DNA of 32,000 bases from Candidatus Baldrarchaeota archaeon (lineage in GTDB: Archaea; Asgardarchaeota; Baldrarchaeia; Baldrarchaeales; DXJG01), in assembly GCA_019056805.1 (NCBI GenBank), contig DXJG01000012.1, positions 1 to 32,000 of the forward strand, given 5' to 3'. This document shows positions 1-32,000 of this stretch, piece by piece (the stretch's first letter is position 1; each line of letters starts with the position of its first letter). Position numbers and translations under genes: made by a program. The notes beneath the pieces were generated by a model. It searched no databases, was not told the origin of the DNA, and saw nothing but the letters and a program-made list of their open reading frames with translations.

Positions 1-163
1 CATCAACAATATGTAGAGTCAAAATATTTTCTAATTCCTCTTCTGTTAATTGTAATGTTTGTTGTTCCTTGGAGGTTTGCCTAGATGTTTAATGAAACCT
101 ATTCCCAAAAGTACACCCGGGATCACTACTGCCAATATAATCAATGCAAGAATCTTTTTGCAT
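1..163 (-). pseudogene. Possible frameshifted 5' end of a membrane-anchored or secreted protein, running off the window start
   Basis: ATG at 163. The hydrophobic stretch KKILALIILAVVIPGVLLGIGFIKHLGKPP is in a different frame from the ATG. EQQTLQLTEEELENILTLHIVD resumes in the ATG frame and is open to the window edge. Joining them needs one base removed from the A5 run (159-155) and one base added near position 70. Confidence 0.25.
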
Positions 164-252
164 CTTAGTCTGCGCCCCGGGAGTATTAATTTACTAGGTG
201 ACGAATTTAAAGTTATATTAGATATTACTACTTTTAATTTTTGCTTGAAAGT

Positions 253-1845
253 TTAGTGCTTTTTAAGTTTTATACTGATTAATGCTACTGCTATTGCTAC
301 GACAATGACTATTGGGGCTATTTTCATAAATATGGGTGGTTCCTGCCCTCCGTGATCAAATGTTTCCTCCGTGCCAGTTTGTTCCTCGCCTCCAGTCTCT
401 TCTCCTGAGCTTGGAGATTCTTGGCCTCCTGTTTCCCCAGAAGATCCTTCTATTTCTATTATAGTGTTGTTCTCAACGACGATGTTTTTGACGTTATCTT
501 TTTCTATTTTTATCCATTCTCTTCCAGTTTCAACGTAGATCGTGTTATCTATTATTGTTATGTTTTCGGTGTATCCTCCCACATTGGGGTCCACACCAAG
601 ATAAATAGTGCAGTTTTTCAGAATGTTTGCTCTAATTACGATGTTTTTACTTTGCATAACTGGTAATTCAAGGTTTTCAAAATAGTTGTTTTCAACTGTT
701 ACCCCGTCAGTAGAAAGCAATAAAACACCTGCCTGATCTACGCGTGAAACGCCATTTGCATCAAACATCGGAACGCCCGTATAAATGAAACTGTTTCCTT
801 CAACAACCACATTTGCAGTTTGACCTCCAGTTTCAACTTTTACACCTATGAAACAGTCCTTGAAAGTGTTATTTCTCACAACAACTGAGTTAGAATATAT
901 TTCTACAGCTTCCCATAGCCCAATGAAACTATTATTAACAATTGTAATGTTGTACGTATAGGCTGCCGCTTGAAGCTCTGTGCCCTCTAAAATTTCCGTA
1001 TTATGGAAGATATTGTCAACAATCATAATATTACCACTATTCTCATACATTGCTAAAATTTTACCAGCATTCACAATCTCATTACCCTTCACAATAACGC
1101 TTCCGGTACCCATTAGGCAAATGGCCTCTAGAAAACAGTTATAAAACTCAAGTGCCTCAACTGGAATACTAATTTTGTTATTTACGATTTTAATGTCCAC
1201 ACAACTCGTTATCTCTAATATACGTGTCTGAGTAGGTCCACTTCCAGATTCAGACTGATAAAAGAAGTTTATTTCGCTGTCTACTATTGTAATGTTTTTG
1301 GAACAAGATATTCGAAAGTTATTTGACACTGTGATATTTAAATTAGACAGGTATAGATCGTCAATACCGCTCTGCAGATCTAAGTCTCCAATATCAGCAC
1401 CCGAGAAAACACCTGCTTGAAACCCTTCAACATAAAGTTTTCCGCTACTTCCCTTAAAAAGCAATCCTGCAACTGATCCTTCTGGACCTTCGACCGTTAC
1501 ATTTTTTATGTAAACTGTTCCGCCCTCGATATATATGAAATCAACCGGGTTGGAAAGCATTATTTTGCAATTCATTAGTTTAAGTATTCCATACACTTCG
1601 AACATAGGAGAGTCTAATGAATCGTATTGAATTACAGTATTATTACGTTCAAAGGTTTCTCCAGGATTAACTGTAACCTTGTTAGTTAAAGTTTCCTTAC
1701 TATTCAATGTAGCCGTGAAATCTAGGACTTGTATTCCATGTGCTTCCTCTATCTTAATTATGTTGTTTTCCAACCCTATATTTACTGTCAAAAACGTTAA
1801 GATAAACAATATTAATAGAAGTTTTATTAAATTTGGTTTATTCAT
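253..1845 (-). CDS. Secreted, C-terminally membrane-anchored right-handed parallel beta-helix (NosD/CASH/pectate-lyase-like) protein
   Basis: 530 aa. N-terminal signal peptide (MNKPNLIKLLLILFILTFLTV), many I.I.NN.F/I beta-helix turns, acidic Gly-rich linker (GETGGQE...EETGGEE), then a TM helix and KLKKH tail. GAGGAGGT RBS upstream. Confidence 0.85.
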   Translation of the reverse strand: MNKPNLIKLLLILFILTFLTVNIGLENNIIKIEEAHGIQVLDFTATLNSKETLTNKVTVNPGETFERNNTVIQYDSLDSPMFEVYGILKLMNCKIMLSNPVDFIYIEGGTVYIKNVTVEGPEGSVAGLLFKGSSGKLYVEGFQAGVFSGADIGDLDLQSGIDDLYLSNLNITVSNNFRISCSKNITIVDSEINFFYQSESGSGPTQTRILEITSCVDIKIVNNKISIPVEALEFYNCFLEAICLMGTGSVIVKGNEIVNAGKILAMYENSGNIMIVDNIFHNTEILEGTELQAAAYTYNITIVNNSFIGLWEAVEIYSNSVVVRNNTFKDCFIGVKVETGGQTANVVVEGNSFIYTGVPMFDANGVSRVDQAGVLLLSTDGVTVENNYFENLELPVMQSKNIVIRANILKNCTIYLGVDPNVGGYTENITIIDNTIYVETGREWIKIEKDNVKNIVVENNTIIEIEGSSGETGGQESPSSGEETGGEEQTGTEETFDHGGQEPPIFMKIAPIVIVVAIAVALISIKLKKH

Positions 1846-1852
1846 GCTATTG

Positions 1853-1860
1853 ACCTCCTC
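1853..1860 (-). promoter_or_regulatory. Ribosome-binding site GAGGAGGT for the 530-aa gene
   Basis: Plus-strand acctcctc at 1853-1860, 7 nt from the ATG at 1845. Confidence 0.7.
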
Positions 1861-1928
1861 TTAACATTTAATCTTTATAAATCCATGTTAACAGATTTTT
1901 TACAATAAAAAGAATAAAGTTTTGAAAT

Positions 1929-4900
1929 TCACAGTGTTTTTCGCCTTTTGATGATGAATATTATTGCTGCAATTGCCACTATGGAGACGGAAGCACCAAC
2001 GAGGTAAAATATTAGATTTTCAGTCAAAGGCCTCGTTGGGGCTGATACTGTGTAGCTGTACAATGTACTGTTAGCCAAGTTTCCAAGGGTGTCGTTTGCA
2101 TATATCTTGTAGTAAACAGTTGTGTCCACGGGCATAGCTGGTATTGTAGCTTCATATAAGCCGCTTGTAGCGTTATAGTTCATAGAAATATTGTACCATG
2201 TTGATAGATCGGTTGAATAGCTTAAGATTGCGGAATCAACGCCACTTGGATCAGTTATATTTGCTGTAACTTTAACTGTGTCATCACTAGTTGGCTCTTG
2301 TGGACTGTGAGAAACGTCCGTTATTGTTGGGCCTCCCATGTCTAAATACTGCTCTTTGCTCAAGAAACTATTTCCATAGATGTCCTCAGCATAGACTTTG
2401 TAGCAAATTGTTGCTCCTTCTGGTTGTGGTGGAATTGTTGCATGATATAGGTGTGTTGAATCGTCGTACGTCATATTTACTATATTCCATGAGGAACCGT
2501 TTGAGTACATTAATTGAATCTTTGAAATTTGGCTCCAATCTGAGACTAAAGCATATATGTTAATTGCTTCCCCTTTAAGCCGTATTAGCGGTGTCCTTAA
2601 AACAATTGCTATGTGGGGTGGAACAGTATCATTTTTGTTCCAGTTTCCGTACATATCGGAGCAATAGACTGTAAAAGAAGCACCATCTAACCATTCGGAG
2701 GGAAGTGGGCTAAACCAGTGTTCCCAAGTGATAGAATTGTTTATCCATGCATCCCAACCAATTGGAGGGCCGTAATCAACTTCATCTGGTCCTATACATC
2801 CTTCTGAATAACCATTCCAACCGTATTCTCCGTTTTCAATACTTATTTTTGGGCCTAGTATGCTGACTATAGCTAAGAGCCCTAAATTTTCTTTCCAGTT
2901 AGTGGACGCCAAATAGTTTTCATCCCAAGCAAAAAATTCAACGCATACTTGTGCTGTGCCAGATGTTTCATTTCTTATTATTGTTATATTAGTTATCTGA
3001 ACAAGAGGGCCGCTGATATCCTGGATTAAAGATATTTCAGCAGGTTCTTCTAACGGGTAAAGATCATAAATAAGATTGCCAGAGGAGTTTACCACAAGGT
3101 AGCTACCGCTACCATCGTAGTCGCTCCAATAGTTACCTGTTTGATTGCCTTTAAACTTTGATGCATATGAGATTAGGTAAAATCTAGGTGGGTTTTTGCC
3201 GCATTTTACATGAACGGTATTGTTTATGAAGTTATTTTGATAAATGTATGCTTTAGTATTGTCTATGTACATGCCGACATCATTGTATTCTATGGTGTTA
3301 TTTGCAATTCTGAAGTATTCGTTCCAGTCTGCATGTGTGTCTATGTGTAAACCATATGTGTTGTTGTAAATTTTGTTCCCCAGAACTACTCCTGGAAACT
3401 CCATTCTCTCCGCTATAGGTTCTAGGTGTAGCCATCTCAAAATGCCCATGTATATGATGTGATATAGCTTTATTCCAATGTACGTATTATTGTACACCTC
3501 GTTGCTGAGCAAAGTTACTAGTGGACAATCTTCTATGTAAACTCCTATTCGACTTGAATGTATGATGCTGTTATGTATCTTTATCATGCTTCGATAAGCA
3601 AATATGTTAGCAACTGCCGCACCGCTACATGTAACTCCAGTAATTGTTACAAAACTGGTATCTATAACTATTATGTTAAAGAATTTGTTATTAGATATGT
3701 AACTGTTGCAGATATCGATTTTTGTTGCGCCTCGATCCGGCACTTTGCCTTTGCCGAAATATATTTTGGGTAATGTTTTTATAAGTTCGCCGAAATCGTA
3801 GAAATCTAGTGCTGTAGATCCTTCTACACATACACCTATACTGTTATTCTCAACAGTATTGTTGTAGAAAACTATGTACGACGAGTTTGCAAGAGCAACA
3901 CCTATACTATTACTGCTAAAAATGTTATTTGCTATAACTGCGTAAGGTGCTTCAATCAATAGAATCCCATAATCGTAGTTATCGTGAATCTTACTGTTTA
4001 ATATTACAGCGTCCTGTGCTTCTATACATATTCCACCTCTATCTAATGGTCCAAATAAACCGGCACCGGAAATTTCAGAATTATCTATGTAGATGTGCGA
4101 TCCTCGTCTCGCCACAATGTAATAGCTCCCAGTTTCCTTTGATATTTTAGAGTTTATTATAGTTAATGAACCACCTGGTAAAACTTCTATTTTAATTGGT
4201 TTTACTTCGCCGCGAATTACGATTTGTGAATTTATGATTTCCAGGCTTGAATTTACAATTATGCTTCTATTTAAGATCATAGTTTCATCGCGGAAAATCG
4301 TAGGTTCGTTTATTATTAAGGGTTCGTAATATTCAAAGTGTGGTCTGACCTCAATAACTGTTAAAATTGAAACCTTGGGAATTGTGATCGATACGGTATC
4401 TCCGTTTACGGTGTATGGGACTTCTACTCCCTCCGGATAATCCTCACTATACACCCACACGGACAGTTGCTTATCTTTAAGTTGCGGAGGTAGTTTGAGG
4501 CTAAAGCTGACATTGTAGGCTCTGATGACTTTATCTGCTTCGAAGTCATAGTTAAAGTTTATAATTTGGAAAATCAGACAGTTTTCATCGTAGTTGAAGA
4601 ATCTGTAAATGTGAGCTCTCGTTGATAGGTCGGTTTGAACTTCTCGAGGCACATAAGTGTCTATAATGTTTTTGAAGGTTTCCAAAATGGAGTTAGCAGT
4701 ATCATCGTAGAGTGTTCTTAAAAGCAAGTAGTCACTTGGTGAAACATTTTTGATTGATACAATTAAACCATTACCGTACTCGTGAACATCGCCATCAAAT
4801 AGAGCTGCAAAGTCTCTACTTACTGGTTCTCCATACTCGTTATGCGTAGCGATTTCCCCTATTCCAATGATTATTCCACCGTTTTCAAGATAGTTTTTAA

Positions 4901-6509
4901 GCAGTTCTACTTGGTCATCTGTAAGACACACTGCATTAGATAGGACAATTGCCTTGTATTTTAGTAACCTAGATAGGGGAGGAGTCATATTTACCCAAAT
5001 GTTGTCTCCAAGCACAACAATGTCGAAAGTTCTATGGGAATCGGCCAGTAAGTAGTATGCGCCCTCGTAAGCATCGAAACTGTCCCCGAAAACCGAGGTA
5101 AGGTTTAGTTTCTTTATGTTGATGGCGGTCGCAACAGGATAGATTAATGCGATTTCACCGAATTGGCTTTGCCCAAATAAATGTGGATTTTCTTGAACCA
5201 GTCTGATAAACTGTGCAAAGTGGGTTTGATTGGTGCCTCCACTTAATGGAATACGGCCACTACAAACAATTATTTCTGCGAGACCTAAGTATTGTTCTTC
5301 TGGATCTGCACTTTTATTCCACCCGTTAATGAACCATTCAGTAAATCCTGTGGATTCCAATGAGCTCCATGGATAAATCCACGGATTAAAAGTTTTGTTT
5401 AAACTTTGAACTATTCTAAAATCTTTACTTGCAGTTCGATTAGGATAGTTAACCCAGCAATATTCCCAGTTCATTCCATCAACGTATTGGAGAACGAAAA
5501 TATCGTTTTCCTCTGTGCCAAGTCCTGGATTGAAATGTTGATGTCCAAATCTCGTGGAAATGTAGAAGTCTCTTCCAGTTTCTTCTTCCCATTCTTTAAC
5601 ACTTTCCCATAGCAATTTGTAAAGTTCTAGAACCATTTTCAATCTGAATTCTTCAAACTCTTTCCAGAGTGCTTTAACATATTCATTGTCCTGTGGACCC
5701 TCAATTCCAGGATGCGCAATTACTGATTCTTCAAAAATCATTGTATGGTTTTGATAGCCTAGATCTATGAGATACTGTGTAAAGTTAAACGAGCTTATGT
5801 CTGTTATGTTGAACTTTTCTTGTAATTCGGTGGCATTATATTTTGAGGCGAGATATTCATTGAATTTTTGCATTGTTTCTGGATCGAAGCTCCCTATGTT
5901 TTTGAATCCATCTCCACCGTCAAATTCTACGCCATCGATGCCAGCGTCGAAAAGAAACTTCATATAGTTTATGAAGAAGTTGCGCCATGCTTCTCGTCCT
6001 TCGTAGCCAATGCGTCCGGGTAAACTTACGAAGTACGTTCCGTTAAGATCCATGGGAGCTATGTCTTCCTTAGATAAATTGTAGTATTCCATGAAGTTTT
6101 CGTATTCGCTTAAGCTGCTAAAAGGCTTATATATTACGATTTTTATGCCCTTTGCATGTAGTTCTGCAATCCTTGTTTCAACTTGATCGAGTTCATATGG
6201 GAAGTCAAGATGGTATACATCACCTACACAAGTGACTCTAAATGGATAAGAAGCGAAATATCCGGCTCCGATGAATTCAATTGGGTAAAATCTTGAGCTG
6301 TAAAGATAATTTCGCTCGACGCTTACGTCGAGGATCAACGAATTCTTTGTTAAAAAATGCTGGTAATGCCACGGTGAAACGTCGTTTAAAAAAATTTTTT
6401 GAATGTAAGGAGTATTGACGTAGAGAGAGTATGAAATTGCTGGTAGAGAAAGTGTTATGATAAACAATAGGGTAAATAATTTAAGGATAGTAACGATGCC
6501 TTTTTTCAT
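1929..6509 (-). CDS. Large secreted membrane-anchored protein: glycoside-hydrolase-like TIM barrel + GH42-trimerisation/GATase1-like domain + beta-sandwich + parallel beta-helix + two Ig-like domains + TM anchor
   Basis: 1526 aa with a signal peptide. LHAKGIKIVIY and AGIDGVEFDGG barrel strands. FNEYLASKY insertion resembling GH42. EIALIYP...YKAIVLSNAVCLTDDQVELLKNYLENGGIIIGIG trimerisation-like motif. NosD-like NN.I..N..GI repeats. TM helix plus KRRKTL tail. Many N-x-S/T sequons. GAGGGT RBS upstream. Confidence 0.85.
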   Translation of the reverse strand: MKKGIVTILKLFTLLFIITLSLPAISYSLYVNTPYIQKIFLNDVSPWHYQHFLTKNSLILDVSVERNYLYSSRFYPIEFIGAGYFASYPFRVTCVGDVYHLDFPYELDQVETRIAELHAKGIKIVIYKPFSSLSEYENFMEYYNLSKEDIAPMDLNGTYFVSLPGRIGYEGREAWRNFFINYMKFLFDAGIDGVEFDGGDGFKNIGSFDPETMQKFNEYLASKYNATELQEKFNITDISSFNFTQYLIDLGYQNHTMIFEESVIAHPGIEGPQDNEYVKALWKEFEEFRLKMVLELYKLLWESVKEWEEETGRDFYISTRFGHQHFNPGLGTEENDIFVLQYVDGMNWEYCWVNYPNRTASKDFRIVQSLNKTFNPWIYPWSSLESTGFTEWFINGWNKSADPEEQYLGLAEIIVCSGRIPLSGGTNQTHFAQFIRLVQENPHLFGQSQFGEIALIYPVATAINIKKLNLTSVFGDSFDAYEGAYYLLADSHRTFDIVVLGDNIWVNMTPPLSRLLKYKAIVLSNAVCLTDDQVELLKNYLENGGIIIGIGEIATHNEYGEPVSRDFAALFDGDVHEYGNGLIVSIKNVSPSDYLLLRTLYDDTANSILETFKNIIDTYVPREVQTDLSTRAHIYRFFNYDENCLIFQIINFNYDFEADKVIRAYNVSFSLKLPPQLKDKQLSVWVYSEDYPEGVEVPYTVNGDTVSITIPKVSILTVIEVRPHFEYYEPLIINEPTIFRDETMILNRSIIVNSSLEIINSQIVIRGEVKPIKIEVLPGGSLTIINSKISKETGSYYIVARRGSHIYIDNSEISGAGLFGPLDRGGICIEAQDAVILNSKIHDNYDYGILLIEAPYAVIANNIFSSNSIGVALANSSYIVFYNNTVENNSIGVCVEGSTALDFYDFGELIKTLPKIYFGKGKVPDRGATKIDICNSYISNNKFFNIIVIDTSFVTITGVTCSGAAVANIFAYRSMIKIHNSIIHSSRIGVYIEDCPLVTLLSNEVYNNTYIGIKLYHIIYMGILRWLHLEPIAERMEFPGVVLGNKIYNNTYGLHIDTHADWNEYFRIANNTIEYNDVGMYIDNTKAYIYQNNFINNTVHVKCGKNPPRFYLISYASKFKGNQTGNYWSDYDGSGSYLVVNSSGNLIYDLYPLEEPAEISLIQDISGPLVQITNITIIRNETSGTAQVCVEFFAWDENYLASTNWKENLGLLAIVSILGPKISIENGEYGWNGYSEGCIGPDEVDYGPPIGWDAWINNSITWEHWFSPLPSEWLDGASFTVYCSDMYGNWNKNDTVPPHIAIVLRTPLIRLKGEAINIYALVSDWSQISKIQLMYSNGSSWNIVNMTYDDSTHLYHATIPPQPEGATICYKVYAEDIYGNSFLSKEQYLDMGGPTITDVSHSPQEPTSDDTVKVTANITDPSGVDSAILSYSTDLSTWYNISMNYNATSGLYEATIPAMPVDTTVYYKIYANDTLGNLANSTLYSYTVSAPTRPLTENLIFYLVGASVSIVAIAAIIFIIKRRKTL

Positions 6510-7002
6510 CGTTTTCTACCCTCTTAAACTAGTCATAAAATTAAAACAACTTGCAACATTTGTTGTAATAGTTATGATATCATTATTTATTTAGGTTTTA
6601 TATCTTTTGCTGTTACACGCGTTTTATAAAAGTACAAGTCTTGACGACATTAATAAATTGTTCCATTCCCCCTAAGCTAAGTGAAATTAAAATTAGAATA
6701 AAAAGCGCTTTATTTTTAACTTTGCAGGTTTTTAATTTCTGTGTATTTGAATACTGCCAAGGGTTTACGAATATGCAGAAGACTGTGACATCTACTACTG
6801 TAGCGATATTGTAACAATAACAGTAACAGTATTTTAATCTTTATTTCTAAAACAAAACAACTTACACGACATAAAATTACTTAGAATATCTTTAGTAGTC
6901 TAGTTCTATTCTAAAACTTCAGACTTTTGTTTGATGTTTGATTTTATTTGAAATGTAAAGTTTTTATTCACATCTCTTTTATTGTTGTGTGAGGGATGTA
7001 AA

Positions 7003-8298
7003 ATGAGTTCAGAATTGTATGTTGACGATTATACGAATGGAATTATTGGACCTCATGTGAAGATGCTTGGACCCATTGCTGACGGTGGAAGAATAACGTT
7101 TTTAACTGCCCCTGGTTGTTGGGGTCCGATGATTACGCCAACATTGAGAGGGGGACATGAGGTTTGTACTCCAGTTATTGTTGAAAATGCTGATATTGGT
7201 GATGCTGTCGCAATTCACATTGAGAAAATTGAAGTTAAATCTAAGGCAGCGTCATCTGGTATAGACGAGTCTGTGGAAGGGGCATTTATTGGTGATCCTT
7301 ATGTTGCTAAGAGATGTCCAGAGTGTAGAGAACCTTGGCCTGAATTTAAGGTTGAGGGCATTGGACAAGAAGCTATAAAGTGTAAAATTTGTGGTGTTTC
7401 TGCATCACCGTTTAAAATGGTTCACGGCTACACCATGGTTTTTGATGAAAATAAAAAATACGGATTGACAGTTGATGAAAAATTGGCTAGAGAAATAGCT
7501 AAGAAGGCGCATGAATATTCAGCTTTACCTGAAAAATTAATGCAAGTTCCGATTTTGGTTTTCGGTAAGGCCGATATTGTTGGGTTAGCTTCGAGGGTTA
7601 GGCCATTTATGGGACAGCTTGGAACAGTTCCAGCGGTGGATATTCCTGATTCGCATAATGCTGGAGACTTTGGATACTTTTTGATCAATGCTCCGCATCC
7701 ATATAGAATTACGCAGGAACAATATGAACGGGATTTGACTGATGGACATTTGGATGTAAATTCGGTTAGAGCTGGAACAATTGTGATTGCTCCTGTTAAG
7801 GTTAAGGGTGCTGGGGTTTATGCTGGTGATGCTCATGCTATGCAAGGTGATGGTGAAGTTGCAGGGCACACCACCGATATTACTGCTGAAGTTGGAGTTA
7901 AGGTTGAGGTGATTAAAGGTTTAAGTCTTGAAGGACCTATTTTGCTGCCATTGGAGGAGGATTTGCCACCTTTGGCTAAGCCGTGGCGTAAAGATGAATG
8001 GGATCAAATAGCTAATTTAGCTAAAAAATATGGTATTGAACCTGAACCAGTGGCGCCTGTGCAAATTATTGGTTCTGGTCCAACAATCAATGATGCGGCA
8101 GCTAACGGATTTCAAAGAGCAGCAAAACTATTTAACATGAGTGTTGAGGAAGTTCGTAACAGAGTTACGGTTACTGGGGCTGTTGAGATTGGAAGATTGC
8201 CGGGAATAGTTCAAGTAAGTATGCAGGTTCCAATTAGCGTACTTGAGGAACTTGGTATAGCAGACATCGTGGTAAAGCACTATAAGTTGCCATATTAA
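7003..8298 (+). CDS. Acetamidase/formamidase (FmdA/AmdA) family protein with a CxxC..CxxC insertion
   Basis: GDAHAMQGDGEV motif, GHEVCTPVIVENADIGDAVAIHI and RPFMGQLG segments typical of the family. Start moved from TTG 6982 to ATG 7003 because of the GAGGGA RBS (431 aa). Confidence 0.85.
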   Translation: MSSELYVDDYTNGIIGPHVKMLGPIADGGRITFLTAPGCWGPMITPTLRGGHEVCTPVIVENADIGDAVAIHIEKIEVKSKAASSGIDESVEGAFIGDPYVAKRCPECREPWPEFKVEGIGQEAIKCKICGVSASPFKMVHGYTMVFDENKKYGLTVDEKLAREIAKKAHEYSALPEKLMQVPILVFGKADIVGLASRVRPFMGQLGTVPAVDIPDSHNAGDFGYFLINAPHPYRITQEQYERDLTDGHLDVNSVRAGTIVIAPVKVKGAGVYAGDAHAMQGDGEVAGHTTDITAEVGVKVEVIKGLSLEGPILLPLEEDLPPLAKPWRKDEWDQIANLAKKYGIEPEPVAPVQIIGSGPTINDAAANGFQRAAKLFNMSVEEVRNRVTVTGAVEIGRLPGIVQVSMQVPISVLEELGIADIVVKHYKLPY

Positions 8299-8362
8299 TA
8301 CTATAACCTTTTATTTTATTAGTCAGGCTAATATCGGAAGATTTGTTGATCGTAGTTAGTGT

Positions 8363-9106
8363 TTAGTCCATGTAGTATCCACCATTTATGTCTATGACTT
8401 CTCCTGTTATGTAGTCGCATTTTATTAGGAATACTACTGTTTCTGCAACTTCTTCTGGCTTTCCAAATCTTCCCATAGGTACCCTACTCAGTATTTTCTT
8501 TTTCCTTTCCTCTGGGAGATTTTTTATCATTTCTGTTTCTATTGGCCCTGGAGCTATCGCGTTAACTGTTATATTGTATTTTAGTAGTTCTTGGGCGAGA
8601 GAAAATGTCATTCCTATTATTCCCGCTTTAGATGCTGCATAATGTGGGCCTACTGTGCCACCCATTTTTCCTGCAACCGAAGATATGTTAATTATTTTTC
8701 CTTCCTCATTTTTTATCATGATTGGAACCGCTGCTTTTGTACAGTTAAAAGCTCCAGTAAGATTTACGGTCAGGATTTTCTCCCATTCTTCCACAGGAAT
8801 ATCGAGTATGGAGAAGTGTTGTGGAATTATACCTGCATTATTTATGAGAATGTGTATAGTGCCAAAGTCATTAACTATTTTTTGAATCATCTCTTTAACT
8901 TCCGGATAATTAGAAACGTCTGCTTGATATGTTTTGGCTTTTACTCTGTGTTTCTCAGCTTCTTTGGCGACATTTTCGGCTTGTTCCTTGTTTTTTAGAT
9001 AATTGATTGCAATGTTCGCTCCTTCTTTCGCTAGCCGTAATGCTATTGCTTTTCCTATCCCTCTACTAGAACCGGTGATAAGGGCAACTTTATTTTTTAT
9101 TTCCAT
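8363..9106 (-). CDS. fabG: Classical short-chain dehydrogenase/reductase, FabG-like (3-oxoacyl reductase)
   Basis: TGSSRGIG Rossmann motif, NNAG, catalytic S...YAASK, VNAIAPGPIET, RFGKPEEVA. AGGTGA RBS at 9120-9115 favours ATG 9106 (247 aa) over GTG 9118. The substrate is not established. Confidence 0.85.
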   Translation of the reverse strand: MEIKNKVALITGSSRGIGKAIALRLAKEGANIAINYLKNKEQAENVAKEAEKHRVKAKTYQADVSNYPEVKEMIQKIVNDFGTIHILINNAGIIPQHFSILDIPVEEWEKILTVNLTGAFNCTKAAVPIMIKNEEGKIINISSVAGKMGGTVGPHYAASKAGIIGMTFSLAQELLKYNITVNAIAPGPIETEMIKNLPEERKKKILSRVPMGRFGKPEEVAETVVFLIKCDYITGEVIDINGGYYMD

Positions 9107-9310
9107 TTTATCTTTCACCTTTTAGGATGTGAAATTGTTCATGGACTGCTGTCTTTGTTTTTATTTTGATAAAAATATAATAGTCAAATAAAATAAATTT
9201 TTGATAAGTTTTTGTCTCTTTATTTTTACAAGTTATCATTTACAATTGCTATTTTAGTATTAATTAAAATGGAAAAAAGGTTGGAATAGAACTATTTTGT
9301 TTGGGTTTAT

Positions 9311-10768
9311 CTATCTTTTTTCTGGGATGTCTTCCTTTTTGATTCCTGCGAGTTTTGCTGCTTGTTCTATGTATTGGTCCCATTTTGCTGTTGCACGAAT
9401 CATGAGTTTTGCTGCAGCTGGGGATCCTCCTCCGTGCATGCAGCCTGGTATTCCTGCGCCACAAGTTAACCATTGGATTAAGTATGCAATTCTTGCTCTT
9501 GCTTCTCCGGGTGCTGCTGCTGTAAGGTATTTTTCTAGTAGTTTTCCGTATTTTGTGTTTTTGAGGTCTTTCCATGAAGGCATGCAGCCTGTTTCTCCTA
9601 TTCCTCCGGCGATTTCTTCGCATAGAACCTTTGTTTCATAGGGTAGTGTTGCGACGTGTACTTTGTTTACATTTGCTAGTAGTGCGTTTGGTATCCATGC
9701 GCCAGATGGATGTTTTTCGCCTAAAGTTGCTGCTGCTATGCCCATTCCGTAGGTTGTTTCATTGTTAATGATCATTTTGATTAATTGTTCTCGAAACACT
9801 TTTTCTGATAAACCGTTGGCTCTCGCTATTAAGACTGCAGATCCTACCATTATGTCTCCTTGTCCTGCTACACATGATCCTATTAGAGCTCTATAGGCTG
9901 ATGTAAAGTATATTATTGCTTTAAGTGCGTATTTCCATTCTCCACACATGAAAACTCTTTCCTTCGGTATGAATACGTCTTCGAAAAGTATCCATGCCTG
10001 TGTTATTCCTGTTCCTGCTGCTGGTAATTCGTATCCATTGCCTTCTAGTTCTCTTGCATCATCTGGATGTCTTGCTTCTACAATTGTTATTCCCTCAGCA
10101 TCTCTAGGCACTACAAAGGACACTGCATAGTCTTTGTCTTCTTCCCTTAAGCTAGTTGTAGGCATTACAAAAATTTCATTTGCAGCAGCTACTCCTGCTA
10201 TCATTACTTTTGCTCCACGTACAACTATACCATCATCTCTCTCCTCTACTATGTGTAGATATAAGTCTGGGTCTTTTTGTTTTGATGGCGGTAAAGTTCT
10301 GTCTCCTTTTGGATCTGTTAAGGCGCCTGCAACCGTTATAGCGTTTTGCTGCGCGTATTCTAGCCATTTTTTGAGTCTTTTATGATAGTCTGTTCCTTCG
10401 TTCTTATCTATTTCGTAGGTAGCTGCCCACATAGATTGTAAACAATTCCAACCTACGCATAATGCTCCGGTGCATGTTCCTGTTAAATTATACATTAATC
10501 GTTTGAAATTACAGTTTTTTATTACATCTTCCGGTGTTTCCATGACTGTTAGCCATCGCATTACCTTTTCGCCCGTTAATTTAGATTCCACTGTTACTAA
10601 GTCTTGATATTTTGGGTCTTGTGCTGCTTCAAAAGCCTTTGCATGAGAGGTAACGCATCTTTTTGTCGCAGGGTGCGTAGTTACATCCTCAATTAGTTCA
10701 CCGAACTTGTAGATATTTGGACGCATTTTCCTTAAACTTTCCTTATACTGTTCAGGTGTTTTAATCAA
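9311..10768 (-). CDS. 4-hydroxybutyryl-CoA dehydratase / 4-hydroxyphenylacetate 3-hydroxylase (AbfD/HpaB) family flavoprotein, divergent
   Basis: IKTPEQYKESLR start, ALTDPKGDR, DGIVVRGAK, FEDVFIPKERVFMCGE and MHGGGSP motifs. Cys pattern TGTCTGALCVG and GSC. TTG start with GGGGGT RBS. Confidence 0.85.
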   Translation of the reverse strand: MIKTPEQYKESLRKMRPNIYKFGELIEDVTTHPATKRCVTSHAKAFEAAQDPKYQDLVTVESKLTGEKVMRWLTVMETPEDVIKNCNFKRLMYNLTGTCTGALCVGWNCLQSMWAATYEIDKNEGTDYHKRLKKWLEYAQQNAITVAGALTDPKGDRTLPPSKQKDPDLYLHIVEERDDGIVVRGAKVMIAGVAAANEIFVMPTTSLREEDKDYAVSFVVPRDAEGITIVEARHPDDARELEGNGYELPAAGTGITQAWILFEDVFIPKERVFMCGEWKYALKAIIYFTSAYRALIGSCVAGQGDIMVGSAVLIARANGLSEKVFREQLIKMIINNETTYGMGIAAATLGEKHPSGAWIPNALLANVNKVHVATLPYETKVLCEEIAGGIGETGCMPSWKDLKNTKYGKLLEKYLTAAAPGEARARIAYLIQWLTCGAGIPGCMHGGGSPAAAKLMIRATAKWDQYIEQAAKLAGIKKEDIPEKR

Positions 10769-11060
10769 AAGAAACCCCCATCCCTAAAACTGATTATGAT
10801 AAGTGTATTAAATTATAGCTTACAAATATATTAACCTCACCATATAGTCTCCCCATCAAACTGTTATCTACCTTAGATTATTTGGTTTTCAATTTTAGAT
10901 GATTAACAGAAAGGCTGGAAACGAAGAAGTGTTGGTTAAACTCCAACCTACAAATAGAAGAAAATGATCTATTGCTCAATGCTATGAAACATCGGAAAAT
11001 AACGACTGGACATATTGAACAGTAAAATTTAAATAAAAGGAAAAAGAAACCTTTAGTCTG

Positions 11061-11195
11061 TATATTTGTGGTATTATAACCTAGAGTAATGAAGAATGGG
11101 AAAAATATGTTGATAAAGTGGATATGAAATCCTAAATTGCGAAATTAAACAAACGAGACTCATTCTGAGCACTAGGTTATAATACCATAAATATA
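11061..11195. repeat. 24-bp near-perfect inverted repeat (23/24) enclosing an 87-bp core
   Basis: Left arm tatatttgtggtattataacctag (11061-11084). Right arm ctaggttataataccataaatata (11172-11195). Single mismatch at 11068/11188. Confidence 0.9.
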
Positions 11196-11226
11196 ACATT
11201 AAATAAACGGATAGGATAGAATTAAG

Positions 11227-14200
11227 ATGCGTAAAAAAGTTTTTTTAAAAGCTTTGATCTTATTATGCATTTTCATGGTAGTGACTATTAATTTGCCTAT
11301 CACATGGCAAGAATCAACAATAACCACAGCTACTTCTATAAAGAACCTGCCGGAAAAGCATACAACCAATAACTACATCCATCAAGGAAACAGTATTTCC
11401 CTAAAAACTAGTCAAATAAGTAACTTAGAATCTCTCACCATATACGATGAAATTTCTGGGAGAGACATTAGGGCATATGCTTTCGATTTACAGCAGTGCG
11501 ATGTAATACAAGCAAACTTTTCTGAAACACTAATAGAATTAAAATTCAAAGTAATAGATCCATTAGGAAACGAGTTGAGACACGCATATGTGGATTATAA
11601 CACAATAATATTCGTAGCATGGACAACTGGTAGATACGTGTTACAAGTATCAAACCCGGAACCAACAACAGCAATATTCAACGCAACAGTTTACAAATTA
11701 ACTGCAATAGAAACAACAACAGGAACAGTAAGCCAAACATTATCACCAGGGGAATACACGGGATACTATGTAAATTTCAACGGAACAAGCCAAGCATCAA
11801 CGTCACTAACGGGAACAGTAGGAACAGACTACAACCTATATATATTCGATTCAAACGGAAACCTACACGCATATAGTGAAAGAACAGAGTACCCAGACGA
11901 GGTAGACTTCGCCATACTATACCCAGAACTATACTACATCGTAGTGTACGCAAAAAGAAGCGGTGACGATGGAACCATGGGACTAAACATAATAGCAACA
12001 GACCCATACCTACTTGAAATCGGTACAACAGCAACAGAGCAAATAACAAACCCAACATCAACCATAATATATAAGATAACTACAACAAATGATTCAATAT
12101 ACAAGATAAATCTAACAACGCCGGACAGCTACATAAACAAGACAGTAATCGATGATGATCTGGAAGGCGATGTATCAGAATGGGAGATAGATGGAAACTG
12201 GACACTGATTGATTCGGATTACCATAGCGCAACATATTGTTGGAATGTTAATGAAACCGGGCAATCAATGCTAATTACACCAGTAATCGATTTAACAGCA
12301 GCAAAAAAGGGAACAGCAAAACTAGTATTTTGGCAGAAACAAGAAATATATGACGGTAGCTACTATGTGGATGTGTCCTCTGATGGTAAGGTAACTTGGA
12401 ACACGATCCTAACAATAAGTTATAACTCTTCTACGTGGGAGAAAAAGGAAATCGATATATCAAATTACATTGGGGAGCGAATACAATTACGATTCAGATA
12501 TAATGGAAGTTCATCAACCAGTTACTGGAAAATAGATGATATATGTGCAATAATGACCTATGGAACAACAATAATGAAAATATATAATGCTACACTAGCA
12601 TTAAAGTACACAGTAGATAACGAATATTCTAGCGCCTCACTTACGAGTTATATAAAACGCTTCGTATCACCAGCAAATGAAACATATTACTTGTTATTTT
12701 CAGTAACAAATGCAACAAGCTACACATTAACAGTAACGATTCCTGTGGAAGTAGAAATAAGAGAAAAAGGATTCTACTGGTGCGATTATGGCTATTGGAA
12801 GTGGTTTGCACTAAAAATGCCTAAGGAAACCACAACAAAGATATACAAGAAGCATTATACTAAAATTTATATTTACGACGAAGATCTGAATCTTCTTGTA
12901 ACCGCAGGATACGGAGAAATGGATATTAATAATATCACAGTACATAAAGATACGTACATATTACTAAAATTATATAGCCCAAGTTCTGATTATATCCGGG
13001 TTTTCACACCTTCAGAAGTTTCTTTCGTATCTCCTGGTACCTACGCACGTACAATTACTATAGAGGGTGCTGATTACGGTTTTTACATGAATGCGAGTGT
13101 TGGGGAACAAATTAGGTTAACTTTAACGGGTCCTGCTGGAACAGATGCTAATATATATGTATACTATGAAGGGGAGATATTAGCTAGAACTAAATCTACG
13201 TCGTATCCGGACAGAGTTATTTTCGCTGCTGTTCGATCTGGATTATATTTTGTTAAAGTTCGTAGCATATTGGGGAATGGTTCATTTACGGTTACGTATG
13301 CTAAGGAAGCAGTACCAGTTTTATTAGAACCTGAGACATCGCTTTCGGAGGAACTAGCGGGCTATGTTGGGTTTGCTGGATATAAGTTTCCATCTGATGG
13401 ATATCATTTTGTTCATCTTACTTTGAATTCCACAACAACATCCGATCTTATCATTAATGTGTATGATCCATATGGTTCACACCTATTAGTGCATAGATCG
13501 TTGGCTAATTATCCAGCTGAAGTATCGTTTAATACTGTTATGGACGGAGATTACATTATATTAATATCGTCGAAAACTGGTTATTTAGCAAACTATACAC
13601 TAATCTTCGAGGGAACAAGTAACTATGAGGTTTTTCCGGGAGCATATTCTGGATCTATAGGGTCTAGTTCTAGTACGTCTTCTTTAAGGGCTTATGCTTT
13701 TCATGCACCTTTAGGAGCAATAATATCAGCAAAAATGGACGAAGATTCGGGAGCAGTTATATGGATTGAGGGGCTTGATCAGAGGGGTTTAGTAAAGGCA
13801 TGCAATAGGACAAATATTTACGTTGGGACGAGAACAATAAAATATGCATCTCCTATGAATGGAACCGCATTTATAGGACTAATAAATAAAGGTTTAAGCG
13901 GCTCCTATAACATAACAATAGGAGTTCAACTTGTTGTTTTAGTATTCGGTGAAAATTACGACTTTAGAAAGCCTATTATATCTGATATATCGTATATTCC
14001 CAAAATTCCTCTGCCTACCGACGAAGTAACCGTTAAAGCAGCTGTTGCCAGTTTATTAAACATTACAGTTTCTGTGCAATTACACTGGACGATAGATGAT
14101 ACAACTTGGTATATTCAAGAGATGGCACAGATTCAGGGGGGAGCTTATTACGAAACGAGTATTCCTCCTCAACCACTTTTCACTCAAGTAAAGTTTAAAA

Positions 14201-14904
14201 TTGTTGCAGAAGAAGCTGACGGTGATAAACAAGAAACAAAAATATATAGTTATACTGTGACAGAAACTGAGCCTCCCACAGTACAGATAATAAGTCCAGA
14301 AGACGGGTTATATGTAAACACCACGTTAATTAGTGTTGCTTGGTCTGCGTCGGATGAAATATCAGGGTTAGATAAGATAGAAATCTATGTGGATGGATCA
14401 CTAAACGCTACGTTTCAACCAGATCAGACATCGTATCTGTTAACCTTAGCAGAGGGAAGGCATGAAATTAAAGTTAAAGCGTATGATAAGGCGGGAAACG
14501 TAGCTGAGGATGTGGTCACGGTAACGGTAGACTTAACAGCCCCAACTATACAGATCACGAATCCAGAAGATGGAGCTACGCTATCTGGTGAGAGTGTTGT
14601 CGTTTCTTGGAGTGCTAGCGATAATTTTGGTATCAGAGAATTTCAAATTTATGCTGATGACTCATTAATTGCTACCTTAGATGGCAGCGCTAGTTCTATT
14701 ACTTTAGCTTTTGGTACAGGCTCTCATACTATTCGTGTTGTCGCTATTGACCATGCAGGTAACTCCGCATACGATGAAATAACCATTACAGTACCCTCCA
14801 CTGCTCCTAGTACAGGAGGACTCAAAACTATTCATATCATTGGTGCAGCAGTAGTTACAGTCGCTGTTATCGGTGCAATATTTTACTTCAGAGAGCGACA
14901 TTAG
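11227..14904 (+). CDS. Secreted membrane-anchored surface protein: about 7 PPC-like beta-sandwich repeats, an inserted MAM/cleaved-adhesin-like jelly roll, and three Ig-like domains
   Basis: 1225 aa with a signal peptide. Repeated LTG..GTD.N.Y.Y...G......YP..V.F.....G.Y...V motifs. DDLEG..W...W...LITPVIDL...L.FW...WNTI...IDIS.Y.G..IQLRFRY...W.IDDI module. Two PTVQI.SPEDG...V.W.ASD...G Ig repeats. C-terminal TM plus FRERH. Confidence 0.85.
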   Translation: MRKKVFLKALILLCIFMVVTINLPITWQESTITTATSIKNLPEKHTTNNYIHQGNSISLKTSQISNLESLTIYDEISGRDIRAYAFDLQQCDVIQANFSETLIELKFKVIDPLGNELRHAYVDYNTIIFVAWTTGRYVLQVSNPEPTTAIFNATVYKLTAIETTTGTVSQTLSPGEYTGYYVNFNGTSQASTSLTGTVGTDYNLYIFDSNGNLHAYSERTEYPDEVDFAILYPELYYIVVYAKRSGDDGTMGLNIIATDPYLLEIGTTATEQITNPTSTIIYKITTTNDSIYKINLTTPDSYINKTVIDDDLEGDVSEWEIDGNWTLIDSDYHSATYCWNVNETGQSMLITPVIDLTAAKKGTAKLVFWQKQEIYDGSYYVDVSSDGKVTWNTILTISYNSSTWEKKEIDISNYIGERIQLRFRYNGSSSTSYWKIDDICAIMTYGTTIMKIYNATLALKYTVDNEYSSASLTSYIKRFVSPANETYYLLFSVTNATSYTLTVTIPVEVEIREKGFYWCDYGYWKWFALKMPKETTTKIYKKHYTKIYIYDEDLNLLVTAGYGEMDINNITVHKDTYILLKLYSPSSDYIRVFTPSEVSFVSPGTYARTITIEGADYGFYMNASVGEQIRLTLTGPAGTDANIYVYYEGEILARTKSTSYPDRVIFAAVRSGLYFVKVRSILGNGSFTVTYAKEAVPVLLEPETSLSEELAGYVGFAGYKFPSDGYHFVHLTLNSTTTSDLIINVYDPYGSHLLVHRSLANYPAEVSFNTVMDGDYIILISSKTGYLANYTLIFEGTSNYEVFPGAYSGSIGSSSSTSSLRAYAFHAPLGAIISAKMDEDSGAVIWIEGLDQRGLVKACNRTNIYVGTRTIKYASPMNGTAFIGLINKGLSGSYNITIGVQLVVLVFGENYDFRKPIISDISYIPKIPLPTDEVTVKAAVASLLNITVSVQLHWTIDDTTWYIQEMAQIQGGAYYETSIPPQPLFTQVKFKIVAEEADGDKQETKIYSYTVTETEPPTVQIISPEDGLYVNTTLISVAWSASDEISGLDKIEIYVDGSLNATFQPDQTSYLLTLAEGRHEIKVKAYDKAGNVAEDVVTVTVDLTAPTIQITNPEDGATLSGESVVVSWSASDNFGIREFQIYADDSLIATLDGSASSITLAFGTGSHTIRVVAIDHAGNSAYDEITITVPSTAPSTGGLKTIHIIGAAVVTVAVIGAIFYFRERH

Positions 14905-14925
14905 ATCACCCTATATATTCTCCCC

Positions 14926-14935
14926 TTTTTCTTTT
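14926..14935 (+). terminator. Oligo-T tract, candidate archaeal terminator
   Basis: tttttctttt about 20 nt downstream of the stop codon at 14904. Confidence 0.35.
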
Positions 14936-15266
14936 ATCTCGCTCTTATTCACTTTTTATGTGGAGGATACCAGGAACTATAACAGCATCACAATTATATG
15001 TAAAGGAATATTCAGCTTCTTATAACTCTTCAAGTTCCTTGATAGCGAAAGAGACATTAGATATCGTTGAGGTCGAGATTGAGGCGATGGAGCTTTTAAT
15101 GATTTTTCGGAGGATTTTACAGTGAAGTCTAAGTGCAGAGAAAATTACGAAGAAATTGAACTATTTACGTCATTCAGCTATGATGAAAGGGGTGATACAA
15201 GTGGAAAATGAAAAATATTTTAAATATGTTCTAACGATAAATGTGGTTTTAAGGAGTTGAATTAAA

Positions 15267-15770
15267 ATGTCATCTTCATTTAGAAGGTTGGTCAGCTTTT
15301 ATATATTCATCGGCGTCATCCTTTTTGTCATTGTTTTAACAGTAATGTCGCTTCCACATGGGGCTTTCGAGGCAACTATATTTGTTACAATCATATGGCT
15401 GTTTCTAACCATGCTTCATTTCTCAAACAAAGGATCAAACAGAACTCTCGGAGTTATCGATACGATCCTAGGTTCTTTTCTCCTGATTGAGATCCTAGCA
15501 CATCTATCTGAATATGCAATGGGACCACTTATTATTCAAATGGCAGTTATAGTTTTTACTGTTTATTCAGCAGGCCTCATGTCGCTAGGAGTAATTCTCA
15601 TAATGAAGAAGCCTGCTCGCGAACCCGTAACTAAACCAACTGTGCCTCATGTTTCTGCACCAGCAGTGCCAACAGAGAGGAGAATTATAGTTAGATGTCC
15701 CTCCTGTGGCAGGGAGGTTCACAGCACCTATGTATTCTGTCCGAACTGTGGAGCCCAAATCCAAGAATAG
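15267..15770 (+). CDS. Membrane protein (about 4 TM helices) with a C-terminal zinc ribbon
   Basis: 167 aa. Four hydrophobic segments, a Pro-rich linker, then CPSCG...CPNCG. AAGGAG RBS upstream. Confidence 0.85.
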   Translation: MSSSFRRLVSFYIFIGVILFVIVLTVMSLPHGAFEATIFVTIIWLFLTMLHFSNKGSNRTLGVIDTILGSFLLIEILAHLSEYAMGPLIIQMAVIVFTVYSAGLMSLGVILIMKKPAREPVTKPTVPHVSAPAVPTERRIIVRCPSCGREVHSTYVFCPNCGAQIQE

Positions 15771-15795
15771 CTAAACAAGAATTTAGAAGAAGATA

Positions 15796-16083
15796 ATGGT
15801 AGAAAAGTTGGAAAAAGCATATATTAGCTTTATGGAGAATCTTCTAGAGTTTTGAAAGACGCTGCTGGAATTCCCTAAGACATTGTTTAAAAGAGTGGCA
15901 GAAGATCTTAACAGGCGCTTTGAAATTTTCCAGAGATATATGGGTCTAGTCGAGGGTATCGTGATAGGAAACAAAAATATTGCTATCTGTTTCCAAGCTA
16001 CTGCGATTGCATAACAGGAAGTGGACTTATAGAACATGCTTAAGTTAGTACAGGAAGATATTCTGATAAAACCAAGGTTATGA
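15796..16083 (+). pseudogene. Probable decayed gene of unknown family
   Basis: Single frame from ATG 15796: MVEKLEKAYISFMENLLEF*KTLLEFPKTLFKRVAEDLNRRFEIFQRYMGLVEGIVIGNKNIAICFQATAIA*QEVDL*NMLKLVQEDILIKPRL*. Internal stops at 15853, 16012 and 16030. The 112-aa minus-strand ORF is its exact antisense frame. Confidence 0.45.
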
Positions 16084-16282
16084 CCTATCACACATTTTTC
16101 TTTTACCTTATTTTTAGTCATTTTTCTTGTAACGAAGTATTTTATTGAGAATATGATGAAATGACAAGAGTTTTAAAATAAACATGTAATTTGGACAGAA
16201 GATTATTAGTAGATTTTTATGCTATTTTAATTATGGGGATCGTAGTATATCTTTGATTGATGAACTTGAGCTTGTTAACTAA

Positions 16283-17095
16283 TTGGTGATGATTGGGGTG
16301 GAGAATCTTAAAGAAACTATTGAAAAATTTCTTGAAAATAGGACTCGTTACCTGCTTTCAATAGTATTTGGGGCTTCGGCAATTGTTTTGCTGATAATCA
16401 CGTGTATAAAATTTACTTTGATTATACCTCTACATTTCACCCCAGAAATGATGACTGAAATACTGTGGATTGTAAGAATGTTAGCTGGATTGTTAATGCT
16501 GGTTTCTGTGACTTTAATTGTGCTGTTGCGTTCAAATAGCCCTGTACCAATGACCGGGGAAATGGGTCTTGCTTCATCTATGCTTTTCATGATACCTGTC
16601 GCGTTTAGTTTTTCCATTGGTTTTTCTTTTGCTCTGTTTCTTCCTTCGATTTTTATTGAAAAATTGTATAGCTCACTTTCCTTCGTGCTTTTTCCAGTTA
16701 CGGTGCTAGTTACTATTTGCACGGTTTTCATAATATATCATGTTAGTAATAGATTTGGAGGAAAGCTGGGGAGTTTCGTTAGCGGCTTTCTACCTCCCCT
16801 CTATGTTTTTTGTCTGGTTAACCCGTTGCCTTACGTTTTGATAGTTCTTCAATTCGCTATAGTGTTCAAAGCATATAGTGATTTACGTAAGGGATGGATG
16901 CAGTTTTTAGATTCCTTTTTCACTGAGAAAAACGTTCTTACATATTCAACTTTACGTGAAATTCTTGGCGAAGAATTCTTTAACAAATCCGATAATGTTT
17001 CAAAGCTGATCAGCTATTTATCTGAGCTGAGACTAAGAGTGGAAGTTGAAGATGCTGTAAAAGGTGAAGTTAAAAACCAAGCATCCCGAATGTAA
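16283..17095 (+). CDS. Polytopic membrane protein of unknown function with a soluble C-terminal domain
   Basis: 270 aa. About 5-6 hydrophobic segments followed by a charged tail of about 70 aa. The exact start (16283 or 16289) is uncertain. Confidence 0.75.
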   Translation: MVMIGVENLKETIEKFLENRTRYLLSIVFGASAIVLLIITCIKFTLIIPLHFTPEMMTEILWIVRMLAGLLMLVSVTLIVLLRSNSPVPMTGEMGLASSMLFMIPVAFSFSIGFSFALFLPSIFIEKLYSSLSFVLFPVTVLVTICTVFIIYHVSNRFGGKLGSFVSGFLPPLYVFCLVNPLPYVLIVLQFAIVFKAYSDLRKGWMQFLDSFFTEKNVLTYSTLREILGEEFFNKSDNVSKLISYLSELRLRVEVEDAVKGEVKNQASRM

Positions 17096-17140
17096 CAAAG
17101 TACAAACGTTATTATAGATTGAAAAACATTGTAATTTGAG

Positions 17141-18025
17141 GTGCTTAGGTTGGTTAAAGTTGAAGAATTAGGAAATGGAGCATACAGAATTCCTGGAAGA
17201 ACTATTGTTGGTTTAATTTGTATAGATAAAGAATGTTATGTGATTGATACGGGTTTAGATGATGATCAAGGGCGCCGAGCATTAAATGTGGTGAAATCTT
17301 TAAATTGTAAGTTAAAGGCTGTTTTAAATACTCATTCTCATGCTGACCATATAGGAGGGAACAATTTTATAGAAAAACGTAGTGGTGTAGATATTTTTGG
17401 GCCTTTGGAGGAGATTCCATATATTAGAAATCCTAAGTTGGAGCCTGTTATGCTTTACGGTGGAAGCCCTGTTCCGGAACTGCTTTCAAAATTTTTCATG
17501 GCTAAACCTAGTAATGCGAAGCCGATAGAGAATGTAAAGTTACCGGTGAAGTTAGTTGATCTTCGTGGTCATTCACCTGGAATGATTGGAATTCAAACTG
17601 ATCAAGTGTTTTTTGTTGCAGATGCTTACACGGGTATCAATATTTTGAGTAAACATGTTATACCGTATGCTTATGATACTGAATCGGCACTAAAAACTTT
17701 AGAGTTCATATTAGATACTAAAGGTCTGCTTTACGTACCTTTTCACGGTGAGCCGAGTGAAGAGCCTGAGGAGGAGATAGAGGCTAATATATCAGCTATT
17801 AAAAGAACAAAAGAAACATTGCTTAAAGCTTTGAAGGATGATTTAAGTACGTGTCAAGTTATTTCAAGGGTTCTATCTCAACTAAATGTTAAGATAAGAG
17901 ACGCAGCTCTCTATTTTCTTTATGAATCGTTGTTAAAGGGGTATTTGTCTTGGCTTAAACGAGATGGACTGATCACCTTTAAAATTGAATTTAATAAAAT
18001 AATTTGGACGTTGATTAAGGCTTAA
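17141..18025 (+). CDS. MBL-fold metallo-hydrolase
   Basis: IDTG, THSHADHIGG (HxHxDH), GHSPG, VAD and PFHG metal-binding motifs. The start may be TTG 17150, using GAGGTG as RBS. Confidence 0.9.
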   Translation: MLRLVKVEELGNGAYRIPGRTIVGLICIDKECYVIDTGLDDDQGRRALNVVKSLNCKLKAVLNTHSHADHIGGNNFIEKRSGVDIFGPLEEIPYIRNPKLEPVMLYGGSPVPELLSKFFMAKPSNAKPIENVKLPVKLVDLRGHSPGMIGIQTDQVFFVADAYTGINILSKHVIPYAYDTESALKTLEFILDTKGLLYVPFHGEPSEEPEEEIEANISAIKRTKETLLKALKDDLSTCQVISRVLSQLNVKIRDAALYFLYESLLKGYLSWLKRDGLITFKIEFNKIIWTLIKA

Positions 18026-18081
18026 ACTGAAATTAAAAAGTATTAGCTGTGTTATGGTGTTAAGTTTCTGGGGAATCATTG

Positions 18082-18849
18082 TTAAGCTTCTAAGTCTTCT
18101 TTTGTTGTTTCGAAGCCGGATCTAGGTTTAGGAGTCCATTCAAGGTATGGTGCAAATGGATAGCGTGAAGCTCCTGCCTTATGTGTTTCTATTAGTCCAT
18201 TTAATAATTCATCTATAATATTTGGGTGAAAAGCAACTATTAATTCGCTATCTTGAACAAAACCGTATCTACGATCTCCGGCACATGGAAAGTCGACCAC
18301 GAAATCTCTACCAAGTGCTATGTTGGCAATGGCTGAACATAATGCTGCTTCTGCCGCAGTTTTTATCTCTACTGGTTTTCCATCTTGATAAGCATAGGCA
18401 TGAATTAATCTGACAGCTTGTGCAGGTGTACAATAGATTATAATGATTTGAGGTTCTCTGGGAGAGATGTCTAATGGGGCTGTCATTGCTGCATCGTATT
18501 TATGTCCATCATCTCCTAATCTTATCACTGATTCTTGAAATCGACGTGCTGCCTCTAGTGTTTTAGCGTAAAATTTTACGCTTAGTTTTCCGCTTTTTAA
18601 TCTCTCAGGAGTTTTTATGAATCCTAAGCACGATGAACCTAGTACGCAGACATGTTGCTCACGCGATATACAAGAGATTAAATGATGGTATCTGGCTTTT
18701 GCAACCAATTGACAAATGTTTGCATTATTATCTATGAAATATCCTTTTGGCGCATCTTTTCTCTTCTCAAAAAGCCTTATGGCGATTGGATGTGTTCTTA
18801 ATCTTAAGTATTGTATTAATAGATTGTAAGCTTCTTTCCACTTTGACAT
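18082..18849 (-). CDS. DUF169 family protein
   Basis: LRLRTHPIAIRL, CQLVAKAR, CVLGSSCLG, PAQAVRLIHAY, CSAI and PCAGDRRYG..DSELIV pattern of conserved Cys. ATG 18849 follows a GGGGGA RBS (255 aa). Confidence 0.8.
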   Translation of the reverse strand: MSKWKEAYNLLIQYLRLRTHPIAIRLFEKRKDAPKGYFIDNNANICQLVAKARYHHLISCISREQHVCVLGSSCLGFIKTPERLKSGKLSVKFYAKTLEAARRFQESVIRLGDDGHKYDAAMTAPLDISPREPQIIIIYCTPAQAVRLIHAYAYQDGKPVEIKTAAEAALCSAIANIALGRDFVVDFPCAGDRRYGFVQDSELIVAFHPNIIDELLNGLIETHKAGASRYPFAPYLEWTPKPRSGFETTKEDLEA

Positions 18850-19202
18850 GTCATCTTCCCCCAAAACATTTGGAAAGGATTATTTAAGAACTTTTTTATA
18901 TTTTCTTTGGCTGACGTTTTCATTTTGAGCTTATGAACTCAAGTGAATCAAAAATACAGCGATGATCATAATTCACTTAGGTTTCAAAGGGTGCCAAAAA
19001 TTAATTTTATTTGAAATACATATTTTGTATTGTTTATTCTTTCGATATGAGGTCAAATTTTCATCAATTAAATCTCTTCTAAAACTTCGAGTTCCTTGAA
19101 TAAAATAGAAGTAGATAGTTCAAAAATCATGTCGATAAGAGGGAGGCTTTGATTAGTTGTTTTGTAGCAATAGTTATCAGTGAATATAAGTAATGATATT
19201 TC

Positions 19203-19433
19203 TTATCGAGTTCTTCGTGGGAAATACCAAGGGAATGGAGTTAGCATGTATCTTGGAACTAAGCGTATTGCTTGTTGTGGGCATGAGCGGACACATAGCC
19301 CGCATCCTATGCAAATCATCCAGTTAACTATTGCTTTCCCCCTTATTACTTTTATAGCTCCAGTTGGACAATATCTCTCACAAGTTTTGCAGCCAACACA
19401 TCTATTTTTGTTAACATAAGCTACAAAAAACAC
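19203..19433 (-). CDS. 2[4Fe-4S] dicluster ferredoxin
   Basis: CVGCKTCERYCP and CIGCGLCVRSCP motifs. Confidence 0.9.
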   Translation of the reverse strand: MFFVAYVNKNRCVGCKTCERYCPTGAIKVIRGKAIVNWMICIGCGLCVRSCPQQAIRLVPRYMLTPFPWYFPRRTR

Positions 19434-19505
19434 TTACATCTCTCCTAACAAATTTCAATACGCAAATCCCTTTGAGATTACAACATATGTGAGCCAACTA
19501 TTAGC

Positions 19506-19781
19506 TTACTTTTTCAGCTCCTCCATACGCTTTCTAATCTCATTTAATTGCTGCTCCAGAAATTTCGCTTGTTCTTCTAACATTCTTATCTCTTCTTCCT
19601 TTGAAAATACTGGAGGAACTGCATATCCCATGGTATAAGGTGTTACTGGTGCGTAGATTCTCATCCACCAAGGCATCCATGGATAGAACCAAGGCCAGGG
19701 CCAATATCTGTATGTGTATCTGAACCAACTCATTATGTATGGAAGTAGGAACCATCCAAATGGTCCCATTCCAAACGGCAA
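19506..19781 (-). CDS. DUF5320-like small protein
   Basis: MP.G.GP start, W/Y/P-rich low-complexity middle, coiled-coil tail SKEEEIRMLEEQAKFLEQQLNEIRKRMEELKK. TTG start with AGGTGA RBS. Confidence 0.75.
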   Translation of the reverse strand: MPFGMGPFGWFLLPYIMSWFRYTYRYWPWPWFYPWMPWWMRIYAPVTPYTMGYAVPPVFSKEEEIRMLEEQAKFLEQQLNEIRKRMEELKK

Positions 19782-19814
19782 TTCACTTCACCTGTTTTCG
19801 TGTTCTCAAATATA

Positions 19815-19852
19815 TTGTGCAATAGCACAAAATATATTTTTCGATGCATCGA
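19815..19852. promoter_or_regulatory. Two palindromes upstream of the DUF5320/ferredoxin genes (candidate operators)
   Basis: ttgtgc-aata-gcacaa (19815-19830) and perfect tcgatgcatcga (19841-19852). Confidence 0.4.
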
Positions 19853-19911
19853 CCTATATAATGGATTTAGGGAAAACTAAAAACATAGAAAATCATGAAG
19901 ATAACCATATT

Positions 19912-20129
19912 TTAAATTTCTACAATTTTACAGCCCTGTTTCAACGCATTCTTCATAATATTTCTTACAAGGTCTCCACTACAAATTACATGGAACAACC
20001 TTTTTGCACCTAAATCTTTAAGCTATTCAATAATAGATGAGATTTCCGCTTCGGATGCCTTTATTAAATGAAACCACCGATAAGAAGATACTTATTGACA
20101 CCAGCCAGCTGTTTTCTCCCATAGTTGAA
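19912..20129 (-). pseudogene. C-terminal remnant of a DHPS-like (MJ0448-type) MBL-fold metallo-hydrolase
   Basis: Minus strand reads ...KYLLIGG, then after a 1-nt frameshift HLIKASEAEISSIIE*LKDLGAKRLFHVICSGD...KIVEI*. This matches the family C-terminus (IGGFHL...as.e.i..ii..lk.lg...PCHCTG...iei). There is an in-frame TAG at 20025-20023. Confidence 0.6.
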
Positions 20130-20183
20130 ACTTATCTAAGTTTTATCTTTAATTTTAAAAGTCATATTGTATAAATTGTTCTT

Positions 20184-21017
20184 ATGAGCGATGTAGTAAA
20201 GAGGTATTATGATTTATGTGCTGAACGAGAGTGGAAAAGACTTTTCAAAGATGCGTATCATCAACTTGAGTTTATTGTTACAATGCATTTTCTCGATAAA
20301 TATCTTCCAGAAAGCAGGTTGATTCTTGATGCTGGTGGCGGACCTGGGAGATATACCATAGAACTAGCTAAAAAGGGCTACGATGTTGTATTGTTAGATC
20401 TTTCACCTGAATGTTTAAAATTGGCGAGAAAGAAAATTAAGGAAGCAGGTGTTGAAAGTAAAGTTAAGAAAATTGTCGAGGGACCTGTTACAGATTTATC
20501 TATGTTTGAAGATAATCTTTTTGATGCTATATTATGTTTAGGTCCTCTTTCACATCTAATTGAAGAAAAGGACAGGGAAAAAGCTGCAAATGAACTTATA
20601 AGGGTTGCTAAACCTAGAACTCACCTCTTTGTTTCTGTAATTAATAGGTATGGAGTTTTCAGAACTGTTCTTCAAAGGTATCCATATAATCTTACTGAAC
20701 CCACCCATCGAGAGATGTTTGAAAAGGGTATACATCGTGCAGAATGGCACAAAGATCTTCCAGAGGATAAAGGTTTTATGGATGCTTATTTCTTTCATCC
20801 AAATGAGTTAAAACAGCTTTTTGAAAACAAGGGAGTTGAAACTGTAGATATGGTGGCATGCGAAGGTTTATCGGCTCATCTTCAAGAAGAAACTAACAAA
20901 ATATATGAGAATAAGGAGAAATGGAAAAGATGGGTGCAAATTATTCTTCAAACATGTAATGATCCAACAATAATTGGAGTAAGCGAACACATACTCTACA
21001 TAGGTAGAAAAAGGTGA
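20184..21017 (+). CDS. Class I SAM-dependent methyltransferase
   Basis: ILDAGGGPGRY motif I, VVLLDLS, FDAILCLGPLSHL. Confidence 0.9.
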   Translation: MSDVVKRYYDLCAEREWKRLFKDAYHQLEFIVTMHFLDKYLPESRLILDAGGGPGRYTIELAKKGYDVVLLDLSPECLKLARKKIKEAGVESKVKKIVEGPVTDLSMFEDNLFDAILCLGPLSHLIEEKDREKAANELIRVAKPRTHLFVSVINRYGVFRTVLQRYPYNLTEPTHREMFEKGIHRAEWHKDLPEDKGFMDAYFFHPNELKQLFENKGVETVDMVACEGLSAHLQEETNKIYENKEKWKRWVQIILQTCNDPTIIGVSEHILYIGRKR

Positions 21018-21018
21018 C

Positions 21019-21573
21019 TTAGATTTTTCTAAATATTTCCATTAGCATGTCGTAAACATTCTCCTCTTTTGCACGTTTTGTTAAATAGTTCATGTCTAAA
21101 TGGTCTCTTATATTTACAATTACAGAAAAAACGTCTTCTATGTCTTGTGGTGAGCCATAAATAAGTTTAGCAATTATGAGGTCTTCAGGGGCTTCTATCC
21201 ATGTTTCTAAATTCAATAACGTAATTTTACGTCTATTTTTGATCACAATTTGATCAAGTTTTGTATAAATGCTTTTCATATCAACTCTAAATGGAGTTAT
21301 CTTGTCAAATATAGAAAAATGAGATTTATTTTTTAGTGCGGTAATGATTTCCTTCTCTGTTACATCTAGGTCATATCTTGTTAAAATAGATGTCAATCTT
21401 TTGATGCTCTCTTCTTCTAATAAATTTAAGTCAGCAATTATGTCGATATCCATGGTAGTTCTTGGTCTTCCATAAATAATAGCTGCTACTCCCCCAACAA
21501 TCACATAATCAATTTTAGACTCATTTAATGCTGAAATTACTCGTTTTACAAATCTTTCAAATCTGCTTTCCAT
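21019..21573 (-). CDS. Putative nucleotidyltransferase (DUF6036/AbiEii-like, Pol-beta superfamily)
   Basis: YVIVGGVAAIIYGRPRTTMDIDI (GG..A + T.D.D) and PEDLIIAKL..GSPQDIED motifs. Confidence 0.8.
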   Translation of the reverse strand: MESRFERFVKRVISALNESKIDYVIVGGVAAIIYGRPRTTMDIDIIADLNLLEEESIKRLTSILTRYDLDVTEKEIITALKNKSHFSIFDKITPFRVDMKSIYTKLDQIVIKNRRKITLLNLETWIEAPEDLIIAKLIYGSPQDIEDVFSVIVNIRDHLDMNYLTKRAKEENVYDMLMEIFRKI

Positions 21574-21785
21574 TTTTCTTTAAGCTCCATCATGTTTTTC
21601 CTTAACAATTTGAAAAGTTCCTCTTCAACGACATTAGGATACATTTTTCTTAGATGTTCCAATTTAGTTTTGATGACAAAATCTATCAGTTCTCCCGCTA
21701 TTTTAAGCGGATTTTCTTTTAATTTCTTCATTCTTTCGATATCTTGTTTAATTTGTCTTATTCTATGCTCGCTAGGAAAATACAC
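21546..21785 (-). CDS. Small helical protein overlapping the nucleotidyltransferase start (putative antitoxin/partner)
   Basis: 79 aa, E/K/L-rich, LRKMYPNVVEEELFK segment. GTG start with GAGGT RBS. Overlaps the downstream gene by 28 bp. Confidence 0.7.
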   Translation of the reverse strand: MYFPSEHRIRQIKQDIERMKKLKENPLKIAGELIDFVIKTKLEHLRKMYPNVVEEELFKLLRKNMMELKEKWKADLKDL

Positions 21786-22086
21786 AAGTTATCAACCTCA
21801 GTTGTTAAATTATACTTCAACTAATATATTTACTTTGATTATGGAAACTTAATTTATTCTACCAATATCTAGCTGTTTAAAAATGAAAACTTACTAAAAG
21901 AAAATATTATTCTTTCAGAAAAGGTAAGTGAAATGCTCTAAAATATGTAAATAATCCAAATAATAATTAAGATGTCTGGTTACAGTATGATAAATAGGAA
22001 AAGTATATTGTTCTTAAAAGATTTCATAAAGTACTCGTTTGAAAAATAATATAATAGTTTAATATTCTAAAAAGAGGGGAATTGTT

Positions 22087-22989
22087 GTGTCTGTGAAAAT
22101 TGAAATGTTTGGTTTAAAACTGCCTAAGATCAAGCCAGGAGATGATTTGGTTAAACTAATATTGGATGAAGCTTTACGGGTAGCCGATGGCGTAAAGGAT
22201 GGAGATGTTGTAGTTATAACGAGTAAGGTTATCTCTAAGGCATATAACTTTTTAATTAAATTGGATGAAGTTAAACCCTCAAAAAAGGCTTTAAAAATGG
22301 CTAGGAAGCTTAATATGGATCCAAGGTTTATTCAAGCCGTACTTGATCAGAGCGATGAAATACTTTTCGTATTTCCGTTTTATGAATTGGTTAGAGAAGG
22401 GATAATTAGTATAGAGAAAGTGTCAAAGGACCTTAGTGGGGCATATGAGGCTTTAAAGAGAATTCCATATATGCTGGTTGTGAGAAGGGATCATCAAATT
22501 TATACAGATGCGGGTTTAGATTTTTCAAATAATCCTGAAGGTATACTTAGTGCTTTGCCTAGAAACTTGGATAAAATTGCTAGGGAGATTAGGAGAAAAA
22601 TAATGGAATTGACTGGGAAGGATGTAGCTGTTGTTATATCTGATACTGAGGTTTGGTTTTCACTTGGTTCCTTAGATTTTGCTAGAGGTTCTTCAGGTAT
22701 TGAAGTTGTTTCAAGAGATTTTGGGGAGTTAGATTTGTATGGTAAACCTAAGTTTGGTGGAGTAGATTATATTGTGCATGAAATTGCTTGTGCAGCAGCT
22801 CTTTTAATGGGTCAAACAGCAGAAGGTATTCCAGTAGTTATAATTAGAGGGTATAAATATCGGAGGAACGAAGAAGGTGTTTCAGACTACCAAATAGCTC
22901 CAGATAAGGTAAAGAAAGCTATTAGAAAAATAATGAGGTCCTCAATTGAAGCATTAGGATTAAAATGGTTGTTAAAACTATTTAAATAA
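22087..22989 (+). CDS. cofE: Coenzyme F420-0:L-glutamate ligase (CofE)-like protein, divergent
   Basis: LPKIKPGDDL, DGDVVVITSKVISKA, AGLDFSN, VAVVISDT, DLYG and IACAAALLMGQTAEGIPVVIIRG motifs. GAGGGG RBS upstream. Confidence 0.75.
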   Translation: MSVKIEMFGLKLPKIKPGDDLVKLILDEALRVADGVKDGDVVVITSKVISKAYNFLIKLDEVKPSKKALKMARKLNMDPRFIQAVLDQSDEILFVFPFYELVREGIISIEKVSKDLSGAYEALKRIPYMLVVRRDHQIYTDAGLDFSNNPEGILSALPRNLDKIAREIRRKIMELTGKDVAVVISDTEVWFSLGSLDFARGSSGIEVVSRDFGELDLYGKPKFGGVDYIVHEIACAAALLMGQTAEGIPVVIIRGYKYRRNEEGVSDYQIAPDKVKKAIRKIMRSSIEALGLKWLLKLFK

Positions 22990-23241
22990 GTAAACATCTA
23001 CATTTCATCCTGTCCCTAGCAAAATCTTTAGTCTTCTTCTGAGTTTCTATACGTCGATGCTAAATTTGTATATTTTTCTAGAACAAGGTTTGACAATTTT
23101 TCTATTAACTTCATTTATATTTTCTTTGGCAATTTATTCCAAACAAAAGACTTAAAAAGTTGTAGCATATATTACAATTAATAGTTTTTTCCAAAAGCGC
23201 CTAGAAGTTGCGTATCCTCCATAATATTGGAGGTTCGCAAG

Positions 23242-26200
23242 TTGCGTGTGGGCGCGAAACTATTAAGGTTTGTTTTTATCTTCTCGCTTATTGCTACATT
23301 ATGTGTATGTGATGTTATGCTCCCATTCAGTGCTCTTAGCAATTCTCATGAAACATTATCTCCATCAAGTGTTAGATATCCGTTTTCAGTAGATATAGGT
23401 CCAATCTATGAAGATAACAGACTAGTTGCATATGTACTTTACCCCATTCGCCAAGTCTACGTCGTTGACGTTTATAAAGTAGAGCTTCCCGATGAATTGA
23501 ATAAAACGAGTATCAGGGTTGGATATCTAAACAGTATGGGTATTGAACATTTAGATTATTGGAATGGTATAGATGGAATAGGATGGGAAGCAGAACTGAC
23601 TAGGTTTGAAGAGTTCATGAAATACTTTAACATAACTGCCGATAAAGATGGCAGAATAAATCTTGCTGGAGAACCCATATACCATGAGTTCTATGAAAGA
23701 AATCTTCTAGAAGTGCATTTCGCTAGGAAACACTGGCAAAATGTGCTTATAGAAATCTTGAAGATGATGTTTGATTCTGGAATGGCTGGGGTAGAGTTTG
23801 ATGGAGGTATCGGAGCGTATTCAGCGAGTGGGGGCTTCTTTACATTTGACAACGAAACCATGGAAGGTTTCAATGAATATTTAGCTTCTAAATATTCTGA
23901 AGAGGAATTAAGAACGCTTTTTGGCATAGAAAATATCGAGACATTCAACTTTAGGGAATATCTAAATAATCTTGGATATTATGATGATTCAACTATTAGT
24001 CCTGATGGGAGTGAAATTACAGATCCCAAAGCTAGGGCTCTTTGGAGAGAACTGGCATTATACCATTTAACATGCTTGGTTGATTTCTACAAAAAAATCA
24101 GAGAAAACATAGATGCTTGGGAGAATAAAAGTGGAAGAGATTTTATAGTGTTGATTAATGCGCCTACACTTCACTATAAAACCTGCTGGGGTTTGCCAAT
24201 AAATATCTTAGCTGTTCTTCAATACGTAGATGGGCTTAGCTACGAAGTGGATTGGAGAAGTGAGGGAAATGCTTATCCAAATATGACTTTGGCTCCTGAT
24301 TTTAGGATAGTAACCAGCTTAAGCAAGATGATAAGAAGTTGGACTCTTCCAACTTCAGGATTATCACCTGAATGGGCATTAAAATGTATTCCATTAGATT
24401 TTATTGCAGCAGCTGAACTCATAGCTGTCAGTGCTAAGGAAACAAACCCGCAACTTCCAGTATTGATTGATATAGATGACCTAAAACGTTTAGAAGATTT
24501 CAGCTTTCTAATTCAGAAGAACCCGCAACTTTACGATCAAGAAGATTATGGACAAATAGCTTTAATATATCCTATGGCCTCTGCCTGGTACTCGGAAGAA
24601 CCTCCTACAGCCGTGATACCTGTTGATCGTTATATTAGTTATGAGGGAGCTTATTATCTCTTAGCTGATGCACATTATCCAATAGACGTCGTGGTTTTTG
24701 GCGATAACATATGGTTTAATAGGACCCCCTCCTTAGGTGAATTGTTAAAGTATAAGGCTATAGTGTTAGCTAATGCAACTCATTTAACAGATGATCAAGT
24801 TGAGCTTATAATAGACTATGTAGAGAGCGGCGGAATTCTTATTGCTATAGGAGAACTGGGGGTTTATAATGAAACTGGAGCTAAGGTTAGTAGACCTGAG
24901 CTTTCATCTTTACTAGAAGGCACATATAGCACGATGCACGGTATAAATGTCTCCATACATAGTTATGGTAGTGGAACTGTTATTCACATCCCGGAAAACC
25001 TAGCTTGGGATTACTTCATGTATAGACTTTACTATGATCCAGATTCGAAGAATATTTTAAATGGGTTCAAGTCTATTTTGACATCTGTATTGCCTAGTGA
25101 AATCGAGACCAACTTAACAGATCGAACTCATATTATACGGTATAGGGGTAAAGAGGTTGAAAACCTCGTATTTTACATAGTCAATTATGAGTTTGATTTT
25201 GAGAAAAGGGAGTTAATTAAGCAATATAATGTTAGTTTTTCCTTTAAGCTACCGAGCTTCTTAGCTGAAAGAGAAATTCAAGTGAAAGTATATTCAGAAG
25301 AGAACACGGATGGCGAACTTGTTAATTTTGAAAAAGATGGCGATTGGATTCATATTTCATTGTCAGAAGTTCCTGTGTTGACAATTGTTGAAGTAAGACC
25401 CTATAAACCAAAAGATGAAACGACCGTGATATCTGAACCAACTACTCTTGAAAGTGAAACATTAATTTTGTCTGGAGATCTAGTAATCTCTTCAGATCTA
25501 GTTTTAAGGGATTCAAGGATCGTTGTGAATGCTTCAAGTTGGGAACCTATCTCTATTAGAGTTCTTCCGGGCGGTTCTCTTACGATGATTAATTCTGTCA
25601 TAGACAAAGAAGCGGGAAACTATTTTGTAGTCGTAGAGAAAGGTGCTAAACTTTACATGAGAAACTCTGAGGTTAGTGGAGCTGGAGTATGGGGAACTCT
25701 AGATCGAAGTGGATTTGTAGTGTTTGCTGACGACGTCGTAGTAACGGGCTGCAGCTTTCACAATAGCTTCGACGCTGGTCTCCTACTTTATAACGTTACT
25801 TATGCGGTAGTCTCGAATAATACATTCCGTGATAATAGGATAGGTCTTTCAATAGTAATTGCAGGAATGGTCAACGCTATGGGAAATAAGTATGTAAACA
25901 ACAGTATAGGTCTATATGCAACTGACATTATTAGACTTAAAATATCGGATAGCCTATTTTTGAATAATGGATTCCTAGGTATGGCTCTGAAGAGAGGCAA
26001 TTTCGAGATATTTAACACTACAGTTAAGGACTCGTTGCACCACGGCATTTATGTCAATTCGGGAACGATTAAAATATGTGAGTCAATAGTGGAGTCTAAT
26101 GAGGTTGGTATATTTGTCGACGGCTCTCCTTTAGCTATACTGTTAGGAAATAAGGTGTATAATAATACTAACATTGGCATATGGTTTAATCAGATAGTTT

Positions 26201-27396
26201 CACTAGGAAATTACCCATGGTTCTGGTATAACTTGAAACTTCCATCTCTACTATGTGAAGGATGTATTATCAACAATGAAATTACTGAAAATGGTATTGG
26301 GATTTTAGTTGAGAACAAAGAATACTACTTTAATGAATTTATACGTATAGCTAACAATACCATTAGCGGAAATCAGGTTGGAATATCGATTTCAAACTCT
26401 GTCGCAAAAATATATGCTAACAACTTTATAGGGAATGAAAAACATGTTGGTCAAGTAAGTGGACCTGTGGAGTTCTACTATGATTGGATTTTAGCGGGAG
26501 AAAGAATAGCCTTAAAGACTATTGGGAACTATTGGGATGACTATAGTGGGTCGGGTAATTATACGGTGACTTCAGAGTACGAAGATATTTATCCCCTCAG
26601 AGAACCTGCGGCAACTTCCTTTACCGGGGATGTAAATGAACCTATAGTTAAAATTTTAAATGTAAGTATTGTTTCTTCTTCTAATGGAATGGTTAAGGTA
26701 AAACTATATTTTGAGACTTGGGATGATACTCTTCTCAGCGGTGCACCGACACCTGATCTTTACTGCTACTTCGCTTTTGGCTCGTTTTGGAGTCCAAATA
26801 TAGAAATGGAGCATAACTGGATTGGAGTAAGCGGGGAGATATTGGCTCCAGAACTTAGTGGAAGGTCTCCTGAAGATGTTTTAAGCTATGTAATTGGGTC
26901 TTGGGTGGCAGAAGTAAATGAGTCCTGGCTGGAAAATATGAGCATAGCGATATATGTAAGTGATATGTATTGTAACTGGGCTCGAAACGACAGTATTAAG
27001 CCTCATGTAACGGTTGTTAGAAGGGATCCCGACGTTGTCTACGAGGCCGATGAAGTCACAATAGAGGCCGCAGTTTTCGATTGGAGCAGAATTGCAAACG
27101 TCACCTTAAGGTATTATGATGGAAGCTCTTTCAAAGAGGTGGTCATGAATTATGATCACCGAAGCGGACTATATGTTGCTAAAATACCTGCTTTGCAAGC
27201 AGGAAAACGCGTAGAATATCAGGTCATTGCTGAGGATATCTATGGAAATCTAGCTGAAAGCAATGTTTATTCGTACGAGGTTAAAGCTGTGGTTCCGCCA
27301 AGTGTAGAAATTCCCGTAGAGTACATAATTGGAGGAGTGGTAAGTGTGGTTGTGGTGGGGACAATAATAGTAATTATAATTCGACGTAGAAGATAG
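23242..27396 (+). CDS. Paralogue of 1929-6509: glycoside-hydrolase-like TIM barrel + trimerisation-like domain + beta-helix + one Ig-like domain + TM anchor
   Basis: Shared blocks: GVEFDGG, FD.ETM..FNEYLASKY, GQIALIYP, YEGAYYLLAD.H...D.VV.GDNIW, LLKYKAIVL.NA..LTDDQVEL, VLPGGSL, GNYW.DY.GSG.Y, Y.SDMY.NW..ND. GGAGGT RBS at 23229-23234 favours TTG 23242 over 23227. Ends in a TM helix plus RRRR. Confidence 0.85.
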   Translation: MRVGAKLLRFVFIFSLIATLCVCDVMLPFSALSNSHETLSPSSVRYPFSVDIGPIYEDNRLVAYVLYPIRQVYVVDVYKVELPDELNKTSIRVGYLNSMGIEHLDYWNGIDGIGWEAELTRFEEFMKYFNITADKDGRINLAGEPIYHEFYERNLLEVHFARKHWQNVLIEILKMMFDSGMAGVEFDGGIGAYSASGGFFTFDNETMEGFNEYLASKYSEEELRTLFGIENIETFNFREYLNNLGYYDDSTISPDGSEITDPKARALWRELALYHLTCLVDFYKKIRENIDAWENKSGRDFIVLINAPTLHYKTCWGLPINILAVLQYVDGLSYEVDWRSEGNAYPNMTLAPDFRIVTSLSKMIRSWTLPTSGLSPEWALKCIPLDFIAAAELIAVSAKETNPQLPVLIDIDDLKRLEDFSFLIQKNPQLYDQEDYGQIALIYPMASAWYSEEPPTAVIPVDRYISYEGAYYLLADAHYPIDVVVFGDNIWFNRTPSLGELLKYKAIVLANATHLTDDQVELIIDYVESGGILIAIGELGVYNETGAKVSRPELSSLLEGTYSTMHGINVSIHSYGSGTVIHIPENLAWDYFMYRLYYDPDSKNILNGFKSILTSVLPSEIETNLTDRTHIIRYRGKEVENLVFYIVNYEFDFEKRELIKQYNVSFSFKLPSFLAEREIQVKVYSEENTDGELVNFEKDGDWIHISLSEVPVLTIVEVRPYKPKDETTVISEPTTLESETLILSGDLVISSDLVLRDSRIVVNASSWEPISIRVLPGGSLTMINSVIDKEAGNYFVVVEKGAKLYMRNSEVSGAGVWGTLDRSGFVVFADDVVVTGCSFHNSFDAGLLLYNVTYAVVSNNTFRDNRIGLSIVIAGMVNAMGNKYVNNSIGLYATDIIRLKISDSLFLNNGFLGMALKRGNFEIFNTTVKDSLHHGIYVNSGTIKICESIVESNEVGIFVDGSPLAILLGNKVYNNTNIGIWFNQIVSLGNYPWFWYNLKLPSLLCEGCIINNEITENGIGILVENKEYYFNEFIRIANNTISGNQVGISISNSVAKIYANNFIGNEKHVGQVSGPVEFYYDWILAGERIALKTIGNYWDDYSGSGNYTVTSEYEDIYPLREPAATSFTGDVNEPIVKILNVSIVSSSNGMVKVKLYFETWDDTLLSGAPTPDLYCYFAFGSFWSPNIEMEHNWIGVSGEILAPELSGRSPEDVLSYVIGSWVAEVNESWLENMSIAIYVSDMYCNWARNDSIKPHVTVVRRDPDVVYEADEVTIEAAVFDWSRIANVTLRYYDGSSFKEVVMNYDHRSGLYVAKIPALQAGKRVEYQVIAEDIYGNLAESNVYSYEVKAVVPPSVEIPVEYIIGGVVSVVVVGTIIVIIIRRRR

Positions 27397-27441
27397 ATTT
27401 CACTGCATTACAAGTTTTTGAGCGAAAACGTTTACAATTTA

Positions 27442-27462
27442 TTTGACGGCTTTCCCGTCAAA
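27442..27462. terminator. 8-bp stem hairpin between convergent genes
   Basis: tttgacgg-ctttc-ccgtcaaa, 45 nt after the stop at 27396. It overlaps the palindrome aaagaattcttt (27460-27471). Confidence 0.35.
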
Positions 27463-27716
27463 GAATTCTTTACCTACCACAGACAGATACTTCTAATGCT
27501 ATCACAATCCTCTAAGAATTGAATTTAACTTGCTCTCTTTCTTCTACATCTGTCAAGAAAGATATGGAGATAGCTAAAGAGAAAGATATGACGTCTTCTA
27601 TGTTCAATTAGCGGGAGAAAATAAATCAATATTATTAATAGTTGAAATAACAGTATAGAAAAAATCTAGAGATTTTTACAATTCATTTTTCAATCGTTAA
27701 TTTTGTGTTACTATGT

Positions 27717-28115
27717 TTATAGTGGTATGAACATTGTTTTTATTTGTTGTACTCCTCTCATTCCTCTAATTCTGCTTACGAGGTCAAGTATTCTTTTGTG
27801 TTCTCCCTCAGCGATGAAAATATCAAGGCAATATTGTTTACCTATGTGTCTATGTATGTTTTCTACAACTACGTCGTCAAACTCGTGTCTTACCTCGCTT
27901 AATCTTAACTCTATGTCCCTTCTTGCATATTCACGTGTAACCATAATTACTGTGACCACATTTTCGTTTTCGATCTTAGCAATTTCTGCTTCTGCCATTA
28001 AACTTCTTAGAGCGTCTCGAAAAGCTTCAGATCTACTATAATATCCTCTTGATTTTATAAATTCATCAAATTTCTTTAGAAGTTCACTTGGTAAAGTAAT
28101 ACTTACAACTGGCAT
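27717..28115 (-). CDS. nikR: Nickel-responsive regulator NikR (RHH + ACT-like nickel-binding domain)
   Basis: VVSITLPSELL..FD......GY.SRSEAFRDALR RHH domain. H-x10-H-x-H-x5-C spacing is identical to E. coli NikR H76/H87/H89/C95. GGTGAG RBS upstream. Confidence 0.9.
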   Translation of the reverse strand: MPVVSITLPSELLKKFDEFIKSRGYYSRSEAFRDALRSLMAEAEIAKIENENVVTVIMVTREYARRDIELRLSEVRHEFDDVVVENIHRHIGKQYCLDIFIAEGEHKRILDLVSRIRGMRGVQQIKTMFIPL

Positions 28116-28126
28116 ATTCTCACCAC

Positions 28127-28198
28127 ATATTAACTTAGTACCTATATACTAATACTACACTAATATTTTTTCCTCCTTTTTCAGCACTAAGTTAATAT
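28127..28198. promoter_or_regulatory. Perfect 13-bp inverted repeat plus a nested palindrome in the divergent nikR/ATPase promoter region
   Basis: atattaacttagt (28127-28139) and actaagttaatat (28186-28198) with a 46-bp spacer. Also ttagta-cctata-tactaa (28135-28152). Confidence 0.7.
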
Positions 28199-28243
28199 TT
28201 GACTTTTGGAAATTTACATGAGACATATTCTTGGGAGATAAAA

Positions 28244-30199
28244 ATGAATAAGAACGTAGAGAAACATGAGACCTTAGAAATAAGAGAAAGACATGGTGAA
28301 GAGGAAAGGGAAATTTGGATTTTTATAGCTATTGGTCTAGGTTTCACAATATTTTTATCAATATTATTGGATCGCTTGTTTGAAGGAATACCATTAGGCT
28401 TTATAATTCCCGTACTCAATGAGCCAGCAACCGTTACTTCAATACTTTATCATATAGTTGTATTTGTAGTAGGAATTTATGTTGGATATATGGGATTAAA
28501 AGAACTTGTTGTTGAAAAACGTTTTTCAGTTGAATTTTTAATGTCCGTGGCTGCACTAGGTGCATTATATTTAGATTTCCTGTTTGAAGGTGCTACAGTA
28601 CTACTATTATATTCATTATCCGAATATTTTGAAGACTATATTGAGGATAGGGCTAGAAAAACAGTAGAGAGACTTTCAAAATATATGCCTGATCAAGCTA
28701 TAGTATTAGAAAATGGATCAGAAAAAACTATACATGTAAAAGATGTAAAACCTGGAATGACAATATTAGTGAAGCCCGGTGAAAGAATACCTTTAGACGG
28801 CGTTGTGATTGATGGATCTTCCTATGTTGATCAATCTCTTGTAACAGGTGAATCAGTTCCCGTCTTTAAGAAAATGGGAGACACTGTTTACGCAGGAACA
28901 TTAAACACTGATGGAGTTCTTAAAATAAATGTGACTAAAAAGGCTGAAGAAACTCTTGTATCAAGAATTGTGAACCTGGTTTTAGAATCTAGGGAGAGAA
29001 AGGCATCTATTGAAAGATTAATTGATAAATTTGCCCGAGTATATGTGCCTATCGTAGTTTCACTAGCAGCGTTTACGGCGATAGTTATGCCTAGAATTAC
29101 TGGTTCATTTGAAATATGGTTCTATAGATCTCTAATACTTCTTGTTGTCTCTTGTCCAAGTGCTTTCGTAGTATCTGTACCTGCAACCATGTTTACTGCT
29201 ATAACTGCAGCAGCTCGAAAAGGTGTAATAATCAAGGGCGGAGTGTATATAGAGAAGATGGCTAGAGTGAAAACTATGGTTTTTGACAAAACAGGAACCT
29301 TAACTCTGGGTAAATTGAAGTTAAGTGAAATTCACACATTTAATGGACATGATGGAAAACAAGCACTTTTGTATGCAGCGGCACTGGAACAATATTCTAA
29401 TCATCCAGTTGCAGAAGCTATTGTAAATAAAGCATTAGAAGATGGGCTAGAATTCAGAGAACTCGAAGTAAAAGAAGTAAGGGAAATACCTGGAAAAGGT
29501 ATCCTTGGTTTAGTAAATGGAACCCAAGTAATTGTAGGTAACAAGGAGTTATTGAAGGAATATGGTTTTGATCTCGAAGTTTTGAATAAAATATCTGAAA
29601 GGCACGCTAGAATAATTGTTTCAATAAATAACTCGATAATTGCTACTTTCTGTGTTAAGGATGTTGTTAGAGAAGATGCCATAGAGGCGGTTAAAACTCT
29701 TAAGGCATATGGTGTTCGTACAGTAATGCTCACCGGAGACAAAACTGAAGTTGCTGAGGAAATTGCTAAAAAATTGGGTATTAATGAGTTTTATGGTGAT
29801 CTTCTCCCGGAAGACAAGTTGAGGATAGTGGATAAACTTAGAGCAAAAGATAGCTTGGTTGCTATGGTGGGAGATGGAGTAAATGATGCACCTGCATTAG
29901 CTGCTTCAGACGTAGGTATTGCTATGGGAGGGGGAGGCGTTGATGTAGCTTTAGAGTCAGCTGATATCGTGCTTGTTAAAGATGAGTTAATTCAAATTCC
30001 TTACATATACAAGTTGAGTGATAAAGCTGTCAAAATTGCAAAACAAAATATAGTTGCTTCGCTTGGAACCAAGCTTATTTTAGGTGCCTTGGGTTTCTTG
30101 GGATTAATTCCACTATGGTTTGCAGTAGCAACAGGAGATGATGGCGTTACATTATTACTACTCTTAAACACTTTACGTCTCGCTAAGATGAAAATTTAG
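28244..30199 (+). CDS. P1B-type heavy-metal-translocating ATPase (ZntA/CadA-like, CPS motif, no N-terminal HMA domain)
   Basis: TGES, SCPSA, DKTGTLT, SNHP, MLTGD, GDGVNDAP, KQNI..SL..K and D.G...N.LRL motifs. ATG 28244 follows a GGGAGA RBS (651 aa), preferred over TTG 28199. Confidence 0.92.
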   Translation: MNKNVEKHETLEIRERHGEEEREIWIFIAIGLGFTIFLSILLDRLFEGIPLGFIIPVLNEPATVTSILYHIVVFVVGIYVGYMGLKELVVEKRFSVEFLMSVAALGALYLDFLFEGATVLLLYSLSEYFEDYIEDRARKTVERLSKYMPDQAIVLENGSEKTIHVKDVKPGMTILVKPGERIPLDGVVIDGSSYVDQSLVTGESVPVFKKMGDTVYAGTLNTDGVLKINVTKKAEETLVSRIVNLVLESRERKASIERLIDKFARVYVPIVVSLAAFTAIVMPRITGSFEIWFYRSLILLVVSCPSAFVVSVPATMFTAITAAARKGVIIKGGVYIEKMARVKTMVFDKTGTLTLGKLKLSEIHTFNGHDGKQALLYAAALEQYSNHPVAEAIVNKALEDGLEFRELEVKEVREIPGKGILGLVNGTQVIVGNKELLKEYGFDLEVLNKISERHARIIVSINNSIIATFCVKDVVREDAIEAVKTLKAYGVRTVMLTGDKTEVAEEIAKKLGINEFYGDLLPEDKLRIVDKLRAKDSLVAMVGDGVNDAPALAASDVGIAMGGGGVDVALESADIVLVKDELIQIPYIYKLSDKAVKIAKQNIVASLGTKLILGALGFLGLIPLWFAVATGDDGVTLLLLLNTLRLAKMKI

Positions 30200-30218
30200 T
30201 TATCAATGAACTCCTTTG

Positions 30219-30947
30219 CTATTTGAATAATAGTTTTTTCAGATTTTCACCAAGCACTTTTCTCTTAGTTTTTTCATTTTCACATGCTTCTTCAATTTTT
30301 GTTAATTCAACACGTATATTCAAGTATGGAAAATCTGAACCAAAAAGTACACGATCCTCATCGACTTCTATCGCCTTAGCTATTGTGCTTGGGAGGACAA
30401 CTGCACTAGTTTCAACATATATGTTTTCATATTTTTCCATCACGCTGATACAAGCTTCTGAAAGATGACCTAAAATTATTGTCAAATCAGGATGTCTTTC
30501 CGCGACCAAAGCTATATATGACGGTGAAGCAAATCCCATGCCACTGTGAAATAGTATGGGAATTCCTAAGTTTTCTGCTTCTTTAAAAAGAGGATCGAAA
30601 GCAGGGTGATCTGGTCTAAAACACTCAACTATGGGATGAAGTTTTAACCCCTTTAACTCTAAATCTTCTATTGCAGTTTTTAATTGTTTAATGGCCTCGT
30701 CTTCGATTCGTGGATCTACACGAGCAAAACCTATCAATCTATCATTATATTTTTTTACTTCATTTGCTATTTCCCTATTTCTTTCGTCGTATTGTTGCCC
30801 AACAGATGGGTTTGCAAAAATCACAGCTTTTCTTATTCCATATTTATCCATTGCTTTAACAATTTCCTCACCGCTGACTGAAGGGTCAAATTTTGGAGTC
30901 CAAGGAGCTGATTTACCACAATGAACATGTGCATCCCATATCTCCAT
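30219..30947 (-). CDS. Amidohydrolase family (Amidohydro_2-like) TIM-barrel metal-dependent hydrolase
   Basis: DAHVH, KGLKLHP, ILFHSG, ILGHL, YVETS and VLFGSDFP motifs. GGAGGG RBS upstream. Confidence 0.9.
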   Translation of the reverse strand: MEIWDAHVHCGKSAPWTPKFDPSVSGEEIVKAMDKYGIRKAVIFANPSVGQQYDERNREIANEVKKYNDRLIGFARVDPRIEDEAIKQLKTAIEDLELKGLKLHPIVECFRPDHPAFDPLFKEAENLGIPILFHSGMGFASPSYIALVAERHPDLTIILGHLSEACISVMEKYENIYVETSAVVLPSTIAKAIEVDEDRVLFGSDFPYLNIRVELTKIEEACENEKTKRKVLGENLKKLLFK

Positions 30948-31014
30948 TAAAATCCCTCCCTTTCAATTATAAACATAATTTTGTTTGTATTAAATATCTC
31001 TAACAGGTTTAAAG

Positions 31015-32000
31015 TTAGTAGCCATATGGTAGACCGTCGCCTCGGACATCAGAAATGCCTATTAAAGTTCCATCCTTATATTTATATACTCCTTGAGCTA
31101 CACCAGTCCTTCCAGGATACTTTAACTTTATGTACATTTTATCGTTTGAAGTTTTGTAGCCTTCTTCGACAAGTATTTTTTCTCCGTTCCATAGGAATCT
31201 AGGTGCTTCTAAGGCTTCCCAAACGGGCATTTCATAATCAACTATATTGCTTACGAATAAGGCGTGTTGTTGTGGCCTGAAGTCGCCGCCACTTGCGCCT
31301 AGAGCTGCAAAAACACCTTCATCATCCTCTAAAAGTAAGGCTGAAAGAGTATGAAGTGAGCGTTTTCTTGGTTCTAATTTGTTAGGGCCCTCAAATTTAA
31401 AGTATGATCCACGATTGTTCAATGGAATTCCCAGGTTTTTTACAACTATACGGGATCCAAATGGATGAAATAAGCTTTGAATGGCTGAAACAATATTTCC
31501 CTCTTTATCAGCAATCGCAAAATACGTTGTATCTCCACTACTCAAGTTTAAGTTTTTAGTAGATTGAGGTATTTCTTTTAAAAGTTCTCGGGCAAAGCTC
31601 TTTGAAATGAATTTAGCTAAATCGATGTTAATATATCTTGGATCGCTTAGCTGGTTATCTCGTTCTCTGTAGGCAAGTTTCGCTACTTCTGTCACTAATC
31701 TTATTCTTTTTTCAGAAAAGGGATCGATATTTTTGAGGTTTAACTCTTCTAACATGTTTAACATGAGTAGAGTTGTTGCACCCATACTATTAGGTGGTAT
31801 TTCATAGACACGAATACCGTGGTAGGTTATGGATATTGGTTTACACCATTCAGGTTTGAAGTCGCTAAAATCTGAAACTGAAAAAACTTCTTCTCCCCTA
31901 TTTAGGTAGTTTACTATCTCCTCAGCTATCCAACCCTTATAGAAGACATCTGCCCCCTCATAAGCAATAGATTTTAAAACTTCAGCTAAATTTTTCTGTT
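31015..32000 (-). CDS. ggt: Gamma-glutamyltransferase family (Ntn hydrolase), 5' end truncated by the window edge
   Basis: The frame is open from the window end through QKNLAEVLKSIAYEGADVFYKGWIA and YHGIRVYEIPPNSMG. It contains the GDTTYFAIAD (N-terminal Thr nucleophile), PRKRSLHT and GASGG motifs. The ORF-track start at 31785 is an internal Met. Confidence 0.9.
   Translation of the reverse strand, partial: QKNLAEVLKSIAYEGADVFYKGWIAEEIVNYLNRGEEVFSVSDFSDFKPEWCKPISITYHGIRVYEIPPNSMGATTLLMLNMLEELNLKNIDPFSEKRIRLVTEVAKLAYRERDNQLSDPRYINIDLAKFISKSFARELLKEIPQSTKNLNLSSGDTTYFAIADKEGNIVSAIQSLFHPFGSRIVVKNLGIPLNNRGSYFKFEGPNKLEPRKRSLHTLSALLLEDDEGVFAALGASGGDFRPQQHALFVSNIVDYEMPVWEALEAPRFLWNGEKILVEEGYKTSNDKMYIKLKYPGRTGVAQGVYKYKDGTLIGISDVRGDGLPYGY

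Follow-up and report, generated by a model that had tools for sequence, protein, structure and literature searches.

A Predicted Surface Protein of a Baldrarchaeota Archaeon Combines a Module Remotely Homologous to GH96 alpha-Agarase with a Parallel beta-Helix and a Membrane Anchor

Results

Gene structure and domain organization

This study analyzed a 32,000-nucleotide stretch of DNA (the window) from a Candidatus Baldrarchaeota archaeon (GCA_019056805.1 DXJG01000012.1:1-32000). The gene under study is a single intact open reading frame on the minus strand that starts with ATG, contains no internal stop codons, and encodes a protein of 1,526 amino acids, P0001 (Table 1). The public gene call, P0002 (1,469 amino acids), starts 57 codons later and thereby loses the signal peptide. 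From the N-terminus, P0001 runs from a signal peptide through a (beta/alpha)8 barrel, a domain B of the GH42 type, and a beta-sandwich to a beta-helix of the NosD/CASH type; three beta-sandwich or Ig-like domains and a C-terminal transmembrane (TM) anchor follow. This order had been claimed in the initial annotation and was borne out by the sequence, by Pfam, and by models of both halves of the protein. The motifs quoted in that annotation were all found in P0001, namely KGIKIVIY (residues 120-127), GIDGVEFDGG (residues 190-199, exactly positions 5913-5942 of the window), FNEYLASKY (residues 216-224), and VDGMNWEY (residues 343-350).

Table 1. Features of the P0001 gene and of a paralogue in the window
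Feature	Position	Strand	Basis or remark
Whole gene, protein P0001	1929..6509	-	1,526 codons + stop
Signal peptide or N-terminal hydrophobic segment, residues 1-27	6429..6509	-	Hydropathy peak at residues 3-25
Domain A, (beta/alpha)8 barrel, GH96-like catalytic domain (candidate), residues ~79-445	5175..6275	-	AF2 model; Foldseek, VIA, and profile matches to 9m0b
Asp197 codon, end of strand beta4, candidate catalytic residue, equivalent to Cm-AGA D994	5919..5921	-	Codon checked; alignment
Glu349 codon, after strand beta6, candidate catalytic residue, equivalent to Cm-AGA E1129	5463..5465	-	Codon checked; alignment
Domain B, GH42 "trimerisation"-type / class-I glutamine-amidotransferase-like fold, residues 446-621	4647..5174	-	Model; superposition
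Domain C, beta-sandwich, residues 622-725	4335..4646	-	Model; resembles C-terminal domains of GH42, GH96, and GH66
Right-handed parallel beta-helix, NosD/CASH type, residues 726-1155	3045..4334	-	Pfam, model, VIA
Larger beta-sandwich domain, residues 1156-1297	2619..3044	-	Model secondary structure
Two tandem Ig-like domains (stalk), residues 1298-1393 and 1394-1490	2040..2618	-	Model; mutual similarity
Linker, TM helix (residues ~1498-1520), and basic cytoplasmic tail KRRKTL	1932..2039	-	Hydropathy
Paralogue, 1,389 amino acids, same architecture	23227..27396	+	41% identity in N-terminal module; D and E kept

The N-terminal AF2 model (residues 62-725; pLDDT 85.7, pTM 0.89) revealed an eight-strand beta/alpha barrel, the TIM barrel on which the initial annotation had made its reading depend, followed by a domain of Rossmann-like fold and a beta-sandwich. 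In Foldseek and VIA-align comparisons, each of these three domains could be superposed on enzymes of GH96 and GH42. Domain B superposes with domain B of GH42 and with a ThuA-like protein, and its "trimerisation" label is borrowed purely from the likeness to the GH42 domain. The Pfam model GH42M (PF08532) weakly matched 26 of 38 relatives of P0001, and P0001 itself fell below the match level. In the C-terminal model (pLDDT 87.8), three beta-sandwich domains come after the beta-helix. The larger of these had no Pfam match, and the two Ig-like domains are a tandem duplicate (34.5% identity, E 7e-15). Pfam matches of P0001 to CBM56, Big_7, and TBK1_ULD (E 0.09-0.3) were taken as noise.

The topology features observed in P0001 are those of a surface protein. 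An N-terminal hydrophobic segment, which hydropathy predicts to be of the signal type, is present in most full-length homologues, and most homologues also carry the TM helix with its K/R tail. No NCBIfam model for archaeosortase-type C-terminal signals, PGF-CTERM included, matched P0001. The protein contains 36 N-x-S/T sequons versus 14.5 expected, none of them in the signal and anchor segments.

The N-terminal module is a remote homologue of GH96 alpha-agarase

The three-domain N-terminal module is a remote homologue of GH96 alpha-agarase, and its nearest known relative is Cm-AGA of Catenovulum maritimum (PDB 9m0b), not GH114 or GH166. A profile of 38 family members matched 9m0b at E 1.1e-42 over the barrel and domain B, and the C-terminal sandwich was matched in addition (E ~1e-6); a profile of the close family matched at E 1.5e-8 over only approximately 72 residues. 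Foldseek compared the N-terminal model with 9m0b at E 5e-22, and VIA-align superposed 531 residues at Z 24.3 and rmsd 4.2, approximately 6 Z units above GH151, GH42, and GH66 (17-18). An exhaustive structure search likewise ranked 9m0b first (Z 22.4). The sequence identity between P0001 and 9m0b is only 11-15%, and P0001 as a lone phmmer query (E<=1) matched no solved structure. Profile matches to "AI-designed TIM barrel" entries reflect the generic beta-alpha unit only.

Cm-AGA and AgaB share with P0001 the module of barrel, GH42-type domain B, and beta-sandwich as well as the catalytic Asp and Glu. Both families also contain, after strand beta4, the motif F-x-x-[YW]-L-x-x-K-Y and then an I-x-D-I-[ST]-x-F segment. 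In contrast to P0001, GH96 enzymes lack a beta-helix, an Ig stalk, and a TM anchor; they are bacterial, secreted, and carry CBM6/CBM2 and TSP3 modules (PMC10740060). For this archaeon, agarose is not an obvious substrate.

Comparison with GH42, GH66, GH114, and GH166

GH42 beta-galactosidases (such as 3tts and 1kwg) and the GH42-like enzymes GH151, GH164, and GH35 GlmA have the same A/B/C layout as the module (Z 16.5-18.5, approximately 500-535 residues aligned), and the family profile matched 3tts at E 3e-14 over the barrel and domain B. FNEYLASKY, which had been described as GH42-like, has the counterpart FRVWLKERY in 3tts (motif F-R-x-W-L-x-x-R-Y). The GH42 nucleophile, however, is a Glu on strand 7 (M-L-M-E-Q in 3tts), whereas the conserved Glu of the P0001 family lies on strand 6 and the strand-7 segment of P0001, N-P-W-I-Y-P-W, contains no carboxylate; family members have W, L, M, V, or Y at position 377. 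Although the layout fits, we rejected GH42 membership because this nucleophile is missing. Pfam Glyco_hydro_42 (PF02449) matched neither P0001 nor any of the 38 family members.

GH66 dextranase/CITase, GH114 Ega3, and the hydrolase domain of GH166 PelA resemble P0001 in having a barrel whose candidate residues are an Asp on beta4 and a Glu on beta6, but lack a GH42-type domain B and are much weaker matches than GH96. The likeness to GH114 and GH166 reported in the initial annotation is confined to the level of the fold (Ega3 Z 10.4, PelA Z 10.5), GH96 being far closer. Ega3 (6oj1) aligned over 224 of 251 residues, the level of a common TIM-barrel match. Pfam GH114 (PF03537) matched 3 of the 38 members, all weakly (16.7-18.4 bits versus a cut-off of 27); the weak Pfam matches to GH114 and GH66 in a few family members were all under the curated cut-offs.

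GH66 relies on an Asp at beta4 and a Glu at beta6, an arrangement that counts in favor of a barrel that is mainly a transglycosylase or cyclising enzyme, similar to the GH66 cycloisomaltooligosaccharide glucanotransferases (CITases), rather than a hydrolase. In structural comparison, CITases rank with the better matches (Z 17.0-17.2), and the family profile matched their C-terminal sandwich as it did that of 9m0b (E ~1e-6). Nevertheless, only 367-377 residues align with GH66 versus 531 with 9m0b, and the nearest relative, GH96 alpha-agarase, is a hydrolase (PMC10740060, PMC11311870). A primarily transglycosylating enzyme is thus very unlikely.

Candidate catalytic residues

Asp197 and Glu349 of P0001 align with chain positions 323 and 458 of 9m0b, which correspond to D994 and E1129 of Cm-AGA (offset 671, with the same 135-residue spacing). 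Every tested mutant of Cm-AGA D994 and E1129 was inactive (PMC11311870), and the AgaB variants D333N and E468Q, at the equivalent positions, were inactive as well (PMC10740060). Both acids were observed to be invariant, D197 in all 28 homologues covering the position and E349 in 29 of 29; among distant relatives, they were retained in 123 and 117 of 126, respectively. The Asp of EFDGG and the Glu of WEY had been proposed as a candidate pair at beta4 and beta6; the model places D197 and E349 there, and their alignment with residues essential in GH96 makes them the best catalytic candidates.

Two further acids are highly conserved among the distant relatives, D188 (113/126) and D344 (120/126). 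At these positions Cm-AGA has Lys and Thr; therefore, the active site, and probably the substrate too, differ from those of alpha-agarase.

The beta-helix and the stalk

The beta-helix matched Pfam PF13229 Beta_helix (E 1.6e-23, 83.5 bits, cut-off 25.9) and PF05048 NosD (E 1.3e-22, 80.8 bits, cut-off 23.6). It resembles AlgG, AlgE4, phage tailspikes, and NosD in fold as well as in Pfam repeats, with VIA Z scores of 21.1, 20.8, 20.8, and 20.4, respectively. A function in nitrous-oxide reductase maturation, as in NosD, was rejected because the TIGR04247 score (56.1 bits) lies far under the cut-off of 300; the common feature is the generic beta-helix repeat only. The invariant residues of the beta-helix are mostly Asn and Gly ladder positions, and its conservation pattern revealed no invariant acidic or basic cluster of the catalytic type; only H842, Y796, K977, and W1026 stand out.

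Adhesins commonly combine a beta-helix with an Ig stalk and a TM anchor, and Foldseek matched the stalk to SiiE BIg and FN3 arrays. This layout, together with SiiE-like and PfbA-like structural matches, is consistent with an adhesin or envelope component that has no enzymatic function and a barrel that does no more than bind glycans. However, the two residues essential in GH96 are near-universal in the three paralogues found in this genome and in more than 100 distant relatives, which is hard to explain without catalysis, and we consider a purely adhesive role extremely unlikely.

Discussion

We consider it fairly probable that P0001 is a membrane-tethered surface glycoside hydrolase that uses a GH96-like mechanism with the pair D197/E349. 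The front part is probably a sugar-chain-cutting enzyme; we infer its hydrolytic activity and a preference for alpha-linkages. GH96, GH66, and other barrels active on alpha-glycans share this geometry of an Asp on beta4 and a Glu on beta6. The protein would be an extracellular, predicted heavily N-glycosylated enzyme held to the archaeal membrane by its C-terminal helix. The N-terminal module most likely acts on an extracellular polysaccharide by cleaving or transferring a glycosidic bond; the likely catalytic pair consists of Asp197, which lies where barrel strand 4 ends, and Glu349, which follows strand 6. The beta-helix probably grips the polymer in a non-catalytic role, and the Ig-like stalk would act as a spacer between enzyme and membrane.

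The family to which the three-domain module belongs is large, with 1,759 clusters at 50% identity. Its members are predominantly from bacteria, most of them carry the label "hypothetical" or "alpha-amylase family", and no Pfam model covers their barrel. The catalytic module is thus not unique to this protein, for which the initial annotation had suggested a possible new carbohydrate-active family. What is unusual, in agreement with that annotation, is only that in archaea it is fused with a beta-helix, an Ig stalk, and a TM anchor; this combination occurs only in a small clade of MAGs from Asgard and Thermoproteota archaea, and we found no characterized example of it.

Some family members lie within polysaccharide-degradation clusters. 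The relative P0038 is located between a GH78 rhamnosidase and a GH31 enzyme, P0045 has a sulfatase and a PL9-like beta-helix as neighbors, and a T9SS sorting domain and a dockerin are present in P0042 and P0039, respectively. No sugar transporters or catabolic genes were found near the archaeal loci, where the neighbors are other giant surface proteins, and neither GH13 nor GH31 was found in this genome (91% complete).

These surroundings bear on another role for the same chemistry, close to the suggestion of the initial annotation that the protein may degrade or remodel exopolysaccharide or N-glycans: instead of feeding on external polysaccharide, the cell would use the protein to trim or remodel its own surface glycans or exopolysaccharide. 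Ega3 (GH114), PelA (GH166), and PgaB trim or remodel exopolysaccharide in biofilm formers, and the barrel superposes on these enzymes and on GH191 alpha-galactosaminidase at Z 10.3-11.7. Permanent tethering to the cell, neighbors that are surface proteins instead of sugar-uptake genes, and a genome that looks glycosidase-poor also favor remodeling, and a cationic amino-sugar polymer would be a fitting substrate for an active site with four to five conserved acids. Nevertheless, the bacterial relatives examined occur in degradative clusters or with T9SS or dockerin export tags, and no glycosyltransferase or exopolysaccharide export genes lie beside any archaeal copy inspected. Remodeling of the cell's own glycans thus seems unlikely, but deserves serious consideration.

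A bolder proposal, which we regard as decidedly doubtful, is that the archaeal clade constitutes a new GH family, sister of GH96, within a GH42-shaped Asp(beta4)/Glu(beta6) group. The protein would then be a two-tool machine in which the barrel cuts a complex polysaccharide, which may be sulfated or contain amino sugars, at one linkage and the AlgG- or tailspike-like beta-helix is a second active domain of the lyase or epimerase type, the gene being traded horizontally among hydrothermal-sediment Asgard and Thermoproteota archaea. If this were true, CAZyme-poor archaea could attack polymers at their own surface.

To our knowledge, GH96 has until now been a small, purely bacterial alpha-agarase family. 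Its structure has been public only since the release of 9m0b in 2026; we found no open paper on that structure and none connecting GH96 to a wider family. The homology observed here ties a very large set of "hypothetical" and "alpha-amylase family" proteins to GH96 with a concrete candidate catalytic pair, which provides a testable handle on their function. The set includes surface proteins, predicted to be enzymes, of Asgard and Thermoproteota archaea, and bears on how little-studied sediment archaea deal with extracellular glycans. Archaea have no outer membrane, and the way in which the module is joined with a beta-helix, an Ig stalk, and a membrane anchor illustrates how they keep such a predicted enzyme at the surface.

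Gene structure and domain organization

The gene encoding P0001, the 1,526-aa protein of this study, was a single uninterrupted ORF. Translation of the ORF placed all of the motifs quoted in the initial annotation at the positions given there, including GIDGVEFDGG. The protein began with a hydrophobic signal-type segment and ended with a TM helix followed by the basic tail KRRKTL. Both ends recurred in most full-length homologues, which favours the ATG at 6509 as the initiation codon. In the public call for the same ORF (P0002, 1,469 aa), translation begins 57 codons further on, at a Leu codon, and the signal peptide is lost. P0001 contained 36 N-x-S/T sequons compared with 14.5 expected from its composition, and none of them lay in the signal or anchor segments; judged from the sequence, this excess fits an N-glycosylated ectodomain.

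We modelled the N-terminal module (residues 62-725, 29 homologues) by using AlphaFold2 and obtained a pLDDT of 85.7 and a pTM of 0.89; the C-terminal model (residues 726-1495) had a pLDDT of 87.8. The models and Pfam matches agreed with the domain architecture proposed initially, that is, a glycosidase-like barrel, a GH42-type domain, a beta-helix and Ig stalks in one anchored chain. FNEYLASKY was located in a long helical insertion following barrel strand 4. Named homologues carried no more specific label than 'right-handed parallel beta-helix repeat-containing protein' or 'hypothetical', and the glycosidase-like module is therefore hidden in the current annotation.

Coordinates of the features of P0001, its paralogues and neighbouring genes (L numbers, loci with homologues)
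Feature	Position	Strand	Basis or description
P0001 gene	window 1929-6509	-	1,526 codons
Signal-type segment	P0001 residues 3-25		hydrophobic
Eight-stranded beta/alpha barrel	about residues 79-445		AlphaFold2 model
GIDGVEFDGG	residues 190-199; window 5913-5942	-	translated ORF
Rossmann-like domain (domain B)	residues 446-621		AlphaFold2 model
Beta-sandwich	residues 622-725		AlphaFold2 model
Right-handed beta-helix	residues 726 to about 1155		model; Pfam Beta_helix E 1.6e-23, NosD E 1.3e-22
Larger beta-sandwich	residues 1156-1297		C-terminal model
Two Ig-like domains	residues 1298-1393 and 1394-1490		C-terminal model; mutual identity 34.5%
TM helix	residues ~1498-1520		followed by basic tail
Surface beta-helix protein	window 253-1845	-	530 aa; directly downstream of P0001 gene, 83-nt gap
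Second paralogue	window 23227-27396	+	
Third paralogue	L003 1462-5019		contig 15 of the window's genome
Large surface protein	window 11227-14904	+	
Large surface protein	L006 2129-6427		
Large surface protein	L005 8089-13452		

Nearest relatives of the N-terminal module

Foldseek comparison of the N-terminal model with the PDB returned 9m0b, the structure of the GH96 alpha-agarase Cm-AGA from Catenovulum maritimum (released March 2026), as the top match (E 5e-22), followed by GH42 enzymes and then by GH151, the archaeal GH35 enzyme GlmA and GH164. VIA-align yielded a Z of 24.3 for 9m0b (rmsd 4.2, 531 residues aligned), 18.5 for GH151, about 17 for GH42 and 17.2 for GH66 CITase, the last match being limited to the barrel and sandwich. 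An exhaustive structure search independent of Foldseek again ranked 9m0b first (Z 22.4), with GH191 (11.7), PelA (10.5) and Ega3 (10.4) far lower. The nearest known family is thus GH96 and not GH114 or GH166, to which the barrel had earlier been likened.

As a single query, P0001 matched no solved structure by sequence. A close-family profile reached 9m0b (E 1.5e-8) through the FNEYLASKY/ITDISTF segment, and a broad profile of 38 family members reached it with an E of 1.1e-42 across the barrel and domain B, the C-terminal sandwich being matched too; the same broad profile matched the GH42 enzyme 3tts at 3e-14.

Candidate catalytic pair and active site

The profile alignment placed D197 and E349 of P0001 at 9m0b chain positions 323 and 458. 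Cm-AGA numbering equals the chain index plus 671 (VIA: the aligned part comprises entry residues 840-1441), and the two positions are therefore Asp994 and Glu1129 of Cm-AGA. All eight substitutions at these two residues abolished the activity of Cm-AGA (PMC11311870). The equivalent pair of AgaB, D333 and E468, has the same 135-residue spacing as that of Cm-AGA, and the D333N and E468Q variants were inactive (PMC10740060). In the AlphaFold2 model, D197 ends barrel strand 4 and E349 comes after strand 6; this strand order, together with the alignment to Cm-AGA, upheld the Asp/Glu pair at beta4/beta6 that had been put forward as candidate catalytic residues. D197 was invariant in every close-family homologue covering the position, both paralogues included, and was kept in 123 of 126 distant representatives; E349 was likewise invariant in the close family and was kept in 117 of the 126. 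For Cm-AGA, the authors described a general-acid/general-base scheme, yet their modelled carboxylate distance was 5.79 A (PMC11311870). In glycosidases, a separation of about 5-6 A points to retention of configuration and one of about 9-11 A to inversion.

We also considered a GH42 mechanism. The strand-7 nucleophile segment of 3tts (M-L-M-E-Q) aligned with N-P-W-I-Y-P-W in P0001, in which the carboxylate is absent. The GH42 mechanism was rejected on this ground; the module is GH42-shaped yet not GH42 mechanistically.

Conservation across the wide family extended to D188 (113/126), D344 (120/126) and E/D412 (117/126). Because Cm-AGA has Lys and Thr at the positions of D188 and D344, the substrate of the P0001 family would be expected to differ from agarose. 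These residues may be specificity or metal-binding residues marking the non-agarase majority of the family.

Role of the beta-helix

The best structural matches of the beta-helix were AlgG (Z 21.1), AlgE4 (20.8), phage tailspikes (20.8) and NosD (20.4); they are non-discriminating because the Z values tie within 1 unit. AlgG, AlgE4 and the tailspikes are polysaccharide-active helices. Asn and Gly residues of the ladder made up most of the invariant positions in the helix of P0001, which showed no conserved cluster of acidic or basic residues; only H842, Y796, K977 and W1026 stood out. We read the beta-helix as a putative glycan-binding or spacer element, although a second catalytic activity is conceivable.

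Family size, fusion and distribution

When 1.84 billion representatives were scanned exhaustively with HMMER, 1,759 clusters matched at E<=1e-3, of which 597 remained at E<=1e-10 and 155 at E<=1e-30. Many members were stand-alone proteins of about 650-790 aa, and those looked up were named 'hypothetical protein' or were nameless. In Pfam searches of family members, the barrel had no match and domain B matched GH42M weakly. ESM-Atlas neighbours were bacterial clusters (Planctomycetota, Acidobacteriota, Lentisphaerota, Latescibacterota and Verrucomicrobiota) with the automatic names 'hypothetical' or 'alpha-amylase family protein', some labelled GHL6, GHL10 or GH42M. On these comparisons, the putative catalytic module is part of a large unannotated family and is not unique to P0001.

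Homologues of the P0001 beta-helix were confined to the closest clade; of 149 more distant representatives scanned, 6 had one (P0030-P0037), and the remainder carried FN3, InlB-repeat or T9SS tails or were tailless. The fused form occurred in archaeal MAGs named Promethearchaeati, Odin-, Baldr- (three paralogues) and Njordarchaeota, Culexmicrobium, Methanomethylicota and 'Nitrososphaeria/Thermoproteales'. This membrane-anchored fusion with a beta-helix is a minor speciality of archaea, and we found no characterised example of it. Several of these MAGs bore isolate labels containing 'Guay', 'GB' or 'GBS', which we infer to denote Guaymas Basin. MAGs with the family belonged to several classes of Asgard archaea and to Culexarchaeia, Methanomethylicia and further Thermoproteota, and many of them appear to derive from hydrothermal sediment.

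Of the 40 sampled relatives of the window's genome, 2 of the 3 that share its genus contained the family, and it was not found in any of the 37 genomes that represent 17 other families of the phylum. This patchiness suggests that the family may have spread by horizontal transfer. The window's 1.9-Mb genome encoded three paralogues with mutual identities of 38-41%, all retaining D and E; the N-terminal modules of the two further paralogues were 41% and 38% identical to that of P0001. A Baldrarchaeota MAG likewise contained three copies, with identities of 60, 39 and 38% (L008, L016, L020). The similar pattern in both genomes points to an ancient triplication that gave rise to three subtypes. 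In a genome of the same genus, one copy (G001:C303:4698-6552) was divided between two frames and contained an in-frame TGA and an in-frame TAG; it could be a pseudogene or reflect an error of assembly.

Genomic context and biological role

Several bacterial relatives had degradative contexts: P0038 was flanked by a rhamnosidase of GH78 and a member of GH31, P0045 adjoined a sulfatase and a PL9-type beta-helix, and P0042 carried a T9SS sorting domain. Because of these contexts, we rank harvesting or degradation of environmental polysaccharide slightly above trimming of the cell's own glycans or EPS as the role of P0001. No sugar transport or catabolic genes were present near the archaeal genes at the loci inspected. 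The window's genome (91% complete) encoded one SBP_bac_8 protein, and no GH13 or GH31 was found in it. Dockerin domains were present in some relatives (P0029, 879 aa; P0039), and P0039 (L028) adjoined an S8 peptidase likewise carrying a dockerin, which hints at cellulosome-like display of the enzyme family in some organisms.

The archaeal genes neighboured unrelated metabolic genes and other giant surface proteins, two of them in the window and similar ones elsewhere. The 530-aa protein had a signal peptide and a parallel beta-helix, together with an acidic linker rich in Gly, Glu and Thr and a TM anchor that carried the tail KLKKH; its gene may be co-transcribed with that of P0001 and was not kept beside homologues at the other loci inspected. 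The very large surface proteins recurring near GH96-like genes carried Big_7/Glucodextran_B Ig arrays, an FG-GAP beta-propeller or TSP3/PKD repeats, and their recurrence suggests surface-protein islands.

Follow-up and report, generated by a model that had tools for sequence, protein, structure and literature searches.

4-Hydroxybutyryl-CoA dehydratase (AbfD) serves in genome surveys, Asgard archaea included, as the key marker of the two archaeal 4-hydroxybutyrate CO2-fixation cycles (PMC9802188). Its cluster is ligated by Cys99, Cys103, Cys299 and His292, the histidine being the labile ligand, and dehydratase activity needs Thr190, Glu257, Tyr296 and Glu455; furthermore, a water tunnel behind the cluster, with Gly255 among its lining residues, was described for the homologue of Nitrosopumilus maritimus (bioRxiv 10.1101/2020.02.05.935528). 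Typical genomic companions of AbfD are the genes of the 4-hydroxybutyrate CoA-transferase AbfT and a 4-hydroxybutyrate dehydrogenase. A second group of systems relevant here comprises complexes of a tetrameric ACAD-type flavoprotein with EtfB/EtfA, i.e., Bcd/EtfAB of Clostridium difficile (5ol2), CarCDE (6fah) and Ldh-Etf (7qh2), an arrangement also encoded beside relatives of the gene described below. Few partners of bifurcating-type ETFs are known so far, and this class currently attracts interest in research on anaerobic energy conservation.

The gene under study (P0001) was analysed within a window of 32,000 nucleotides from a Candidatus Baldrarchaeota archaeon (contig DXJG01000012.1, positions 1 to 32,000). 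The open reading frame that the sequence-only reading had placed at 9311-10768 is real and intact, with the strand to be given as minus, so that it runs from 10768 down to 9311. It is surrounded by the following features:

9311 to 10768, minus strand: AbfD-like variant gene P0001, TTG start at 10768, TAG stop at 9311-9313, 485 amino acids
10769 to 10880, minus strand: upstream non-coding region with a G-rich stretch resembling a ribosome-binding site (GGGATGGGGG) and an AT-rich TATA-like sequence, both recognized by eye from the sequence
8363 to 9118, minus strand: downstream SDR resembling FabG or acetoacetyl-CoA reductase, start probably at the ATG at 9106 with AGGTGA upstream

The synteny of the FabG-like SDR with the variant is kept in a Baldrarchaeota relative, and the reductase may be functionally related to P0001 via C4 acyl-CoA chemistry, although it seems to be transcribed separately. 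The copy in the window is an orphan adjoining this FabG-like 3-oxoacyl reductase, with no ETF or DUF6125 gene preceding it in the window. The same genome encodes four ACADs, two EtfAB sets and one DUF6125 protein, both Bcd/EtfAB modules and the DUF6125 gene being situated on contigs other than that of P0001, while canonical AbfD, AbfT and the iron-dependent alcohol dehydrogenase (Fe-ADH, 4-hydroxybutyrate dehydrogenase) gave no match in this genome with the queries used.

The relationship to AbfD is evident at full length. P0001 aligns with the enzyme of Clostridium aminobutyricum (1u8v) in phmmer with an E value of 9e-102, identities to 1u8v and to the N. maritimus enzyme (6vjr) amount to 39-45%, and an AF2 model (pLDDT 88.7) superposes on 1u8v_A in Foldseek with a TM score of 0.94 and an rmsd of 1.9 A (TM 0.93 for 6vjr). 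The Pfam domains are HpaB_N and HpaB (290 and 140 bits), and some relatives bear NCBI names such as '4-hydroxyphenylacetate 3-hydroxylase', in line with a two-component flavin monooxygenase of the HpaB type; JGI, by comparison, names members of the variant group 4-hydroxybutyryl-CoA dehydratase. As both Pfam domains also occur in AbfD, they do not discriminate between the two families. HpaB proteins (2yyg and others) share the overall fold as well, but only with a TM score of about 0.82 and at 20-22% identity, and they contain no Fe-S cluster, whereas the variant retains three cluster cysteines and is found in anaerobic hosts. Moreover, P0001 scores 344 bits against AbfD and 118 against HpaB, and it stays below the curated cut-offs of TIGR02309 (158 vs. 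480 bits) and TIGR02310 (100 vs. 885 bits). A monooxygenase function, against which the sequence-only reading had already argued from the cysteine set, is thus very improbable.

The resemblance to ACADs is distant (TM about 0.5), and the variant differs from them by carrying Fe-S cysteines. In hhalign, only the middle domain was aligned with an ACAD (probability 78%). No counterpart of the catalytic glutamate of ACADs was found by this comparison, in which the C-terminal domain carrying that residue remained unaligned.

Residues were compared with AbfD by the phmmer alignment to 1u8v and a MAFFT alignment of 80 sequences. Every motif quoted in the sequence-only reading was recovered in this formal alignment. 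The relevant positions, all on the minus strand, are:

10457 to 10474, minus strand: Cys99-x4-Cys104 (CTGALC), the first two of the three cluster cysteines that are kept, CFQRC in AbfD
10196 to 10198, minus strand: Ala191, aligned with AbfD Thr190 and also with the threonine of the ACAD 'FIT' motif
9998 to 10006, minus strand: Ile255-Thr256-Gln257, with AbfD Glu257 replaced by Gln and Gly255 by the bulky Ile
9869 to 9895, minus strand: Tyr292...Ile296..Cys299-Val300, with His292 replaced by Tyr, Tyr296 by Ile and Lys300 by Val, Cys299 being kept
9584 to 9586, minus strand: Cys395, invariant in the clade, within a clade-specific two-residue 'GC' insertion (ETGC-MPS)
9428 to 9442, minus strand: Cys443-MHG-Gly447, Cys443 aligning with AbfD Ser456 and Gly447 replacing Ala460

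Three of the four cluster ligands of AbfD (Cys99, Cys103/104 and Cys299) are thus shared, the cysteine pair being spaced one residue wider (Cx4C instead of Cx3C), as had been read from the sequence alone. The same holds for the reported losses of Thr190, Glu257, His292, Tyr296 and Lys300. The fate of Glu455 requires correction: the new cysteine of this region, Cys443, was correctly recognized, but the glutamate disappeared by deletion of four residues (Y452-E455 of AbfD) directly before Cys443 and not by plain substitution by glycine. In addition, a second invariant new cysteine, Cys395, had been overlooked, which may lie in the loop following an ACAD-like 'IAGG' motif. The residues required for dehydration (Thr190, Glu257, Tyr296 and Glu455) are replaced mostly by hydrophobic ones, and in the tunnel behind the cluster Ser98 and Gly255 of AbfD give way to the bulkier Thr98 and Ile255. 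Thr190 of AbfD acts as hydrogen-bond donor to flavin N5. As Ala191 also occupies the place of the 'FIT' threonine of ACADs, a threonine at flavin N5 is absent by either comparison. Alanine at this position is particular to the lineage of P0001, with cysteine in most clade members; likewise, residue 103 is leucine in this lineage but arginine in most of the clade. Neither Ala191 nor Leu103 tracks with orphan or operon context. The suggestion that P0001 encodes a FAD/[4Fe-4S] enzyme with a possible fourth cysteine ligand is consistent with these data, with two candidate cysteines instead of one. We infer from residue conservation that FAD and cluster are retained.

The altered residues are no peculiarity of a single contig. 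All 24 variant-clade genes on genome contigs have the state Cx4C/Q257/Y292/I296/C299/V300/C443, while all 55 canonical genes on genome contigs have Cx3C/T190/E257/H292/Y296/C299/K300. The variants form a single clade (SH-aLRT 100) whose hosts include Asgard archaea, Thermoplasmata, Bathyarchaeia, Zixibacteria, Ignavibacteria and others, and the mean column identity within this clade is 78% across 485 amino acids. Both groups have 80 columns in common that are conserved to at least 97%, including the motifs TDPKGDR and MHGxGSP, and 34 columns are fixed differently between them. Like Cys395, Cys443 is invariant in the variant clade; a sister form (P0124) possesses Cys395 together with phenylalanine at position 443, which indicates that the pairing of Cys443 with Tyr292 is not obligatory. 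At E<=1e-3 the whole family comprises 2296 representatives, and P0132, P0140, P0149 and P0170 stand for further clades without His292. The loss of all known catalytic residues, the orphan position of the copy in the P0001 genome and the broken appearance of two related copies, one split into three open reading frames (L015) and one with two TGA stops (G018), might suggest a decaying, non-functional AbfD paralogue. Decay is, however, effectively refuted by the dN/dS ratio of 0.057 at dS 0.71 between P0001 and its Baldrarchaeota orthologue L002, by the invariance of the replacements across phyla and by the intact frame. P0001 very probably encodes a functional protein that belongs to a separate and strongly conserved subfamily with AbfD fold. 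This subfamily is uncharacterised, widespread and labelled 4-hydroxybutyryl-CoA dehydratase in databases; literature searches on DUF6125, on a described clade with Tyr292 and on AbfD homologues linked to ETF returned nothing relevant.

Gene neighbourhoods were compared between 105 variant loci (24 genomic, 80 metagenomic and the window) and 56 canonical loci, the counts referring to related and not to phylogenetically independent sequences. AbfT was found at none of the variant loci but at 39 of the canonical ones, whereas EtfA, encoded at a single canonical locus, occurred at 8 of the 25 genomic variant loci (window included), which featured ACAD nine times, Fe-ADH once and AbfT never. Among metagenomic loci with enough flank for the respective count, DUF6125 was directly upstream of the variant in 31 of 61, EtfA at most 1.8 kb upstream in 24 of 47, and EtfB nearby in 22 of 42; ACAD (18/26) and CoA ligase (17/26) were also frequent. 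About half of the variant loci represent an operon of Bcd-like ACAD, CoA ligase, EtfB, EtfA, DUF6125 and variant, while in about half, including the window and the other Asgard copy, ETF, ACAD and DUF6125 are absent nearby. The best match of the operon ACAD, EtfB and EtfA is bifurcating Bcd/EtfAB (5OL2; 1.6e-142, 2.3e-38 and 3.2e-52), followed by CarCDE and LctBC ahead of non-bifurcating ETFs. Furthermore, the variant is fused to the C-terminus of EtfA in at least eight protein clusters (P0123, P0125 and P0280-P0285), one of which, P0123, has eight members of 825 amino acids from independent sources, and it is fused to ACAD in one cluster (P0287). All of these fusions carry the full residue signature. 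The separate clade, the lack of AbfT neighbours and the linkage or fusion to ETF bear out the opinion of the sequence-only reading that a 4-hydroxybutyryl-CoA dehydratase is unlikely. Of the 251 genomes sampled from the phylum of the window, 154 contain DUF6125 and only four gave variant-level matches; genome-wide co-occurrence is accordingly uninformative, and the adjacency data tell more.

On these grounds, we assign a probability of about 0.5 to the reading that the variant, instead of acting as a dehydratase, is a FAD/[4Fe-4S] oxidoreductase that is coupled to an ETF and takes part in short-chain acyl-CoA metabolism. The [4Fe-4S] cluster would have been converted from a substrate-binding Lewis acid to a buried electron-transfer centre with a new ligand, for which Cys443 is a candidate by position and Cys395 by its phylogenetic co-occurrence with Tyr292, Tyr292 itself being possible as well. 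By analogy with the Bcd/EtfAB, CarCDE and Ldh-Etf complexes, the variant might dock on EtfA in the manner of Bcd, so that electrons would be exchanged between the ETF and its FAD and cluster, and a short-chain, probably C4-like acyl-CoA would be oxidised or reduced. DUF6125, with a V4R/Bet3-like ligand-binding fold, would be an accessory subunit. More tentatively, the scaffold of the AbfD radical dehydratase could have become the terminal module of a bifurcating-type ETF, in which FAD and a [4Fe-4S] cluster that now has all its ligands pass electrons to and from EtfA and drive redox chemistry on a short-chain acyl-CoA, possibly radical or thiol chemistry involving Cys443 or Cys395, with the V4R-like DUF6125 protein as ligand-binding accessory.

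The same operon can be explained by a shared pathway. Crotonyl-CoA is the product of genuine AbfD, and a Bcd/EtfAB module is its natural consumer; linkage in an operon, and even fusion, could therefore reflect successive reactions. The variant would then still form crotonyl-CoA, be it as 4-hydroxybutyryl-CoA dehydratase, as vinylacetyl-CoA isomerase or by gamma-elimination on another 4-substituted acyl-CoA, using re-invented catalysis, e.g., Tyr292 and Cys443 as acid/base, and the co-encoded Bcd/EtfAB would reduce the product to butyryl-CoA. An operon of CoA ligase, variant, ACAD and EtfAB fits such a route from acid via acyl-CoA and crotonyl-CoA to butyryl-CoA. Archaeal 4-hydroxybutyrate pathways employ AMP-forming ligases in place of AbfT, MHGxGSP and many shared charged residues are retained, and fusions are also possible between enzymes of consecutive steps. 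Still, all five residues reported to be essential for dehydration or cluster ligation changed together and left a hydrophobic pocket, bulkier residues occupy the tunnel for water escape, Fe-ADH accompanies only 1 of 105 variant loci compared with 26 of 56 canonical ones, and the recurrent fusion partner is specifically EtfA, the subunit with the shuttling FAD. Retained crotonyl-CoA formation is hence considered rather unlikely.

Another possibility dispenses with a substrate. With every acid/base residue gone, EtfA as fusion partner and an operon ACAD already able to perform the substrate chemistry, the variant could be a mere subunit for electron relay or storage, with FAD and an all-cysteine cluster, in a Bcd/EtfAB-type complex, e.g., as exit for the low-potential electron, a role attributed in CarE and LctC to their ferredoxin domains. 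The thioester region MHGGGSP and the columns conserved together with canonical AbfD speak against this, the identity maintained over the whole length of the clade proteins seems to exceed the needs of a relay, and half of the loci are distant from any ETF gene. A substrate-free relay is accordingly regarded as improbable.

If the clade does something other than dehydration, surveys that rely on this marker overestimate CO2 fixation in Thermoplasmata, Bathyarchaeia, Asgard archaea, Zixibacteria and others. The terminal module considered more tentatively above would, if true, be an enzyme system dependent on ETF that had so far escaped notice and is common in archaea and bacteria of anaerobic sediments. 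The clade would also represent a natural experiment in which a substrate-binding, His-ligated Lewis-acid cluster was converted while fold, FAD scaffold and three cysteine ligands were kept. The recurrent EtfA fusions suggest that bifurcating-type ETFs have a partner not recognised before. A combination of FAD and [4Fe-4S] is known from other ETF partners, namely ETF:quinone oxidoreductase and FixC-type proteins. These contain one FAD and one [4Fe-4S] cluster each, but the resemblance would be functional only, as their fold is unrelated to that of the variant, which has no membrane or quinone site. In Syntrophobacter loci, FixC/FixX-like genes follow the cluster of variant, ACAD and Etf genes.

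The coordinates that the sequence-only reading gave for the AbfD-like gene were correct, with its orientation to be corrected to the minus strand:

9311-10768, minus strand, AbfD-like gene; single ORF with TTG start at 10768 and TAG stop at 9311-9313, 485 aa

Pfam assigned HpaB_N and HpaB_C to the protein, which scored 158 bits against the HpaB equivalog model, far below its cut-off of 480. Among solved structures, the closest relatives were the C. aminobutyricum 4-hydroxybutyryl-CoA dehydratase (AbfD; 1u8v, E 9e-102) and its N. maritimus counterpart (6vjr, E 4e-91), while HpaB proteins trailed at 1e-33 and worse, so that an HpaB-type oxygenase is effectively excluded. An AlphaFold2 model built from 40 clade members (pLDDT 88.7) was superposed on 1u8v with a TM score of 0.94 and an rmsd of 1.9 A. 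The gene is the only family member in the window's genome, which is 91% complete.

All motifs quoted in the sequence-only reading were found in the protein, and formal alignments agreed with its view that three cluster cysteines are retained and the catalytic residues replaced. According to the paper on the N. maritimus dehydratase (bioRxiv 10.1101/2020.02.05.935528), the cluster is held by C99, C103, C299 and H292. The window protein features Cys99 and Cys104, spaced one residue further apart than in AbfD, as well as Cys299, together with the exchanges His292 to Tyr292, Thr190 to Ala191, Glu257 to Gln257, Tyr296 to Ile296 and Lys300 to Val300. A supposed substitution of Glu455 by glycine next to a new cysteine held for the cysteine only, as Glu455 is lost through deletion of the four residues Y452-E455; the new Cys443 occupies the Ser456 column, immediately before the conserved MHGxGSP. 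A second new cysteine, Cys395 within a two-residue insertion (ETGC-MPS), had been overlooked. Between the subfamily of the window gene (the variant) and genuine AbfD-type genes (canonical), 34 alignment columns are fixed differently, and the variant-specific changes mostly lead from polar or charged to hydrophobic or small residues near the flavin (H to M189, Q to I190, N to A195) and the cluster. In AbfD, the water tunnel behind the cluster is lined by S98 and G255 and by A447 and S448 (bioRxiv 10.1101/2020.02.05.935528), of which the first two are bulkier in the variant (Thr98, Ile255). The dehydratase catalytic apparatus is gone from the variant.

Searching 5.8 billion proteins yielded 120 relatives with 62-94% identity, and the signature was the same in all of them. 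Among GTDB species genomes, a sharp identity gap separates 24 genes at 57-93%, uniformly Cx4C/Q257/Y292/I296/C299/V300/C443, from 55 genes at 40-45%, uniformly Cx3C/T190/E257/H292/Y296/C299/K300, and in the maximum-likelihood tree a branch with SH-aLRT 100 sets the variant group apart. Its hosts include Thermoplasmata, Bathyarchaeia, Asgard archaea, Zixibacteria, Ignavibacteria, Dehalococcoidia, Synergistaceae and Syntrophobacter. In the window's phylum, variant-level identity was found in only 4 of 251 sampled genomes (the own genome, two congeneric genomes and one from a different family); canonical-like paralogues were common there. The nearest public relative, from a Candidatus Baldrarchaeota MAG, shares 93% identity as well as SDR and amidase neighbours. 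Compared with this Baldrarchaeota orthologue, dN/dS was 0.057 at dS 0.71, which indicates strong purifying selection and effectively excludes a decaying paralogue. The scaffold, the three cysteine ligands and the two new cysteines are conserved under selection. Overall, diversity within the AbfD family goes well beyond what its two characterised enzymes suggest, and several further, uncharacterised clades also lack His292. The sister form of the variant clade, P0124 (MDR2528554.1, Synergistaceae), combines Cx4C and an extra Cys100 with Tyr292 and Cys395 but has Phe443; the clusters P0132, P0140, P0149 and P0170 feature Cx4C and Gln, Phe or Leu at 292, the new cysteines being absent. Literature searches found no paper on the variant clade, the Tyr292 signature, the ETF fusions or DUF6125. 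Two copies that look broken, one on a contig labelled Odinarchaeota (three ORFs, 87% identity to the window gene, an odd label for such a Baldrarchaeota-like gene) and one in a close relative with two in-frame TGA codons (G018:C151:292-1311), may be genuine pseudogenes or result from sequencing errors.

For the gene neighbourhoods, neighbours were clustered separately for variant and canonical loci, and both gene sets were then counted in both groups by tblastn.

Neighbouring genes at canonical loci (n = 56) and genomic variant loci (24 plus the window)
AbfT-type (4-hydroxybutyrate) CoA-transferase: canonical 39/56, variant 0
Fe-alcohol dehydrogenase: canonical 26/56, variant 1
NifU-like protein: canonical 12/56, variant 0
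Acyl-CoA dehydrogenase (ACAD): canonical 6/56, variant 9
EtfB: canonical 1/56, variant 8
EtfA: canonical 1/56, variant 8
DUF6125: canonical 0/56, variant 3

Scanning metagenome contigs with the clade alignment added 80 variant loci, none of which featured AbfT or Fe-alcohol dehydrogenase. Counting only loci with enough flank, a DUF6125 gene abuts the variant gene upstream in 31/61, EtfA lies within 1.8 kb upstream in 24/47, EtfB within 2.7 kb in 22/42, and ACAD and an AMP-forming CoA ligase within 6.5 kb in 18/26 and 17/26, respectively. DUF6125 and EtfA occur together (both at 23 loci, neither at 21, one alone at 3), which divides the clade into two context classes, i.e., a full operon in the order ACAD-(CoA ligase)-EtfB-EtfA-DUF6125-variant and an orphan gene, to which the window gene belongs. 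At other variant loci, genes for a PaaK-like ligase, a family-I CoA-transferase or a DUF2148 ferredoxin-domain protein, or FixC/FixX-like genes, are present in addition. ACAD, EtfB and EtfA of one operon matched best the electron-bifurcating Bcd/EtfAB of C. difficile (5OL2; 1.6e-142, 2.3e-38 and 3.2e-52), followed by CarCDE, LctBC and the A. fermentans Etf, all ahead of non-bifurcating ETFs. The clade has ETF and a Bcd-like dehydrogenase as its partners instead of the 4-hydroxybutyrate enzymes. Besides, the NifU-like protein (~92 aa), whose gene immediately follows canonical abfD in 12-15 of the 56 loci and is never beside the variant, may serve the genuine dehydratase as a dedicated partner in cluster assembly or repair.

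The association with ETF extends to gene fusions. In a library clustered at 50% (2296 family hits), the variant clade collapsed to one representative and an 825-aa protein comprising a complete EtfA (ETF and ETF_alpha domains), a short linker and a variant domain with the full signature. Its cluster holds eight members, all of 825 aa, from independent JGI, ENA and Logan contigs. Searching longer proteins revealed six additional EtfA-variant clusters (851-877 aa), with Eisenbacteria and Elusimicrobia MAGs among their sources, and one variant-ACAD fusion. A single further cluster (P0286, 936 aa, JGI, three members on one contig) joins a full-signature variant domain to a C-terminal Cys/Met-metabolism PLP enzyme (Aminotran_1_2 / Cys_Met_Meta_PP). 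This fusion could point towards gamma-elimination chemistry of C4 amino acids, or it could be a gene-calling artefact.

The lost catalytic apparatus, the conserved scaffold and cysteines and the ETF/Bcd-like partners point to an ETF-coupled oxidoreductase, a reading to which a probability of about one half is assigned. The cluster would have ceased to be a substrate-binding Lewis acid with a labile histidine and become a buried redox centre. Like Bcd, the variant would exchange electrons with EtfA, its substrate being a short-chain acyl-CoA. The operon by itself would also fit a crotonyl-CoA-forming enzyme feeding Bcd/EtfAB, the natural consumer of AbfD's product; this main rival demands re-invented catalysis and is regarded as rather unlikely. 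A pure electron-relay subunit appears still less probable. For the ETF-coupled oxidoreductase, two cysteines are candidates for the fourth cluster ligand. Cys443 is the positional candidate, located on the shortened 447-456 loop, which in AbfD starts at the tunnel lining behind the cluster (A447, S448) and ends in the active site with E455 (bioRxiv 10.1101/2020.02.05.935528). Cys395 is the phylogenetic candidate because the sister form with Tyr292, Cx4C and Phe at 443 keeps it. Alternatively, Cys443 could replace Glu455 as acid/base, a role that active-site cysteines fulfil in class 1 dihydroorotate dehydrogenases and dihydropyrimidine dehydrogenase.

The operon partner DUF6125 (~178 aa) features five invariant cysteines and a near-invariant histidine (C...C...CxxCPPDxH...C). 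The closest structures to its model (pLDDT 89) were the phenol-sensor domains of DmpR, PoxR and MopR, followed by Bet3/TRAPP, H-NOX and a V4R protein, which points to a small-molecule-binding V4R-type fold at borderline scores (Z 8.8 to 5.5, TM ~0.5). DUF6125 occurs in 154 of the 251 genomes of the phylum irrespective of the variant. The only copy of the own genome lies on another contig (locus L083, G000:C11:143000-160000):

10248-10790, minus strand, DUF6125
8108-9952, minus strand, aldehyde:ferredoxin oxidoreductase, directly downstream

Genes for a flavin reductase-like protein and an MttB-family methyltransferase are found nearby.

Within the window itself, nothing links the AbfD-like gene to ETF. 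It has its own AT-rich upstream region with a G-rich ribosome-binding-like stretch and a T-run after the stop codon. Next comes the gene for a FabG/acetoacetyl-CoA-reductase-like SDR, which has an AGGTGA-ATG start of its own. Other contigs of the genome encode four ACADs, two ACAD-adjacent EtfBA pairs, a crotonase, two 3-hydroxyacyl-CoA dehydrogenases and the one DUF6125, and the queries used gave no match there for AbfT or Fe-alcohol dehydrogenase. A role of the window gene in C4 acyl-CoA metabolism fits this setting. Further features of the window are:

253-1845, 1929-6509 and 23227-27396: predicted surface proteins of right-handed beta-helix/NosD type (530, 1526 and 1389 aa)
11227-14904: predicted Ig-domain surface protein of Big_7/glucodextranase-B type (1225 aa), the fourth large one in 32 kb
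11061-11195: two inverted repeats of 24 nt each, 96% complementary and enclosing 87 bp, in the divergent intergenic region between the 1225-aa protein gene, ~30 nt before which they end, and the AbfD-like gene
22087-22989: F420-0:gamma-glutamyl ligase (CofE family), here in an apparently Asgard (Baldrarchaeota-like) genome
27717-28115 and 28199-30199: NikR-type regulator and P-type ATPase, a divergent pair
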